Part shown: positions 1 to 64,000 of the stretch, piece by piece
How positions within the stretch are numbered: position 1 is the first letter of the stretch
Layout of the letters: each line of letters begins with the position of its first letter
IMG/VR virus record: IMGVR_UViG_2905444465_000001
Location: 25,723-89,722 of that record
Source: a virus
Taxonomy: Duplodnaviria; Caudoviricetes
Reading direction: 5' to 3' (one strand)
DNA: 64,000 nucleotides
Translations under genes and position numbers: made by a program
Notes under the pieces: model-generated
Told to the model about the DNA's origin: nothing
Databases searched by the model: none
Seen by the model: the letters and a program-made list of their open reading frames with translations, nothing else

Positions 1-40
1 AAATGGAGCCCTTGTTTTCACACAAAAACTCCATTCCTAG

Positions 41-370
41 TTACTTATTTGAATTTATAATTCCTTCGATGTCACGACCACCGTAAAATATTCGTGCTAC
101 TGTAACTGCCCTTTCCTCGTCATCAACCAGATAATACACGATAAAGTTGTCAACCGGAAGCTGATGCATTTTCATCGAATGCCAAGGTTCCCAGTCAACT
201 AACGCATGGCGAGCTGGCATGAAATCCAGTGAACGAACTTCTTTTCGGATACGGCCCAACTGAGCGGTAGCAGTTTCCGGAACGAGGAGTTCATTCGCAA
301 TATACAAATAAATTTCACGTAAATCATCAAGTGCATCTACAGAATAGCCGACCTTATAGCTATCCATCAT
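41..370 (-). CDS. RelE/ParE family toxin
   Basis: 109 aa, YKVGYSVDALDDLREIYLYIA ... VDNFIVYYLVDDEERAVTVARIFYGGRD fits the RelE/ParE pattern; overlaps the antitoxin stop codon. Confidence 0.85.
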   Translation of the reverse strand: MMDSYKVGYSVDALDDLREIYLYIANELLVPETATAQLGRIRKEVRSLDFMPARHALVDWEPWHSMKMHQLPVDNFIVYYLVDDEERAVTVARIFYGGRDIEGIINSNK

Positions 371-672
371 ATGCCAAACTCCTTTGCAAGTGCCGCATCG
401 ACTTCATCTGCAGAATATACCTTTCCTGCTTTGATGGAATCAACACCCTTCTGGAGTTCTGCATCAAGCTGTTCTCTGGTCATTGCGCCAACATCTAATG
501 GCTTAGAAGAAGGAAGTTTCAGTTCAAATGGCATCCCCTTTTTCAGTACAATCTGGCTATAAAGCATCTGAATTGCACTGGATGGAGAAATGCCAAGCTG
601 AGAAAGAATGCTCTCAGCATTATCCTTGAGATTGGTATCTATTCTTGCATAAACAGCGGATGTATTTGCCAT
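367..672 (-). CDS. RelB/DinJ family antitoxin
   Basis: VYARIDTNLKDNAESILSQLGISPSSAI...GMPFEL RHH motif; start taken at ATG 672 behind AAAGGAGG. Confidence 0.85.
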   Translation of the reverse strand: MANTSAVYARIDTNLKDNAESILSQLGISPSSAIQMLYSQIVLKKGMPFELKLPSSKPLDVGAMTREQLDAELQKGVDSIKAGKVYSADEVDAALAKEFGI

Positions 673-792
673 AGTATCGCCTCCTTTTTCTTTATTATAT
701 TCGCTTTTGCTTGCAATTGCAAGTATTTGCATAGATTATTTTATGACAAAACTTTGAATTTTATACGACCTTTACGGCAGAAAGGAATATTT

Positions 793-1725
793 ATGGGATT
801 CTTATCAGGACTGTTTCACTCAAGAGACAAGCCCACCAACAGCACCAATGGCAGTGCCTATCGCTTTCTCTTTGGTGGAAGCAACTCCGACAAAGCCGTC
901 AATGAAAGAAGCGCCATGCAGATGACTGCAGTTTATGCCTGCGTCAGGATTCTTTCTGAGGTTGACCAGTACATGGCTCCGGTTCATCACGAAGCGATTA
1001 TCAGTCATTCAGACTTCGACGCAGCGAATGCTCTGGTTAATCAACGAGCCGCAGAAAAAGGTATTGAAAAAGGCAGTGATAAATATCAGCAACGTTATGC
1101 CTTCTCCGGGAAAATAATCTGTGGAGAATGTGGCGACACCTTCAAGCGCAGGATACACTCTTGCACCACATACAAGTATGTCGCCTGGACCTGCAACACG
1201 CACTTGAAGAATAAGAAAGCGTGTCTTATGAAATATATAAGAGATGATGAGATAAAAGCTGCATTCATTACAATGCTAAACAAGCTCATTTATGGCTATC
1301 GCTTGATACTTACTCCTTATCTCAAAGTACTTGAAAACTCATCTGGCGACGAGGCCATTCAACGCATTCAGCACTTGGAGCAACTCATCGCTCAAAACAG
1401 TGAGCAGCGAGAAACATTAACCAAGCTGATGGCACAGGGCTATATCGACCAGATTCTCTATAATCAAGAAACAAATGCACTCCTCCTGCAGGCAGAGACA
1501 TATCGCTCTGACATTGAAGCAATTACCATCGGAATGACCGGCGACGCAGCCAAGGTTACGGAAACGAATCTTCTGCTACACTTTGTGTCCCATACTGATA
1601 TGCTTACAGCCTACAGCGAGGAGCTTTTTGAAAACTACACAGACCACATTGAAGTCATAAGCAGAAATGAAATCAGGTTTGTTATGAAATGCGCTCTGAC
1701 ATTCACAGAAAGGATTGGTGATTAG
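793..1725 (+). pseudogene. Chimera: phage portal protein N-terminus fused in frame to C-terminal half of a large serine recombinase
   Basis: MGFLSGLF...NERSAMQMTAVYACVRILSE (HK97-type portal start) to nt 960, then VDQYMAPVHHEAIIS...FSGKIICGECG (recombinase/zinc ribbon) with no catalytic YxRxS domain. Confidence 0.75.
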
Positions 1726-2141
1726 ATGGGCCATACACCATTTGGCTATAAAATAGAAAACGGTATCGCAGTTATCGATCAACCGGCTGCAGATAAGCTC
1801 AGACAACTCTATAAAAATTATCTGAGTGGTATGTCTTTATCAAAGGCTGCATCTGCTGCCGAAATTAAAACTTATCACGGCACCGCTAAACGATTGATGG
1901 AAAACGCCCATTATCTTGGAGACAGTTTCTATCCTGCCATTATCGATGAAGATACCTATCAAAAAGCACAAGAAGAACGCAAACGTCGAGCCACAGCACT
2001 CGGACGAAATAATAAGCAAACACAAATGAGGAAGCTACAGATACCTACCCATTTCCATATGGGTGAGGTTGCTGCCCTTTATGACAATCCCGTCAAGCAG
2101 GCAGAATATCTGTACAGCCTCATAGAAAGCGAGAGTAAATA

Positions 2142-2142
<1 letters not shown>
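1726..2142 (+). CDS. Recombinase DNA-binding-domain protein (middle gene of serine recombinase triad)
   Basis: [11 protein letters not shown]...[12 protein letters not shown] motifs; coupled to both neighbours. Confidence 0.75.
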
Positions 2143-3710
<1,568 letters not shown>

Positions 3711-3727
3711 GCCCCATAGACGCACGA

Positions 3728-3765
3728 AACCCTCCTGACCGTGATGGTCGGGAGGGTTATTTTTT
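3728..3765. terminator. Probable bidirectional intrinsic terminator
   Basis: AACCCTCCTGACC-GTGAT-GGTCGGGAGGGTT hairpin followed by ATTTTTT between convergent genes. Confidence 0.8.
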
Positions 3766-4564
3766 ATTTACTCCAAGGTAAAAATTCCGAAATAAAATCT
3801 GGTATCTGATTAACATTAAGTATCCATGAAACCACTATTATTATGGCAATAATCAAGCATGCAATATTCAGTGCTTTGACATTGAATAGTCTTGCGTTTT
3901 TTTCGTTTATAGTAAAAATGAATTTAACCAAAATATAAATCACATTAATAAGAACAAACGCCAAAAAGTCAACAACCAGCAACAATCGAAAAACACTAAC
4001 CGCAGAAATATTCTGTAAAACAGATGTTGAGAATGTAATTCCCCCAACAAAAGCAAGAACAATAGAAGCGAAAATACCAAGTATGGAGATGTATTCTTTT
4101 TCAACGCCTTTTATCTGTTTTTGCAAGTTTTCTTTCGCTTCTTCTATGCTATCTGCAAAAATGTTATTGACATTTTCAATCTGATGTAACGCTAGTTGAA
4201 AATGATCATAGATTTTTACAATCATTTTTTTACAGTCTTCATCTACCGAATTATCATCATCAAGAGAATATAACAATAGTTTTTCTAAATTTGTAGCAAA
4301 AACTCCTCGTTGAGACATTTCTAACGAATAAACATAATTGCTGATTTCCGAATAAAGAATCCTGTCCAACTTATTTGTTGATGTTATATATGATGCGATA
4401 TTCTCAACCGTTTTCTGCGGATCATACTTCTGAGTATTCATGGATAATGCTTTGCAAATTCCATTGATTTTTCTTTTAGTGTTATTAAATTTTTTCGATT
4501 GCTCTAATGACATTGTTGTATTGTCAGTCGTCCGGAGCAATACATCTAAATTGTCATCAGCCAT
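3764..4564 (-). CDS. Hypothetical membrane protein (helical N-terminus, about 3 C-terminal TM segments); candidate Panacea-associated toxin
   Basis: 266 aa, hydrophobic stretches ISILGIFASIVLAFVGGITF, LLLVVDFLAFVLINVIYILV, IACLIIAIIIVVSWIL; start overlaps the DUF4065 gene stop. Confidence 0.7.
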   Translation of the reverse strand: MADDNLDVLLRTTDNTTMSLEQSKKFNNTKRKINGICKALSMNTQKYDPQKTVENIASYITSTNKLDRILYSEISNYVYSLEMSQRGVFATNLEKLLLYSLDDDNSVDEDCKKMIVKIYDHFQLALHQIENVNNIFADSIEEAKENLQKQIKGVEKEYISILGIFASIVLAFVGGITFSTSVLQNISAVSVFRLLLVVDFLAFVLINVIYILVKFIFTINEKNARLFNVKALNIACLIIAIIIVVSWILNVNQIPDFISEFLPWSK

Positions 4565-5045
4565 TAAAATACTCCCTTATTGCATTAATTGTAATCTCGT
4601 TATTTTGATATGGAACATAAGCATCAATCCATGGTGACTGTCTATGGGTTAATGATACAAGATCTGTTGCTGAATAATCTGCAAATTTGTCTACAACTTT
4701 TTCTATAAGAGCTTTGTCTTCATCTGTAATCGTAGTGTCCTCAAACTCAACCCTTTTAGCATTCCATATATCATTTTCATCAAACATAATGTATGATTCT
4801 ATTGTAGGTATATCTCCACTTCCGTACTGCTTATATTCATGGTAAGCTTCTGGAACAACAGGTCCAAAATCCCATGCTTCTATCTTCTCATCAAAACAAG
4901 GAGTATGGTCTTTCTTTTTTGTTAAAAAATAAGCTTGGATAAAATAAAGCACTTTCTGAAGTTTTAAATTTGAAATTCCATAGTCATGTTCATTGCTATA
5001 ATTAATTACATGACGACACACATCTAAAACCTTATAGCTCATCAT
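4557..5045 (-). CDS. Panacea (DUF4065/SocA-like) antitoxin
   Basis: ISNLKLQKVLYFIQA, IEAWDFGPVVPEAY, LVSLTHRQSPW motifs typical of DUF4065. Confidence 0.9.
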   Translation of the reverse strand: MMSYKVLDVCRHVINYSNEHDYGISNLKLQKVLYFIQAYFLTKKKDHTPCFDEKIEAWDFGPVVPEAYHEYKQYGSGDIPTIESYIMFDENDIWNAKRVEFEDTTITDEDKALIEKVVDKFADYSATDLVSLTHRQSPWIDAYVPYQNNEITINAIREYFNG

Positions 5046-5381
5046 CTCGACCTCCTTCCTCTGTAAATGTATATTATATCACAATCGCTAAGTTTTTGGT
5101 GAACTTTTTGATTTTTTTTCTGTCATCTATCCCACTGCCAAGTCTGCCCCTTAGTATCGAGTGGCTTAAACTGCGGTCGGCTCTGACAACAATCCTGGTG
5201 CCACAACCGCTGACATCTAATCCACAGCCTAAACCCTACCGCTATTCTCCGTCTACTCAACTTCTCTCCAATCAGACTGTAAAGTAGATATGTTTCCATA
5301 CAAGAAAACCGAGCTTTTCGCAAGGTTCCTCTGATGATGCTCACCTCGCAAAAAGCCCGGAAATACGCCACTTTTTGGTTC

Positions 5382-7058
5382 TTATTTATCTTTTCTTGAC
5401 AGCAAACATACCGTCTCAACGGTATTACCTTTTTCCCACAAAAGCCGCCTTACCTCTTGACCATCCCGATATATTGGGAAATTAAACTCTATCGACTTCA
5501 AAGGCTGCTCTGACTCCCCGTTTGGATATATCTGAATTTCTTTTATGAGATAAGTAATAAGGCTTTTCTTTTCCTCGTCACTTATTATATCATAGAGCTT
5601 TCCGAAATTCAGCATAAGCTTGTAAATATTGTCCAGAGTGATTGTTTCCATTTCGATAGAACTTTTTCTCAGCTTTGCATCTTCAATCCGTTCTTCCAAC
5701 TCTACAATCGTATCATACAAGGCATCAAGTCTTAAAGTCATATCGTGAATTTTTCTTTCTCTGAAGCGGGTATCAACAGGCAGATTATCAATTTCTCTCT
5801 CCAGACGTGCTTTGTTCAAATCAACTTCTTTCAGTTTACTCTCGTAATTGGCAAGTTCCTTATCAATAGCTGTTGTATCGGTCTGTACGCCAATACGCTT
5901 TTCAATCTCTTTTGCAAAATACTTATCGCTTACCAATTCCTTAACAGCTTCAATTACAAGTGGCTCAATATCTGTTTTTCTCAGAGATGCCTTATAGTCA
6001 CAATGATGTCCTCGTTCCTGCTTATTTCTGCCGCAAATATAATAGTAAACCTCTTTGTATGTGCCATCTTTATTTGTCCAAGCGTGTTTGTTCGTATACA
6101 TTGAACTTCCACAAAGGGGACACTTTAATATCCCCGTCAAAAGGTGTGACCTATCCTTACCGATTTTGGATGGCTGTTTAATTCCTGTTGCCATACGCTT
6201 TGCGTGAACCTTTTGCCACAATTCCTCGCTGATAATTCCTTCATGTTGTCCATCTTCCAGAATGTAATCCTCTGCATGAACCTGCTTATATTCATTTTTT
6301 GTACCTTTTACCTTTTCTCGTGTTCTTCTGCCATAAGCAATCTTTCCACAATAAACAGGATTGTCTAATATCAACCGTATAAAATGACTGCTCCAAGTTT
6401 CCAATGTGCCGTTCTGACGAGGTATCTTCTTTATACCTTGAAGATTAAGATATTTTGCTACTCCGCCAAGTCCTATATCAGAATTAGCAAATTTATCAAA
6501 TATAATTCTGATTGCTTCAGCTTCCGTTTCTTCTATCAAGAGCTGATTGTCTTTCAGATAATATCCGTATGGTGCAAATCCACCATTCCACCCACCTTGT
6601 CGTGCTTTTTCTCTCCGTCCATTCATTGTCTGTTCAATGATATTTTCTCTTTCTATTTCTGCAACCGCAGACAAAACAGAGATTAAAAGTTTTCCACTTG
6701 TCTGTGACGAGTCAATTCCTTCTTCAATACAAATAAGATTTATTCCATAAGATTGTACAAACTCTAATGAATTTAGAATATCCGCTGCATTTCTTCCGAA
6801 ACGGGAAAGTTTATAAACCAGAATATAGTCTATCTCCAATCCGTTTTTTATATCGGAAAGCATTTTCTTAAATGCAGGTCGTCCTTCAATAGATTTTCCT
6901 GATTTACCTGCATCCTCATAGATACCGACAATTTCCATTTCTTCTCGGTCAGCAAATCGTTTTAATCCGTTTTTTTGTCCTTCAAGGCTATATCCGTCTA
7001 CCTGCATTTCGGTACTTACTCTCGGATACAGGACACATTTCTTTCCTTCTCTGTTCAT
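5382..7058 (-). CDS. Large serine integrase of the ICE (ORF runs through the att site)
   Basis: LYPRVST catalytic motif, YKLSRFGRN, LKCPLCG zinc ribbon; last residues ETVCLLSRKDK span the att core. Confidence 0.95.
   Translation of the reverse strand: MNREGKKCVLYPRVSTEMQVDGYSLEGQKNGLKRFADREEMEIVGIYEDAGKSGKSIEGRPAFKKMLSDIKNGLEIDYILVYKLSRFGRNAADILNSLEFVQSYGINLICIEEGIDSSQTSGKLLISVLSAVAEIERENIIEQTMNGRREKARQGGWNGGFAPYGYYLKDNQLLIEETEAEAIRIIFDKFANSDIGLGGVAKYLNLQGIKKIPRQNGTLETWSSHFIRLILDNPVYCGKIAYGRRTREKVKGTKNEYKQVHAEDYILEDGQHEGIISEELWQKVHAKRMATGIKQPSKIGKDRSHLLTGILKCPLCGSSMYTNKHAWTNKDGTYKEVYYYICGRNKQERGHHCDYKASLRKTDIEPLVIEAVKELVSDKYFAKEIEKRIGVQTDTTAIDKELANYESKLKEVDLNKARLEREIDNLPVDTRFRERKIHDMTLRLDALYDTIVELEERIEDAKLRKSSIEMETITLDNIYKLMLNFGKLYDIISDEEKKSLITYLIKEIQIYPNGESEQPLKSIEFNFPIYRDGQEVRRLLWEKGNTVETVCLLSRKDK
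5409..5446. repeat. ICE att site (integrase end): 9-bp core plus inner arm
   Basis: TACCGTCTC at 5409-5417 identical to 63953-63961; arm TTTCCCACAAAAGCC is inverted relative to 63930-63945; symmetry centres on TC (GA on minus) at 5416-5417. Confidence 0.85.
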
Positions 7059-7110
7059 CGTACCACCTCCATAATTTTATAGGGAAATGTGATATGTAAG
7101 GCTGCGTAAC

Positions 7111-7263
7111 TTACGCAGCACAATCCAATTCTTGCAAAACTGTCTTTCCGTATTTTTCAACTATCTGCACCATAACATTGATAAATGAATTAAATACTTC
7201 GTTTTCATCTTTCATCTGTTCATTTTGCAATTCTGGATTTTGGATATAGTTTTCATTTCCCAT
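7111..7263 (-). CDS. 50-aa hypothetical protein upstream of integrase (candidate directionality factor)
   Basis: Manually translated MGNENYIQNPELQNEQMKDENEVFNSFINVMVQIVEKYGKTVLQELDCAA, GGAGG RBS upstream; function inferred from position only. Confidence 0.6.
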   Translation of the reverse strand: MGNENYIQNPELQNEQMKDENEVFNSFINVMVQIVEKYGKTVLQELDCAA

Positions 7264-7360
7264 AATGAGTACCTCCGCTATAAAACAAGCGGCTGTACTC
7301 TAAATTATAGAAATACAGCCGCATTTTTACCAATGTGCAAATTTATCGTTCTCGTCCCTT

Positions 7361-7732
7361 TTACACATCTGTTGCCTTCATTTTCTCCAATGCAACACTA
7401 ATGGCAAGAGCCTTATCAACCCTTGCCACTATATCGTCTGGTATCATTCCCAAATACTGCCTTAGTCGCTGCTTATCAATCGTTCTTACCTGTTCAAGCA
7501 AAATGATTGAGTTCTTATCCAAACCTTCAAAATCATTGATTAAAGTGTGCGTCGGCAATTTTGCTTTGGTGTGTATTCGGCTTGTGATGGGTGCGACAAT
7601 GACCGTAGGACTGTGCTTATTACCGACATCGTTTGAAATGATAAGTACAGGTCTTGTTCCGCCTTGCTCCGAGCCGATAACGGGATTTAAGTTTGCGTAG
7701 TAAATATCTCCACGCTTGAATTTTCTTTCCAT
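7361..7732 (-). CDS. PemK/MazF (EndoA-like) endoribonuclease, no adjacent antitoxin gene
   Basis: [46 protein letters not shown]...[14 protein letters not shown]. Confidence 0.9.
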
Positions 7733-8317
7733 TATGTTTGACCTCCCAATTTTATTTAGGCAGGTATGTTCTGCCTATGTAGGCAGCCAAACGTAAGGAA
7801 GTATTTAAGGTCGGGAGAATATAAACAAAATCTCTGTTCTTATGACCGCCTTTCGTTTGGCTGATATGATAGGAGCATTTCAATTTGTCCTCGACACCCC
7901 GAAATGCTATGGGAAGTCGCCAAATGGTCAGCAGCGAACTGACACCACGGGAGTTCCACCCCAACTGTCGTTCTGACAGAGCCGCCCTCATTGCCTGCGA
8001 CGGTTTTTTCACGCTCGGGCTGTGACTGGACGGGAGTATCATTATCCTCTTTGTGGGTTATGGCGAAATCGGGAGCTGCCCGATATTTTGAGTCGGTAAA
8101 GATAGGCTCACCACCTTTCAATCGCTCGCTGCCGCTTGGCAGGTCGTGGCGTACCGCTGCACACGCTTATGCTCATCACAATCACAAAGAGAAAGTATTT
8201 GGCGAATGGGTATTCATTTGTCAAGGAGCAATCCCGTTTTCGCCACACAAAGGAAAACAGGGCAAGAGTTTTTTGTCCTCTCACCCTGTAGCCCGTGGGA
8301 ATATTCAATTTTCCCCT

Positions 8318-8746
8318 CTACTCAAAAAACTTTTTTAATTTTTCTTTGAGCCTATCCATTCTTCTGTAAACAGCTTTTTCAGTAATATCCAGATACACCG
8401 CAATTTCACGGGTTGAATATCCTTGTATCTTCATCAAAGCAATCTGCAATGTAAGCCTGTCCACCTTAATCAAAACTTGATAGAGGTGCTGATTTTCGAT
8501 GCTGTCCAGAAAATCCTCAACCGTTTTGACTTCGGGCTGTGTAGTATCTTCAGCAAGCTCGTCAAGATATGTACCTGTTTCCTGCACTCGCTGATAATAC
8601 CGTCTGTCTGAATTAAAAATCGCCCAATCGTGAATACGGAGCTGTTCTATATCGTCCTCAGTAACGCCTAAGTTCCGCAACTGCTTTTCCTCGGCTTCTT
8701 TCCAGAGCCGCCATTTCTTTTCTTCTTTGGCTTTGTTGTATGCCAT
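8318..8746 (-). CDS. Sigma-70 region 4-like HTH regulator
   Basis: MAYNKAKEEKKWRLWKEAEE ... GYSTREIAVYLDITEKAVYRRMDRLKEKL; start at ATG 8746 behind GGAGG; homolog of 36518-36943. Confidence 0.8.
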   Translation of the reverse strand: MAYNKAKEEKKWRLWKEAEEKQLRNLGVTEDDIEQLRIHDWAIFNSDRRYYQRVQETGTYLDELAEDTTQPEVKTVEDFLDSIENQHLYQVLIKVDRLTLQIALMKIQGYSTREIAVYLDITEKAVYRRMDRLKEKLKKFFE

Positions 8747-9151
8747 ATCGTTTCCTCCAATCTGAATTTTTGAAAAATCCAGATTGGCAGGCGGTGAACG
8801 GCAACCGACAGAAAAGCAAAAAGCCGCAAAGGTACTAAGACCTCTACGGCAATAAGCGTAAGCATATCTATAATTAAGAGATGTAATCTCTACTTGTAAA
8901 ATGTAAGAGTGCCACGAGTGAGTGATGATTTTTTCTAAAAGATAATCTTCACTCCACTGTGACACTCCGTAAATAGTAGCTGCTTCTGATGAGCAGCATT
9001 GCGGTCATATTCGACCATCGCATAAAAAAATTCCTCCAAACTCGAAAACGGGTTCGGAGGGAAGTTGAATTTTCGTCTGGGCGTGTTTATACTGCCCACC
9101 AAAGCACCGTTTTTTTTATTTGGTGGGCTTGCTTCATATTGATTTTAAAGC

Positions 9152-10228
9152 TTATCTTACTTGATGTTTTGAAAATGCCTTATGGGAAATGATTGAACCT
9201 ATTACTACTAAAGCAATCGCAACAGGAATAGACCATACTGCATAAAGCATACCATTGTGCATTTGTTCAACAGACATTATGGAAATATACTGTGAATAGA
9301 AAAGGGGCATCAGCACAATAATTCGATATAATGCACTTGTTTCAGAGATAGGAAGCATTATCGGTATCACATGAATAGCTGCTGAAATTACAAACGCTAT
9401 CATTTGACTTTTACAAACAGCAGACAGAATTAAAACTATTCCTGTTACACTGATTGCACTCATAAACGCCAACAGGATTTGATACTTTAATACTGTTCCG
9501 CAAGTAATATTAAACGGAATATACCCTTCTAAAAAATCTATTGGAGCAAAAAGGATAGAGCAGTCCAGCCCCTCTGTTCCATAAATAGCAACCGCAATAA
9601 GCAAATTGAAAATAACAACCAAAGTCGTTATGAAAACGGCTGAAAGTAAACTTGCTAATACTTTTGCTGTGGCACATTTTGTCTTTCCGTATTTACTTGT
9701 CAAAATAATGTTATCCACTCCACCATACTCGCCAGAGAAAACAGGAGCAATTAGCAAAATAATTACTAATGAAAGGACAATAAAAATCTTCGCCATATTT
9801 TGGCTTGTACTAAGCCAACCGTTTACATACCCAACTTTTATTTCTTTATCGCCAAATACATCTGCTACGCTTAACCCGTTCCAATTTCCATCTATATCAG
9901 CAAAATGGGAGAATACAGAAGACTGCAAAGCATTTTGATAAATGTATTTTGCGTTCATTCCATGTAAATCTTGAGTAGGCTTAAACTCAGACATCATCTG
10001 CTGTACTTTATTGTCAGTTAACTTTCCCTCATACTTCAATGCAATTTGCTTATCAATTTCTACCGCAGCTTTTCCAGTTTCCTCTGCACCGTTTCCGTCA
10101 AATGCGTACATACTGTGAAGCGTGGAAAAAGACAGTATCAAGGACAATAGTAATACGGCAGCAACAGAAATAACCGCAAAGCGTTTTGTCAATATTTTTC
10201 GTAATTCAAACTTGATTAGATTTTTCAT
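9152..10228 (-). CDS. ABC transporter permease
   Basis: MKNLIKFELRKI start, multiple TM segments, FSGEY...ILTSKYGK motif; coupled to the ATPase gene. Confidence 0.85.
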   Translation of the reverse strand: MKNLIKFELRKILTKRFAVISVAAVLLLSLILSFSTLHSMYAFDGNGAEETGKAAVEIDKQIALKYEGKLTDNKVQQMMSEFKPTQDLHGMNAKYIYQNALQSSVFSHFADIDGNWNGLSVADVFGDKEIKVGYVNGWLSTSQNMAKIFIVLSLVIILLIAPVFSGEYGGVDNIILTSKYGKTKCATAKVLASLLSAVFITTLVVIFNLLIAVAIYGTEGLDCSILFAPIDFLEGYIPFNITCGTVLKYQILLAFMSAISVTGIVLILSAVCKSQMIAFVISAAIHVIPIMLPISETSALYRIIVLMPLFYSQYISIMSVEQMHNGMLYAVWSIPVAIALVVIGSIISHKAFSKHQVR

Positions 10229-11100
10229 TATTCGTTCACTCCTTTAAAATAGAATAGATACAAATCCTCTAATGTAGGTTCTACCTTTATCGCATTTTCC
10301 ATAGGCGACTGTTCAGAAATCACACGCAGAACCGTACAATTATTTTCAATGTTTCGCAAATTGCTTATATTCAGAGTTTCAGAATATTGCTCCGCACGAC
10401 TGGTCGGAACTGTACATTCCCATACCTGTCCGTCAATTTCTGTGGTAATTTCCTGCGTTTTTCCAAAATGGAGAATCTGACCGTCTTTCATCATAATAAT
10501 GTCCTCAGCAATAAACTCGACATCAGAAACAATGTGCGTAGAGAGAATAACTATTCTATCTTTAGAAAATGCACTAATCAGATTACGAAAACGGACACGC
10601 TCTTTTGGGTCAAGACCTGCTGTCGGCTCATCTAAAATTAAGATGCGTGGATTATTCAACATCGCCTGTGCAATACCTAAACGTTGTTTCATACCACCAG
10701 AGAAAGTTTTGATTTTGAGGTTCCTTTTCTCTGCTAAATCAACAGCTTCCAACAATTCTGTTGCTTTCTTATGAGCTTGTTTTTCACTCAGTCCTTTTAA
10801 TGCCGCAACATACATAAGGAAATCCCAAGCTGTAAAGTCTGGATAATATCCAAACTGTTGCGGTAAATATCCCAATAAATTACGGTACTTCTCTCCGAGT
10901 ACAGATATGTTTTTCCCATCCAAAGTAATTTTCCCAGAGGTCGGTGTCTGAATATCGCAGAGTAACCGCATAAGGGTAGTTTTTCCCGCACCATTTGCAC
11001 CAAGCAAACCGTAAACGCCATTTGATAATGAGAGGTTCAAATGGTTTACGGCTGTTTTTGAGCCATATTGCTTTGTTAGTTGAATTGCTTTAAGTTCCAT
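10228..11100 (-). CDS. ABC transporter ATP-binding protein
   Basis: Walker A GANGAGKTT, signature FSGGMKQR, Walker B ILILDEPT. Confidence 0.95.
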   Translation of the reverse strand: MELKAIQLTKQYGSKTAVNHLNLSLSNGVYGLLGANGAGKTTLMRLLCDIQTPTSGKITLDGKNISVLGEKYRNLLGYLPQQFGYYPDFTAWDFLMYVAALKGLSEKQAHKKATELLEAVDLAEKRNLKIKTFSGGMKQRLGIAQAMLNNPRILILDEPTAGLDPKERVRFRNLISAFSKDRIVILSTHIVSDVEFIAEDIIMMKDGQILHFGKTQEITTEIDGQVWECTVPTSRAEQYSETLNISNLRNIENNCTVLRVISEQSPMENAIKVEPTLEDLYLFYFKGVNE

Positions 11101-11191
11101 ATCAAAAACTCCTTTCGTCTTAGGGAGCAAAAAAATACTCTCCATGTGTTTACATAGAGAGTATAGAATGCAATTTTCTACTTTTTATCTA

Positions 11192-12367
11192 CTAATCGAG
11201 AGATTTGAAAAAAGCAGTCACTTTTGCTCCGATTGAGCAATTTTCAATTTTCAGATAACCACCGTGATGTTCACATAAAATTTTACAGATATACAGCCCA
11301 AGTCCGAAATGCTCAGAGTGATTTTCTTCTTCCGTAAAATATGGATTGGTTGCTTTGCTTAAAATATTTTTTGAAAAGCCACATCCATTGTCTGAAACAG
11401 AGAGATAAAAGCCATCATTATTACTTGTGTAAGTGATGTTTACCTTTGATGTTGCGTATCGGATTGCATTTGAAATCAAATTATTATTAACTTGTGAAAC
11501 AAAAGTATAATCAATGCCAATAGGAATATCGGAAATGTTATTTTGAATAGAAAGAGTTTTTCCACTTTGCTCACACAAAATTCTTGCACTATCAGCTATT
11601 GCGGTCACATAACCGCTTATATTAGACTTGTCACTTATGGGTTGAGCATCTTCTAAACGACGCAAGTGGCTCATACTATCAACATATCTTTCCAAACGGA
11701 AAATATGTTTTCCCATTGTTACAGCGGTGCTTTTGGTTATTGGGTCATGGTTGGACTGTAAAATTTCATTATACCCTTTTAATACGGTAAGTGGAGTACG
11801 TAAATCGTGAGCAAAAGCAGCATTAAGTTGTTTTCGTTCTTCCATTTGCCGCCACATTTCAGAGAAATTATTAGCAAGGGTAAAACGCATTGTTTCAAAT
11901 GATGAACACAATTCTCCTAATTCATCTTTGCTGTCATATTTAATTGAGAAGTTTAAATTATTATTAGAAATCATTTCAGAAGCGGCTTTTAATTCTGTAA
12001 GCGGTTTTTTTAACTTGTTTCTATAGAATAACAAGGTCGCCGTAATAATACATAACGCTGAATAAATCGGAGTTGCAATTATTGGGGCAACTTCACATAT
12101 TGAAAGTAACCGTTGGTCTTTTTCAGACATTGCAACAGGTGCAACTCCAATATAATTGCCATCACCGAGTCTTTCTCCATTTTCATTTGTTAAATAATAT
12201 TTTTCTCCTGTTGGGGGATATTTGCTTTCAATCGTTTTTGTAGCATTATTGCACAAAGTAGCTGTTCCTGCACTTAATAGAATGGCAAGAATTACAAACG
12301 CTGAGATATAAAGTATTATACTTTTTCGCAATGACAGGTTACACCACATTTTCTTTATCTTATCCAC
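11192..12367 (-). CDS. Sensor histidine kinase (HAMP, HisKA, HATPase)
   Basis: Two TM segments, AHDLRTPLT H-box, NLISNAIRY N-box, DNGCGF, GLGL. Confidence 0.95.
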   Translation of the reverse strand: MDKIKKMWCNLSLRKSIILYISAFVILAILLSAGTATLCNNATKTIESKYPPTGEKYYLTNENGERLGDGNYIGVAPVAMSEKDQRLLSICEVAPIIATPIYSALCIITATLLFYRNKLKKPLTELKAASEMISNNNLNFSIKYDSKDELGELCSSFETMRFTLANNFSEMWRQMEERKQLNAAFAHDLRTPLTVLKGYNEILQSNHDPITKSTAVTMGKHIFRLERYVDSMSHLRRLEDAQPISDKSNISGYVTAIADSARILCEQSGKTLSIQNNISDIPIGIDYTFVSQVNNNLISNAIRYATSKVNITYTSNNDGFYLSVSDNGCGFSKNILSKATNPYFTEEENHSEHFGLGLYICKILCEHHGGYLKIENCSIGAKVTAFFKSLD

Positions 12368-13029
12368 TTATATCCACACCCCCAAACTGTTTCAATATAA
12401 GATTTATTTGTGTATGCTGCAATTTTTGTTCGTATTCTGCGAATATGCTCGGCAACAACACTACTATCTCCCTCACTGTCATATCCCCAAACTCTTTCAT
12501 AAATTCTCTCTTTATCAAAAACTTGTCCTGCGTTTTGAGATAATAACTCAACAATGTCAAATTCTTTTTTTACAAGACCAATAGGTTGGTTCTGTATATA
12601 AACAGTTCTTTCAGAGTAGTCAATTAAAAGTTCTCCTGAAAACTTAACTTTTGTATTCGTTTGATGTCGTTCTTCTCTTCTTAAATGTGCTTGCACTCTG
12701 GCTTCAAGTTCAACAAGAGAAAACGGCTTAACAATATAATCATCACCACCTACGGAAAATCCTTGTACCTTATCATTTTCTTCAATACGGGCAGTTAAAA
12801 AGAGTATAGGGCAAGAAACATAATCCCTAATTTTCTTGCAGACTTCCATCCCATCAAGCTTCGGCATATTTATATCTAATAAGATTATATCTGGTTGTAA
12901 TTCTGCTAATTTGAGGGTTTCTACTCCATTATAAGCAGAAAAGACCTCATAGCCCTTGCTTCTAAAAAATCCTGTAAGCATTTCAACTATATCAACTTCA
13001 TCATCGGAAATTAAAATCCTGTACCTCAC
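12355..13029 (-). CDS. OmpR-family response regulator
   Basis: ILISDDE, ILLDINMP, DDYIVKPF, IETVWGCGY; probable GTG start at 13029. Confidence 0.95.
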   Translation of the reverse strand: MRYRILISDDEVDIVEMLTGFFRSKGYEVFSAYNGVETLKLAELQPDIILLDINMPKLDGMEVCKKIRDYVSCPILFLTARIEENDKVQGFSVGGDDYIVKPFSLVELEARVQAHLRREERHQTNTKVKFSGELLIDYSERTVYIQNQPIGLVKKEFDIVELLSQNAGQVFDKERIYERVWGYDSEGDSSVVAEHIRRIRTKIAAYTNKSYIETVWGCGYKWIR

Positions 13030-13066
13030 ATATAACACCTCCATAATAAACACTAACGAAAAATTT

Positions 13067-13246
13067 TCAATTTTTCATCAACTTTTTTCTTGCATCAGCA
13101 GGCTTTTCAGCATTTTTCGGAATAAGCCACACACGGTTAATATTCATAACCCCCTCAATACGGTTTCCTTTACAAAGTCTTTGTACCCATCTTAACGATA
13201 CGTTCCACTTTTCAGCGGCTTCCTGTGCTGTCATATATTCAAACAT
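13067..13246 (-). CDS. Small excisionase-like HTH DNA-binding protein
   Basis: MFEYMTAQEAAEKWNVSLRWVQRLCKGNRIEGV...WLIPKNAEKP; GGAGG RBS; divergent from the Xre gene. Confidence 0.8.
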   Translation of the reverse strand: MFEYMTAQEAAEKWNVSLRWVQRLCKGNRIEGVMNINRVWLIPKNAEKPADARKKLMKN

Positions 13247-13440
13247 ATCTGACCTCCTAAGGTGTACTGTATATATTATAGCCGTTTGAACGAACAGTAT
13301 CAAGTGTGCAATTATGAACTTTGACCGCTTGTAATAAGAGATTTTATATCCTAATATCAGAGATTTCAAATCGTTCTATAAGAACTCACATTTCTGTAAA
13401 ATATAATAGTAGCATTTTGCAGATACAAGGTGGTGAGTTT

Positions 13441-13800
13441 ATGGACACAAGAAACAATGATTTTGACTTCGATTTTACACCGATAGGACAGGCAATCAAG
13501 AAAGCAAGGACAGCAAAAGGTATGACCAGAGAGCAGCTTGCTCGTATTGTAGATTATGACCCAAGACATCTTCAAGCGATTGAAAATGAGGGACAAAAGC
13601 CAAGTCTGGAGCTGCTCATTCAGCTTGTGACAATGTTCGGTGTATCGGTTGATGAATACATATTCCCAGATAATGAGGTCAAAAGAAGTTCCGTCCGCAG
13701 ACGCTTAGACGCAGAACTCGACAAACTAAACGATAAAGAGCTGTCCATAGTTGAAGCAACTGTCAGCGGACTATGTAAGGCAAAAGAGCCAGAGGAATAA
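13441..13800 (+). CDS. XRE-family HTH transcriptional regulator
   Basis: IKKARTAKGMTREQLA...IENEGQKPSLELL; followed by hairpin CCAGAGG-AATAAA-CCTCTGG plus T run. Confidence 0.9.
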   Translation: MDTRNNDFDFDFTPIGQAIKKARTAKGMTREQLARIVDYDPRHLQAIENEGQKPSLELLIQLVTMFGVSVDEYIFPDNEVKRSSVRRRLDAELDKLNDKELSIVEATVSGLCKAKEPEE

Positions 13801-13826
13801 ACCTCTGGTTTTTCTTTTGCCCATTT

Positions 13827-15602
13827 TTAATAGGCAGGAACACCGTAACCATAGATGGAGCTGCTTCCAACCGTATATTGCTTTTGTCTGCAAGCATCGC
13901 CAGAATTACCCTCCACGGTGTAAACGACACCGTTTTCGCATTTCTCCACAATGCCTACATGGTCGGTTTCTCCGTCGCCTTCCCAATCAAAGAAAATAAT
14001 ATCGCCTGCCTGCGGCTCGTAGTTTCTGTCTTGCCATTGTCCGTTACCCTTAAACCAATTTGAGCCGTCCACGCAGCCTGCGAATTTCGGGATAATCCCG
14101 CTTTCGATATAACCACACTGGTCGGCACACCACGATACGAAGCAGGCACACCATTCTACACGCCCATCAAAGCCATACCAACTCCAATAAGGCTGACCGC
14201 CCTCATTTCCGAGCTGTGTCAAAGCGACCTCTACAATGGCTTGGTTGCTGCCGCTTGTGAACGCCCGTCCATACGGATAATAGCGTAACACATGGGCGGG
14301 GTACTGTGTGTCGCCGTATTTTTCCCACCCTAACCGCTGTGCCTGCATGGTGGAAAACTCTACCGCATTGGCGTAGGAATAACCGCCGTAGTTGGTTTTC
14401 GCCCATGAGATATACCCATTGCCGAAGTTATAGCCCTGCAAGGCGAGCTTGATACGCTCCATGTCAATCGGGTTTTCCACCTCGGCAGAGATAAGGGCGG
14501 CTTTCAGCTCCTGCACGCCGCACTGGATGGAATACTCTGGGTCTTGTATCCCGTTCGGCTCATGGGGATACCTTGTGTTAAAGCTGCCCTCCGCCGCCTG
14601 CATGGGGTCAAGCCCACGCCCGCCAGACTCCTGCATCATCACCGCCTTGATAAGCTCCACATATTCGGGGATGCCGTACTGCTTAGCGTATTTCTGTATC
14701 AACGGCGTGTAGGCTTCCACCTCCGCACTGACGGGGGTATAGGAAGTGCTTTCGCTTCCTCCCCCAAATAAGGACACGGCACATCCGAGTAGGACAACAA
14801 TCAAGATAATCACGACGGCAATCCAGCCGCCTGCGATTAAAGCGGAAATCAGAGCCTTTGTTCCTGCAATAATCGCCTTGACCGCAACTATAGTGGCTCT
14901 GACCGTAGCTTTTGTTGCTTCAGCGGTTGCCTTTGCGGTGGCTTTTGCCGCCTGTGCTGCCTTTTGGGCAGTTTTCGCAGAAGCCTTTGCCGCTGCATGT
15001 GCCGTTTTTACCGAGGTTTCCGTCGTTTTGATTGCCGCCTTAGAAGTTGCCTGTGCGGTTTTAATTCCCTTTTCGGTAGTCTTGACTGTTCCCTTAGCAG
15101 TTGTTTTCACCGCTTTTTCTGCATTTCGGGCTGTGCTCTTAATCATTTTTTGCCCCTGCTGTCGGGTCTTTATCAACTGCGATTTTGCTGTCTGAGAAAC
15201 ATCGGGGGCAGAGGAACGGCTTGCAGCCCCGTGACGGATCTGCAAGCCGTGTTGTTCTGACATATTCTGTGCTGCTTTCTGTTCTGCGGCTTTGACAGCC
15301 CGACTTTGCTTGAAATCGGTTATTTTATCTTTTGCCTTACCGATATTCTCCTGCGTTGTCTTGACTGCCTTTTGCCCCTGCTTATTGAACTGGTGGACAC
15401 CTTCGTCCTTTGCACGGTCTGCCGCAAAAGAAATCCTGTCCGCAGCATATTCTGTGGCAGAGTTTTCATCAGCGTAATATCCCTGTTCCGCTTTTTCCTT
15501 TATCCCCACATAGGCAGACTTCATACGCTCACTGGCTATGGCGGCTTTATCTATGGTCTTTATCGTACCTTTGACCGCATCTCTGGTTTTTATATCAGCC
15601 AT
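13827..15602 (-). CDS. VirB1-like cell wall hydrolase (lysozyme-like plus CHAP)
   Basis: AVMMQESGG lysozyme motif, WCACFVSW and HVGIV CHAP motifs, one TM segment, Ala/Lys/Thr-rich N-terminal region. Confidence 0.9.
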   Translation of the reverse strand: MADIKTRDAVKGTIKTIDKAAIASERMKSAYVGIKEKAEQGYYADENSATEYAADRISFAADRAKDEGVHQFNKQGQKAVKTTQENIGKAKDKITDFKQSRAVKAAEQKAAQNMSEQHGLQIRHGAASRSSAPDVSQTAKSQLIKTRQQGQKMIKSTARNAEKAVKTTAKGTVKTTEKGIKTAQATSKAAIKTTETSVKTAHAAAKASAKTAQKAAQAAKATAKATAEATKATVRATIVAVKAIIAGTKALISALIAGGWIAVVIILIVVLLGCAVSLFGGGSESTSYTPVSAEVEAYTPLIQKYAKQYGIPEYVELIKAVMMQESGGRGLDPMQAAEGSFNTRYPHEPNGIQDPEYSIQCGVQELKAALISAEVENPIDMERIKLALQGYNFGNGYISWAKTNYGGYSYANAVEFSTMQAQRLGWEKYGDTQYPAHVLRYYPYGRAFTSGSNQAIVEVALTQLGNEGGQPYWSWYGFDGRVEWCACFVSWCADQCGYIESGIIPKFAGCVDGSNWFKGNGQWQDRNYEPQAGDIIFFDWEGDGETDHVGIVEKCENGVVYTVEGNSGDACRQKQYTVGSSSIYGYGVPAY

Positions 15603-15637
15603 AGAAAACCTCCTTTCCCAGAGAATTTGCGTTCAAA

Positions 15638-16411
15638 TCAGCCGACCTTTTTTGCCACTACAACGAGCCTGCCGTTCTGTGCGGAGTATTCGCAGGTGGA
15701 AAGGGTAATGAGCCTGTCGCCGTATCCAGCGGTCACACCTGTATCATACAAAGCAAGCTCCTTGCACTTCCCGATATAGGAATTAAAATCTTCCTCATTC
15801 TCCGCATCAACAAAGTCGTAGTATCGGAAGCCCTCAGAGCTGTACGCCACAGTCTTAAATACAGCGACGATTTCATACTCTGCCTGCTCTGTGAGGGTAT
15901 CAAACTGAATATTCTTGTGTTCCTCATAAAAGCTCTTGGACTTGTAATCCTCCAACGCTCCAAACATCTTGCCGCCCTTAATGTGATGACCGTAGATAAC
16001 CAGATTGTCACTTTCAGCAATATCGCAATTCTCCTGCACATAAGGCGTTCCTAAATCGCTGTACTCTTTTTCAAAATTGTGCTTCAGATAAAAATTCGGA
16101 TTGTTCCTGCTCTGCATCACAGGATAATTGATTGTCGTGCCGGCAATGGAAATCCAACCGACCATATCCTCATTCTGTAAATACAATTCCTGATACTTGG
16201 CAAGCACATCTTCCCCCTCGCTGACAGGGGCATCGTCTGGCACGGTTTCATCCGTGGGAGCCTGCTCTACCATCTCGGCAATCTCCTCAAAGGCTTCCGT
16301 CTGCTCGTCCACCTCTGCATAGTAATGATAAATGTGGAAGCCGCAAAAAGCCGCCGTACCTAACAGGCACACGGCGGCTACAACACAGATAATAGATTTA
16401 TAATTCTTCAT
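15638..16411 (-). CDS. srtB: Class B sortase
   Basis: N-terminal TM anchor, VIYGHH, ITLSTC and RLVVVAK catalytic motifs. Confidence 0.85.
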   Translation of the reverse strand: MKNYKSIICVVAAVCLLGTAAFCGFHIYHYYAEVDEQTEAFEEIAEMVEQAPTDETVPDDAPVSEGEDVLAKYQELYLQNEDMVGWISIAGTTINYPVMQSRNNPNFYLKHNFEKEYSDLGTPYVQENCDIAESDNLVIYGHHIKGGKMFGALEDYKSKSFYEEHKNIQFDTLTEQAEYEIVAVFKTVAYSSEGFRYYDFVDAENEEDFNSYIGKCKELALYDTGVTAGYGDRLITLSTCEYSAQNGRLVVVAKKVG

Positions 16412-16425
16412 AGGCTTTTCCTTTC

Positions 16426-16830
16426 TTATCTTGAAATTTCCGTCTGTTTTCTGGGAGCAGGAAGCTCCCTGCAATATTCGGGGTATCTGACCTTGATACC
16501 CTCCATAAAGTAGGGAGCAAACTCACAGCAAAACAACTCCTCTGGCGTGAAATACCGTTCCCGCCCTTCCTCTGCATACCCGTTCCAAAGGTTAAAAGCA
16601 AGATGGCAGACCTTGACTGTTCCGCTTGTCTGCCAGCCGCCGTGCATACCCTCTGGCTCGATGCAGTCCTCCTTGAAATTGAACATCTGGTTGATGTTCG
16701 CCCTCGTTTCCGAAGCGATACCCATCACATAGAAAAATGCCCTGTGATAACAGTCGTTCACTCTGCATTTCATCATATTTTCCAGAAAGAAATCACGGTG
16801 AGCCGTATCACGGAATTTAATATCAGCCAT
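16426..16830 (-). CDS. Conserved ICE hypothetical protein (DUF6075-like)
   Basis: 134 aa, HRDFF...YHRAFFYVMGI...WQTSGT..LAFNLWNG, in conjugation operon. Confidence 0.65.
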   Translation of the reverse strand: MADIKFRDTAHRDFFLENMMKCRVNDCYHRAFFYVMGIASETRANINQMFNFKEDCIEPEGMHGGWQTSGTVKVCHLAFNLWNGYAEEGRERYFTPEELFCCEFAPYFMEGIKVRYPEYCRELPAPRKQTEISR

Positions 16831-16845
16831 AAAAGACCTCCTTTC

Positions 16846-19179
16846 TTAGACCTCACCGAACTTGGTCGTCATCAACTTGTAAAGCTCGGTATTGCGTGGG
16901 AACTTGTTTACAAACGGCACAAGGGAGCTGCCAACTTTGAGTAATCCCTGTCCTGCACCGACATTCGTGATATAACTCATCTGAAGGTCGGAGATATTAA
17001 GGAGCTTGGCAAGCTCAAGTCTGTCCGTAGATGCTTGGTTAAGCATAATGATAAATTCGCTGTTAGCAAGCATCGTCCTTGCCGTATGGCTCTGCAAAAG
17101 GTCGTCTACATTCTGCGTAATACCCGTACAGTACGCACCGTATTTACGCACACGCTTCCAGAGGGTAAAGAGGAAGTTTGCAGAGTATTCGTGCTGAAAG
17201 AGCAAATAGATTTCATCAATGAAAATAAAGGTATTTCTGCCTTTGGCTCTGTTCTGCGTGATACGGTTTAAGATACTGTCAAGCACCACAAGCATACCGA
17301 TAGGCTGTAACTGCTTACCCAAATCCAGAATGTCATAGCAGATAAGGCGGCTGTGGGTATCCACATTGGTATGCTTGGCAAAGGTGTTGAGAGAGCCATC
17401 TGTAAATAATTCGATAGCAAGGGCGATTTCCTGTGCTTCTGGTTCGTTCTGTTTAAGAAGTTCCTCACGGAAGTCCTGCAAGGTTGGCGGCGTTCCCATA
17501 TAGTTGCCCTGCTGATAGTAGCGGTACACGCTTGCCGTACATCGGTCAATAATGGATTTCTGCTTTGCTCCCAAGTTCGTGCCGCCGATGAGCTGTTCGC
17601 AAAGGGATAAAATAAACTCCGATTTCAGAATGACAGGGTTTGCACCGTCACCGTAATCGGAGTTCATATCCATAGCATTGATGTGATTTTCACTTGTCGC
17701 AGAGATATGAATAACCTCTCCCTGCATTGCTTTAACAAGCGGGGAATATTCACGCTCTGGGTCAATGATGATTATATCGGCATTAGGGTCGGTCAGAATG
17801 ATATTCGTCATTTCTTCCTTTGCAGTAAAGGATTTTCCTGCACCCGACACACCGAGAATAAAGGAATTGCCGTTAAGGAGCTGCCTGCGGTTGGCGATAA
17901 TCATATTTTTGCTGATGACATTCTGACCGTAATACACACCATTTTCGTGGTAGATTTCCTGCACTCGGAACGGGATAAACACTGCAAGGCTCTCTGTTGT
18001 GAGGGTACGCAGGGCATCTATCTTCCGTACACCAAATGGCAGAGCTGTATTCAATCCGTCCATCTGCTGATATTTCAGCACCGCAAACTGGCACAAATGC
18101 TTTCTTGCGGTAGTCAAGAGAGCTTCTGTATCATTGTCGAGCTGCTCTTTGGTATCTGCCGTATGCACCATCGTCAGCACGGCAAACATCATTCTCTGGT
18201 CACGGGTCGTCAAATCGTCCAGAAATTCCTTGCTTTCCTTTCGCTGCTGTTCCAAGTCATAAGGAATAACGGCAGAAAAATTGTTGTTCTGGTTCTGCTT
18301 CCTCTGCCAATTCGTGATATTGGTTTCCACACCAAGCAGACGGTTTTCCACCTCCCGCACGGCTTCATCTGTGGGAACAGGGATAATGTCAACGGACAGC
18401 ATCATATTCCTGTTCAGCTCACAAAGCTCCGCCACCATACTGTCCTTGATATATGCCGCATACTCTCTGAGAAAAATCACACGCCCATATCTGTCACCCA
18501 TTCTGAAGCAGTCGCTCTCAAATTCAAAGGTATCGGGACAGATAAAATCCTTGAAATCGTGACCTTTCCGCATCGTCTGGGTAATATCGAAGTGGAACGC
18601 TGTTTCTTCTCCTGTACGGTAGAAGTCGTGGAAGATACGCAGCTTGTCGCCTGCGTCCAGTTCCACACATTTCGACCCCAGACGGTTAAAGTGGGCGATA
18701 AGGTCAGCACCCACACGGGCGAAGTAGTTTCGGGCTTCCTCAATATTCTTCTTGCAGACGGATACGGTTACATACTTATCCTGTACGATGGAATTAGCCC
18801 CTGTCGCCTTATCCAGAAGCATTTTGTTATATTCCTTACGGTACTTATCCAGACCGTCATCAGCCATTGGGATTAAAATAGTCTGTTCAAAATCAGCTTT
18901 GTTCAAGCGACGGTTGTTGATAGTGATTTTCGTGGTCGCACCGCTGTCAAGGGAATTAAGAAGCTCCGAGTATTCAAGGAACATTGCTTCCTTATCCTCA
19001 CGGCTTGCCACGGCATAGTTTATATCCTCAAATTTAAAGGTCTTTGCGTACTTGTTCCTGCCGACAAGGAATATGCCGTCATCCCAGATTGTCTTAATCG
19101 GGATAACATTCTGTACCGACTTCGGCACAACAAACTTTTCCCTGTCCTGCTTGAACAGATTTTTAAGAGTTCTCAGCAT
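16846..19179 (-). CDS. virB4: VirB4-like conjugation ATPase
   Basis: Walker A GVSGAGKS, IIDPEREY, IFIDEIY, WKRVRKYG, TQNVDDLL. Confidence 0.95.
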   Translation of the reverse strand: MLRTLKNLFKQDREKFVVPKSVQNVIPIKTIWDDGIFLVGRNKYAKTFKFEDINYAVASREDKEAMFLEYSELLNSLDSGATTKITINNRRLNKADFEQTILIPMADDGLDKYRKEYNKMLLDKATGANSIVQDKYVTVSVCKKNIEEARNYFARVGADLIAHFNRLGSKCVELDAGDKLRIFHDFYRTGEETAFHFDITQTMRKGHDFKDFICPDTFEFESDCFRMGDRYGRVIFLREYAAYIKDSMVAELCELNRNMMLSVDIIPVPTDEAVREVENRLLGVETNITNWQRKQNQNNNFSAVIPYDLEQQRKESKEFLDDLTTRDQRMMFAVLTMVHTADTKEQLDNDTEALLTTARKHLCQFAVLKYQQMDGLNTALPFGVRKIDALRTLTTESLAVFIPFRVQEIYHENGVYYGQNVISKNMIIANRRQLLNGNSFILGVSGAGKSFTAKEEMTNIILTDPNADIIIIDPEREYSPLVKAMQGEVIHISATSENHINAMDMNSDYGDGANPVILKSEFILSLCEQLIGGTNLGAKQKSIIDRCTASVYRYYQQGNYMGTPPTLQDFREELLKQNEPEAQEIALAIELFTDGSLNTFAKHTNVDTHSRLICYDILDLGKQLQPIGMLVVLDSILNRITQNRAKGRNTFIFIDEIYLLFQHEYSANFLFTLWKRVRKYGAYCTGITQNVDDLLQSHTARTMLANSEFIIMLNQASTDRLELAKLLNISDLQMSYITNVGAGQGLLKVGSSLVPFVNKFPRNTELYKLMTTKFGEV

Positions 19180-19615
19180 TGTTTACCTCCTTGCTGCGTT
19201 TCGCTTTTTTCTTTTTCGTTTTCTTTGGTTTCGGTGTCCTGCCTTTCTGCTTTTTCCGTACTGTCGGCAACCCTTTTTCATGGGCTTCAATGGTCGGCTT
19301 CATCGTTTCGTAATAGAGATTATCTGGCAGGAACATCAGCTTTTTCGGCATCAGAAATTCCGATTTAATCCACGCCCAGACAAACTGCTCTGCGGTCATA
19401 CCGTTGTATTTGATAAAGCCCATAGCCGCAAAGGGGAATGCACCTAAGATACAAACCCAACTGAGGGTTTCCGTACCAAACCGTGGACGAAGAAGGAAAT
19501 ACAAACCCACCGCCACGCCGCAGGCAAGGACAGAAAAAATGAACTGTCTGAGGGACAGTCCAAAAAACATACTCTCCGTATAATTACGGATTTCCTTATT
19601 TATCTTTACTTCCAA
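19163..19615 (-). CDS. PrgI-family (VirB3-like) membrane protein
   Basis: MEVKINKEIRNYTESMFFGLSLRQ, two TM segments, directly before virB4. Confidence 0.85.
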   Translation of the reverse strand: MEVKINKEIRNYTESMFFGLSLRQFIFSVLACGVAVGLYFLLRPRFGTETLSWVCILGAFPFAAMGFIKYNGMTAEQFVWAWIKSEFLMPKKLMFLPDNLYYETMKPTIEAHEKGLPTVRKKQKGRTPKPKKTKKKKAKRSKEVNNAENS

Positions 19616-19629
19616 TCATAGCACCTCCC

Positions 19630-20466
19630 TTACAAGCCCATCATTTCTCTTACAACACGGTCTGCCATTTTGACCGCACCGACAAGGACGAGCATATTGA
19701 ACACAAGCTCCCCGATATAGCTCCATACCATTGTAACCGCCGCAGCATCAGGATTGACCACAGGCGGAGAAGAAGCAAACAGGGAAAAGATAATGCAGGC
19801 AAGCACGATAACCGCACCTTCAAGACACACGGCGGCATAGCTCTTAATGAAGCTCTTGCCAACGCTCTGGCTCGGCTCTCCCGCAAAAGCGGAAAGGGGT
19901 ACGGGTGCAATGGCAGTATAGATATACAGCTTGAAAAACCTGCCGTATACCGACATAATCATAATGAATGACAGCACCGTGATAAACAGCCCGCCTATCA
20001 GCGTGACCGCCCATAGCGGGATACTCTCAAAAAATCCGCAGTCTTCAACGGCTGTCACGATTTCCTGCGGCAACACCGTCTGCTGTGCCGAGCCAAATCC
20101 TGCAGCATTCATAATCGTGGAAATCATACCTTGCACAATCTTAAACAGTGCCATCATCAGTTCTAATCCATAGGTCACTGCACCTTTGGCAATGGCAAAG
20201 CGGATAAACAGTTTCAACGCCTGCTCTGGTCGCTTGACTTCTGCAAAATTTCCACAGGTTCTCATTACACCCACAACAAAGAACAGCACGAGCAGGGCAA
20301 GTCCGATAGCCTGCACTGCACCGTGAATATCCACGATGACATTCCATATCGTGCCGCCCTTAAAATTCTCTGGGGATTGAGTAATGAGCTGCCATATCTC
20401 GGCTAATTTCTCATTCCAAGTGTTTAGGGCGTTCTCTAAATTCTGTACCACCCAGTTATCAGACAT
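19630..20466 (-). CDS. VirB6-like polytopic conjugation membrane protein
   Basis: Several TM segments, YGRFFKLYIYTAIAPVPL motif, position in operon. Confidence 0.8.
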   Translation of the reverse strand: MSDNWVVQNLENALNTWNEKLAEIWQLITQSPENFKGGTIWNVIVDIHGAVQAIGLALLVLFFVVGVMRTCGNFAEVKRPEQALKLFIRFAIAKGAVTYGLELMMALFKIVQGMISTIMNAAGFGSAQQTVLPQEIVTAVEDCGFFESIPLWAVTLIGGLFITVLSFIMIMSVYGRFFKLYIYTAIAPVPLSAFAGEPSQSVGKSFIKSYAAVCLEGAVIVLACIIFSLFASSPPVVNPDAAAVTMVWSYIGELVFNMLVLVGAVKMADRVVREMMGL

Positions 20467-20557
20467 TTGACCACCTCCTTGATGATATTAGATAACGGGA
20501 GCGAGTTCCGCACTCGGCGGATCTGCTCCCGTTATCTTTTTGTGTCAGTCTGTTATC

Positions 20558-20914
20558 TTAGCCTGTGATAAGAGTCAAGATTTCCTTTGCGAAGGTAATG
20601 ACAACGCCGCCTGCAAGGGTCAAAAAGCCGTTAGCCCTCTGGGACGGGTCGTGGGATTTGAGGGAAAGACCAATCTGCACGATACCAAAGCCGAGCATAA
20701 TCATACCAACAGCCCTCACCAGACCGAAAATGAAATCGGACAGATTGTTGACTACCTGAATGGGGTCATTGGCAGCAAAGGCGGTTACGGAAGTACCAAG
20801 CACAAATGTCATTGCCATAACAGCCATACAGTAATAGCGGAAGCCTTTCTTAACCTTTCCAGTCATCGGCAGCTTCGTGGTTTTCTTGTTCTCATTCTTC
20901 TTAAAAAGTTTCAT
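20558..20914 (-). CDS. VirB2/Maff2-like pilin-type membrane protein
   Basis: Signal peptide ...VTAFAA then two hydrophobic helices, immediately after virD4. Confidence 0.7.
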   Translation of the reverse strand: MKLFKKNENKKTTKLPMTGKVKKGFRYYCMAVMAMTFVLGTSVTAFAANDPIQVVNNLSDFIFGLVRAVGMIMLGFGIVQIGLSLKSHDPSQRANGFLTLAGGVVITFAKEILTLITG

Positions 20915-20928
20915 AGGGTAAATCCTCC

Positions 20929-22719
20929 TTATAAATTGAATATTTCTTCCAAGTCCTCATCGGACAGAAGCTCATAGGAAGTGCTGACAGCTGTCACGCT
21001 CACGGCGTTATCTGGAATATCACTGTCAAACACAAGAGTTGCGACAGCCTGCGTAGGCTCTCCGTGGATATACGGCGGTTGCCCTCCGTCAGCCGTCAGC
21101 TTCACATTCGGGTGCTTCAAGATGTCATACTTGAAGTCCATAACGGGGCGTTCTCCACGCACAAAAAGAAGTGCGTATCGGTTATCAAGCATACGCACTT
21201 CGTCTGGGGTCATCAGCTCACGCCCCGAAATCTGATAATTTGTTGAATAGTTACCACTCCGCCCAGAGCTTTTCCCGTAGGTGTTGGTATCAATGGTTTC
21301 CTTGCCCAAAAGTTCTGACACATATTTGTGGGTGCTTTGCTCGTTGCCGCCCAAATACAGAAACTCATCGCAGTTGCCGACAATGCTTTCCCATTGCTTT
21401 TCAAAAAGGGCTTTGAGCTGTGCCAGATTTTGCAGGATAATGGATACCGATACCCCTCTGGAACGCATAACAGACAGGATTTTATCAAAGTCATCAGGCA
21501 ATGAAACATTCGCAAATTCGTCCATTATAAAATGGCAATGCACAGGCAGGCTTCCGCCGTACTTGTGGTCTGCAAGATAAAAAAGCTGCTGAAAGAGCTG
21601 GGTATAAAGGATACTGACAAGGAAATTAAAGCTCGTGTCGTTGTCTGGTATCAGAGCGAACAGAGCGACCTTCTTTTCTCCCAGACTTGGCAGGTCAAGC
21701 TCATCGGTGGCGGTAAGCCCTGCAAGGCTCTCCAGATTGAATTTTTCAAGCCTTGCGGCAAGGGTTATCTGGATACTCTTTAAGGTCTTTGCACTACCAG
21801 AGTGGTAATCCCTGTAATACTTGAGGGCGATATGCTCTGGGTTTACCATTTCCAGACGGTCAAACAGCTCGTCCAGAGGGCTTACATAGCTGTCATCGTC
21901 CTCTCGGACTTCGCCTGCACGGAGCAGCTCCATAACCATCGGGAAATTCTGCTCGTCTGACGGTGCTTCATATTTCAGATAGAACACCAGAGCCAGAAGC
22001 AGCATACTTGCCGCCGTATCCCAGAACGGGTCTTGCGACTGTGAGCCTTTCGGCGTGGTCGCTTTAAACAAATTTGTTACCAACCTCTGAACATCGTTAT
22101 CGTTCCGCAGATAGACAAAAGGATTGTAACAATGACTGCGGTGCATATTGATAAGGTCAAGTACACGCACCTCATAGCCTTTATTTTCCAACAGACCGCC
22201 GATGTCACGGACGATTTCGCCCTTTGGATCGAGTATTACAAAAGATGTGTTGCACTGCATAGCATTTGGCTTGCAGAAAAACCTTGTTTTACCCGCACCA
22301 GAGCCACCACATACTAAAATGTTCAGATTCCTGCGGTGCTTTTTCCCGTCCAACCCGATACGGACATTCTGGGTCAAGAGCTTATTAGCTGACGGGTCTT
22401 TATCTCGGTACTTCTTATTCAAAGCACCTGCGTTGCCCCATTTCGCAGAGCCGTGTTCCTCACGCCTGCGGTAATTCCTGCGTGTAGAGAAATAAACGCC
22501 GATGCCCATAGCGTAGGCAAGCAAAAAAATAAGGACAGTCTTTACGCTGTCCTCACACATCGTTATTTCAAGCGGATTGCCCATCGCCACGGGTATACCT
22601 CGGATAATCTCTACAAGACCGCCGCTGACATAGGGTGCTGTCAGCAGGGCAAGCCATACAACAGGAAGTATGCCGCAAACAGTAAGGATTAGGCTCGTTT
22701 TCTGGTCATCGTTCCTCAT
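20929..22719 (-). CDS. virD4: VirD4/TraG type IV coupling protein
   Basis: REEHGSAKWG, GGSGAGKTR, LDPKGE, MDEFANV, RSRGVS motifs. Confidence 0.95.
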   Translation of the reverse strand: MRNDDQKTSLILTVCGILPVVWLALLTAPYVSGGLVEIIRGIPVAMGNPLEITMCEDSVKTVLIFLLAYAMGIGVYFSTRRNYRRREEHGSAKWGNAGALNKKYRDKDPSANKLLTQNVRIGLDGKKHRRNLNILVCGGSGAGKTRFFCKPNAMQCNTSFVILDPKGEIVRDIGGLLENKGYEVRVLDLINMHRSHCYNPFVYLRNDNDVQRLVTNLFKATTPKGSQSQDPFWDTAASMLLLALVFYLKYEAPSDEQNFPMVMELLRAGEVREDDDSYVSPLDELFDRLEMVNPEHIALKYYRDYHSGSAKTLKSIQITLAARLEKFNLESLAGLTATDELDLPSLGEKKVALFALIPDNDTSFNFLVSILYTQLFQQLFYLADHKYGGSLPVHCHFIMDEFANVSLPDDFDKILSVMRSRGVSVSIILQNLAQLKALFEKQWESIVGNCDEFLYLGGNEQSTHKYVSELLGKETIDTNTYGKSSGRSGNYSTNYQISGRELMTPDEVRMLDNRYALLFVRGERPVMDFKYDILKHPNVKLTADGGQPPYIHGEPTQAVATLVFDSDIPDNAVSVTAVSTSYELLSDEDLEEIFNL

Positions 22720-22912
22720 TACACCTGCAATGCACGACCTTAACCTTTTTTGTCGGAGCGTGTGCCACCTTACTTATCAGCTCGTCAACAGGCTCGGTGG
22801 GGCGTTCCTCCTGTAACTGCCTTGTACGCAGGGTGTTTAAGGCGTTGATGACGATATTCTTATCGTACTTATCAAGTGCGATATGGTATCGTTCCTCTCT
22901 CATAGTCTGCAC
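22706..22912 (-). CDS. Small conserved ICE protein (paralog of 63323-63502)
   Basis: VDELISKVAHAPTKKVKV versus VDELIFKVINAPTKRMKI. Confidence 0.65.
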   Translation of the reverse strand: MQTMREERYHIALDKYDKNIVINALNTLRTRQLQEERPTEPVDELISKVAHAPTKKVKVVHCRCNEER

Positions 22913-22918
22913 CTCCGA

Positions 22919-23782
22919 TTAGCGTTCCTGCTCTTTGTTCTTTGCAGGCTTGTTCTTCTCCATACTCTTATACATATCGCTCTGGATTTCGCCCAGAACA
23001 TCACGCATCGTGCCAAGCTCTCCTTTGAACGCCTGCGTATCCATTTCCGCATACTCTCTGGGAAGTCTGGAAAAGTCAAAACCTCTGGTATCCACGCCGT
23101 AACGAGAGCTTACCATATAGGCAACGCAGAAGGAGTTGAAATCGGAAACATCACGGCTCTCGTTGTACTTAAAGTCATAGACCGCCGCCGACACTTCTTT
23201 TGCCATACTCACGAACAGCACTTCCTCGGAAAGCCCCTTCTTGACAAAAATGGTCTGCTGAGAGCTGTCATAATAGGCAGGCAGTTCAAGCTCATCGACA
23301 GGAACACAGGGTACAGGGCTTGCATCAATCAGAGCCGACACAAGCTCACGCATGGATTTCGGCTCCTGTTCCTGCTGCCTGTCCTTTGCCGAGGTTTCAG
23401 AAATGTCATAAACCACTTTGGCATTGTAGGAGATACCCTTTGTCCCGTCCTCACGGGTGTATTCCTTGCTCGGCTCAAGAATAATGATTTTTTGTGCATC
23501 CTTGTTCACATAGACACGGCTCGCTTTCCATTTGCTGTACTCTTTAAGCTGCGTTGCTTCGGGCATCTGTGCTGACACCAGAATAGCGTTAGCCACGGAG
23601 TAACGGTCAAAGCGACCCTGCACATCAAGATACTGACGGAAGCTGTCGCCGCTTGCCATCATTTCAAAGCAGGTATTGTCAATCAGCTCATAGGCTTCTT
23701 TCCGCTGTGCCTGCTTTGCGGCAGCCCATTCCTCTTTATCAAAAGGTCTGTTGCCGCCGCTGAATAGATCATAAATACTCAT
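22919..23782 (-). CDS. ArdC-N/LtrC-like ssDNA-binding (anti-restriction-type) protein
   Basis: RYSVANAILVSAQMPEAT...KW...KIIILEP pattern, C-terminal FCVAYMVSSRYGVDT. Confidence 0.6.
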   Translation of the reverse strand: MSIYDLFSGGNRPFDKEEWAAAKQAQRKEAYELIDNTCFEMMASGDSFRQYLDVQGRFDRYSVANAILVSAQMPEATQLKEYSKWKASRVYVNKDAQKIIILEPSKEYTREDGTKGISYNAKVVYDISETSAKDRQQEQEPKSMRELVSALIDASPVPCVPVDELELPAYYDSSQQTIFVKKGLSEEVLFVSMAKEVSAAVYDFKYNESRDVSDFNSFCVAYMVSSRYGVDTRGFDFSRLPREYAEMDTQAFKGELGTMRDVLGEIQSDMYKSMEKNKPAKNKEQER

Positions 23783-23788
23783 AGCTGT

Positions 23789-24601
23789 TTACCTCGTTTC
23801 TTTGGATTTTGGTTTCTTTTTCTTTCTCTGGGGCTGTTTATGCTCCGTTTTCCCGTTAGCACTTTTCGCCCTGTCGGAAGCTCCGCTTTTGTCCAGGGCG
23901 GAAGTGCCAATCTCTGCTTCCTGCTCCTTGCGGCTCTCCTTGATTTTCCGCAGTTCCTCTCTGACAGAAGGTTTCTCCTTAGTCATAGTAGCCCCCTCTG
24001 CGGACTTCTTTGGCTGCTCTGAGGTAGGCTCGGACTGAGGGGATTTTTCTGTCTTTGCCACCGAGGGGTTTGGGGCGTTTTCCTCCTTCTGGACGGGCTT
24101 GCCCATAAGCTCGTCAAGCAGCTTGTCTTTCTCCGCCTTTTCCTGCACACCAATCTCTGGCTCTGGCTGACCGTCCTTTGCATCTTTGGATTTCTCGGCT
24201 TCCGTCACAATAGAAGCGGTATCCACCGAAGCAAGATTAAAGCGTTCCACGATGCGGCTGATTTTCGATGCGTCCTCGGCACGGGCGATGACATCGACCT
24301 CCGCATTGTGGTCTTTGTTTTTCCTGTCTGTGAGGACACAGTAAAGCACACCGTATTTTTTTGCTTCCTGCGTGAACTTCTTTAAGTCGTCACTTTTGAC
24401 GGTAAAGACTTTCAGCTCCTTGCCAGAACGGAGCATACTTGTCAGCCTTGCTTTGCCTTTGGTTTTCTTTTCTTCTTTGAGAATGGAATACAACAGGATA
24501 GCGATGTTCTTCGCACCTGCACCTGTGATTTTGGCAGCGACCTCAAAACCCTCCAAGCTCATTCGGACGATTTGTTCTGCCGCTTCGCCGCCTGTGTTCA
24601 T
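23789..24601 (-). CDS. PcfB-family protein
   Basis: MNTGGEAAEQIVRMSLEG, FTQEAKKYGVLY, RAEDASKISRIVERF. Confidence 0.85.
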   Translation of the reverse strand: MNTGGEAAEQIVRMSLEGFEVAAKITGAGAKNIAILLYSILKEEKKTKGKARLTSMLRSGKELKVFTVKSDDLKKFTQEAKKYGVLYCVLTDRKNKDHNAEVDVIARAEDASKISRIVERFNLASVDTASIVTEAEKSKDAKDGQPEPEIGVQEKAEKDKLLDELMGKPVQKEENAPNPSVAKTEKSPQSEPTSEQPKKSAEGATMTKEKPSVREELRKIKESRKEQEAEIGTSALDKSGASDRAKSANGKTEHKQPQRKKKKPKSKETR

Positions 24602-25955
24602 TCTTCATCAGCTCCTTTCTTTGCTGTTCTTTTTCGTCTGCCCGTATCGTCTGCAATTTTTCTTTGAGGGTATCACTACGGGCAGCGATGCCCTCGCACA
24701 TTCTGACCTCCTTTCGGATAATTTTCAGCCGTCCCGAAATATCGGAAAGCTCCGCCTTGACCGCTTCCTTTTCTTCACCGCTTATCCTGCGGGATTTGGA
24801 GTAAAGCTCCTTTCGCTTCTGAAGCAGGGCAGACATCTCCGTTTCCAGAGAGCCTTTATATGAACAAAGCTGCTCCGCCGTATCAATGTGATTGTGGCAA
24901 AGCAACCTTGTTTCCAGTGTGATGGCTTCCATCTTCATAAGGTCGTCCTTTAGGAGATAATGAAGCCGTGCATAATTTTGTTTTCTGCCTTTTGGCAGGA
25001 TACCGAGCTTGTAGCAGTAATGGAGATACAGCCCACGCAAGCCGCCCATTTTCTTGGCGTTCTTCAATGAGCCTTTGACCCGATAGACCTTGACCTGCGG
25101 CTGTGGCTCTGAAAAGCTCTGGAATTTGACCGCATAGGAATTTTCGCTGATACGCTCCATAATCCTGTCATTGGTGTATTCCTCTCCAAGCTTATAAAGC
25201 CGCTTGGGTCTTTGCCAGCCCTTGCCGATAATCGTCCAATACTTGCGGTTGGGGTCAAAGTTTATGCGGTAACCCATTTCTGCCAACTGGCGGTCAAAGT
25301 CTTTCAGCGTAAATGATTTGCTGATAGCTTCATCCACCGCTTGTCTGGCAACATTATCCCTCGTGGGTCGCCCCTGCTTTTCGGCTTGGTAAAGGGCGTA
25401 GGGCTTTTTCTTGCCGCTTGGGTGTTCGATGACAGACAAGGCGTACTCACGGCAAAGCTCATCGGAACGCTGACGGAGCAGCCGCAGATTTGCTTTGTTG
25501 TCGTGGTAGTGCATACCGTCAGCAAAAGAAACAGCGTTCACGACAAAGTGATTATGCAGGCAGTCGGTATTTAGGTGGGTGGCAACGATGACTTGAAATC
25601 TGTCGCCCCACATTCGCTCGGCAAGTTTAACGCCGACCTCGTGTGCCTGCTCTGGCGTAACCTCACCGTGCTTGAAGCTCTGGAAACCGTGATAGCAGAC
25701 AATCTCACTCGTATCGTTCCATTGGACTTTGGCAATCATCATTTCATCTCTGGCGGTGGTCGGGTCACAGTTTATGCCTGTGACAAAAAAACGCTGCTCG
25801 GTCTTATCCTTATTAGTAGCGTACTCCATTACATCGACCATCGCCTGCAGGTCGGCTTCGGTGTATTTGGGGTTGGCGGTCTTTTCGGGATTTTCGGCAT
25901 AGTCGATTGGGTGGTCGAGCCTGCCACGCACATCCCATATCTCGCAGACCGCCAT
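24543..25955 (-). CDS. MOB-P type relaxase
   Basis: YAENPEKT, YHGFQSF, ATHLNTDCLHNHFVVN (HxH), downstream of mobC. Confidence 0.9.
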   Translation of the reverse strand: MAVCEIWDVRGRLDHPIDYAENPEKTANPKYTEADLQAMVDVMEYATNKDKTEQRFFVTGINCDPTTARDEMMIAKVQWNDTSEIVCYHGFQSFKHGEVTPEQAHEVGVKLAERMWGDRFQVIVATHLNTDCLHNHFVVNAVSFADGMHYHDNKANLRLLRQRSDELCREYALSVIEHPSGKKKPYALYQAEKQGRPTRDNVARQAVDEAISKSFTLKDFDRQLAEMGYRINFDPNRKYWTIIGKGWQRPKRLYKLGEEYTNDRIMERISENSYAVKFQSFSEPQPQVKVYRVKGSLKNAKKMGGLRGLYLHYCYKLGILPKGRKQNYARLHYLLKDDLMKMEAITLETRLLCHNHIDTAEQLCSYKGSLETEMSALLQKRKELYSKSRRISGEEKEAVKAELSDISGRLKIIRKEVRMCEGIAARSDTLKEKLQTIRADEKEQQRKELMKNEHRRRSGRTNRPNELGGF

Positions 25956-26284
25956 TACGATGACCTGCGTGGAAGCAGATACCTTTTGCGAATGTCAATC
26001 TGAAATTCGTGCCATTTCCTTGCTTCCACACGGAGCATCGGGGCATCCACAAAACCGAGGGCGTTTGCCTTAACCGCAAGCTGATTGATACGGTTGCCAA
26101 TGGCGGACAGCTCACGCATCATTTTATAGAACTCTGGGTCGGGCTTCTCGCAGAGCTGATAGCCCCTTACCATTTCTCTTAAAAAGGCTTCTTTTGAGCG
26201 ACCCGATTTTCGCACAAGCTCATTAAGGTGTTCGGCTTCCTCCTCAGTCAGACGGAAAAGTATCTGCACATTTCTTTTTCGCAT
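25955..26284 (-). CDS. mobC: MobC relaxosome accessory protein
   Basis: FRLTEEEAEHL RHH-like start, LSAIGNRINQLA motif. Confidence 0.85.
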   Translation of the reverse strand: MRKRNVQILFRLTEEEAEHLNELVRKSGRSKEAFLREMVRGYQLCEKPDPEFYKMMRELSAIGNRINQLAVKANALGFVDAPMLRVEARKWHEFQIDIRKRYLLPRRSS

Positions 26285-26396
26285 TGTCCACTTCCTTTCT
26301 CTCGGAAAGTCTGTTTATCTGCAAGCAGCACATACACGCAATGCCGAACAGACCACCGAGCATTGTGCCGATAATGAAAAATAAGAACTCACTCAT
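26244..26396 (-). CDS. 50-aa membrane protein (DUF3789-like)
   Basis: Manually translated MSEFLFFIIGTMLGGLFGIACMCCLQINRLSER..., AAGGAG RBS upstream. Confidence 0.6.
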   Translation of the reverse strand: MSEFLFFIIGTMLGGLFGIACMCCLQINRLSERKEVDNAKKKCADTFPSD

Positions 26397-26420
26397 TCTT
26401 GAACTCCTTTCTGTTCTAAC

Positions 26421-26478
26421 GGGGTATTAGGGGCTGACCCCTAACAAGCGAATTTGGCTAACCAAATTCAGTGCTTGG
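26421..26478 (-). other. Candidate oriT of the ICE
   Basis: Hairpin GAATTTGG-TTAG-CCAAATTC followed by GCTTG and second hairpin TTAGGGG/CCCCTAA, just upstream of mobC-relaxase. Confidence 0.6.
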
Positions 26479-26487
26479 TAAGACATC

Positions 26488-26805
26488 TCATTCTTCGCAA
26501 TCGTCCTCATACATACCCTCACTGCACACAGGGCAGAAGTACGGGCAGTCCGAACAATCTTCATTTTCCTGTAGTGTATTCTCGCCCGCACCGTCAAGAC
26601 CGTCCTCTCTCTGCTCGGTAATATCGGCTTCACCGCAGACAAAATCATCATCGGTAAAGTTGATAAGGTCGGTATCGAACAGGATAATTTTTGTCTTTTC
26701 CTTTGCCTGTTCGGGGCTTTCCGCATAGACGCAAACGGTCTTTCGGTAATGGGCAGTAAGGGTTACATCATACTTTTTCAATGGTTCATTCCTCGCTTTC
26801 AGCAT
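26488..26805 (-). CDS. DpnD/PcfM-like hypothetical protein with Cys-rich tail
   Basis: KYDVTLTAHYRKTVCVYAESPEQAKEK; CSDCPYFCPVC. Confidence 0.55.
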   Translation of the reverse strand: MLKARNEPLKKYDVTLTAHYRKTVCVYAESPEQAKEKTKIILFDTDLINFTDDDFVCGEADITEQREDGLDGAGENTLQENEDCSDCPYFCPVCSEGMYEDDCEE

Positions 26806-26855
26806 TAAATTTTGATTTGGTTTCGGTGTCTTTCTGGGGAAAAACTGCTATACAA

Positions 26856-27845
26856 TCAACGGGCATCACTCCTTTCACGCTTGGGCATAGGTCTTGCAAT
26901 TTTCAGATAGGACAACAAAAAATCGTTGAAGTCCTTGCCGACAGGCGGTGGATCATCAACGATTTTGTAGTCTTTCTGCAACAGTTCTTTCAAAGTAGCG
27001 GTACAAAGCCTGCCTACCTTATCATTATCCAGATGCAGAACTATGGTCTTAATTTGTGGATTGGCACTCAAAAAAGTTGTGAGAGCTATGGGGATTTTGC
27101 TGTCCTTCATCTCTTTCTTTGGCTGATACACGCCCGATAAAGAGAGGAAACTTTCCGATTTGTAGTCCTTGCCCTCGCATTTCAGATAAGTGGCATAGGA
27201 CAGTAAATCAATAGCAGCTTCAAATAAATGCACGGTATCCGCAGGCTTCTTTGCCAGAAGTCGGAACGAATACCGCTTGTCGCTGCCCGATGCGTCCTGC
27301 TTGAAAGTGCTGCCGAGAGTGCCTCGCAGGGCGGCATATTTCGGTGTTCCGCTTTCGTCTTTGCCGATAAAAACAGCATTGTGATAATCGGCACTCTCAT
27401 AGAGCGTGCCATCTGAGATACACTCCTGTATGAGCTGATGGTCAATACCACGCCCGAAAAGATACTGTATCACTCTGTTACAATCCTTATTTTTTGGCGG
27501 CAGGAGCAGAACTTTCGGCTCATCTTTCTTGGGAGTAGGGGGTGGCTTCCAGTCCGCCATAGTCTGTCCCGTGAGAATTTCCACGGCTTCCACAAAGTCA
27601 TATTCCTTGACTTTGATAAGATAATCGAGGGCAGAATAGCCGCCGAAACCTCTCGACCACCAATACCATTTGCCGTTGGAAATCTTTAAGCTGTCGTGTT
27701 CTGCTGTACAGTACACATTGCTTGTGCCTTTGACCTTAACGAGATTGCTCGGCTCAAACTCCCGCAGATAGGATAACAGGTCAATCTGTCGTACCCGTTC
27801 AAGCACATCAGGGTCAATCTGCACATAGGGTCGGTTAGTTCTCAA
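26856..27845 (-). CDS. DUF3991/Toprim primase-like protein
   Basis: HDSLKIS, YLFGRGI, LFEAAIDLLS, LHLDNDKVG (Toprim DxD), KDFNDFL. Confidence 0.85.
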   Translation of the reverse strand: MRTNRPYVQIDPDVLERVRQIDLLSYLREFEPSNLVKVKGTSNVYCTAEHDSLKISNGKWYWWSRGFGGYSALDYLIKVKEYDFVEAVEILTGQTMADWKPPPTPKKDEPKVLLLPPKNKDCNRVIQYLFGRGIDHQLIQECISDGTLYESADYHNAVFIGKDESGTPKYAALRGTLGSTFKQDASGSDKRYSFRLLAKKPADTVHLFEAAIDLLSYATYLKCEGKDYKSESFLSLSGVYQPKKEMKDSKIPIALTTFLSANPQIKTIVLHLDNDKVGRLCTATLKELLQKDYKIVDDPPPVGKDFNDFLLSYLKIARPMPKRERSDAR

Positions 27846-27929
27846 TGGATAAAATCACCTCCTGAAAATAGAAATAGCCGAGGGCTTTCGTTAAATGAAA
27901 ACCTCTCGGCTATGTAAAATATAGTTCTT

Positions 27930-28517
27930 TTAGAATGAAAAAAGCATCCCTTTTTCTGTTGCGATATTATAAATCCATTTGTTACCCGTAGGGCTTACCA
28001 AATTACTAATATTCGCAATTTCCTTAATTGTTTTTTCTACAAACTCTGAATTATGCAACTTATAATTTTTTGCAAAGCAATCGCAGCACTCCTGCATTTT
28101 TGCATCGGCAGGTGGAAAAAGAGCCATTGGAACATCTTTTGCATCTAAACGACCCTTGATATTACCTCCCGATATTAGGCTTGCATTACCGTCACGCCCT
28201 TTACCTGCTATGAGAAAATAGAACGGCAAAGCTAATATAGCATCACAATTTGTATCGGCTACTCGCTTATAAAATGCTTTTATAATATCAAGTAAATCAT
28301 CGGTAGTTAGGCAATCTTTATTTGTCGCCTTGTTCAAATCTATTGAAATAGCCTTTTCAATAGCTGCGTTACCTGCACTTGAAAAAGCTAAATGGTCATT
28401 TATCATAAGGACTTTGTCTAAATCATCTGACAAAGTTTTCCCGTCAATACTTGACCCTCGCTTATCGCCTGCAATAATTATACGGTTATTTTCTTTTATT
28501 CCAAAGATAACACTCAT
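27930..28517 (-). CDS. Proteasome beta-subunit-like Ntn hydrolase with N-terminal Ser
   Basis: After Met removal S1-VIFGIKENNRIIIAG-D17-K-R19...D-K34-VLMINDHLAFSSA-G48, matching the Thr1/Asp17/Arg19/Lys33/Gly47 spacing of proteasome beta subunits; AAGGAGG RBS and own promoter. Confidence 0.8.
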   Translation of the reverse strand: MSVIFGIKENNRIIIAGDKRGSSIDGKTLSDDLDKVLMINDHLAFSSAGNAAIEKAISIDLNKATNKDCLTTDDLLDIIKAFYKRVADTNCDAILALPFYFLIAGKGRDGNASLISGGNIKGRLDAKDVPMALFPPADAKMQECCDCFAKNYKLHNSEFVEKTIKEIANISNLVSPTGNKWIYNIATEKGMLFSF

Positions 28518-28545
28518 AAACTGTCACCTCCTTACTGATTTAAAA

Positions 28546-28575
28546 ATCATACCACATTTTTATGAATTTTTCCAC
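28546..28575 (-). promoter_or_regulatory. Sigma-A promoter of the Ntn-hydrolase gene
   Basis: TGGAAA-17 bp-TATGAT; 27/30 identical to the catP promoter at 46524-46553. Confidence 0.7.
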
Positions 28576-28629
28576 CTCTGCGGCTATGTAAAAGCGGCAT
28601 CAGCTCCACGCCAATGCCGCCGTTCTCGG

Positions 28630-28977
28630 TTATAAAATTCCTGCCTTTTTGAGATACCCAACGCTGTCATAGCACCCTCTGAAATAGATTGCTTCCTGCT
28701 GCATATCGCTGAGCCTGTTCCGAAGCTCCAAAACTTCTATCAAAGCCTTACACTCCTGCTCGGATAAATCGCTCGGCTTTTCCGTATCCAGAGCCTCCAT
28801 CACTTTTGGATACTCCTTGTAGAGTTCCTCTATCCTTTCCTCTATGGAACGGTATTCTGGATTTTCTTTGGGCAGCTTTGCGATAACGGAGCTTAGATAT
28901 TCAGCAAAGATGTTGCTATGCACATCAACAAAGGTTTCAAATCTGAAATTATCAAGCACACCTTTCACCTCCGACAT
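28630..28977 (-). CDS. Conserved hypothetical protein (DUF6664-like)
   Basis: 115 aa ending IYFRGCYDSVGYLKKAGIL; upstream TTGTAT-17-TATAAT. Confidence 0.65.
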   Translation of the reverse strand: MSEVKGVLDNFRFETFVDVHSNIFAEYLSSVIAKLPKENPEYRSIEERIEELYKEYPKVMEALDTEKPSDLSEQECKALIEVLELRNRLSDMQQEAIYFRGCYDSVGYLKKAGIL

Positions 28978-29036
28978 TTACTAATCTACACCTATTATAC
29001 TTCCCAGAAATCAGCAATACAAATATGCAAACCGCA

Positions 29037-29976
29037 TTATCTCTCCCGACTTGCACATTTTCTTTCGGGCTGTTCTTCTGTCTGCTCTGGCTCAGTATCC
29101 ATAACGGAAGTATCTTTTTCATTTAGATTCAGCTCAATGTTAAGAGCGTTCAGCCGTTCTGTTTTTTCTTTCAGCTCATCTTCAAAGGCAAAAGGCTTCT
29201 TGATTTCCTCCTTTGCGGTTTCAAGCTGTACGATAGTTTCCGCCTTTTTGGTCTTGGCAGCTTCCAGTCTAGCAGGGAGCTTTGACAGCTCGTTTTCAAT
29301 TCGGGTCAGATTTCCGAGGGCATCAGCACCTAAATCCACCTTATGCTTTGCCTTTCCGCAGAGGTTCATACAGTAATGGGCATTGACAGTATCATAATAA
29401 ATCTCCATTCGGAAACCTCGGTAGCTGCCGATTTCGGTAGGTGCGGACATCGGATAATCCTTGCAGATTGCAAGGAGCATCTCGCCTGCGTCTGCCTTTT
29501 CGGTGTAGGTCATACCTTTTAGGGTCATCGGGCAGAACTTATCCTCACCCTGCGGCTTGTGCTGCTCGGCAAATGCTGCATCATTTTCATAGCCTGCAAT
29601 GCGTTCCTCATACTCCTTAATGGTCTGGGGATAGTATTTCAGCACCCTGTCCTCAAGGTCGTAATGTTCGGAAAGATAACTCTGCTTTAACACTCGAAGC
29701 TTTGATACCTGTATATCCAAATCCATCTTTTCCTTAAAACGGGCATCGCCTGTGGCAAGCATTTTAACCTCCGCAAAGGACAGGGCAACCTCGTCCACAT
29801 CTTCAGCAGAACGGACAGGGCTTTTGCTCGTCATTATCTGGCTGATAAATTTCTGCTTGCTCTCCACCAACTGATAGAGGTAGGCATCAAAAGTTTGCTC
29901 TGTCACATAACGGTAAACCTCCACCTCTGGGAACATATTGCCCTGCCTTTCAATACGCCCCTGCCTTTGTTCAAGG
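29037..29976 (-). pseudogene. 3' fragment of the interrupted methylase/SNF2 helicase gene
   Basis: DLEQRQGRIERQGN (helicase motif VI) resumes right after the GA at 29977-29978. Confidence 0.9.
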
Positions 29977-31834
29977 TCAGTCGGTCATTTTTTGCGGACA
30001 GTTCAATACATGCCTGTCTGTTTCGCTCCCTGCTCCTGCGTTTGCTCTCGTTTGATTTCTCCCTCTGTATCTTCTTGGCACAAGCAGGACAATACTTCGA
30101 TATGCCAGAGCGGGGAACATATTCAACACCGCACACCGTACAATTCTTAGGCTTTAACGCAGTCCACCGCTTTGTCGGTGTGATATGTAATTCACCGACA
30201 AAGCCGATGAATTTATAATAAATCTTGATTTCCTGCCGCACCATTCCGTCTGTAAGTTTCTCACGTTCCGAAACAAGTATCTTGTCTATAAGTGCGTTTA
30301 TGATGGTTGCGTCCAGTTCCTTAATGCCTTGATAGTTGCGGATTAGGGAGAGGAAATCACGGACACCCTGCGTCTTCTCATAGCTGTCGCTGAGCGTTTC
30401 CGTTACCTCTTTCAGCCTTGCTTCAATTTCAAGCTGTTCTTTCTGGTATTTTCCCGACATCATCTCAAAATTCCGCTCGGTAATACGCTCCATCACCTTA
30501 TCTTCATAGAGTGAGGAAAACAGCCTGTCCAGTTCTGCAAGGCGTTTGTTCAGTTTTCTTTGCTCCTTTTCCAGTGCCTTTGCCTTGCTCTGGTCTGTTT
30601 CCGTGAGCCGCTTTTCAATCGCCCTCACTGCCTTTTCATCATTGACTGCCATATCCGCAAATCGGTTGATGTCGGTGAGGACAGCGTTGAACAAGTCCCT
30701 CGCTTCAATGCTGTGTGCGGTACACATGATATTACCGTATCTGCCATAATTATTGCAGGAATATTGTACGCAGTCGATGATGTCGGGGCGTTTCCTCCTG
30801 TTGGCACTCATAGCCCGCATCGCATAGCCGCAGTCCGCACACTTAATAACGCCTGCAAAGATGTTCTCAAAGCCGCCCTTGTTTTCTGGTAATCTGCGGC
30901 TTGTAATAAGCTGCTGTACGGTATCAAATTCCTCCTGCGTGACTATCCCCTCATGGGTGTCTGGTATCACTTCCCATTCTTCGGGCAGCTTAGAGGGGCG
31001 TTTCTTGCTTTTCATGTTGGCGGCAATCCGCTTGTAGCCTGCAAGGTTTCCCGCATATATCGGGCTTCTTAAAATGCCCCTTACGCTGTTCTCGCTCCAA
31101 ATATAACGGTTCTCCTCATTCTCCTCAAAATACCTCTCATAGCCTGTTGCCCCCTGCTCCGCCGCATAAGCGGCGGGGCGTAAGATATGCTGTTTGTTGA
31201 TGTGCTTGCGGATTTTGGCGATTCCGTTGCCCGCTAACGCAAGGTCAAATATTTCCCTTACCACATGGGCAACTTTGTCATCTATCAGCAGATGGTTGTG
31301 GTCGGCGGGGTCTTTGACGTAACCGTATGGTGCTGTCGTCCCCATGAATTTCCCCTGCTGAAACCTCGCTCGGTACGCCGATTTTATCTTGACCGACACA
31401 TCGGCGGAATACATTTCGTTTAGGATGTTGCGGAAAGGCGTGATGTCCATAGCGGATTTATTGAGCGTGTCCACGCCGTCATTGACCGCTATATACCTCA
31501 CATTATGCTCTGGGAAAAACACTTCCAGATACAGTCCGCAATCAAGATAGTTCCTCCCCAGACGAGATAAATCTTTCGTGATAACGCAGTTTATCAGACC
31601 GCTTTCAATGTCCTTAATCATGTTCTGGAAACTTGGTCTTTGGAAATTTGTACCAGAGTAACCGTCGTCCACATACGTTTTTGCTAAGTGCCATCCCTGC
31701 TTTTTCACATAATCCGTGAGGATGGATTTCTGTGTCGCAATGCTCGCACTCTCGTTATCCGTGCCATCGTCTTTTGACAAGCGGCAGTACATGCCGACTT
31801 CATAAATCTTGTTCTCCATTCTTATTCCTGCCAT
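29903..31834 (-). CDS. Large serine recombinase (TndX/TnpX-like) of the tet element; last 24 codons come from the target gene
   Basis: MYCRLSKDD, TKDLSRLGRN, KCADCG zinc ribbon; ORF crosses the element end at 29977. Confidence 0.92.
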   Translation of the reverse strand: MAGIRMENKIYEVGMYCRLSKDDGTDNESASIATQKSILTDYVKKQGWHLAKTYVDDGYSGTNFQRPSFQNMIKDIESGLINCVITKDLSRLGRNYLDCGLYLEVFFPEHNVRYIAVNDGVDTLNKSAMDITPFRNILNEMYSADVSVKIKSAYRARFQQGKFMGTTAPYGYVKDPADHNHLLIDDKVAHVVREIFDLALAGNGIAKIRKHINKQHILRPAAYAAEQGATGYERYFEENEENRYIWSENSVRGILRSPIYAGNLAGYKRIAANMKSKKRPSKLPEEWEVIPDTHEGIVTQEEFDTVQQLITSRRLPENKGGFENIFAGVIKCADCGYAMRAMSANRRKRPDIIDCVQYSCNNYGRYGNIMCTAHSIEARDLFNAVLTDINRFADMAVNDEKAVRAIEKRLTETDQSKAKALEKEQRKLNKRLAELDRLFSSLYEDKVMERITERNFEMMSGKYQKEQLEIEARLKEVTETLSDSYEKTQGVRDFLSLIRNYQGIKELDATIINALIDKILVSEREKLTDGMVRQEIKIYYKFIGFVGELHITPTKRWTALKPKNCTVCGVEYVPRSGISKYCPACAKKIQREKSNESKRRSRERNRQACIELSAKNDRLTLNKGRGVLKGRAICSQRWRFTVM

Positions 31835-31888
31835 ACTGTAAAACCTCCATATCTGTCCTATCTGTTTTCATGTTCCATTGCGTACATT

Positions 31889-32080
31889 CTAAGCGGACAG
31901 CCCCTCATTGTCGAAGGTGTCGCCCTCGGCAATCTTCTTCCGAATATCCTCGGAAATAATCGGGATAAACGCTTCTGTGACTGTCTGCGTGCCGACATAT
32001 TCACGGCTGATTATCATCTGAACTGGTGCTTTCGGCACGATACGCTTTCTCTTTTTATCTGCTTTCTTATCCTCGCCCAT
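31889..32080 (-). CDS. Small transposon-encoded protein upstream of recombinase (TnpW-like position)
   Basis: MGEDKKADKK...IISREYVGTQTVTEAFIPII; AAGGAAG RBS. Confidence 0.6.
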   Translation of the reverse strand: MGEDKKADKKRKRIVPKAPVQMIISREYVGTQTVTEAFIPIISEDIRKKIAEGDTFDNEGLSA

Positions 32081-32150
32081 ACTTAAATCTTCCTTTCCAG
32101 ACAGGGCAGGAGAACGTCTGGAAACGCCCCGCCCTGTCAATCAGATACCA

Positions 32151-32381
32151 TCAATCCCCGCTGTTTACTTCTTTCTGTAATGCTTCAAGGAGTGCTGCTG
32201 CTTCATCAGCGTTCAACGTGATACCCTTTCCGCACTTCTCACGGTTCGGGGAAAAGCTGCGGATGTCATATTTCGGCTCTCTTCCGTTCCATGAGATAAG
32301 ATTGATTTCTTTTGTGTAGCCGCTGTCGCCCTTAGACAATACGGCGATTTCCTTTACAATCTCATACTGGATTTCTTTCAT
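32151..32381 (-). CDS. YdbC/PC4-family ssDNA-binding protein
   Basis: KEINLISWNGREPKYDIRSF...KGITL. Confidence 0.85.
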   Translation of the reverse strand: MKEIQYEIVKEIAVLSKGDSGYTKEINLISWNGREPKYDIRSFSPNREKCGKGITLNADEAAALLEALQKEVNSGD

Positions 32382-32426
32382 TCTTCATACCTCAATTTTC
32401 TGCATTTACCTCCCGAAAAGAGAAGA

Positions 32427-33281
32427 TTAGCGGCTGTCCCTGCCCCGTTTCCTCTGCAATTCACGCTCCAAAAGTTTAATGATGGTTTCCTCCATCTGCT
32501 TCGGCGTTGTGTTCTTCGGAAAATACTTTTTCAGCTTGCTTGTGTTGATTTTCAAGGTTTCTTTCTGGTTTCCCTTTTCCTCCGTCATAATTGCAAATAT
32601 CGTATCCATGTCAAGCCGCCCGCTCTGGCTTAGGCTTTTCATCCGCTGTGCCTGTGAGAGTGAGGGCGTTGCTTCTTCGCTCTCCATCGTGGCAAAGAGG
32701 TTTTCCTGCTCGTCTTTCTTCAAAAAGGACAGTTCCACCGCAGGCGTGAGGGCGATTTTCCCCTCGTCCACCATCCGCAAAATCGGCGGTATCAGTTCCG
32801 TCAAACGGATAAATCTTTGTACGGTCATCCTGCCTACGCCGAAGCCCTGTGCCACCTTGTCGTCCGTCCGCAACTTCGTCACAACTTGTGACGAGGTTAA
32901 GTCTGTGCGGAAACCCTGCCGCTTCATGGCTTCGGATTTCATCTTGTAGGCAAACGCCCGCTCTGATGGCAGGATATTCTCACGCTGTAAATTACTGTCT
33001 ACAAGGGTGATGATGGCTCGGTCACGGTCTAAGGGCAGGACAAACGCAGGCACGGTATTTATCCCTGCAAGTTCAGAAGCACGGACACGCCGCTGTCCTG
33101 CAATCACTTCATAACCGTCCCCGTCCTCTTTCGGGCGTGTGATTATCGGCGTGACAATGCCAAATTCCTTGATGCTTTCCGCTAACTCTGACAGTGTTTC
33201 ATCTTCTGCCACATGAAACGGATTGTCGGGGAACGGGTACAAGTCTTTGGTCTTTAACACCTTAAAATCCTGTTTCTTCAT
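32427..33281 (-). CDS. ParB/RepB/Spo0J family protein
   Basis: PFPDNPF, SIKEFGIVTPI, YEVIAGQRR, VDSNLQRENILPSERAFAY; no cognate parA in the element. Confidence 0.9.
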   Translation of the reverse strand: MKKQDFKVLKTKDLYPFPDNPFHVAEDETLSELAESIKEFGIVTPIITRPKEDGDGYEVIAGQRRVRASELAGINTVPAFVLPLDRDRAIITLVDSNLQRENILPSERAFAYKMKSEAMKRQGFRTDLTSSQVVTKLRTDDKVAQGFGVGRMTVQRFIRLTELIPPILRMVDEGKIALTPAVELSFLKKDEQENLFATMESEEATPSLSQAQRMKSLSQSGRLDMDTIFAIMTEEKGNQKETLKINTSKLKKYFPKNTTPKQMEETIIKLLERELQRKRGRDSR

Positions 33282-33289
33282 TCACATAT

Positions 33290-34255
33290 CTACCTTTCTT
33301 TCGCTCTGCTTCTATGATTTTTCTGCAATTCTTCCAACACTTCGGGCGGTATTTTTGACAGCAGCCGCCCCATCTGCTCGTTGGTTCTCTGCAATTCAAA
33401 TATCTTCTGATTCGCTTTCTGCACCTTTAGTTCCTGCTCGTACTTTTCATCACGCATACGCCCCGCATAGTCTGATTCCTGCCCAATTCTCTCTTTCAAA
33501 CTGTCGATATACGCCTGCTGTTTCCCGATTTCCTTAGAGAATTTCTCCACGTCTGGCAGCCATGCAGAGAGTAAATCTAACGCTTTATCCCTTTTCTTCC
33601 CTGCGTTAAAGGCGTTGATGTCGGATAGGGCAGACACGATTTCTTCATACTGTTTATCAAGCCTGCCGCCTAATTTATAGAGCCATGTGGGGACGTGTTT
33701 CCGCTTGGTTTCCATTGAGGACTGCCCCCGTTCAAGCTGATTCCACCGTGAGGACATCCGCTCATGGTAGGCGGTCTGCCACTCGGATAATGATTTCTGG
33801 TTGCCTAAGATAGCTTTCGCTGACAGCTTATTGTCTGGCGTAATCGGCACAAAGCAGAGGTGCATATGGGGCGTTCTCTCGTCCATATGGACGACAGCGG
33901 AGAGGATATTCTGCTTTCCAACACGCTCCGAAATGAAGTCAAGAGCCGTCTGGAAATACGCTTTTTGTTCTTCGGGCGGTAACTGGTTCATAAATTCTGG
34001 TGAAGCTGTGATGAGCGTTTCCACCATCATCACGCTGTCTTTCCTTGTCCTGCACCCCGCTTCGGCTACCATGCGGTTAATCTCTTTCTTGTAGGTGTAC
34101 TTTGGTGGTGCTATGAGATGGTAATTGTTTTTAGAGCGTTCCATATCTATATCTGGGTTGCTTTTGTAGGCTTCTTTCTTCCGCTCGTTGTGGCGTTCAC
34201 AAGCCGCAACGCCGCCCGCTTTTCGTTTCTGGAAACGCAGGATTGCATAAGGCAT
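33290..34255 (-). CDS. MobV/Pre plasmid recombination-type relaxase
   Basis: ERHNER, AVVHMDERTPHMH motif; start at ATG 34255 (MPYAILRF). Confidence 0.9.
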   Translation of the reverse strand: MPYAILRFQKRKAGGVAACERHNERKKEAYKSNPDIDMERSKNNYHLIAPPKYTYKKEINRMVAEAGCRTRKDSVMMVETLITASPEFMNQLPPEEQKAYFQTALDFISERVGKQNILSAVVHMDERTPHMHLCFVPITPDNKLSAKAILGNQKSLSEWQTAYHERMSSRWNQLERGQSSMETKRKHVPTWLYKLGGRLDKQYEEIVSALSDINAFNAGKKRDKALDLLSAWLPDVEKFSKEIGKQQAYIDSLKERIGQESDYAGRMRDEKYEQELKVQKANQKIFELQRTNEQMGRLLSKIPPEVLEELQKNHRSRAKER

Positions 34256-34295
34256 AGGCGGATTCCTCCTTTCTTTCGGCGGGTGACCGTCCTTT

Positions 34296-34840
34296 GGGGT
34301 GACAGCGGTGACGGTGGTGACAGCAGTTTTGGGATACCCCCTGCCGACTGCCGCAACTGTCACCCTCACCCCCTGCATGACGGTCATGTCGATGATGACG
34401 GTGTTTTTGGGATACCCCCCTCGCAAGAGCCGTCACCGTCATGCCGCCATTCTTTTATCCGAAGCCGTAAGGCGTAGGATAGCAGGGCACAGCCCTGCCT
34501 TAAGGGAGTCCAGAGGGAACGTCTGGCACACGACTTTGCAGGGCAAAGTGTAGTGTGTTACACCCTGTAAACGCAGTCGGAAAAATCGGAATGATTTTTC
34601 TGACCGCAGGGGTGGTTTTACACGACCGAAAAGGGCGAGTAAATCTCACGCCTGCATTTTGCGTTTACGGGGTGTTCTCCCGTAGGGATGACAGCGGCAG
34701 GGTATCCTAAAATCACTGTCACCACCGTCACTGCTGTCACCCGCAGGGCAGAGCCGCCAGCTTTACATGGCTTTAAGCGTCAATGACAGTAACAGGGGGG
34801 TATCCTAATATCGCTGTCACCACCATCACCGCTGTCACCC
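34296..34840. repeat. Four ~45-bp repeats (two in each orientation) around the oriT
   Basis: GGGGTGACAGCGGTGACGGTGGTGACAGCAGTTTTGGGATACCCC (34296-34341), degenerate copy 34377-34420, inverted copies 34700-34742 and ~34796-34840. Confidence 0.8.
34526..34566 (+). other. Candidate MOB-V oriT (RSA-like)
   Basis: ACTTTG-CAGGG-CAAAGT hairpin followed by GTAGTGTGTTACAC, resembling the pMV158-family nick region. Confidence 0.55.
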
Positions 34841-35805
34841 GCCCTCCTTGCAAGGGCAATCCGCCTGCCGTCTTTCCTGCGGCTGTACTGGTAGCAGATA
34901 CGGTTCTCGCTTAAAAATGTGGTGCGGTATTCATTCAGCCATTTCGTAATCACCGTGGGTATGGTTTCCGTTTCCCCCATAGCGGCTAACAGTTCCGTTG
35001 CCGTGCCTATCCATTCTTCCTTATCCCTCATAAAATCCACCAACCGAAAAAGGACATCTGGTATCGTTTCTTTCGCAAGCTGCTCCTGCGTTTTCCGCTC
35101 CACAAGCTCCCAACGGCAATCACGGAAACGCAGCGTGTATTCCTGATAAGGCGTGTCCCTGCCCGTCACATACAGCTTGGCGGTGTCAGACGCACGTTTC
35201 TCCTTTTCCAGAACAAAGGTAGCGTCCGCACTCCCCGTTAATCCTGTCGTCCCAGACACCTTGTTGAACACGTCGCTGTCATTCTGCTTTCGGATGTGGT
35301 GTACGACAATGACCGCCAGAGAGTGCCTGTCGGCAAAGTCTTTGATGAGGGAGATGTCCCCATAGTCGCTTGCATAGGCATTGTCTTTTGAAGCTGTACG
35401 GACTTTCTGCAAGGTATCAATGACAATGAGCCTGCTGTCTGGGTAATCTTTCAGATAATCTTCAAGCTGCACGATAAGACCGTCTGACAGCTTGCAGCTT
35501 GCCACGGCAAAGTGGAGCCGCCCGCTTGCTTCGTCCGTCAAACGAAATAACCTGTCCTGTATGCGGCAGAACGTGTCCTCAAGGCAGAGGTAAAGCACAT
35601 CGCCCTCCATTGTCGGCATATCCCATAAAGGGATTCCCTGCGACACGCATAAGCATAGCTTCAGCATGAGCCAGCTTTTGCCTATCTTCTGTGAGCCGCA
35701 GAACAGCGATAAGCCTGTCGGGATAAGGCTGTCCACCACAAAGGATGGTTTCTCAAGCGGTTCATAAAGGAGCGTTTCGGCGTTGACTGTCTGTAACTTC
35801 TGCAT
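34780..35805 (-). CDS. RepA-like AAA ATPase/helicase (AAA_25 type)
   Basis: GSQKIGKS Walker A, YLCLED, IVIDTLQ, VVHHIRK, SGTTGLTGSAD. Confidence 0.85.
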   Translation of the reverse strand: MQKLQTVNAETLLYEPLEKPSFVVDSLIPTGLSLFCGSQKIGKSWLMLKLCLCVSQGIPLWDMPTMEGDVLYLCLEDTFCRIQDRLFRLTDEASGRLHFAVASCKLSDGLIVQLEDYLKDYPDSRLIVIDTLQKVRTASKDNAYASDYGDISLIKDFADRHSLAVIVVHHIRKQNDSDVFNKVSGTTGLTGSADATFVLEKEKRASDTAKLYVTGRDTPYQEYTLRFRDCRWELVERKTQEQLAKETIPDVLFRLVDFMRDKEEWIGTATELLAAMGETETIPTVITKWLNEYRTTFLSENRICYQYSRRKDGRRIALARRAGDSGDGGDSDIRIPPCYCH

Positions 35806-35959
35806 GGCTTTCCTCCTTTCGGGCGGTGTCTTTGTTTTCGTTGCACATAGGCGTTGACCTCCTTAAAAATAGATTTACTCCCACGGAAAAAAGTGAGAGT
35901 ATGTAATGCCGCCAATCCCACACAAATAAAAAACAGATTTCTTTTTCGGGCGGTGTCGG

Positions 35960-36434
35960 TCACGGTTGGAGATATTTCTTCAATTTCCGCCTTTACTTTC
36001 TCCTTTGCAATCGCAACAGATTTCTGTATTGCCGAAGCGGTGCAATGCTCCATAGCGGCGATTTGGTAAAAATTGAACTCATACTCGTAGTAGAGCAGGA
36101 AACGCCGCCTTTGTATCTCTGGAAGGCTCCCAACCGCCTTATAGAGCGTTTCATTCCGTTCTTCCTCAACCATGCGTTCATCAAGGCTCTTAGGCACACG
36201 CAACGCCCGTCTGTAAAGGGTTTCGTCCCATACCTCGTTAAACTCCCTGTGCCGCTCGTCCCATTAGAAAAGATTCCTGTTCCTGCGCTCCATCTGCCGA
36301 AACTCCATAAAGAACTGTTCCGACACTTCCAACTCGTGGGATTTGCCCTGCCCGTCCTTAAAGCTGATAAAATACCTTGTGCCGCTTTCCGTGGATTCCT
36401 CCCGAAGCGTGTATGCCTTAACCCTGTATGCCAT
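35960..36434 (-). pseudogene. Sigma-70 region 4 protein, broken by in-frame TAA (36264-36266) and probable frameshift near 3' end
   Basis: ...RNRNLF*WDERHREFNEVWDETLYRRALRVPKSLD... reads on in frame to LPEIQRRRFLLYYEYEFNFYQIAAMEHCTASAIQKSV. Confidence 0.75.
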
Positions 36435-36517
36435 CCTGTTGTCCTCCTGCAAAAAATGAGTGAGGGGATTTCCATCCCTCACCCAGTAGCCCGCAGGATG
36501 GCAGGCTGTTTTAGAAG

Positions 36518-36943
36518 CTATAAAATTTTCCGCAGCTTCTTCCGCAGATGGTCTAACCTCGCATAGATGGCACCAGTCGTCAAATGCACAAGCGGGGCAA
36601 TCTCCTTTGTGGAATACCCCTGCATTTTCAGCAGGACGATTTTCAAGGTACGCCCGTCCACCGTGACTAATACTTGATAGAGATTTTCGCTCTCAATCTC
36701 TTCCAGTAACTCCGCAACCGTACCCACTTCCGCCTGCCGCTCCCTGCCTGCCATGTCCTCAAGATATTCCGCAACGTCATTCGTCCATCGGTAAAACCGC
36801 CTGTTGGAATTGAAGTCTGCCCTGTCCGCCATGCGTATCTGCTCAATGGTCGCTTCATCAACGCCGCACTCACGCAGCAGCTTTTCCTCCGCTTCTTTCC
36901 AGATACGCCATTTCCTGTCCTCCCGTCCGTGGTTGTATGCCAT
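36518..36943 (-). CDS. Sigma-70 region 4-like HTH regulator
   Basis: MAYNHGREDRKWRIWKEAEE...GYSTKEIAPLVHLTTGAIYARLDHLRKKL; homolog of 8318-8746. Confidence 0.8.
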   Translation of the reverse strand: MAYNHGREDRKWRIWKEAEEKLLRECGVDEATIEQIRMADRADFNSNRRFYRWTNDVAEYLEDMAGRERQAEVGTVAELLEEIESENLYQVLVTVDGRTLKIVLLKMQGYSTKEIAPLVHLTTGAIYARLDHLRKKLRKIL

Positions 36944-37037
36944 TCTTACTTCCTCCAATCAGAATTGATTGAGAGGGCAGAGAAAAGCCCCCTCATCTTC
37001 CCAAAGGAAAAAACAAGGGGGCTGAACGCCTTAAATT

Positions 37038-37550
37038 TTAATTTTCTATTATCTTTCTTAGTTTTATTAGGATTCTGGCTTTGCGTTTGTTTACAACGCT
37101 CTGGGTTATGCCCAACCTCGCCCCGACTTCACGCTCGGAAAGTCCGTCAAAAAAGATTGCCTGTATCAGCTCCTGTTCACTATCCGACAGCAAAGGCAGG
37201 GCGGCTTTCAGCCTGTCCACCATGACCGCATTGACAACGGTTTCTGCAATGTCCACCGCTTCATCAGTGATAAAGTCCAGAGGATTCCCCTCGCTGTCCG
37301 TAAATCCGTCGAGAGATAGCAGTCTATTCTTTGTATCTAATTTTTGCAGATAACGCCACCGTTCCTTGTCACGGTAGAAGTCTGTGTATTGCTCCCTCAC
37401 GACTTCAAGCAGACAGCCTTGAATGGGGATAAACAGCTTGTCCATATAGGTCTGGTCGGATTCCCTGCAACGGCAGAACTCCGTGTAGGATAATTCCACA
37501 TAGCCGCCACTTTCTCTGATATATACCTTTCTTGGTGCATATTTCACCAT
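37038..37550 (-). CDS. ECF-like sigma factor / sigma-70 region 4 protein
   Basis: LPLLSDSEQELIQAIFFDGLSEREVGARLGITQSVVNKRKARIL. Confidence 0.8.
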   Translation of the reverse strand: MVKYAPRKVYIRESGGYVELSYTEFCRCRESDQTYMDKLFIPIQGCLLEVVREQYTDFYRDKERWRYLQKLDTKNRLLSLDGFTDSEGNPLDFITDEAVDIAETVVNAVMVDRLKAALPLLSDSEQELIQAIFFDGLSEREVGARLGITQSVVNKRKARILIKLRKIIEN

Positions 37551-38146
37551 AAATACCTCCCATCTGAATTTTTGAAATGTAAAAAATCCAGATGGAGAGG
37601 CGGAGAACGACACCGCATATCAGAAACAGCCCTACGGCACTTTCCAACAAAAATCGACAAAAGAAAAACCGCAAAGGCTCTGTGACCTTTACGGTTATAG
37701 GAAATAGTAATTCTATTGTATGGAGATTGTACTTCTACTTTCAAGGTGAGAAGTACCGTTGCACTGGCAGAAATTTTTTTAACTGGTTTCCTGCCGTTCT
37801 CTGATATGCTATGTATTGATAAATTTTGCTTCGTATGAGCAGATAGATAACTGCCCGAAAAAAGGACATAAAAAAATCCCTCCAAATTTAAAAACAAATT
37901 CAGAGGGTAATTTAGGGTATAACAAAATAACCCACCCGAATATCGTTTTTTTTATTTGGTGAGTTTGTTCTTTCAAATACGAAACAAATGCTCATGTACG
38001 GTAAAGTATCACAAGAAAATTATGTCGAATTGACAGCCGCCTCCGCTATACCGAATAAGGAAATAAAGAGTCCTCAAATTTTGCGCTACTAAATGAAGAC
38101 GAGCGGAAGTAATCTCCCGCTCGTCAGTAAACTTAACTATGCCATA

Positions 38147-39367
38147 TCAATCCCGCTTCTTTCCCGCCACCGGCACTAAGAACAGCGCGGGCAACAGCAG
38201 GAAAGCGGTACAGACCAGCCCCCAGGGTATGGACACCTGCTGGGCTACCAGCCCCACAATAGGCCCGCCGATGATCTGCCCGAAAGAGTCCAGCTGTCCG
38301 CTGGTGGAAAAGACTGTGGCGCGCATTTTCTCATCCACTTGGTCGTTCATCCAGGCGGCCAGCACAGGCTCCTTGATGGTGCGCATAAGCCCCGCCAGCA
38401 GGAACACCAACAACATGAACCAAAAGCTCCGCCCCACCGCGAAGAGAACCAGGAACAGGATATACCCGGCGCTGGTGGACATGACCACACTGGTTCGGCT
38501 GACAGTCCCTTTTTTCTCCATGCGGGCGATGAGCAACTGAGAAGCCAGAATACCTAAGCCGTTGCCGATAAGACTGATAACACCGAACCAAGTGACGCTG
38601 TTCAGCGGCCCGATAACGGGTATTACCGTGTCATCCAGAAAATGAGCGGTGGAGAGCCGGTCAAAGCCTTCACTGGCAAGTCCCCCGCATAGTGTGATTG
38701 CTAAGAGCGCCAGCAACACAGGTGCGCCTTTCACAAAGCCCAGGTTGAGCTTGAACAGGCAGACAAAGTCTTTAAGCAAGCCCTGCCGTTCCTCAATAGC
38801 AGGGGAGAAGTTGGTTTCTGGCATGATGCGAACCATCACCAGCCCCAACAACAAGCACAAACTGCCCCCCAAGATGAGAGGCATTTGCAGGTTTATGTTT
38901 CCCAGCAGTGTGCCCAGCACCACGCCCAGAACGCCGCCGATTTGCCCCATTTGACTGCCCCGCAGGAACACCTTGTCTATGGGTTTGTCCTCTTCCTCCG
39001 AGGCAATCCACGCCTCCAGAGCGCCGGTGATGAAGGTATCACCGCAACCCCAGACAACCTGGGCCAGCAGAACCGGCGCGAACCACGGTAGCGCACCCTC
39101 CATCAGAAAGCCCAGGCCGTAGAGGAACATTCCAATCAGCACCGAGCGCCGACGGCTATACAAATCCGCCACCACACCGGTGGGCATCTCGAACAGAAAG
39201 CAGGAGGTCTCCTGAACCGTCCCTACCAGGACAAGCTGGAAAGCATCCAGCTGCACCACCTCCAGGTGGTACACGATGGAAAGCACTGTGGACATAGAAA
39301 CCGCCAGGGAACAGACAAATCGGAACAGCAGGTAGACAGAATATGCCTTTGAATTTTTAGCAAACAT
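38147..39367 (-). CDS. tet(40): Tetracycline efflux MFS transporter Tet(40)
   Basis: 406 aa from MFAKNSKAYSVYLLFRFVCSLAVS; TetA(P)-like MFS, directly downstream of tet(O). Confidence 0.9.
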   Translation of the reverse strand: MFAKNSKAYSVYLLFRFVCSLAVSMSTVLSIVYHLEVVQLDAFQLVLVGTVQETSCFLFEMPTGVVADLYSRRRSVLIGMFLYGLGFLMEGALPWFAPVLLAQVVWGCGDTFITGALEAWIASEEEDKPIDKVFLRGSQMGQIGGVLGVVLGTLLGNINLQMPLILGGSLCLLLGLVMVRIMPETNFSPAIEERQGLLKDFVCLFKLNLGFVKGAPVLLALLAITLCGGLASEGFDRLSTAHFLDDTVIPVIGPLNSVTWFGVISLIGNGLGILASQLLIARMEKKGTVSRTSVVMSTSAGYILFLVLFAVGRSFWFMLLVFLLAGLMRTIKEPVLAAWMNDQVDEKMRATVFSTSGQLDSFGQIIGGPIVGLVAQQVSIPWGLVCTAFLLLPALFLVPVAGKKRD

Positions 39368-39417
39368 GAAGTTACATTCTCCTTTCAAATCTCATTTTAT
39401 ATGACTTTTGCAAGCTG

Positions 39418-41337
39418 TTAAGCTAACTTGTGGAACATATGCCGAACCTTATCTATACGGCTATTCGGGCGGCGGGGTTGGCAAATAAATTTACCAATAG
39501 CTGGCTGGTATCCTTTTAACTCTGTCAAGCAGACTCCCTGCCCATTTGTGAAATAAGTTAAATCGTTCCTGTATTCTTGAATACATCTAGCAGGGATTTC
39601 TCCTTTCAGAATGACCTCGTCATTCTTTATCTGAGTACTTACAATATCTGCACAATACCTTGGAGCATCATGATACGCCCGTGAGAGATATTCCTGCGGT
39701 GCATAAATTTCAAAGTGGAGATATGGCTCTAATAGTTCTGTCCCTGCTTTTTTTAAAGCCTGCTCCAATACGATAGGGGAAAGCAGCCGAAAGTCTGCGG
39801 GGGTACTTACAGGACTATAATACAATCCATATTCAAAACAGATTTTACAGTCTGTCACTTTCCATCCATACAGCCCCTGCTCGCAGCCATAAAGAACCCC
39901 CTCCATAACCGCATTTTGGAACGATTGATTTAAATATCCAAGTGAAACTCTGCTTTCATACTGCACTCCGCTTCCAATAGGGAGCGGCTCTATGGACAAC
40001 CCGACAGAAGCCCAGAAAGGATTTGGCGGGACTTCTATGTGGATGGTATATTCTGCTTTTCTAAGCGGTCTTTCCATATATATAACAGTAGGCTCTTTTA
40101 TTTCTGCCTCCACATGATATTTTTCCTCAAGGATGGCACAAATGACTTCCATCTGCACATTCCCCAAAAAAGAAAGTATAATCTCATGCGTTGTAGTATC
40201 CACATAATATTTTAAAAGAGGGTCGCCATCTGAAATTTCTGTAAGTGCCCCAAGCAATATTTCCCGCTGTTCAGGTTTCTTTACTGCAATCGTTGTTTGG
40301 AGCATAGGGAGAGGATTTTCAATAAATTTTCTCTGCGGCAACAGCATTTCGTTCCCCAAAATACTGTTTAGCTGCAAAACATCATTTGGTAAAATTACAA
40401 TATCACCAGAGCAGGCTGTATCGGATGGATATAATTCACCGTTTGTCGGAACACACATCTCTGTGATTTTTATTTTCTCTTTTTCAGATATTCTAATAAC
40501 ATCCCTCAAATGCAATGTTCCGCTATATATACGCACATAAACAAAACGCCGCCTTTTCTCTGAATATTCAATCTTAAAAACCTGCCCGCATAATTCAGAT
40601 TGACCTTCAGGCGTTGATGAATAAAATTTACTGGCAATCACTTCTATAAGCTGCCGAATCCCCAGATTGTTTTTAGCGCTTCCGTGATAAACGGGAAATA
40701 ACGTTCCGTTTTGGAATCTCCTGTTTTCTTCCTGTTCCAGTTCTGACATTTTAAACGGTTTCCCTGACATATATTTCTCTAATAGTTCATCGTTTCCCAT
40801 AATTACCGCATCCCACTGTTCCATATCGTCATTGTCCGTTACATTTATATGGGGATGCTGCCCAACCTTTTGCTTCACTATAATTTCCGAAGAAAGCTTT
40901 GCTTTCATTTCCCGATATACCATTGGCAAATCAATCCCCTCTTGGTCAATTTTATTGATGAAAAAGATTGTCGGAATCTTCATTGTCTGTAGTGCATGAA
41001 ACAGTATACGGGTCTGTGCCTGTATGCCATCCTTTGCAGAAACTAATAATACTGCTCCGTCTAAAACGGATAAAGAACGGTATACTTCCGCCAAAAAATC
41101 CATATGGCCTGGCGTATCTATAATGTTGACTTTTACATCCTCCCACTGAAAAGATGTCACTGCTGTCTGGATAGTGATTCCCCTTTGACGCTCCAAATTC
41201 ATTGTATCTGTCCTTGTTGTGCCTTCATCTACGCTCCCTAGTTCTGCAATTGCACCACTGGTATACAATAAACTTTCCGTTAATGTTGTCTTTCCTGCGT
41301 CAACGTGAGCCAGAATGCCTAAGTTAATTATTTTCAT
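39418..41337 (-). CDS. tet(O): Ribosomal protection protein Tet(O)
   Basis: 639 aa, [39 protein letters not shown] loop, ends RHMFHKLA. Confidence 0.95.
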
Positions 41338-41617
41338 GTGATTTTCCTCCTATCAACACCCAAAAAAGGGCATAAAAATACCCAGTGATAAATACTCCTA
41401 TCACTGGGTAAATAACTCCAATAGCCCCAAAACACTTATATGTTTTCGGGCATATAAAATTACATGATAAAAGTATTCTTAAACTGGGTACAAAAAACTA
41501 AGCCCCATATTAAAAGTGAAACGAGACTGCTACTTTTTGTTCCCACTATCAAATTGACAGTTTATTTAAGAATACCTTGCCGCATATTTATTAACTCCTT
41601 GTATAATACTGAATCTA

Positions 41618-41646
41618 ATTATATTCCTTAACCCTTTATTTGTCAA
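41618..41646 (-). promoter_or_regulatory. Consensus sigma-A promoter upstream of tet(O)
   Basis: TTGACA-AATAAAGGGTTAAGGAA (17 bp)-TATAAT. Confidence 0.85.
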
Positions 41647-41703
41647 GCTGACAAACTAAAGCAGAAAAAGCGGCAGGATTTCCCCCTGCCACTAATCATC
41701 TGT

Positions 41704-42078
41704 TTATGCAAAAATAATTTCCTTTTCCACAATCTCCCTCGCACAAGCCCTTATGTTATTGAGGCATCCTGTCCATTCTAAGGCGTTTTCTGCCTTTAGC
41801 TGTTCCGTTATGCCCTGTGCCTGTTTCATACCCTCTATGAGCCTTTCAAAGCGTTCCTGTGCCTGTCTGTTGATGTCGGCAAGGTAGGCGTTTAGCCTGC
41901 CGCTTGTAAGAAGATTGGTGTATGTAACTTTACGGTACTGTTTTAGATAATCTAAATGCCGTTGCCCCCAGATGCCTATTGCCTGTTCTTCTTCGGCGGG
42001 TACAGTTAAGCACGGTATCAAATAATCCCCTTGCCTTTCGTATTTGCCGCCCAGTTCCTCAAATAATGATTTTGCCAT
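41704..42078 (-). CDS. tnpV: TnpV family protein
   Basis: YERQGDYLIPCL, TNLLTSGRLN, QGITEQLK, NNIRACAREIV. Confidence 0.85.
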   Translation of the reverse strand: MAKSLFEELGGKYERQGDYLIPCLTVPAEEEQAIGIWGQRHLDYLKQYRKVTYTNLLTSGRLNAYLADINRQAQERFERLIEGMKQAQGITEQLKAENALEWTGCLNNIRACAREIVEKEIIFA

Positions 42079-42134
42079 TGTCTGTTACCTCCACATTCTT
42101 TTTTATTTTGAATGTCCGCAAAATCCGTCCTACA

Positions 42135-42806
42135 TCGGAAGGACGCCACGGACAATCAAGGTTATGGATTGCTATGAGCCTGTCCTGCACATTCGTACCT
42201 GCTCCCATCTTAGGAGTAGAGCCGAACAGCACACGGACTTCGCCGCTTCTGACCTTGCCGAACAACTCTTTTTTCTGTGCATCGGTGGTCGCTTCGTGAA
42301 TAAAGCATATCTGCTCCGCAGGGATACCACGGGCTATCAGTTTCTCCCTCATATCGTCATAGACATTGAAAGTACCGTCATTTTTCGGGGTGGACAGGTC
42401 GCAGAACACAAGCTGTGTCGCTTTGGTATCGGCGTGTTCCTCCCAGATACGGTACACATTATCCACGCAGGCATTGACTTTACTGTCTGGGTCATCTGGC
42501 AGCATCGGGTCAATCATTCTCTGGTCAAGAGCCAGTTTCCGTCCGTCATTGGTTATCTTGAGCATATTGTCGATGTTTGGCTCGACAAGCCTTGCCCTGA
42601 CTTTCTCAGCCCGCTTCGCAAGGGAAGCTACCATCTCAGTCTGCATCTCGCTCGGCTTGGTCTTAATATTGTGGTAATTGACTTTTGGCACGGGGAGCTT
42701 TAGCATATCGGCGGTCTGAATATCCGCCACCTCACGGAACATCTGCATCAGCTCTGGCAGGTTATAGAACTTGGCAAACCTCGTCTTGGCTCGGTAATTC
42801 GTGCCT
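42135..42806 (-). pseudogene. Middle fragment of the interrupted methylase/SNF2 helicase gene
   Basis: (E)GTNYRAKTRFAKFYNLPELMQMFREVAD...MGAGTNVQDRL...DCPWRPSD between the two inserted elements. Confidence 0.9.
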
Positions 42807-42821
42807 TCGGGAACGAATTTG

Positions 42822-43010
42822 TCAAGATGATTTCTTTAATTTTTCTAAACTTAACAAACCGGCTGAAAAGAAATCTTCCTGAACCTCGTGTCTGCATATA
42901 TCCTTAAATACCTTTTCTATCGGCTTTTTGGCGGTTTCCGACTGCTTTACGCACACAATAAAAGTGGTCTTTCCAATTTGCACCGAATAACTTGAATTTT
43001 TGTTTTCCAT
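42822..43010 (-). CDS. tnpW: TnpW
   Basis: 62 aa, IGKTTFIVCVKQSETAK, last gene of the element. Confidence 0.8.
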   Translation of the reverse strand: MENKNSSYSVQIGKTTFIVCVKQSETAKKPIEKVFKDICRHEVQEDFFSAGLLSLEKLKKSS

Positions 43011-43135
43011 ATCGTTTCACTTCCTTTCCTTTCAAAAAATATGGGACACTCGTTTGCCAAGTGTCCCGATTACTGCCCGAAAATACATTCCCAACAGTCC
43101 AAGAAGTCATTAAGTCGGGAGTGTAGTCGAAGTGA

Positions 43136-44401
43136 TTATCTTTCCATATTACGCTTATTTCTTCGTGCCTTGATACGCTCTTGTCTTTCTTTTTCCCTTG
43201 CTTCTTTTTCGGCTCGTTGTTGTTCTTCCTTAAAAGAAAAAAGTTGCCTTGCTTTTTCGGTGAAAAGTTTGGCAACTTCGGGGAAGTGTTCCAATGCTTC
43301 AAGAAACGGTTTGCATTTTTCTTTCAGCTCGTTGTATTTGGTTTTCATTCTTTCAAGTGCGTTTGCACTGTCAAAATACTTCTGCCTGTAATAATTTGCA
43401 TTTTGCTCTAATGACTTGATTTCGGCACGACTTGTAATGCCCTCTTTGGCAAGTGCAGTCAGTTGTGAGTAGTCCTCTTTGGATATTGCCATCTTGCCTG
43501 TAAAGGTTTTCTGTCCCATACCGTCAATCTCGTTTAAGGTCTTTGAGATATGACGGGCAGGCTCATATTTCACTTGTTCTTTCTGAATACGCTGTTGCAG
43601 TTTCTCCAAGCGTTCCTTGTCCTGCTTGATTTGATATTGCAGAGAGGTCAAGTGTTCTGCTGTACTTCCGTATTCGCCACGCTGAAACCCCTTAAATCCC
43701 TGCTCGGTCATATAATTGAACAATTCATCTTGAAGTATGCTGTATGAGGCTCTGAACATCGGCTTTCCGTTCTTTCGCAATAACGGATTACCTTTCTCAT
43801 CGGTTAGCGGAATATCCGATTTCCATTTCTTTGAATGGCTAATCTGATTGACTACTTCCTTAACCGTTCCTCGCAGTTTTTCATCTTTGCAACGCTTACT
43901 CCATAAGATTTCTTTTTCGACTACGGGCAATACCATAGCGTGCAGATGATAATGGTAAACCTCTTTTCCGAGTTCCTCGGTAGCAGCTACATTGATTTCG
44001 TCAGCGTGCATTACTGCCGATATAACATTATCCGCACCGAATTTTTCCTCGATGAAATGATAGGCTTCTTCATAAAACTGCTTTGCATACTCATAACCAC
44101 CGTTACGCTCGAAGTACATCGTATTCACATCAATCACAATCTCGTTAAAGAGTGTAGCGTCTTTTCTCAACCCACGGAGCGACACCAGCCCGTTGGTTTC
44201 CATCTGCTTCAACTGTTCCATATAGGTCGGAGCAAAAGGCTTTTTGAAATGCACATTAAAAGGTATGCGTTCCTCAATGACATTCATATTTTCATAGGTT
44301 TCATTTTTGCGCTCGTTGTGTCTTTCTGCCTTGCTGACATCGGAAGCGGTGTACTTTTTAACCCTTGCACAGCTCATATCCGCTTTGTTGTTTTTCGCCA
44401 T
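43136..44401 (-). CDS. tnpZ: TnpZ Mob/Pre relaxase
   Basis: 421 aa from ATG 44401; ERHNERKN, AVMHADE...YHYHLH. Confidence 0.88.
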   Translation of the reverse strand: MAKNNKADMSCARVKKYTASDVSKAERHNERKNETYENMNVIEERIPFNVHFKKPFAPTYMEQLKQMETNGLVSLRGLRKDATLFNEIVIDVNTMYFERNGGYEYAKQFYEEAYHFIEEKFGADNVISAVMHADEINVAATEELGKEVYHYHLHAMVLPVVEKEILWSKRCKDEKLRGTVKEVVNQISHSKKWKSDIPLTDEKGNPLLRKNGKPMFRASYSILQDELFNYMTEQGFKGFQRGEYGSTAEHLTSLQYQIKQDKERLEKLQQRIQKEQVKYEPARHISKTLNEIDGMGQKTFTGKMAISKEDYSQLTALAKEGITSRAEIKSLEQNANYYRQKYFDSANALERMKTKYNELKEKCKPFLEALEHFPEVAKLFTEKARQLFSFKEEQQRAEKEAREKERQERIKARRNKRNMER

Positions 44402-44444
44402 TTTCGTTCTCCTTTCTCGGCAGGGCGAAGCCATTACACAACAT

Positions 44445-44485
44445 TCTTTGAATGTGTGTAACCCACTATGACACTTTCAGACTTC
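44445..44485 (-). other. RSA/oriT site upstream of tnpZ
   Basis: CTGAAAGTGTCATAGTGGGTTACACAC resembles the pMV158-family AAAGTATAGTGTGTTATAC nick region. Confidence 0.65.
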
Positions 44486-44581
44486 GTCTGCAAAGATGTC
44501 GTGGGCAAGGGTGTTCCCCCTTGACCTCCTTTGATACCTCAATCACAAAAACAGACTGTCCCACCGACAGGCATTCTGTTT

Positions 44582-45604
44582 TTATTCTCTCGGTATATCG
44601 CTCATCGGCAAAGACCAATACCAAAGAAAACCTTTCTTCTTGGAGATAACTCCTGCGTTTTTCTTTGCCTTTTTGATGGTCGATTTCTTGAACCCTGCGG
44701 CTTCAAGTTTTTCTTCACAATCCGAAGAAAGCATTTCTCCGCCCTGCAACATTTCAATGAGAAATGATTTTGCTTTCATCTCTTTTTCATTCGGTCTGCC
44801 TATTTGTGGGGCAAGAGATAAAAACGCTTCTTCGGCTGTCATTTCCATTTCGGAAATGAAGTTCACACCTTTCTCGGCAACCTCAAAAAGAATTGCCGAA
44901 CCTGTCGGAGCAAGATTTGATTTCACTTGCACCAAATATCTTTCCGCAGGTGCTTCCTTGTTCGGTGTGCGTGTGATTGCAAGAATGCTTCTTGCAGCAC
45001 CCGCAATGTCAATCGAGCCGTTGGTGCGGTAGAGTGGATTATTATCTTTCATCTTGTTCATATGAGCGATAATGACAATCGCACAACCCGTATCTTTTGC
45101 AACCGCTATCAGATGGTTAAACTCCGCTCGTGTTTCGTTGGCATTATTCATAGAGCAATTCTCTCCGATATACGAACTCAACGGGTCAAGAATTAGAAGC
45201 TTTGCATTGTACTTTTCAATCGCTTCACGAATGCGGTTATCTCCGAAAGATAAAGTCTTTTCATCTTCCTTGATGAAGATAAGATTTTCTCCGTCTCCGC
45301 CGGCAGAATTGAAGCGGGGTACTACGGTATCGTCTGCGTCATCTTCCGTTGTCTGATAGATGATAGTCATAGGCTCATTTTCTTCCGTTTCGGTAAAGGG
45401 GAGAGGTTCGCCCTTTGAGAGCAGGGCGGCGATGGAAAGCATTAACTTGCTTTTCCCATCGCCCGGATCTCCCTGCAATAGCGTAACTTTACCAAACGGA
45501 ATATACGGATACCATAGCCACTTTACTTCTTTCGGCTCGATTTCACTTGCCTTGATGATTTCAAGAGGTACGCTGAAATTCATTTCGTTTTCATTTAGTT
45601 TCAT
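44582..45604 (-). CDS. tnpY: TnpY AAA ATPase
   Basis: 340 aa from ATG 45604; GDPGDGKS Walker A, LILDPL, IAHMNK, GSIDIAGAARS. Confidence 0.85.
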   Translation of the reverse strand: MKLNENEMNFSVPLEIIKASEIEPKEVKWLWYPYIPFGKVTLLQGDPGDGKSKLMLSIAALLSKGEPLPFTETEENEPMTIIYQTTEDDADDTVVPRFNSAGGDGENLIFIKEDEKTLSFGDNRIREAIEKYNAKLLILDPLSSYIGENCSMNNANETRAEFNHLIAVAKDTGCAIVIIAHMNKMKDNNPLYRTNGSIDIAGAARSILAITRTPNKEAPAERYLVQVKSNLAPTGSAILFEVAEKGVNFISEMEMTAEEAFLSLAPQIGRPNEKEMKAKSFLIEMLQGGEMLSSDCEEKLEAAGFKKSTIKKAKKNAGVISKKKGFLWYWSLPMSDIPRE

Positions 45605-45852
45605 TTTTTCTTGTTCTCCTTTTCTCTGAAAATATAAAAACCACAGATTGATACTAAAACCTTGGTTGTGTTGCTTTTCGGGGATTAAATCAAGGAAAAA
45701 TCCTTGTTTTAAGCCTTTCAAAAAGAAACACAAGGTCTTTGTACTAACCTGTGGTTATGTATAAAATTGTAGATTTTAGGGTAACAAAAAACACCGTATT
45801 TCTACGATGTTTTTGCTTAAATACTTGTTTTTAGTTACAGACAAACCTGAAG

Positions 45853-46476
45853 TTAACTATTTATCAATTCCTGCAATTCGTTTACAAAACGGCAAATGTG
45901 AAATCCGTCACATACTGCGTGATGAACTTGAATTGCCAAAGGAAGTATAATTTTGTTATCTTCTTTATAATATTTCCCCATAGTAAAAATAGGAATCAAA
46001 TAATCATATCCTTTCTGCAAATTCAGATTAAAGCCATCGAAGGTTGACCACGGTATCATAGATACATTAAAAATGTTTTCCGGAGCATTTGGCTTTCCTT
46101 CCATTCTATGATTGTTTCCATACCGTTGCGTATCACTTTCATAATCTGCTAAAAATGATTTAAAGTCAGACTTACACTCAGTCCAAAGGCTGGAAAATGT
46201 TTCAGTATCATTGTGAAATATTGTATAGCTTGGTATCATCTCATCATATATCCCCAATTCACCATCTTGATTGATTGCCGTCCTAAACTCTGAATGGCGG
46301 TTTACAATCATTGCAATATAATAAAGCATTGCAGGATATAGTTTCATTCCCTTTTCCTTTATTTGTGTGATATCCACTTTAACGGTCATGCTGTATGTAC
46401 AAGGTACACTTGCAAAGTAGTGGTCAAAATACTCTTTTCTGTTCCAACTATTTTTATCAATTTTTTCAAATACCAT
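45853..46476 (-). CDS. catP: Type A chloramphenicol acetyltransferase CatP/CatD
   Basis: 207 aa MVFEKIDKNSWNRKEYFDHY..., catalytic QVHHAVCDGFH. Confidence 0.93.
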   Translation of the reverse strand: MVFEKIDKNSWNRKEYFDHYFASVPCTYSMTVKVDITQIKEKGMKLYPAMLYYIAMIVNRHSEFRTAINQDGELGIYDEMIPSYTIFHNDTETFSSLWTECKSDFKSFLADYESDTQRYGNNHRMEGKPNAPENIFNVSMIPWSTFDGFNLNLQKGYDYLIPIFTMGKYYKEDNKIILPLAIQVHHAVCDGFHICRFVNELQELINS

Positions 46477-46523
46477 CTAAGTTCCCTCTCAAATTCAAGT
46501 TTATCGCTCTAATGAACAAAGAT

Positions 46524-46553
46524 ATTATACCACATTTTTGTGAATTTTTCAAC
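46524..46553 (-). promoter_or_regulatory. catP promoter
   Basis: TTGAAA-17 bp-TATAAT. Confidence 0.8.
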
Positions 46554-46657
46554 TTGCCCACTTCGACTGCACTCCCGACTTAATAACTTCTTGAACACTT
46601 GCCGAAAAAGAAAAACTGCCATCACTTGACAGCAGTTCTCTTTCGGATAGTATTCCG

Positions 46658-47029
46658 TTATGAATACACAATATCGTTTAATACGATTTCATCTACGCAA
46701 GCTCTGATATTGTTCATCAATCCTATCCATCTCATCATATCCACAGCCTTTAATTGCTCGGTAACGCCTTGCTTTCTTGCCATTTCCTTTATGAGATATT
46801 CAGCCATATCACAAGCCGAAGTGTCAATCTCGGCAAGGTGTTCATATAACTTTCCACTTGTCATCAGAGTGTAATATAAAACTCGCTTGTGTTCTTTCAA
46901 ATATCGCTCTCGCATTCTTCCGTACCTTGAAAGCAAAGGTTTTTCTTCTGCGGTTAAGCAGGGGTAGTAATAGTCCCCGATAAGTTCATATCGGATACCC
47001 GTTCTTTCGTCTGTGATAAATCTTTGCAT
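46658..47029 (-). CDS. tnpV: TnpV (overlaps tnpX 3' end by 76 nt)
   Basis: GDYYYPCLT, LMTSGKL, QGVTEQLK, WIGLMNNIR. Confidence 0.88.
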   Translation of the reverse strand: MQRFITDERTGIRYELIGDYYYPCLTAEEKPLLSRYGRMRERYLKEHKRVLYYTLMTSGKLYEHLAEIDTSACDMAEYLIKEMARKQGVTEQLKAVDMMRWIGLMNNIRACVDEIVLNDIVYS

Positions 47030-49077
47030 TGCGACTTCTCCTTTTCTCTTTTATGGTGGTAAAACTCCAAGGTTTTCTTATTGTGATTTACCCTTTGGCA
47101 TTCTTCGGAGCAGAATTTCTGTTGGCTGTGTGTAGGCCAATAGGAATTGCCGCACACAGCACATACACGCTGTCGGTAATAGTGATTTCCTCGTTCTGCT
47201 TCTCGGTCTGTTTTCTTTTTGTCTTGCCTTGCTTGATAGCAGCACTCTTTGGAACAGAACACCTGTCGGTTGCTTGTCGGGATAAACTCTTTGTTGCAAT
47301 GAGGGCAAACCTTTGTCTTAACGATTTCGCCACCGTTTTCAGCGATTTTCTGTGCCTTTCGCTTTTCTCGGTAGGCTTTTTCACGCTTGCGCTGTCTTGC
47401 CAAGCGTTGCTGTTCCTCCTGCTCTTTCTGTGTTTCTATCTCGGCAAGTTCTTCTTCGGTATAGGCAATATCCACTTGACCGACATAGTTAAAATAAATA
47501 TCGACCTTTTGTGTTCGTGCTTTTCCCACACCCTCTGCTTCATAAACCACTATCTTATCAACAAGTTCATTAAACATTGTATCGGAGATTTCCGTAGGAT
47601 TTTTACACTTGCGTATCAGCGAAATGAAATGCTTAATATCAACGGAACTTACTTTTTCTTCGGCAAGTTCTGTTTTCATCGTTTCCATTTTCGTTTCCAA
47701 CTCTGCCTGCTCGTCATCATACTGTTTCATCAGTTGCTTATACTGTCTTTCGGGCAGTAATCCCGACATAAGATTTTCATACAAGCCACGAACAAGGGTA
47801 GAGAGTTCGTCATAGCGTTTCTGACAGCGTTGCAGTTCCGATTGATTGTGTTTCGGCTTTTCCTCCTGTTTTTCATTCCAAAGAGATTGCAGTTCCAAAG
47901 CAAATGCTTGTTCATCATTCAGAACAAACCTTGAAAAGCGTTTGACAGATGATAATATCAAGGCTTCAACATTATCGGTACTAATCGAATGACTGGTACA
48001 ACTGTTCACTCTGCTTGCATACCCACCGCAACGGTAAGAATACTGCACAGAACCGTCTTTTTTGCTGTAATGTGTCTGCAAAGTCATTCTTCTTCCGCAA
48101 TCGGCACAGTACAAATATCCGCTTAAACGGTTGCTGTGCGTTCCCCAAGCCGAGGCACGATTTACTCTGCTTCTGCGTTTTTGAACGCTGTCCCAAAGTT
48201 CCTGCGATATGATAGGCTCGTGTGTATTCGGAAATACATACTGTTCTTTTTCGTCTGTGCTTTTTCTCTTGTGAAGTTTGAAATTTGTGCTTACCGACTT
48301 TCGCAAAACGGTGTGACCGAGATATTCCTGCCTGTCTAAAATATTTCTTATCGTTGACATTGCCCAAAGATAAGGGTTTGTGAACTTGTTGCCGTTGTAC
48401 TGTTCGGGGTGGTATTCCTTTGCGTATGCCGCAGGGGTTAAAACTTTTTCTTCGGTCAGTATTTCTGCGATTGCCCTTGTACTTTTGCCATCATTGGCAA
48501 GAGTAAAGATACGCTTTACCACTTCCGAAGCCACAGGGTCAACCACAAGCGTTTGTTTGTCGCTCGGCAGTCGGTTATACCCATAAGGGATAGAACCGCT
48601 ACAACGCTTTCCGTCTTTCATACGGGCATCGAATATAGCCTTGATTTTGTTGCTCGTGTCTTTGGCATACCATTCATTCATAATATTCAAAAACGGAGCA
48701 AAGTCATTATCCGAAGCGTTGTTACTGTCAATACTGTTGTTAATTGCAAGGAAACGGACATTTTTCTGTGGAAACAGAACTTCCGTATAGAACCCGACTT
48801 GCAGATAATTTCGCCCTAATCGGCTCATATCCTTAACAATCAAGGTTTCTACATTTCCTGCTTCAACTTCTTTTATCAGAGATTGAAAACCGGGGCGATT
48901 GAAATTCACACCCGAAAATCCGTCATCGGTAAAATGGCGGATATTTTCAAAGCCATTCCTACGGGCATAGTCTTCGAGGTATTTCTTTTGATTGGTAATA
49001 GAATTACTCTCGCCGGTAAGGTCATCATCTCTCGACAAACGCTCGTAAAGTGCTGTAATTCTTGAAGTCCTTGACAT
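46954..49077 (-). CDS. tnpX: TnpX large serine recombinase
   Basis: 707 aa, LYERLSRDD, VKDMSRLGRN, YCADCG. Confidence 0.93.
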   Translation of the reverse strand: MSRTSRITALYERLSRDDDLTGESNSITNQKKYLEDYARRNGFENIRHFTDDGFSGVNFNRPGFQSLIKEVEAGNVETLIVKDMSRLGRNYLQVGFYTEVLFPQKNVRFLAINNSIDSNNASDNDFAPFLNIMNEWYAKDTSNKIKAIFDARMKDGKRCSGSIPYGYNRLPSDKQTLVVDPVASEVVKRIFTLANDGKSTRAIAEILTEEKVLTPAAYAKEYHPEQYNGNKFTNPYLWAMSTIRNILDRQEYLGHTVLRKSVSTNFKLHKRKSTDEKEQYVFPNTHEPIISQELWDSVQKRRSRVNRASAWGTHSNRLSGYLYCADCGRRMTLQTHYSKKDGSVQYSYRCGGYASRVNSCTSHSISTDNVEALILSSVKRFSRFVLNDEQAFALELQSLWNEKQEEKPKHNQSELQRCQKRYDELSTLVRGLYENLMSGLLPERQYKQLMKQYDDEQAELETKMETMKTELAEEKVSSVDIKHFISLIRKCKNPTEISDTMFNELVDKIVVYEAEGVGKARTQKVDIYFNYVGQVDIAYTEEELAEIETQKEQEEQQRLARQRKREKAYREKRKAQKIAENGGEIVKTKVCPHCNKEFIPTSNRQVFCSKECCYQARQDKKKTDREAERGNHYYRQRVCAVCGNSYWPTHSQQKFCSEECQRVNHNKKTLEFYHHKREKEKSQCKDLSQTKERVSDMNLSGTITTPA

Positions 49078-49150
49078 TCTTTTTACCTCCTTCCTTATGT
49101 ATTTTTCAATTTAGGACAGTTAAATTCATCGTCCTATAAAAGTATATCCC

Positions 49151-52100
49151 TCGGGTGCTAATTCCAGAGCTGTAACCGTTTCTCCAAAGGTAGAAGCCCA
49201 ACTGTCAAAATGCTGCAAACCGTTCTGTGCAAGGGTGTCATACTGCAAGTACCTCTGAACGGAGTACAGCTCAACCATTGAATTGCTAACAGGCGTACCC
49301 GTTGCGAAAACCGTGCCACGGTTGCCCGTGATTTCGTCCAAATAGCGGCACTTCATAAAGAGGTCGCTTGATTTCTGGGCTTCGGTCTGGGCGATACCGC
49401 CTATATTCCGCATCTTGGTGTAGAGGTACAAATTCTTATAAAAATGGCTCTCATCAATGAAAAGCCTGTCAACGCCGAGCTGTTCAAAGTCGATAACCGT
49501 ATCCTTACGCTTGGTGTCGTTGAGTTTTTCGAGCTTCGTCTTGATTGCCTTTCGGGTTTTCATTAGCTGTTTGACCGTGAACTGCTCTCCTTTGGAAGCC
49601 TGCACATCGTCAATGCCACGCTCAATATCATCAAGCTGCTTTTCCAACTGCTCCCTCTGGCGTTCTATGCTCATCGGGATTTTTTCAAACTGCGAATGCC
49701 CGATAATGACTGCGTCATAGTCGCCTGTGGCAATCCTGCCGCAGAACGTCTTGCGGTTTCCCGTTTCAAAATCCCGCTTTGTTGTCACAAGTATATTTGC
49801 ACTCGGATAGAGCCGCAGATACTCGGAAGCCCACTGACCGACAAGATGATTTGGCACAACAAACATGGATTTCTGGCATAAGCCGAGCCATTTGCTTTCC
49901 TGTGCGGCGGCTACCATTTCAAAGGTTTTGCCTGCTCCCACCTTATGGGCAAGGAGCGTATTGCCGCCATAAAGGATATGGGCGATGGCATTGACTTGAT
50001 GGGGTCTTAGTGTGATTTCTGGGCTGATACCTCCGAAAGTGATATGGCTTCCGTCATACTCACGGGGTCGCACAGAGTTAAAAGTGTCGTTGTAATAACG
50101 GACAAGGCGGTTTCGCCGTTCTGGGTCTTTCCATATCCAATCCTGAAACGCCTGCTTGATGGCTTCCTGCTTCGCCTGTGCCGCCGTAGTTTCCTTTGCA
50201 TTGAACACCGCTTTTTTATTGCCGTGTTCGTCATACACATAATCAAAGATACGGGTATCACGCAGATTTAAGGTGTCCTCAATAATGCGATAGGCGGAAG
50301 CTCTTTTCGTACCATAAGTGCTGTCCGCCTTTACATTCCCCATATCGGAGCTTTTATTCTCTATGAACCAGTCTCCGTTTATCGGGGTGTATCGTACCTT
50401 TAATCTGCCTGCGGCATAGCTTGACGGAGTTAAAAGCTCCATCACAAACCGCTGTATATCGTCCTGCGGTATCCAAGTCGCACCCAGACGGACAGAGATT
50501 TCCGCCGCCGAGAGGTCTTTGGGAATGACCTTTTTCAAGGCATCCACATTGACTGCAAGCTCTGGGTCATTCTTCGCAGCAAGCTCCGCAACCGTCAGCT
50601 TGTTTCGGACATTTCCCGACAGATACTCGTCTGCGGCTGCATAGGAAACAGGCTCACAGTTCGGTACTTTGAAGATAACACCTTGTAAATCCTGCACAAG
50701 CTCAGCCTGCGTTTTGCCTGTGAGCTGCTCCATATAAGGCAAATCAACACGGGCTTTCTCCCCGATAGAGAGGGCAAGGGCTTCACTTGCTGTTTCAACC
50801 GAAGTTACTTCTCGGTGGGGCTTGATAGTCCGCTTCGTGAACATATCCGCCTTCCGTTTGAAGTTGCCCTCATCATCAAGCACCTCCAGAGAACATAAAA
50901 GGAAGTAGCTCTCATCTGAAGCAAAAGCAAGATAGTTTCCTCGGCTGTTGATTAGACCGTATTTTGCGGTATAAACATCATACAGACGGTTGAGGTTTTC
51001 CTGCTCGGTGCATATCATTTCCTCTGGGTAATCCTCGGTCTGATACTCAATGAGCTTACGCACACAGTCACGGATTTGGATAAGTCCCTTAATGCGATTT
51101 TCTGCGGTCATCGACACAGAAGCAGGTTGCATACGGTCATTCTCTCGGAAATAAACCCTGCCGTCCACCAGAGTAAAAGAGAAGTTACGCACATTCGGGT
51201 CAGCAGGAACGGAAAGCTCCTGCTCATCGGAGATTTCATCAACCCCATTATCAAGCTCTGGGATTTCGCCGTTTATCCGCTGAACTGCATTGGACAGAAG
51301 CTCGGAAAGTGGTATATCCTTACGGGCTTTACAAACAGGCTCAAAAGTACCAAAGCGTGTGCTTTCCATCTTTATTTCGCCCAACACCATTTCGGGGTGT
51401 TCGACAAAATATCTGTTCATCGTAATACCGTTTTCGTCCGTATCAAGGTGTACCCAGTCTGGCTCTATATCCATCACTCGGTCACGCTTTTGCAGGATAA
51501 GAATATCGCTCGTGACCTCCGTGCCTGCGTTTGCTTTAAAGGTGTTGTCTGGCAGTCGGATAGCACCTAAAAGCTCGGCTCTCTGGGCAATATACTTGCG
51601 TACCTCTGGGCTTGCTTTATCCATCGTACCCTTTGAGGTGATGAACATCACAACGCCGCCGGCACGGACTTTATCCAGAGCCTTTGCGAAAAAGTAGTCG
51701 TGTATGAGGAACTTCTGGGCGTTGTATCGGCTGTCATTGACCCTTATCTCCCCAAAAGGCACATTGCCGAGGACTACATCAAAATGGTCGTCTGGGAGAT
51801 TCGTTTTCTCAAAGCCCTCAATGGCAATGTTCGCTTTTGGGTAGAGCTGCTTTGCAAGCCTGCCTGTGAGAGAGTCGATTTCCACGCCGTGGAGCTTGCT
51901 GTTTTGCATACTTTCGGGAAGCAGACCAAAGAAATTGCCTGTCCCGCAGGACGGCTCCAAGATATTTCCCTGTGAAAAGCCCAGGCGGTCAAGTGCGTCA
52001 TACATCGCCTTGATAACAACAGGCGGCGTATAAAAAGCGGTCAGCGTTGACTCCATAGCGGCACGGTATTCCTCTGGGGATAGGCTGGCATATAGCTCCT

Positions 52101-55100
52101 TAAATTCCTCCGCCCACGCTGCATTGTGTTCATCAAATGCCATAGAAAGACCGCCCCAACCGACATACCGAGACAGGACTTCCTGTTCTTTGGGTGTGGC
52201 AAGGCGGTTTTCTATTTCAAGCTCGTGCAGCAGGTTGATTGCCGCCATATTGTTACGGAACTTTTCTTTTGCTCCGCCGACACCGATGGCGTCATCGGTA
52301 ATACGGAAATTATGACGGTCTGTGGCAGGAGCTTCTGTTTTTTCTTCGGGTGGTAATTCGGTTTTTTCCTGTTCCAATAGCTTTTGGATATATTCGATTT
52401 TCTCCACTCGGTTTATCGGAAAACCCACATTGTTCTGGAATGTGATGTCACGCAGGGACACATCGCCGCTGATTTTCCCGATGCTCTCAATAAGATATTT
52501 ACGGTTGTCTATGATGATTTCCCTGCCTATGAGGTCGTCTGTGGATTGCTCCGTTTCAATGGCAGGAGCTTCTGAGCCATTCAGTTTATCGGCATACACC
52601 TGTGGTTTTTCTTCGGCTTCCTCGGCTGTCCTGTACCAATCACTTTCGGTAGCCATAATCTCATCAAGGAGCTTCTCGTCCTCTTGGGTCAGCTCGGTGT
52701 GCTGTTCCAAGAATGGGATAAACTCATCTCTGCCACGGAGCAAGCTTTCTCGGTCATCTCCATATAGCTGTTCGCCCTTTGGCGATAAGGCATAATCGTA
52801 AAAATTCTTAATGTGGGCAATTAAATCGCCCTCACCATCGCCAATATCAAACCGCCCTTCATAGTTAAATTCCTCGCCGCCGATAACAGCCTTGATAACA
52901 AAATCTGTCTTGTGATACCACCCGATATTTTTATCGCCCTCACGCTCACGGTGCTGTTTCTCGTCCAAAATACCAAGCAACTTATTACCCAGAGCAAAGC
53001 TCAAATCCGTATAGCGGTCATTAAGCTGTCTGTCATAAAAGGCAGGGTGTTCGGAAAAACCGATAGAAAACTGTATTCCGTCCTGCTTTTTCTCGGACGG
53101 TGCTTCTGTCCTCTGTTTCTCGGTTACGACCACCTTCAGATGGTCGTTTGCAGGATTTTCCGTTAGCTTTTCTTCAAAGTCGGCTCGGATGTATTCCTGC
53201 CCCAAGATAGGGAACTCGGCATTTTGCAGATAGACCTTTTCCTCGGTAAGTGTTGCAATCTCATATTTATCCGCACCGATATACACCACATCGCTCTCAT
53301 TGTAGAGGTAGCAAAGTGGGTACAGCTCCCTTAATTCCTCGGTAAACTTCCACCCATTACTACGGCTGAAAACTGAGGTCGTTTTCCATTGTACCTGTGC
53401 AAGAAAGTCTATGAGCTGTTGAACAGTTGAGGGGTCGGATAAGTGCTGTTCCATTTGCTCGGCGGTAACATCTGCAAGGTCGCCTCGTCCCACAACAGAT
53501 AACAGGTCTTTTTCGTACCTGTCCAAGTCACGGATAAAGTCAGATAGCCGCAAAGCAAGGGTATCCCGTTTGTCGGCAAGCGGCAAGTCACGGTGGGCGT
53601 CAATAAAACGCTGCCTTGCTATTTTCCTCTGGGTGTCAATCTCATATTGGGGAGCTGACACGCTCTCCAGATAATCGGCATAATGGTCTTTTTCTTTCGG
53701 ATTAAGATAGCGGTTATCCTTAATCAGCTCACGCAGACGCTTTTCAACCTGTGACCATTTCAACACAAGGTCGTGATTGGTATAAGTGCCGTTTCGGTCA
53801 ATGGCAAGACCTTTGCTGTCATGCCAAGAATGACCGCTGAAACCATCGGGGAAGATGTGCGTACCGCCGCCCGTTCCATACTCATTTTTAAGGAATTCAA
53901 TATTTTTCTGTCTGTCCTCGCCCTTTTGGAATTGGCGGTAGATGCGGTATTTTCCGTCCGCAACGCCACTGCCTTTCTGAAGCACGGAGTCAATATCTTC
54001 TTTGGAAATAGCAAAAGCAGAGGCATTTTCGTCCTCTGCTTTTGCTATCATTTCGATTTGTTCATCTACGGTTGGAAGATTGACCCTAACCTCATCCTCT
54101 TTGGCAACGCTTACTTGTAAATCAGTTCGGTCAGTATCACTTCCTCCGCTTGGCTGCGGATGTTGTTCATCAGTCCGACCCACTGCATCGGTGCTTTCTC
54201 TTTCAGTTCCTCTGTCACGCCCTGCTCGGCTGAGAGCTGCTTCGTCAGAAGCTCCAAACTCTGGAGTGCTGTCTGCTCTACCTCGTGCAGATGCCCGTTC
54301 AGCCTGCCCGATGTCAGCAGATTGAGATAGGTCACTCGCTTGTGCTTCTCCAGATAATCCCTGTGCATCAAAGCGTACCTGCCAAGCGGAAGCTCTGGCT
54401 CTGTCGGTAATGTTAGGTCGGGAATAAGATAATCCCCCTGTCTGCTGTAAGTGATTTTGCTCATTGTATTCGCTCCTTTCGGGTTGTTGTCTGCCTTTAT
54501 CATACTGAGCCTGCGTTCTTTGTGCAAAGGTGCGATTCTGGTCTTTTTCCGCCATTTGCACATTTCGGATAGACTGTGAGATTTCCCGTAACGCCATTTC
54601 CGCAATATCGCTCGTGGCAACGCCGATGGCGTTTATCGTTGCAGGGGTATTGAAATTTACAATATCCGCAAAATCATCACGGTCAAAAAACTCATTCGTA
54701 TCCAGACCGCAGCGGCTGATCAGCATAAAAGCAACGCTGTTTGCTGCCAGCCGCCTGTAAATGACTTCTATATTAAAGTCGTCCAGTTCTTCCAAAAAGC
54801 TGTCTTTCGTGCAGTCCTTTAACTGAGAAAAATAGTCTTGCAGATTGTCCTCCACGGCGTTCTTTGCCGTTTCCATTAGGGCAGAAGCAAGGTCAGTGCT
54901 TTCCACATCTCCAAACCTGTCCGAGAGCCTTTCCATAACAGCCTGCTCGTATCGCTCATCCATCTGCCATATCGGAACAGGGCGGCTGCCATAATAGCCC
55001 TCGTGGGTGTCGGACACATCAAAATAGTATTTCAGCGTATTCCTGCGACCTTTCGGGTCAAATACGGCAATACCCTTGCTGTCCTTATTGACCCAACGCT

Positions 55101-55302
55101 TGAACTGCCTGTTCCAAGTTTCGAGCTTCGCAACGGCGACAGCATCGGGGCGTTGGGCGTATATTAAAAGCTGTTCGTCATAACGGCATTTATAGTTGCG
55201 GCAGGCAGAGGACAGAAAGCCCTGCCACGCCTGCGGATTTTTTGCAACCGCAACGCCTGTACGCCGATACAGCTCTGTGATTAGCTGATACTTCGCAGCC
55301 AT
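49151..55302 (-). pseudogene. 5' part of giant polyvalent protein (ArdC-N-like, N6-adenine methylase, SNF2 helicase), truncated by the Tn4451-like insertion
   Basis: ILEPSCGTG and GNVPF methylase motifs, HKVGAGKT and FIDESH helicase motifs; reads into the transposon and stops at 49126. Confidence 0.9.
54111..54464 (-). CDS. TnpV-family ORF overprinted in the +1 frame of the helicase gene
   Basis: 117 aa MSKITYSRQGDYLIPDL...NLLTSGRLN...QGVTEELK...WVGLMNNIR; AAAGGAG RBS about 8 nt upstream. Confidence 0.8.
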   Translation of the reverse strand: MSKITYSRQGDYLIPDLTLPTEPELPLGRYALMHRDYLEKHKRVTYLNLLTSGRLNGHLHEVEQTALQSLELLTKQLSAEQGVTEELKEKAPMQWVGLMNNIRSQAEEVILTELIYK

Positions 55303-55349
55303 TCAACCTACACCTCCTTATCGTTTCTGTTTCAAATATTTCTGTTTAC

Positions 55350-55556
55350 TCACTCCGCATCACCGCCAAGAAAAGAAATGATCTTGTTCGATTTAATGCT
55401 CTTTTGCAGGTCATTGATGAGGGTAATATCCCCAACCGTGATGCCCTGCATAGAAAGAATATCGTCCATAGTCATAGCGGCAATCGCCTTTTCATCGGTA
55501 AAACCTGCTTCCAAGACCTTATTCAAGACCTTGACGGCTTTCTGATTAACAGCCAT
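55350..55556 (-). CDS. Conserved small ICE hypothetical protein
   Basis: 68 aa, AAGGAGG RBS, in operon before the helicase. Confidence 0.7.
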   Translation of the reverse strand: MAVNQKAVKVLNKVLEAGFTDEKAIAAMTMDDILSMQGITVGDITLINDLQKSIKSNKIISFLGGDAE

Positions 55557-55570
55557 ATTCTAAATCCTCC

Positions 55571-56278
55571 TTATCGTTCTAAATCCTTGTGCTTCGGTGT
55601 TTTCTGCGACGTTTGTTCCGCAGGTTTCGGCTCATAGGTCGCCCCGTTTTTCTGCATACGCTCGGCAAACTCGCAGATGTGGTACAGATTGCTGCCGACT
55701 TCGGTATGGTATTCATCAATGAAGCGGCAGGGATACTCCCGTTTCTCTCCCCAAGAGGTTGTGACAATGACCTTTCCGCCGTCTGGGATACGGAACAGTT
55801 CTTTATATTGAGGGTCAATAAATCGGATACCTTGTTCTGCTTTCTGGATATGCTTATCAAGCCATTCCTTCACATAACAATAGCAGTAAAAATTATAGTC
55901 GCCTTTGGCGGGATTGCACCGAAGCAGAAAAGCGTGTTTCTCCGTATCCACACGGAAACCGTACTCCGTACAATAGTTACCCTTGATAGCACTTTCGGGA
56001 AAATGCCTTGCAAACGCACTCATATCATAGCGGTTATGCAAAAGCCCTTTATCCTCCCGTAAAGCATTGATGACCGTATCAAGGTCTGCCTTAAATTCGT
56101 CAGATTTCCATTGTGGTCTAGTATCAAACCAAGTGGTGTAAAAGCCATAGCCCGTCGTGGCAAAGTCACCACGCAGATGCCCGATAGTGCCTGTCTGCCC
56201 CTCAAGCTGCATACTTTGGGCATAGGTGTATTTCTGTTCTGTCGGGGTTAAAGGTCTTGTCTTTATTTCATTACTCAT
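55571..56278 (-). CDS. Conserved ICE hypothetical protein
   Basis: 235 aa, IGHLRGDF, GDYNFYCYCY, LFRIPDG, HICEFAERM. Confidence 0.7.
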   Translation of the reverse strand: MSNEIKTRPLTPTEQKYTYAQSMQLEGQTGTIGHLRGDFATTGYGFYTTWFDTRPQWKSDEFKADLDTVINALREDKGLLHNRYDMSAFARHFPESAIKGNYCTEYGFRVDTEKHAFLLRCNPAKGDYNFYCYCYVKEWLDKHIQKAEQGIRFIDPQYKELFRIPDGGKVIVTTSWGEKREYPCRFIDEYHTEVGSNLYHICEFAERMQKNGATYEPKPAEQTSQKTPKHKDLER

Positions 56279-56423
56279 TCGGCTGCTCCTTTCTTTCCTT
56301 TTTCTCTTTCTGCTCGTCTAAAATCTTGCGAATACAGACATCGCAGAAAATAACTGACCCATCCTTATATCGGGGATAAGGACAGGTCGTGCAGTCATAT
56401 TTTATTTTATCGCTCACGGTCAT
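56271..56423 (-). CDS. Small CxxC-CxxC protein
   Basis: MTVSDKIKYDCTTCPYP...FCDVCIRK; coupled to both neighbours. Confidence 0.55.
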   Translation of the reverse strand: MTVSDKIKYDCTTCPYPRYKDGSVIFCDVCIRKILDEQKEKKERKEQPNE

Positions 56424-56679
56424 CACCGTTTTTCTCCTTCTGGGAAGGCTGATTATAGGGCATACGGCACTCTGACTGGTATCGTTCATTCAGCTTTTGC
56501 CGTGCAGCATCAAGCTCATTCGTGTAATAACCCCAGAAATAATTTGAGCCGCCCTTGCAGTACCAACACACATAAGGATTGGGTGCGTTGGGATTGTGAC
56601 CGATGACAAGCTCTGTACTCCCGATAGTACAGCTCTCGATGATTTCATAGTTCTGATTGGAGCGTTTTTCTTCGTCCAT
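56407..56679 (-). CDS. Hypothetical protein
   Basis: 90 aa, YEIIES...PYVCWYC...YFWGYY; AGAGGTG RBS. Confidence 0.65.
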   Translation of the reverse strand: MDEEKRSNQNYEIIESCTIGSTELVIGHNPNAPNPYVCWYCKGGSNYFWGYYTNELDAARQKLNERYQSECRMPYNQPSQKEKNGDDRER

Positions 56680-56689
56680 AAGCACCTCT

Positions 56690-56992
56690 CTATTCTTTGG
56701 CATAACGCCGATAGGCTTTTTCGCCCGTGGCTCTCATTTTTTGCACAGGGTGACTCCCTGCAAGCTCTGGATGCTGTGCCTGCAGCTTGCGGCGTGTCCT
56801 GCTGACGCTCTCAAAACTCGGCAGACCGAGATATTTGTGCTGCGTCATTATCTCTGCAAGCGGCATTGCCCCTGCATCCTTCAGACAGGCATTACAAAGT
56901 GCAAGATACAGCACCATATCGTCATTTCTGGCATCTTCATTCTTTTCCAGAACAGCTCTGACTTTCTTTTCAATGGTTTTTAGGTTTCTCAT
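56690..56992 (-). CDS. Hypothetical protein
   Basis: 100 aa from ATG 56992, LPSFESVSRTRRKLQ; GGAGG RBS. Confidence 0.65.
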   Translation of the reverse strand: MRNLKTIEKKVRAVLEKNEDARNDDMVLYLALCNACLKDAGAMPLAEIMTQHKYLGLPSFESVSRTRRKLQAQHPELAGSHPVQKMRATGEKAYRRYAKE

Positions 56993-57041
56993 CTTTACCT
57001 CCATAAAGGAAAGGGCGGCATCTTTCAGCCGCCCCAACCAC

Positions 57042-57134
57042 TTACTTATTCTTTCTGTTACGGATATTCAGCCATACCGCCGCACCCACAATGAACACGA
57101 CAAGCACGATTGCGATAATGGTTTTAGCGTCCAT
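57042..57134 (-). CDS. 30-aa single-pass membrane peptide
   Basis: Manually translated MDAKTIIAIVLVVFIVGAAVWLNIRNRKNK, directly after the adhesin stop. Confidence 0.55.
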   Translation of the reverse strand: MDAKTIIAIVLVVFIVGAAVWLNIRNRKNK

Positions 57135-57137
57135 CAA

Positions 57138-60100
57138 TTAGTCCTCCTTTTTCTTCTTTCTGTTCTTATAGCTGACAAATCCGAGAACGCCCGCACCGAC
57201 AACAGACAGAGCTGCAAGGCTTACCCATAAGCCCAGATTGAAGTCATCGCCTGTTTTCGGGGTATCCCTGAACTCATTGTGCATCTGCACGATAGCCGTA
57301 GCGTCCACCTTGACCGTTGCCTGTTTATCGGCAGGCAGGATATATCCTGCGGAAGCCTTGTCACTTACTTCGGATACGGTATAGTCGCCAATCCGCAAGC
57401 CCTCAATCACGATTTCTCCGTTCTTATCTGTCTTAAAGGTTTGGTCATAGTCCACGCCTGTCACACGGAAAGAGAAGCCCTCCACCTTACCGTCAGAGGA
57501 AGTCTTTACAATTTTAAGAGAGCCTTTCTGTGCTGCATTGATAAATCCTACACCCGCCTTATTTTCCACGGTGTAGGTCTTGCCGTTCTCCTCAACGGAT
57601 ACGGAATACACATTTTCATCAAGTACAAAGCCTGTCGGAGCTTTGGTTTCCTTTACCAGATATTTGCCGTAGCGGAGTTCACTCATCTGGTAAACGCCGC
57701 CGTCAAGTTCTTTCATTTCGCCAAGCAACGTATCGTCTTTATCCAGTTTCCCATCGCCATTAGTATCGGAGTAAACCTCAAATACCGCACCAGACAGCTT
57801 GTTGTCGGGATAATCCTCATCAACCTTTGTCAAAGCGATGTTGCCCTTAATGAAGTAGTTGACAAGTTCGATTTCCACAACTTCGTCCACCTTGCCTATA
57901 GTCACGGCGATTTCTTCCTCGGAGAGTACATATCCCTTCGGGCTTTCGATTTCACGGATTATCCAAGTTCCATACGGCACTTTGGCAAAAGAAAAACTAC
58001 CATCATCTTTTGATGTGGTAGCGGCAATCGCATTTTCCTTTGTAAACTCGGTAGTTCCTGTCTTAAAGATACCGATAACTGCACCTCCCAGAGCCTTTCC
58101 GTCCTCATTAGATTTCTTACCGCTTACAGAGCCGTAAATAATGTCATTTGTGATAGCTTCGCCCTCATTGGCTGTGATGCGGACAGTTTCGGTATCCTGT
58201 CCTGCGTATTCAAAAATAACAGGATATTTTGCATCGCTGACAATATATGTGGAGTTGGTCGTGATTTCCTGCACATAATAGCTGCCCATCGGCAGGTCGC
58301 TGATAGCTTTCCCGTGACCGCTTTCATCAAGGGAAATGACCTCAATCAGACCGTCCGCAGGAATGGTCTTTCCATCTGCAGCTGTGAGTTCCTCCGCCGC
58401 ATACAAGCCAAAGGTCACATCAAAGATTTCCCCGTTCTTGCCAATGCCATAGGCTTCATCAATGGCAAGGCTCTTGATGAGGTCGATTTCAACACGCTGT
58501 CTCTCATTATAGAAAGAAGTACCCGTTTCCGTTACATCAACATTCTGTCCTGCATACACAAGCTCAACAGAATGGACTTCCTCATTCAGCACCATTCCAT
58601 ACGGAGCTGTGATTTCCTTAACCTCATATTTTCCGAGATACAATTCTTTGGATTTTGCTGTACCGTCCTTTCCTGTCGTAACGGTATCCACAACCTCGCC
58701 CTTTTTGGCTCTGACCGTTCCGTCCAGAGTGACAATATCCTCGGCTGCGGTAATCTCATAGACTGCACCCTCAAGACCTCTGACAGAGAAAATCGGCTGA
58801 TACAATCCCTTATCGCCTGCCACGGAGCTGAATACCTCGCCAGACTTTTCTACTGTAATTGTACCTTTCTGTGCCATATTGGAGCGTACTACCTCAATAA
58901 CGGTAATGCCGCTTTCTTCCTCGGAATTTTCCTGCACCACATCAAAATAAATAGGCTCGGAATTTAAGACATACCCATACGGGGCTTGCACTTCCACGAG
59001 GGAATAGCCTTTGCCGTATTCCAGCGTCTGCGGTGTGATAAGGTCGCCGTCTGCCGTAGTATAGAAGGTGTCAATGGTCGTCACTTCGGGATAAGTGAAA
59101 GTCATAGTCACAAGGTTTCCATTTGGGTCGTAAATCTGGAAGCCTGCACCTGCATACGGGATTGTATTACCTGTTTCCACATCTTTCTTTACGATTTTGA
59201 TATAGCTCTCAAAGTTAGCGTTGTTGATAAGGTAGCGGTAGGTCTGACCGTCCTTGCTGATAAACACATCAAAATCTTTCATCAGTTCACGTCCCTCCCA
59301 ACCAGAGGTCTGACGGACGGTATAAATGCCATACGGCATATCCTTTGTCTGGGCAAAGCCGTTCTCGTCACAGGTCAACACATCACGCTCGGTTTCCTTT
59401 GCATTTTCATAGCTGCCTGCGGATTTGAGGAACACTTCAAATACCGCACCTTCTTCAGGTGTTTCAATCTGGGTTTCTCCGTTGTCCGTATGCTTGATGA
59501 TTGCGATATTGCCTTTGATGACCTGTTCATTCACATCGTTTGCGGTACTGTTCAGCTCTACCGTGTATAACTCTGGTTCTGCACCTACCTTGTGGATTGC
59601 AGTATCCAGAAGATACCCCTCGGACGGGCTGATTTCACGGACAGTCCAATCATTATCACAGATATAATACTTGGTCGTAAACTGACCGTTTTCATCAGTC
59701 GTGTAGGTGTCAATCAGTTCCTCACCCTTATAAATGCCGTAAACCGCACCCGCAAGAGAAGCGTCGCCCTGCGGAGAACCTGTTTCTGCATCGGTCTTTG
59801 TCACAGTCACTTGGAATTTCTTCAATACATTATCGAAGCTGCGTTTTGTGACCTTGTTCCATTCAATCGGAGCTGTCTGGGAAGCAGGAACGACATAGCG
59901 GACTGCGGTATCCACTTCCTCAACCACATACGGGGTATCGCCGCTGATAAGGACATTTTCAAACTTTGCCAGACCGTTTTTATCAGTCACGGCATACTCG
60001 TCAACAGGCAAGCCGCTTAAAGATGTGCCGTAAAGGTGGAATTTCATTCCCTCCACCAGATTGTCCTCGGAAGTCTTGACGATTTCCAGACTGCCACGCT

Positions 60101-61280
60101 TCAAAGTATTGCTGAAGGTCACAGTAGAGGTTTTTCCTCCAATAAGGGTCACGGTCTGGGTTTTCTGCGGCTCATAACGGTCAATGGACTGTTCTGTGAC
60201 GGTATAAGTGCCAGGGAATAATCCCTCCACGGAGACAGAGCCGTCCTTTCCTGTCTTAACTGTCTTATTGAAGTTATCACCTTTGATTGTAAAAGAGATA
60301 CCCTCCACAACTCCGTCCTCAGAAGTCTTTTTGAGGGCAATCGTGCCTGTCGGCGTTTCGATATTGATATATGCAGACACGGTATCAGCATTCTCCACAC
60401 CTGTTACCAAATCCTGCAAGTTCGGGTCGCCATAGGCAATGAGCTTTGCACTGCTGCTGACAGTCGGCACATTGTTCCTCTTTGCCGTAATGCGGACAGA
60501 ACCGCTGATAGCTACGGTGGAGCTGATTGTCAGCTTATTTCCAGACTTCGATACACTCACATTGCTGTCAGAGCTTGAAAAGCTGTAATCGGAAAGGACG
60601 CCGTTGCTGTCCGTCAATGTGATGCTGTACTTTCCGTCCTTGTAGGCAAGCTCCTTTGTGATGTCATTCTTACCGCCCGACATAAAGCTCGGAATGGTGT
60701 TATGCTCACGCAGCATTGCAACAATCTGGTCATACACTGCCCTTGCTCCGCTGTTGGCATAATTTGAACCGAAGTGCAGGCTGTAAACGGTGGTGCTTGT
60801 CTGGTTATATGAGCCTGTGGCTTCACGGCAGCCTGTGACAAACTCCCATACGAGGGTCTGCGTGGCAAGCCATTTTTCATCATCACTTCCCGACAGATTA
60901 TTTCGGTTGCCCTGATACCCATAGAGCAGGGCAAGTCCAACCGCCTTTTTCTGATTGGCTGAAAGGGCGTTCCAAGTATCAGAGGAAGCCTTTTTCAAGG
61001 TGTTTCCTGTTTTCAGCGGTACTCCCGGCTGAATACAAAATGCATTCTCTCCGTCCACAAACATACGGTACTTGTAATTTCCCGTTCCGCCTGCGGTATA
61101 GCCGCCGATATTCGCACTGGAATTGTACCTCATCGCATTACCGTTGCTGTCATAGGTGTGGGAAAAGGAAATCGTCCCGATGTCACCCGCAGCAAACGCC
61201 GTCGCAGGCATTATGGATAATGCCGTGACCGCAGCCATTACAAAAGCCGCAGCCTTTTTGAATAATTTAGGGATTTTCAT
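57138..61280 (-). CDS. Sortase-anchored adhesin with putative thioester domain and SpaA/Cna-B repeats
   Basis: Signal peptide, AFCIQPG and LATQTLVWE (TED-like), repeated K.D/LAGAVF/YTVTE..AP.GY Ig domains, TPKTGD plus TM plus basic tail. Confidence 0.88.
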   Translation of the reverse strand: MKIPKLFKKAAAFVMAAVTALSIMPATAFAAGDIGTISFSHTYDSNGNAMRYNSSANIGGYTAGGTGNYKYRMFVDGENAFCIQPGVPLKTGNTLKKASSDTWNALSANQKKAVGLALLYGYQGNRNNLSGSDDEKWLATQTLVWEFVTGCREATGSYNQTSTTVYSLHFGSNYANSGARAVYDQIVAMLREHNTIPSFMSGGKNDITKELAYKDGKYSITLTDSNGVLSDYSFSSSDSNVSVSKSGNKLTISSTVAISGSVRITAKRNNVPTVSSSAKLIAYGDPNLQDLVTGVENADTVSAYINIETPTGTIALKKTSEDGVVEGISFTIKGDNFNKTVKTGKDGSVSVEGLFPGTYTVTEQSIDRYEPQKTQTVTLIGGKTSTVTFSNTLKRGSLEIVKTSEDNLVEGMKFHLYGTSLSGLPVDEYAVTDKNGLAKFENVLISGDTPYVVEEVDTAVRYVVPASQTAPIEWNKVTKRSFDNVLKKFQVTVTKTDAETGSPQGDASLAGAVYGIYKGEELIDTYTTDENGQFTTKYYICDNDWTVREISPSEGYLLDTAIHKVGAEPELYTVELNSTANDVNEQVIKGNIAIIKHTDNGETQIETPEEGAVFEVFLKSAGSYENAKETERDVLTCDENGFAQTKDMPYGIYTVRQTSGWEGRELMKDFDVFISKDGQTYRYLINNANFESYIKIVKKDVETGNTIPYAGAGFQIYDPNGNLVTMTFTYPEVTTIDTFYTTADGDLITPQTLEYGKGYSLVEVQAPYGYVLNSEPIYFDVVQENSEEESGITVIEVVRSNMAQKGTITVEKSGEVFSSVAGDKGLYQPIFSVRGLEGAVYEITAAEDIVTLDGTVRAKKGEVVDTVTTGKDGTAKSKELYLGKYEVKEITAPYGMVLNEEVHSVELVYAGQNVDVTETGTSFYNERQRVEIDLIKSLAIDEAYGIGKNGEIFDVTFGLYAAEELTAADGKTIPADGLIEVISLDESGHGKAISDLPMGSYYVQEITTNSTYIVSDAKYPVIFEYAGQDTETVRITANEGEAITNDIIYGSVSGKKSNEDGKALGGAVIGIFKTGTTEFTKENAIAATTSKDDGSFSFAKVPYGTWIIREIESPKGYVLSEEEIAVTIGKVDEVVEIELVNYFIKGNIALTKVDEDYPDNKLSGAVFEVYSDTNGDGKLDKDDTLLGEMKELDGGVYQMSELRYGKYLVKETKAPTGFVLDENVYSVSVEENGKTYTVENKAGVGFINAAQKGSLKIVKTSSDGKVEGFSFRVTGVDYDQTFKTDKNGEIVIEGLRIGDYTVSEVSDKASAGYILPADKQATVKVDATAIVQMHNEFRDTPKTGDDFNLGLWVSLAALSVVGAGVLGFVSYKNRKKKKED

Positions 61281-61468
61281 AGTTACCTCCTGTAATTTGG
61301 ATTGAATATTTTGCCTTACTGACCGAAAAAGCTGCCCGTTATGGACAGCTTAAAGTATTTCTTTTCTCGGATAGTTACTGGCAGTAGTTAGGGGGTGAGG
61401 TGTGGAGAGGGGGAAGCCAAAATAATGGCTATCCACTCAAAAAGGCAGACCTCGCCCTCGGTGTGTGG

Positions 61469-62416
61469 CTATCTCTCGTGAGCCTTGTTCCGCTGCAAGT
61501 GTCGGTTATAAAACTCCAACGCTTTGACAACAAAATCCGTTTCCTGCCCTCTGGGAACAGTCTTGGGAATGAGCTTGGTTATCCTCTCGTCACGGAAAGC
61601 AGATTTTTCCTTCTGGTTGGGCTTTTCTTCCTCCATAATGGACTGGATAACCTCGGAAGTGAGCTTGCCGTCTTGGTTATACTTCTTCATTTTGATAGCC
61701 TGTGCCAATGACGGGGTAGCATCGTTGTACTCCATTGCTTCAAGCAGGGTGTATTGCTGTTCCTCGGTCAGATAGGAAATTTCAACCGCAGGACGAAAAG
61801 CAATCTGCCTTTCATCTACCATTTGCAGGATTTCGGGCACAAGCTCCGTTAGACGGATATAGCGGAAGATTTGATTTTTGCTTTCACCGACTTTTTCGGC
61901 AAGTTCATCACTTGAAGTAGCGAACTCAGAATTATTACCCACTGGGGAATAATTTTCTTTTGCGGGTCTGCCTGCCTGTCGTTTCATAGCTTCCAACCGC
62001 ATTTTATACGCAAAGGCTTTTTCACTTGGTAGAATAACGGAGCGTTGGAGATTACTTTCCACCATCACAATAATGGCTTCGTCACGGGTAAGCTCTTTAA
62101 CCTCGCATTTCAGCGTTTCAAGCCCCGCAAGTTCACAAGCCTTTTTTCGCCTGTGACCGCTGATAAGCTCATACCGTCCGTCCTCTTTTAAGCGAACTGT
62201 CGCAGGGGTCATTACACCGTTTCGCTTGATACTCTCGACAAGCTGTTCCATATCCTCGTCCATTAAAACCTTGAACGGGTGGTCTGGAAACTCGTCAATC
62301 TCCGATATGGGAATATCCCTTATCTTAGAGAGCTTTGCTTCCTCACGGCTTTCGTCCGTTTGGAAAAGGTCATCGTATGCGGTCAGCTCGATTTTGGTTT
62401 CTCTGCTTCTCGCCAA
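61469..62416 (-). CDS. parB: ParB family partition protein
   Basis: FPDHPFKV, YELISGHRR, VESNLQRS; TTG start behind AAAGGAGG. Confidence 0.92.
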   Translation of the reverse strand: MARSRETKIELTAYDDLFQTDESREEAKLSKIRDIPISEIDEFPDHPFKVLMDEDMEQLVESIKRNGVMTPATVRLKEDGRYELISGHRRKKACELAGLETLKCEVKELTRDEAIIVMVESNLQRSVILPSEKAFAYKMRLEAMKRQAGRPAKENYSPVGNNSEFATSSDELAEKVGESKNQIFRYIRLTELVPEILQMVDERQIAFRPAVEISYLTEEQQYTLLEAMEYNDATPSLAQAIKMKKYNQDGKLTSEVIQSIMEEEKPNQKEKSAFRDERITKLIPKTVPRGQETDFVVKALEFYNRHLQRNKAHER

Positions 62417-63197
62417 TCTCTGCCACCTCCTTTCCTAACTGCTCATAGGCTGCGGCAACCTTGCCGCTTTTGTCGTAAGCAAAAATACTTTTGCCTTCTG
62501 CGGTAGCTTCCACCGCACGGATAGAATGAGGTATCTCGGTATCAAACACCTTGATTTTCTGACCGTATGCACTTTTGACCGTTGCCGTAATCTCCTTAGA
62601 AATGTTGGTACGGGGCATTACCATAGTCATTAAGATACCGTCTATCCGCAGCTTTGGATTGATTTGCCGCTTGACCATTGATACGGAGCGAAGCAAAAGC
62701 TCCAGACCTTTAGCCGAGAGATAGTGGGGCTGTGTCGGGATAATCACGCTGTCAGCCGCCGCCAGAGCATTGATGGTTATCATACCTAAGCTCGGCATAC
62801 AGTCAATAAGCACATAGTCGTAATTCTTTTTAACCTCATTGACATAGGTTTTCAGCACACGCTCACGGCTCATTGCATTGATTAGCCTTACCTCAAAGCC
62901 CGACATCTCAATGTTTGACGGAAGCAGGTCAACGCCCTCGCTATGGTGAATAATACCCTGTGAAACATCAAGCGTTTTATCGTCTATGATGTTCTGCATC
63001 ACAGTAGAAAGCGTTATGGGAATATCGTCTGGTCTGTTATAACCCAGAGCCATCGTGAGATTTGCCTGTGCATCGGCATCAATCAGCAGGACTTTTTTAC
63101 CCTGCTGTACCAGACTTACACCCAGATTGACCGCTGTGGTTGTTTTTCCGACACCGCCTTTCTGGTTAGTCAGAGCAATCACTTTGCAATTTGACAT
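62370..63197 (-). CDS. parA: ParA/Soj family ATPase
   Basis: NQKGGVGKTTT deviant Walker A, IDADAQAN, IDCMPSLG. Confidence 0.95.
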   Translation of the reverse strand: MSNCKVIALTNQKGGVGKTTTAVNLGVSLVQQGKKVLLIDADAQANLTMALGYNRPDDIPITLSTVMQNIIDDKTLDVSQGIIHHSEGVDLLPSNIEMSGFEVRLINAMSRERVLKTYVNEVKKNYDYVLIDCMPSLGMITINALAAADSVIIPTQPHYLSAKGLELLLRSVSMVKRQINPKLRIDGILMTMVMPRTNISKEITATVKSAYGQKIKVFDTEIPHSIRAVEATAEGKSIFAYDKSGKVAAAYEQLGKEVAEIGEKQRNQNRADRIR

Positions 63198-63322
63198 AGA
63201 TGCGTCCTCCTTTCGCATAGATTTAGCCACTTTGTCAAGGTGGCTATGTAAACAGTACCAGAGAACGCAAAAAAGCCGCCTACTCTTAAAATCAATAAGA
63301 ATAAGCGGCTTTGTAATTTGCC

Positions 63323-63502
63323 TTAGACATATTCAATTTTCATTCTCTTGGTCGGTGCATTTATGACCTTAAAAATAAGCTCGTCAACACAATCCGTATA
63401 TCTGCCTTGCTGAATGAGCTGACTTTTTAACTCTACAAGGCTATGTATCAAAAGTTTTCTTTCGTGGCTATCCAAATACAGATGATTAAATTTCTCTCTC
63501 AT
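63323..63502 (-). CDS. Small conserved ICE protein (paralog of 22706-22912)
   Basis: LYLDSHERKLLIHSL...VDELIFKVINAP; GGAGG RBS. Confidence 0.65.
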   Translation of the reverse strand: MREKFNHLYLDSHERKLLIHSLVELKSQLIQQGRYTDCVDELIFKVINAPTKRMKIEYV

Positions 63503-63616
63503 AAGCACACCTCCACTTCTTTAGCTTCATTATATTGGAAAGCAGGGGAAAGGACAAATCTGCAAAAAGGGACAAAAATAAGCGTACCACTGTTTTTAAT
63601 GATACGCTCATCATTA

Positions 63617-64000
63617 TTAAATTACCTCAAAATGCTTCAACGCATCCTTTATCGCTTCCACTTTCTCCGCTGTCGGATGCTTCCTCGGCTGTTTCAATTC
63701 TTCTACCGCATTAGGAGCATCATACATTGGCAAGCCTAAATCTCTCTTTACCTCTGCGATATATGCGGTATGTACTTTGAAGCCGTATTTAGCTTCTATG
63801 TACTCCTTTATCATTTTGTAGGTCACTCGTTCCTTGGGCTTGTACTCTTCGGCTCTTTTAGCGATATTATCAAGCGGAACTTTTCCCTCACCTTCGCCAA
63901 ACTCAACTTTTACGTTGATATGTCCGTCTGGCTTTTTGTGGGAAAGCAGTACTACCGTCTCGACAGTTGTTTCAGTTTCCAAGGGAAGTTCTTTCACTTC
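63617..64000 (-). CDS. 3' end of an ORF entering from outside the window, crossing the att site into a 111-aa ICE-encoded extension
   Basis: Frame open at window edge (EVKELPLETETTVETV|VLLSHKK...); pre-att part resembles the integrase end QEVRRLLWEKGNTVETV. Confidence 0.7.
   Translation of the reverse strand, partial: EVKELPLETETTVETVVLLSHKKPDGHINVKVEFGEGEGKVPLDNIAKRAEEYKPKERVTYKMIKEYIEAKYGFKVHTAYIAEVKRDLGLPMYDAPNAVEELKQPRKHPTAEKVEAIKDALKHFEVI
63930..63961. repeat. ICE att site (parA end): inner arm plus 9-bp core
   Basis: GGCTTTTTGTGGGAAA at 63930-63945 and TACCGTCTC at 63953-63961. Confidence 0.85.

Follow-up and report, generated by a model that had tools for sequence, protein, structure and literature searches.

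A partner-less gene for a predicted proteasome-beta-type Ser hydrolase, carried as swappable cargo by a Clostridia ICE

The beta subunits of the 20S proteasome (MEROPS T1A, PF00227) have the alpha-beta-beta-alpha Ntn fold, with the nucleophile at mature position 1 and an active-site set consisting of Asp17, Arg19, Lys33 and Gly47. Several compact homologs are known in bacteria. HslV/CodW (MEROPS T1B) lacks the C-terminal helix H5, and HslV needs removal of the initiator Met for activity. BPH and Anbu carry Thr1 and have no propeptide; BPH acts without a known unfoldase, and the conserved operon that encodes Anbu also contains ATP-grasp and transglutaminase-like genes. In archaea, the chromosomally encoded Connectase (DUF2121) has a proteasome-like Ntn domain without a propeptide and acts without partners on a defined substrate, MtrA; it has lost helices H1 and H2 and covers its active site with a two-helix S3/S4 lid (PMC8665760). 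The survey by Fuchs, Alva and Lupas (2021) added 22 groups of orphan proteasome homologs, including five Firmicute clusters and phage-borne groups, among which PPH/AAH provide a precedent for proteasome-like genes on phages and prophages; all of the new groups were without propeptides, and their genomic context was uninformative (PMC8665760).

The gene described here lies in a window of 64,000 nucleotides (the whole stretch of DNA that was analysed), taken from an 89.7-kb record. A previous reading, made from the letters alone, had pointed to a stand-alone Ntn hydrolase with an N-terminal Ser that is carried as ICE cargo, and the features bearing on that proposal are as follows.

27930..28517, minus strand: coding sequence of the 195-aa putative N-terminal Ser hydrolase of proteasome-beta fold (ORF, Pfam, model, structural matches, alignments)
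28525..28533, minus strand: ribosome-binding site AAGGAGGTG, with the ATG 7 nt further on (read from the sequence)
28546..28574, minus strand: promoter-like site TGGAAA-17-TATGAT with an upstream TG (extended -10) (sequence signals, comparison with locus L019)
28574..28593, unstranded: upstream copy of a direct repeat that bounds the cassette, 20 nt, minus-strand reading TTTTACATAGCCGCAGAGGT
27901..27919, unstranded: downstream copy of the direct repeat, 19 nt, minus-strand reading TTTTACATAGCCGAGAGGT, which is also the first arm of the terminator hairpin
27874..27913, minus strand: terminator-like hairpin 3' of the gene, with 15-nt arms followed by TTTCTATTTT (-23.8 kcal/mol, z -5.6)
28593..28621, minus strand: terminator-like hairpin 3' of the DUF6664 gene, insulating the cassette from the upstream gene (-21.1 kcal/mol, z -2.1)
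28630..28977, minus strand: DUF6664 gene, ICE backbone, upstream flank of the slot (Pfam scan, slot comparison)
26856..27845, minus strand: DUF3991/Toprim primase gene, ICE backbone, downstream flank of the slot (Pfam scan, slot comparison)
24543..26284, minus strand: NikA-like accessory gene and MobA/VirD2-type relaxase gene (Pfam scan)

By its predicted structure, the 195-aa protein is a proteasome-beta-type Ntn hydrolase with a Ser nucleophile. The Pfam Proteasome family PF00227 matches residues 4-52 only (24.5 bits against a cut-off of 22.4), and a family profile searched against the PDB matched proteasome alpha and beta chains about equally (E 7e-9 to 2e-8). The AF2 model has a pLDDT of 95.2 and a pTM of 0.91, and its best structural match in VIA-align is the immunoproteasome beta chain 6e5b_K (Z 19.4, rmsd 2.4 A over 177 residues), with model residues 2..195 lying on residues 1..190 of that chain. 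In the same comparison, Anbu (5loy), BPH (5ovs), HslV and Connectase reached Z scores of 18.1, 16.1, 15.4 and 11.0, and model residue 2 coincides with residue 1 of the mature beta, Anbu, BPH, HslV and Connectase chains. Foldseek matches at E <= 1e-3 include at least 500 proteasome chains (best E 1.3e-9). Given the Pfam score, the PDB profile matches, the AF2 confidence, the VIA-align Z scores and the Foldseek matches, the resemblance is not due to chance, and the earlier expectation of an Ntn fold was thus borne out by the model. At the sequence level, likeness to HslV does not go beyond a general family signal, since PHROGs gave weak matches only ('HslV family' at E 0.04). No family of PADLOC-DB 2.0 was matched at E <= 10, and tblastn of the hydrolase found no match in PLSDB or INPHARED.

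The spacing of the proteasome beta active site that had been proposed was recovered from the ORF (M1-S2, D18-K19-R20, D34-K35 and S46-S47-A48-G49, i.e., S1, D17, R19, K34 and G48 in mature numbering), and its conservation in homologs also holds: in approx. 100 family clusters, the Met-Ser/Thr start, Asp17, Lys33/34 and Gly47/48 are all kept. All 32 close relatives (alignment A1) have Ser at position 2; of the 40 distant relatives (alignment A2), 35 have Ser and 5 have Thr. Residues D18, K35, G49, P136 and W181 do not vary in either alignment, even at 22% identity, and R20 is present in 37/40 relatives. As the catalytic set is conserved to that level of identity, a spurious ORF or a pseudoenzyme was rejected. 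Because homologs begin with MS or MT, there is no propeptide, as had been claimed, and autoprocessing of the kind seen in 20S beta subunits is likewise absent. Instead, removal of the initiator Met would expose Ser1, whose hydroxyl would serve as the nucleophile, activated by Lys33/34 and Asp17, and the oxyanion hole would be formed by Gly47/48, matching the arrangement in proteasome beta subunits. Ser1 replaces the Thr1 of 20S beta subunits, BPH and Anbu, and it is not unique to this family. Here the sequence-only reading needs two amendments. It had listed HslV among the Thr1 enzymes, but B. subtilis CodW, an HslV-like protein, is reported to be an N-terminal serine protease (PMC7468587); and its statement that Connectase has Ser1 is correct for the M. 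jannaschii protein, whereas that of M. mazei has Thr1 (PMC7980362).

Other parts of the active site differ from the canonical one. Between strand 131-134 and helix 141-154, where beta subunits carry Gly-Ser129-Gly, the family has x-Pro136-x-Asp with an invariant Pro (the region was mapped by topology; HMMER alignments to PDB chains end at about residue 118). The previous remark that a GSG loop is missing and that MALFPPAD stands nearby was therefore accurate, this motif occupying residues 131-138. The D-x-x-S-G motif ahead of the last strands is absent, with V174-S/N175-x-x-G178 in its place, and helix H5 is lacking, as it is in HslV, a protein of similar size. Since no counterpart of the Ser129/Asp166/Ser169 network of canonical subunits can be recognised in the family, its catalytic competence can only be inferred. 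This replacement of the GSG/Ser129 loop by Pro makes the active site non-standard and invites the idea that the same fold performs another chemistry, either as a Connectase-like, sequence-specific transpeptidase or ligase or as an amidase whose substrate is not a protein but, for example, a signalling molecule or an amide of the cell wall or of lipids. The Ser1 of M. jannaschii Connectase (PMC7980362) points in the same direction, as do structural matches of the model to NAAA, acid ceramidase, and penicillin and AHL acylases (VIA-align Z 8-12). Nonetheless, the Z score of Connectase is 11.0 against 19.4 for beta subunits, the model retains H1/H2 (helices 51-62 and 72-88), which Connectase lacks, and its 19-35 loop is short, without the two-helix S3/S4 insertion; moreover, Asp17, Lys33 and Gly47 constitute the set of a peptidase. 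To our knowledge, all characterised members of the proteasome-like branch except Connectase are peptidases. A different chemistry is, on balance, very unlikely, and the protein would be a cytoplasmic enzyme that most likely cleaves peptide bonds. Of the original proposal of a mobile protease or transpeptidase, mobility stood, whereas a Connectase-like ligase is disfavoured for the reasons just given.

Compared with the published descriptions, the family probably belongs to or borders the uncharacterised Firmicute clusters FC1-FC5 (group II), as judged from its Firmicute-only spread, the lack of a propeptide, the equal similarity to alpha and beta chains, and the FC4-like nature of its nearest relatives; FC1-FC5 also have no AAA+ partner. 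The designation of the gene as part of an undescribed system was accordingly an overstatement, 22 orphan homolog groups having already been catalogued (PMC8665760). The difference lies in the genomic contexts, which in the present family consist of mobile-element slots, BREX and phage moron sites, whereas the 2021 survey gave none that were informative. The phage-borne PPH are more distant, being approx. 140 aa long, without H2, assigned to group I and found mainly in Proteobacteria and their phages (PMC8665760), in contrast to the approx. 195-aa, H2-containing proteins of Clostridia described here. When 398 Clostridia species genomes were searched, a family member was found only in the carrier genome at the centre of the sample, and the nearest other matches (E ~1e-7) were FC4-like proteins, in which a proteasome-like N-terminus is joined to a tail-fibre-like C-terminus. 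A single-protein scan of species genomes gave three loci.

The hydrolase is stand-alone and partner-less. A Pfam scan of 20 neighbouring ORFs revealed no alpha subunit, HslU, AAA+ unfoldase, ATP-grasp or transglutaminase gene, in agreement with what had been read from the sequence, and no ATP-grasp or transglutaminase-like genes, as would accompany Anbu, were found in the approx. 13 contexts of relatives, over which no neighbour is conserved. The 89.7-kb record contains a single PF00227 match, and in the 3.2-Mb carrier genome of Coprococcus aceti (G001), the hydrolase is the only such match. HslU (TIGR00390) was not found above the cut-off in the record or in the carrier genomes G001 and G003; matches below the cut-off were other AAA+ ORFs of 444-496 aa, ClpX-like in appearance. 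A search for longer forms of the family yielded only two singleton fusions. The hydrolase thus differs from both 20S beta subunits and HslV in being mobile-element cargo without an unfoldase and, with respect to HslV, in being optional rather than housekeeping. We know of no report of BPH or Anbu as mobile-element cargo.

An alternative is that the protein is a service protease and not a conflict gene at all, i.e., one that processes or removes a regulator or structural protein of the element or that clears damaged proteins in hosts without HslUV. Roles in ATP-independent clearance have been raised for orphan homologs (PMC8665760), and it would be consistent with this that a second proteasome-family gene is lacking in the one carrier genome tested and that two carrier genomes have no HslU. 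FC4-like tail-fibre fusions and members located in tail operons hint, in turn, at a virion-related role. However, the gene is optional, because other cargo can replace it in its slot; it is very sparse, with one genome (that at the sample centre) among the 398 Clostridia species genomes; and no fixed substrate gene travels along with it, since the neighbours differ in almost every context. Its moron-type insulation also speaks against integration into the element's own programme. A service function is therefore regarded as quite unlikely.

The insulation is evident from the structure of the locus. In the Clostridia ICE, the order is DUF6664, slot, primase, and the gene occupies this slot as an autonomous promoter-gene-terminator cargo cassette that is swappable on the ICE and bounded by direct repeats of 19-20 nt. 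The own promoter, RBS and terminator that had been claimed correspond to the promoter-like site, AAGGAGGTG and the hairpin of -23.8 kcal/mol with its T-rich tail. Behind an identical DUF6664 flank, the slot holds the hydrolase in 8/10 cases, a 282-aa protein in 1/10 and a 451-aa SEC-C protein in 1/10, which agrees with the description of the gene as ICE cargo; a dedicated partnership with DUF6664 is ruled out, as DUF6664 remains when the cargo differs. The promoter-like stretch is conserved ahead of a different cargo gene in locus L019 and hence belongs to the slot. The gene is also AT-rich, as had been observed, with a GC content of 35.5% against 48.4% and 47.1% in the 5-kb flanks, and GC is below both 5-kb flanks in 11/14 loci, the other three tying with or exceeding one flank. 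The alternative 282-aa cargo gives a confident model (pLDDT 92), for which Foldseek found nothing at E <= 1e-3; VIA matches have a Z of only about 5 and are mostly ADP-ribosyltransferase folds (DarT, pertussis-like toxins, Rhs toxins and Tpt1), too weak for the slot to be assigned to defence or counter-defence from them.

The position of the slot is relevant to one of the two directions that a conflict role could take. Two ORFs, one of 105 aa and the primase, separate it from the nikA-relaxase operon, which lies downstream and towards which it is transcribed; with oriT presumed and the orientation rule taken to apply, this is the side expected to enter the recipient first. Anti-defence genes and orphan methylases are enriched in leading regions, where all of them have this orientation (PMC11541004), and the next backbone gene but one encodes an LPD25-N6 methylase-SNF2 polyvalent protein. 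It is therefore conceivable that the protease is a counter-defence or establishment factor, made early after entry of an ICE or phage, which would destroy a host immune protein or another barrier and work beside the neighbouring primase and polyvalent methylase-helicase. Two phage contexts are of the same kind: in L035/36, the relative is flanked by two ParB-N6/N4 methylase (ParB-methyltransferase) genes, and the early region that holds the relative in L041 also contains Tad4, a methylase and the tRNA-repair genes RlaP and CCA-adding enzyme. Nonetheless, proteases or peptidases are not mentioned in the leading-region paper (PMC11541004), and this explanation offers no obvious reason for an anti-defence gene to be placed between brxC and pglX, on the lysogeny side of a prophage beside Old and a repressor, or as an insulated moron inside a late tail operon. 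Counter-defence is for these reasons considered unlikely, if less so than a service function.

Several contexts of relatives count for defence. In three samples, a type I BREX operon has a relative inserted between its brxC and pglX genes, a position that is occupied by PARIS in Salmonella BREX (PMC11341690). Others adjoin an AbiLi-like ATPase (PADLOC 2e-25) or the TIR protein PDC-S66 (PADLOC 2e-61), and one prophage relative, on the lysogeny side, has a P2-Old-like nuclease (4e-63) and a Panacea pair on one side and a cI-like repressor on the other. In three siphovirus contigs, the relative is inserted between the tail chaperone and the tape measure, which is the moron site of HK97 gene 15, a superinfection-exclusion gene (PMC3594210), and in phage L012, this tail-site relative has a promoter-like site of its own as well as a hairpin carrying a T6 run, so that it resembles HK97 gene 15-type morons as a promoter-gene-terminator unit. 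Gene 15 and PARIS are unrelated to the family as proteins, and the analogy is one of position only and silent on mechanism.

Thus, a conflict role, as proposed at the outset in the form of defence or counter-defence, fits the contexts of relatives. Judged from gene neighbourhoods, defence would be more likely than counter-defence. The explanation that we favour, tentatively and at somewhat less than even confidence, is that of a catalytically competent, partner-less Ntn hydrolase that serves conflicts of mobile elements, most likely as a single-gene phage-exclusion or defence protease. The cassette would be a 'moron' plugged by mobile elements into accessory slots, the protease would be made constitutively in the resident cell, and its target would be a protein of the invader or a host protein that the invader needs. 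In its most specific form, in which the family represents the first proteasome-type (N-terminal Ser/Thr) immune protease, recognising and cleaving a phage or host target alone so that mobile elements exclude rival phages, the proposal is rather doubtful. Several observations count against a defensive role: the three counter-defence-like contexts (the ICE slot near the presumed oriT, L035/36 and L041); a 195-aa protein without an obvious sensor domain, which leaves the restraint of its activity unexplained; and the absence of a PADLOC match. Moreover, known defence genes are near only approx. 5 of approx. 13 distinct contexts (with neighbour annotation incomplete), and at locus L008, no mobile-element genes were seen nearby. 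The BREX embedding represents one lineage and not a recurrent association, as just one further copy of this locus turned up when metagenomes were scanned with the BREX-embedded member.

With respect to the function of the many orphan bacterial proteasome homologs, the contexts of this family are informative: members occur in a slot for exchangeable cargo on a gut ICE that is very common, within a BREX operon, at prophage moron sites and in defence islands. If the role is in defence, a minimal system of one gene would bring proteasome-type chemistry into bacterial immunity, and an immune protease would be the first function for orphan bacterial proteasome homologs. If it is in counter-defence, conjugative elements, which are also carriers of resistance genes, would have in the hydrolase a proteolytic means of anti-defence. 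Finally, enzymologists could take an interest in a Ser1 Ntn enzyme that is compact and has no propeptide, as they did in Connectase.

The gene under study, which encodes a proteasome-beta-like (Ntn) protein with an N-terminal Ser, lies with its surroundings as follows:

27930-28517, minus strand: Ntn gene, coding sequence of 195 residues (ORF reading)
27901-27919 and 28574-28593: the two copies of the 19-20 nt direct repeat bounding the Ntn cassette
Minus-strand order up to the Ntn gene: ParA, ParB, thioester/SpaA adhesin, polyvalent LPD25-N6 methylase-SNF2, DUF6664, Ntn gene
Minus-strand order from the Ntn gene: Ntn gene, DUF3991/Toprim primase, 105-aa ORF, NikA, MobA/VirD2 relaxase, DUF3801
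Minus-strand order from DUF3801: DUF3801, VirD4, VirB4, sortase, lysozyme/CHAP hydrolase

The likeness of the Ntn protein to proteasome subunits is solid, both by statistics and by structure. The active-site residues that a sequence-only reading had claimed for this ORF are all present (M1-S2, D18, K19, R20, K35, and G49, counting Met as 1; mature numbering is one less). The Pfam family PF00227 matches residues 4-52 only, at 24.5 bits vs. a gathering cut-off of 22.4, and a 40-member family profile finds proteasome alpha and beta chains in the PDB over residues 5-118 (E 7e-9 to 2e-8). The proposed proteasome-beta-like fold is borne out by an AlphaFold2 model (32 homologs; mean pLDDT 95.2, pTM 0.91), which, compared with 48,161 PDB representatives, best matches 20S beta subunits (177 residues at rmsd 2.4 A, Z 19.4); Z scores are 18.1 for Anbu, 16.1 for BPH, 15.4 for HslV, 11.0 for Connectase, and 8-12 for remoter Ntn hydrolases. 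In the structural matches, residue 2 of the model superposes on residue 1 of the mature chain. Mapping by model topology places an invariant proline where the Gly-Ser129-Gly loop would be, between strand 131-134 and helix 141-154 (MALFPPAD is residues 131-138), and reveals no recognisable Asp166/Ser169 motif in the family.

Two independent searches, one of 5.8 billion proteins (90% identity clusters) and one by exhaustive phmmer of 1.84 billion representatives (50% identity), each returned about 100 clusters, with no canonical proteasome or HslV among the results of either. Thirteen positions are invariant in 32 close relatives of 32-88% identity (M1, S2, D18, R20, K35, G49, G105, P136, C144, V174, S175, G178, and W181), and D18, K35, G49, P136, and W181 are still invariant in 40 distant relatives (22-56% identity), of which 35 carry Ser and five carry Thr at residue 2. 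The expected conservation of Ser/Thr1, Asp17, and Lys33 thus extends down to 22% identity. Almost all members have 192-202 aa and align from query residue 1, as the claimed absence of a propeptide predicts; the few apparent N-terminal extensions hold an internal Met-Ser or Met-Thr and look like mis-called starts. A dedicated search for longer forms found two singleton fusions only. The catalytic triad and the oxyanion glycine are the defining set of proteasome-like proteins (PMC8665760). Judged from its invariant residues, start positions, and scarcity of fusions, the family keeps this set, is propeptide-less, and stands alone. A Pfam scan of the 20 neighbouring ORFs found conjugation genes only and no alpha subunit, AAA+ unfoldase, ATP-grasp, or transglutaminase. 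The 89.7-kb record contains one PF00227 match and no HslU above the cut-off, the 3.2-Mb genome of a carrier, Coprococcus aceti, has no second PF00227 gene, and neither this genome nor a second carrier genome has HslU above the cut-off.

Within the proteasome-like superfamily, of which the Ntn protein shows every defining feature, no characterised type fits it entirely. It lacks the propeptide, alpha partner, and GSG/Ser129 network of 20S beta subunits, the HslU partner of HslV, and the operon of Anbu, and the H1/H2 loss and S3/S4 lid of Connectase are not features of its model. The nearest described counterparts, compared by published description, are the uncharacterised Firmicute clusters FC1-FC5, for which Fuchs, Alva and Lupas (2021) found no informative genomic context (PMC8665760). 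Like these clusters, the Ntn family is Firmicute-restricted, propeptide-less, and about equally similar to alpha and beta subunits, and its nearest other matches are FC4-like proteins with tail-fibre-like C-termini; these indirect signs point to a place near FC1-FC5. The suggestion of an undescribed system was overstated; the Ntn family is a variant within the known proteasome-like kind. The accompanying background on nucleophiles holds in part: the nucleophile of Connectase is Ser1 in the M. jannaschii enzyme and Thr1 in that of M. mazei (PMC7980362), and CodW, an HslV homolog, is reported as an N-terminal serine protease (PMC7468587). Clostridia genomes also contain genes for 363-435 aa proteins in which a proteasome-like domain at the N-terminus is fused to a long C-terminal region resembling, on reading, a phage tail fibre (L032:688-1779, minus strand; L033:92-1189 and 1501-2808, plus strand, adjacent to each other). 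Two of them start with Met-Ser, and they are probably of the FC4 type.

Although the record is listed as viral in IMG/VR, the window is a Clostridia ICE. Its part from ~13.8 kb to 64 kb bears the T4SS, relaxase, sortase, and adhesin of a conjugative element, and no phage structural genes were seen there; positions 1-13800 have a GC content of 32-44%. The Ntn gene was rightly taken for mobile cargo, with its bounding repeats and a GC of 35.5% vs. about 48% on either side. The promoter, RBS, and terminator ascribed to it are also recognisable, as an extended -10 promoter-like site, a strong RBS, and terminator-like hairpins on both its 5' and 3' sides. The slot, between the DUF6664 and primase genes, is exchangeable, since contigs encoding an identical DUF6664 protein carry three different cargo genes: the Ntn gene (8/10), an unrelated 282-aa gene (1/10), or a 451-aa SEC-C-motif gene (1/10). 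Where the 282-aa gene fills the slot, the promoter stretch is retained, as are the two copies of the repeat, and a diverged ICE carries a 76%-identical Ntn copy in the same slot. The 90% cluster of the Ntn protein has 914 member sequences, one of them present on 248 contigs, yet among 398 sampled Clostridia species genomes a full match occurs only in the carrier that centred the sample, as is typical of mobile accessory DNA.

The 282-aa cargo (L019:3959-4807) is a member of a family that is widespread in Firmicutes, C. difficile included, and has no Pfam domain. The only structural neighbours of its confident model (pLDDT 92) are weak ones (Z about 5), and nearly all of these have ADP-ribosyltransferase folds (DarT, pertussis-like PltA, Scabin, Rhs ART toxins, and Tpt1); the cargo protein is possibly a divergent ART enzyme. 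The 451-aa protein (L022:3959-5314) ends in the SEC-C motif, through which alone it weakly matches PADLOC entries (PDC-S12, E2-like); 3' of the slot in this locus, a PLDc_2 fragment replaces the primase. Elsewhere in the ICE, the LPD25-N6 methylase-SNF2 gene is split into a 2058-aa N-terminal ORF (49126-55302) and a 299-aa C-terminal piece (29037-29936), separated by two tandem small mobilisable elements. Each has a large serine recombinase (29903-31834; 46954-49077), a Mob_Pre relaxase, and an AAA_25 protein, and their cargo comprises a tetracycline ribosomal-protection-type GTPase (39418-41337), an MFS transporter (38147-39388), and a chloramphenicol acetyltransferase (45853-46476). Another locus, L024, repeats the same recombinase and 299-aa junction.

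The chemistry proposed here is taken from the family, and the biology is deduced from gene position. Because methionine aminopeptidase readily accepts Ser at P1', Met removal would be expected to expose Ser1, whose hydroxyl would be activated by Lys33/34 and Asp17, with Gly47/48 stabilising the oxyanion; a chemistry other than that of a peptidase appears quite improbable. The enzyme would be cytoplasmic, as an N-terminus that is itself the active site makes a signal peptide impossible. For a sensor-less, propeptide-less enzyme of 195 aa, the obvious options for remaining harmless are assembly-dependent activity, on which proteasome subunits rely (PMC8665760), or narrow substrate specificity.

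No neighbour gene is conserved across the loci of relatives, but their contexts are, with few exceptions, mobile elements or immune loci. A 47%-identical relative lies between brxC and pglX in a complete type I BREX operon (gaps 4-16 nt, three samples). One 55% relative, in a ParA/ParB/RepA_N element with T4SS, adjoins an AbiLi-like ATPase (PADLOC 2e-25) and its partner, and another adjoins the TIR protein PDC-S66 (2e-61), an SH3 protein, and an AriA-like fragment. In Lachnotalea glycerini, a 37% relative is on the lysogeny side of a prophage, in the order serine integrase, helicase, P2-Old-like nuclease (4e-63), Panacea-domain pair, Ntn relative, SWIM-domain ORF, and cI-like repressor. Relatives of 51-53% identity separate the tail assembly chaperone gene from the tape-measure gene in three siphovirus contigs; they have a promoter-like site of their own, and a hairpin plus T6 run lies ahead of the tape-measure RBS. 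These are normally places of defence or exclusion genes. For example, PARIS is embedded in a Salmonella BREX island (PMC11341690), HK97 gene 15, the founding moron, is a superinfection-exclusion gene at the tail chaperone/tape measure site (PMC3594210), and Tai defence genes occupy phage moron loci upstream of packaging genes (PMC11364771). A conflict function is thus plausible on positional grounds, and we tentatively favour defence. Other contexts look more like counter-defence, namely the ICE slot, a 55% phage relative flanked by two ParB-methyltransferase genes upstream of packaging genes, and the phage early region (L041) of a 28% relative, with PemK. This region looks like a counter-defence cluster because Tad4, RlaP, a CCA-adding enzyme, and a DNA methylase occur together. 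Moreover, anti-defence genes and orphan methylases are over-represented in the leading regions of conjugative elements (PMC11541004). A counter-defence role is rather unlikely, and a service role outside conflict is improbable. The contexts of relatives make the function of orphan proteasome homologs directly testable.

Some relatives lie at the edge of an element, beside a serine recombinase or resolvase, one is downstream of DUF3987 and DUF5677, and at one locus mobile genes are not visible. Of 14 loci compared, 11 have a family gene of lower GC than either 5-kb flank; in the remaining three, its GC equals or exceeds that of one flank. The Tad4-family gene of L041 (an anti-Thoeris/CBASS sponge) is at 14570-14923, and the BREX operon hosting a relative (L037/L038) has a small DUF4357 gene (12122-12442) between pglX and pglZ, and thus two extra genes.

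Follow-up and report, generated by a model that had tools for sequence, protein, structure and literature searches.

Evidence for a tnpV gene nested out of frame within a giant polyvalent gene of a clostridial integrative conjugative element

The window considered here, that is, the whole 64,000-nucleotide stretch of DNA that was analysed, carries on its minus strand the first piece of a giant polyvalent open reading frame (ORF), within which lies a much shorter ORF for a complete TnpV protein. The two ORFs share a strand and differ in frame, the short one falling wholly inside the large one, where it spans residues ~280-397 of the big protein. The features discussed below are the following.

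55302 to 49126, minus strand: giant polyvalent ORF, first piece (2058 aa ORF)
54483..55302, minus strand: ArdC-N-like N-terminal domain, aa 1-273 of the giant protein (AF2 model, Foldseek, weak PF08401)
54111..54465, minus strand: putative dual-coding stretch, the linker of the giant protein, aa ~280-397 (translation, composition, 0 stops)
54111..54464 (read 54464 to 54111), minus strand: nested tnpV, 117 codons plus stop (translation, PF14198, TnpV-frame selection)
54480-54473, minus strand: Shine-Dalgarno (SD) sequence GAAAGGAG, with an 8-nt spacer to the tnpV ATG
54504-54499, minus strand: -10-like hexamer TATGAT, 35-40 nt 5' of the tnpV ATG (consensus scan)
46658..47029, minus strand: free-standing tnpV of a Tn4451-like element (tblastn 46996-46664, 45%, E 9e-30; PF14198)
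42086..42820, minus strand: giant gene, second piece (aa 2047-2295), with the Tn4451-like mobilisable element between it and the first
41704..42078, minus strand: free-standing tnpV at the left edge of a tet-carrying element (tblastn 42042-41710, 46%, E 7e-34; PF14198)
29040..29984, minus strand: giant gene, third piece (aa 2273-2587), parted from the second by a ~12-kb tnpV-tet-MFS element (tblastn/blastn against L082)

The first piece of the giant ORF encodes an ArdC-like, putatively DNA-binding N-terminal domain, a linker, LPD25, an N6 methylase (N6_Mtase/Eco57I) and the N-terminal part of SNF2 (SNF2/ResIII). The AF2 model of the ArdC-like domain has a pLDDT of 92, and its top three Foldseek matches in the PDB were all ArdC of R388 (prob 0.89-0.99, E 0.028-0.1, TM 0.32-0.41), the best being 6i89 (prob 0.99, E 0.028); PF08401 gave weak matches to 4 of 30 homologues (best E 0.0017). 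Genes of the host element include those for ParA/ParB, a relaxase, VirD4, VirB4, a pilin and serine recombinases, and with this T4SS/relaxase neighbourhood the giant gene belongs to a clostridial integrative conjugative element (ICE); the resistance cargo here includes catP and tet genes. Several unrelated effector domains are joined in one chain on a conjugative element, as in the ArdC-N-headed polyvalent proteins described previously (Iyer et al., 2017, PMC5512222), and the giant gene fits that class in its LPD25, its methylase-SNF2 helicase dyad and its T4SS/relaxase neighbourhood, and may fit it in its ArdC-like header. PMC5512222 makes no mention of TnpV, of overlapping frames or of an alternative frame.

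Mapping by tblastn and blastn against the intact locus L082 placed the parts of the 2587-aa intact protein at 55302-49138 (aa 1-2055), 42820-42086 (aa 2047-2295) and 29984-29040 (aa 2273-2587). No stop breaks the giant frame within tnpV, in keeping with its original description as uninterrupted; further downstream, however, two inserted mobilisable elements, each with a TnpV, split the gene. Of these, the ~12-kb tnpV-tet-MFS element ends with a TnpX-like recombinase gene. Because of this disruption, the full-length polyvalent protein is not made in the window, where the gene nevertheless remains whole over its first 2055 codons, overlap included. A similar arrangement is found in Streptococcus suis ICEs, where TnpV-carrying IMEs sit in the snf2 gene (PMC9815147), as the two mobilisable elements here interrupt the giant gene in its SNF2 part. 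That report concerns inserted elements, however, and does not describe a tnpV belonging to the giant gene of the ICE itself.

The original prediction of a 117-residue ORF in the +1 frame, with an SD sequence about 8 nt before its ATG, was borne out on the minus strand: relative to the giant ORF (55302 to 49126) the offset is +1, (55302-54464) mod 3 being 1. The plus-strand reading of 54111-54464 was discarded, its translation being full of stops. The nested product matches PF14198 across all profile positions (1-111 of 111; E 4.8e-42, 142.9 bits against a curated cut-off of 27), and its size and setting, 117 aa on an ICE, are as for the family (~110-130 aa, Firmicutes mobile elements). The SD sequence GAAAGGAG is invariant across the close clade. 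In most embedded homologues it can still be recognised, as GAAAGGAG, GAAAGGAC or AAGGAGG, at N-terminal-domain identities as low as ~25-35%. A 169-codon ORF opening at a TTG at 54620 was also considered as the tnpV start and rejected, as the conserved SD-ATG pair and the switch in diversity phase described below both put the start at 54464.

A consensus scan upstream of tnpV returned the match TTTGCA-18-TATGAT. The TATGAT hexamer is unchanged in 63 relatives, third codon positions included, within a surrounding stretch that is highly variable, and 37 of 60 embedded loci have, 20-70 nt upstream of tnpV, a hexamer that departs from it at no more than one of the 6 positions. We regard TATGAT as a candidate internal promoter, noting that the conserved TATGAT/TATAAT also reads as Tyr-Asp/Asn in the big frame. 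No terminator-like site was found on the minus strand after tnpV, between 54111 and 53800.

Alignment of the nested TnpV with both free-standing TnpV proteins of the window had been claimed and was reproduced by tblastn (46% and 45% identity), all being PF14198 members; tblastn, PF14198 and locus mapping likewise placed a TnpV on each of the three nested elements, as expected from the original prediction, and these proteins may, as was first suggested, share an essential role. In the Tn4451-like element, the 3' end of tnpX (49077 to 46954) shares 76 nt with its tnpV (47029 to 46658), an overlap of the type established for Tn4451. The nested protein is of the same family and of similar length as TnpV of Tn4451/Tn4453 and Tn6104-Tn6106, likewise from mobile elements of Clostridia, and is 45-46% identical to the two free-standing copies of the window. 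The genes differ in their setting: free-standing tnpV genes stand alone, or overlap no more than the end of tnpX, and their -1 frame is closed by 3-20 stops (six in the tnpV of the Tn4451-like element and four in that of the tet element), whereas the nested gene lies wholly inside an open frame. Neighbours of free-standing tnpV genes include a TnpX-like recombinase upstream (5/20) and a Mob_Pre relaxase (6/20), as well as element edges. Of 300 sampled Clostridia genomes, 105, or roughly one in three, carry the TnpV family, and a plasmid collection yielded only two matches, both to distant, unannotated Subdoligranulum records.

More than 100 related elements formed the base for comparison of the two readings. 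Both frames are open in nearly all of the 80 loci of a close set, in which TnpV is 84-99% identical, and nucleotide diversity by codon position was obtained from 63 unique relatives. Candidate loci for a near-identical, unbroken copy of the element are L004 (Coprococcus aceti H2_11) and L006 (Pseudoruminococcus massiliensis Marseille-P3876). In the flanks of tnpV, diversity is highest at position 3 of the big frame (0.35-0.5); within tnpV, diversity there drops to 0.02-0.10, close to invariance, and is found at position 3 of TnpV instead, with the switch in phase falling at the tnpV ATG and stop. Parsimony counts of mutation classes on a tree gave, in the overlap, observed/expected ratios of 2.53 for changes silent in TnpV and nonsilent in the big frame and of 0.53 for changes nonsilent in TnpV and silent in the big frame; the flanks gave the mirror image, with 2.36 and 0.57. 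Changes creating a stop in the big frame were depleted about 10-fold in the overlap (observed/expected 0.06-0.11). At the level of substitutions, these patterns demonstrate purifying selection on the TnpV reading of the overlap, as strong as that on the big reading outside it, and indicate that the big reading is selected there for little beyond freedom from stops. Phase switch, mutation classes and stop avoidance thus agree with the original view, in which selection acts on TnpV and the large ORF only stays open. The translation of the big frame over the tnpV bases was also the same as first described, namely a polar, low-complexity linker. This linker is disordered and rich in G, D, R, E and S.

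The embedded arrangement extends to highly divergent elements. The N-terminal domain has homologues at 60 loci, with identities from 81% down to 24%; tblastn identified an embedded TnpV in 52 of them, and every one of these was offset by +1 and lay in the same place, directly after the ArdC-like domain; a profile search added two or three more, for about 55 of 60. Stops in the TnpV frame, a point on which the original prediction had hinged, are therefore not common among homologues of the big gene, TnpV being kept in ~55/60 of them, to 24% identity. TnpV identity tracks that of the N-terminal domain (Spearman 0.80), and the linker reading is less conserved (0.17-0.32). At one locus, L133, an IS-like insertion lies just upstream, and the SD and ATG of tnpV are retained. 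The putative dual-coding segment is old.

From these comparisons, the giant ICE gene and tnpV very probably constitute a genuine same-strand nested pair with a dual-coding segment. Were the region instead to hold three separate genes, the first short and ArdC-like, the second tnpV and the third a methylase-helicase gene starting downstream, the open big frame would be an accident of composition and would not be translated into a single protein. The poor conservation and low complexity of the linker reading are in line with such an arrangement, as are gene calls on public contigs, in which the big gene begins 60-2100 nt downstream where tnpV is called and the 280 N-terminal codons, those of the ArdC-like domain, are left uncalled. 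However, these 280 codons are under clear purifying selection in the big frame, with no stop before the rest of the gene, and composition accounts poorly for the openness of the frame. Synonymous recoding led to an expectation of 7.3 big-frame stops across tnpV, where there are 0 (P(open) 5e-5); permutation of the nested gene's own codons gave P 0.0026, and permuting each gene's codons in this way gave P<0.05 for 48 of 60 embedded genes. In other genomes, all of 60 free-standing tnpV genes carry 3-20 stops (median 8) in the corresponding frame. Considered with the roughly 10-fold depletion of stop-creating changes, these results make three separate genes very unlikely.

A once-separate tnpV might also have been swallowed by a gene fusion and have persisted as an untranslated relic, its frame recognisable and unexpressed. 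The many free-standing TnpV homologues make fusion over a pre-existing gene plausible as an origin, but decay would be expected of a relic, and yet the ORF, SD and ATG persist where the host domain is only ~24% identical, the TnpV reading constrains which substitutions occur, and TnpV has diverged in step with the N-terminal domain and not faster. The selection data already contradict a relic, to which we give almost no credence. A further alternative is that ribosomes undergo a programmed +1 frameshift close to the SD-like GAAAGGAG, so that TnpV is made as the C-terminal part of an ArdC-like-TnpV product. Frameshifting can be stimulated by SD-like elements within genes, as it is in prfB, and TnpV is always found directly after the ArdC-like domain at +1. 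Frameshifting is nevertheless highly improbable, given that the ATG is conserved at the canonical 8-9 nt from the SD, that free-standing homologues begin at the corresponding Met or slightly ahead of it, by a few residues, and that tnpV of L133 retains SD and ATG despite the insertion just upstream.

Under the preferred reading of a nested gene pair, the ~350 bases of the linker would also encode the complete 117-residue TnpV, one base downstream in phase. Ribosomes would start TnpV independently at its own GAAAGGAG-N8-ATG, and the template could be the long mRNA or a shorter one arising from the conserved -10-like element ~35 nt upstream, while the giant protein would be synthesized as one chain read through the linker. 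The linker may tolerate the constraints imposed by TnpV because it need only be open, polar and flexible.

No paper was found that describes a tnpV nested in a giant ICE gene. Among known overlaps, comS of Bacillus subtilis, a gene of 46 codons, is nested out of frame in srfAB, a giant multidomain host gene, on the same strand and with its own ribosome-binding site; to our knowledge, it occurs in a narrow lineage only and has no free-standing relatives. Like comS, the nested tnpV is a small, complete, same-strand gene with its own ribosome-binding site in a shifted frame of a giant multidomain host, whereas its 117 codons, its membership of a broad family, its retention to ~24% host-domain identity and the disordered interdomain linker of its host reading set it apart. 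The Rz/Rz1 spanin genes in the lysis cassette of phage lambda are related by +1-frame embedding, and both products are functional and form one complex. Embedding in the +1 frame on a mobile element is shared with tnpV, while the lysis cassette and the joint complex are features described for Rz/Rz1. The overlap appears to be a rare, well-supported bacterial gene-within-gene.

The structural model of TnpV is confident (pLDDT 90) and consists of a beta-hairpin followed by a helical bundle; the protein is small, mildly acidic and without a catalytic signature. A sequence search of the PDB gave a single match (E 0.62), Foldseek against the PDB gave a best E of 2.1, and a wide VIA-align search gave a best Z of 5.6, which is within the usual range for helical models; no Xis or RDF was present among the PDB sequence or fold matches. 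NCBIfam gave no match, PHROGs only a family of unknown function and the ESM Atlas no usable match. TnpV of Tn4451/Tn4453 and Tn6104-Tn6106 has been postulated to be Xis-like (PMC3158075). We suggest, tentatively and with low confidence, that TnpV may be a binding or accessory factor that helps conjugative and mobilisable elements to transfer or become established, acting alongside an anti-restriction header, a relaxase or a serine recombinase.

Embedded and free copies are interleaved in the TnpV tree, with 7 changes between the two states, at least 3 of which are forced by well-supported branches, and a single embedded clade was rejected (AU p 0.019; 85 rows after removal of near-duplicates and of the longest branches). 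This tree has 124 columns and no outgroup; a direction of origin is implied by 'overprinted', the term first used, but either tnpV or the linker may have come first. The values of P(open) for re-embedding at the same place and frame are 1e-2 to 1e-5, and such re-embedding would be very improbable. A speculative account that draws on these results, and which we consider doubtful but worth stating, is that the TnpV family originally resided at the embedded site and that Tn4451-type free copies represent repeated escapes from it; embedding would then have occurred once, site and +1 offset being common to all embedded copies. TnpV would partner the ArdC-like header in anti-defence or establishment during the first minutes after DNA entry, and nesting would lock its expression to that of the header.

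The gene had been thought hidden from standard annotation, which does not hold for the protein itself, as the exact sequence is in public sets and a cluster mate, WP_117650039.1, is named 'TnpV protein'. It does hold for the arrangement, which is mishandled in that calling tnpV truncates the big gene. With current gene callers, either tnpV is lost or the giant gene is shortened at the cost of its ArdC-like header. Domain catalogues thereby misrepresent the polyvalent proteins of gut clostridial ICEs, elements that bring resistance cargo with them. Long out-of-frame overlaps in bacteria have often been claimed and are rarely well supported. Phase-specific selection and stop avoidance support this 350-base overlap, as does its retention in very divergent elements, and it would provide a reference case, and a test set for overlap-aware gene finders. 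Base changes that would abolish TnpV and yet be silent in the big frame exist at several minus-strand positions: ATG to ACG at 54463, and stops at TnpV codons 19 (54409), 52 (54310), 78 (54232) and 95 (54181). The fixed linkage of tnpV to an anti-restriction header, together with these possible separation-of-function mutations, makes the role of TnpV directly testable.

Sequence comparisons indicate that tnpV and the giant polyvalent gene are a genuine and ancient pair of genes, nested on the same strand. The original prediction placed a TnpV ORF in the +1 frame of the uninterrupted giant frame, and its coordinates were correct: read on the minus strand, 117 codons lie wholly within the 2058-codon ORF 55302->49126, one base out of phase, overlapping residues ~280-397 of the giant protein. 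The ribosome-binding site expected about 8 nt 5' of the ATG was also found. A plus-strand reading of 54111-54464 was ruled out, as many stops interrupt its translation. The encoded protein matches TnpV over its whole length (PF14198, E 4.8e-42, profile positions 1-111 of 111), and its supposed likeness to both free-standing TnpVs of the window holds, with 46% identity to the 42078->41704 copy and 45% to the 47029->46658 copy. The giant-frame translation of the same bases is a polar, low-complexity stretch, as originally quoted. The features are as follows.

54464->54111, minus strand: nested tnpV, 117-codon ORF, PF14198
54480-54473, minus strand: Shine-Dalgarno (SD) sequence of nested tnpV, GAAAGGAG, eight bases 5' of the ATG
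54504-54499, minus strand: -10-like TATGAT, candidate internal promoter, from consensus match and conservation
55302-49138, 42820-42086 and 29984-29040, minus strand: three pieces of the giant gene, from comparison with an intact relative
~49148-42811: insert 1, Tn4451-like catP element with tnpX, tnpV, catP, tnpY and a Mob_Pre relaxase gene
~42135-29978: insert 2, ~12-kb element opening with tnpV, followed by a tet gene of the ribosomal-protection type and an MFS pump gene
31834->29903: TnpX-like recombinase gene at the far end of insert 2

Despite the viral classification of the record in IMG/VR, the window is a Clostridial integrative conjugative element (ICE). Its minus-strand genes encode ParA, ParB, a SpaA/thioester adhesin, the giant protein, DUF6664, a Toprim protein, a relaxase, VirD4, pilin, VirB4, a lysozyme/CHAP protein and serine recombinases, and the ORFs scanned in the 89.7-kb record (window, 25723-89722) showed no phage structural genes. 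The giant protein consists of an N-terminal ArdC-like domain, a linker, LPD25, an N6-adenine methylase and an SNF2 helicase. The N-terminal domain was modelled confidently (pLDDT 92), and in the PDB it matches the fold of ArdC from plasmid R388 best (prob 0.99, E 0.028). Set against an intact 2587-aa relative, the gene is interrupted at two points in the window, and both mobilisable elements that split it (window 29040-55302) sit in its SNF2 part. TnpV-carrying mobilisable elements are known in snf2 genes of ICEs in Streptococcus suis (PMC9815147). Circularisation of the ~12-kb element would place its TnpX-like recombinase gene directly 5' of its own tnpV, matching Tn4451, in which tnpX lies directly upstream of tnpV.

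Selection on the TnpV frame, as originally proposed, is borne out by codon-position diversity and mutation classes. Scanning a single genome for each species yielded 177 loci encoding relatives; in nearly all of the best 80 of these (84-99% identity), both frames are open. Across 63 unique sequences, regions outside the overlap vary most at giant-frame position 3, with a diversity of 0.35-0.5 compared with 0.05-0.25 for positions 1 and 2. This pattern moves by one base between the tnpV ATG and the tnpV stop, where giant-frame position 3, which is TnpV position 2, is nearly invariant (0.02-0.10) and the bulk of variation falls at TnpV position 3. When changes were counted by parsimony on a tree, those silent in TnpV but nonsilent in the giant frame were 2.53 times as frequent in the overlap as expected, and the converse class 0.53 times, while both flanks gave the mirror image (0.57-0.61 and 2.36-2.37, respectively). 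These ratios argue that the TnpV reading of the overlap is under selection as strict as that on the giant reading elsewhere.

The giant frame also appears to be kept open over the linker, as had been suggested. Nested tnpV contains no giant-frame stops, the window's two free-standing copies six and four. Recoding TnpV with the codon usage of the gene predicts 7.3 stops, with a probability of an open frame of 5e-5, and shuffling synonymous codons within the gene gives 0.0026. At its third positions, G is frequent and T scarce. Sixty free-standing TnpV genes from other genomes, none adjoining an ArdC-like domain, all carry 3-20 stops in the equivalent frame and show no stop avoidance (median 8 observed versus 8.8 expected), whereas an open frame is improbable in 48 of 60 embedded genes when each is tested by itself (P<0.05). 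Changes creating giant-frame stops are depleted about ten-fold. Stop avoidance confined to embedded genes, together with this depletion, argues that both readings are maintained.

The arrangement is deeply conserved. A search for the ArdC-like domain in 300 Clostridia genomes supplied 60 loci of 81% down to 22% identity. Rather than commonly carrying stops in the alternative frame, 52 of the 60 keep a TnpV homologue immediately downstream of the domain, in every case at offset +1 within an open giant frame, and a profile built from 59 TnpVs added two or three more. The other loci comprise contig ends, a single decayed gene and a locus where an out-of-frame, tet-type free tnpV follows the domain. 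Most embedded loci have a recognisable SD sequence (GAAAGGAG, GAAAGGAC or AAGGAGG). TnpV identity rises and falls with that of the ArdC-like domain (Spearman 0.80). Read as linker, the same bases are conserved less well (0.17-0.32 at depth) and give a sequence rich in G, D, R, E and S. PF14198 gives >200 matches, in 105 of the 300 genomes, so embedded copies make up roughly one quarter of the family as sampled.

Some individual loci were rearranged. At L132 (G002:C2:2909304-2913222), an ArdC-like domain 81% identical to that of the window has immediately behind it a free-standing tnpV of the tet type, which shares 79% identity with 42078->41704 and lies in a different frame, and the giant frame is closed; the arrangement resembles a breakpoint or recombinant whose embedded tnpV was displaced by an inserted element. 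At L133/L021 (G002:C2:3488230-3492145), an IS-like insertion of ~1.8 kb, with a 400-aa ORF on the opposite strand, separates the ArdC-like domain from tnpV and breaks the giant gene, and tnpV retains its SD, ATG and full ORF. The same genome (G002, Sporofaciens musculi, also behind L019) has 14 ArdC-like domain matches, at least eight of them in large ORFs with embedded TnpV, showing heavy accumulation of related ICEs in one host.

Embedded and free states are strongly clustered yet interleaved in the TnpV tree (7 changes versus ~42 with shuffled labels). At least three of the seven changes are forced by well-supported branches, and confining every embedded copy to a single side of a branch was rejected (AU p 0.019). 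Free-standing genes might have become embedded repeatedly, or tnpV might have escaped the giant gene repeatedly. Because embedded copies share one site and frame, and an alternative frame staying open by chance over 117 codons is improbable, repeated escape would be likelier than repeated embedding, a tentative reading of this short, unrooted tree.

The diversity phase switch and SD support 54464 as the probable tnpV start. TATGAT at 54504-54499 is invariant, including third codon positions, in a stretch that is otherwise very variable, suggesting a candidate internal promoter. In the window and L092-L139, TATGAT/TATAAT lies 35-60 nt upstream of the nested ATG with all six bases conserved, within the otherwise variable tail of the ArdC-like domain. 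Hexamers matching at ≥5/6 positions occur 20-70 nt 5' of tnpV in 37 of 60 embedded loci. No terminator-like site was found after nested tnpV in the window.

TnpV is predicted to form a beta-hairpin followed by a helical bundle (pLDDT 90). It is mildly acidic (median pI 5.7), with few near-invariant residues (Y6, P15, L59, K88, W95, E108). An Xis role has been postulated (PMC3158075); sequence and fold searches returned no meaningful match, and nothing among their matches resembled Xis. Free-standing tnpV directly follows TnpX-type recombinase genes in 5 of 20 cases and Mob_Pre relaxase genes in 6 of 20; other copies lie at the extreme edge of an element, adjoining host genes. Tentatively, TnpV may be a factor with a binding or accessory role in transfer or establishment.

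The accessible parts of the literature on TnpV contained no description of the nesting, the reference paper on polyvalent proteins (PMC5512222) mentions neither TnpV nor overlapping frames, and nothing relevant emerged from a search on overprinting and overlapping genes in ICEs. The exact nested protein is present in public sets, where its cluster mate WP_117650039.1 is named 'TnpV protein'. In eight public contigs with tnpV called, the giant gene start is placed 60-2100 nt downstream, leaving 280 ArdC-like codons uncalled. Nested gene pairs such as comS/srfAB and Rz/Rz1 are known, and tnpV within the giant gene is a further, unusually well-supported case of this kind. Clean separation-of-function mutations exist, so the role of the nested TnpV is testable.
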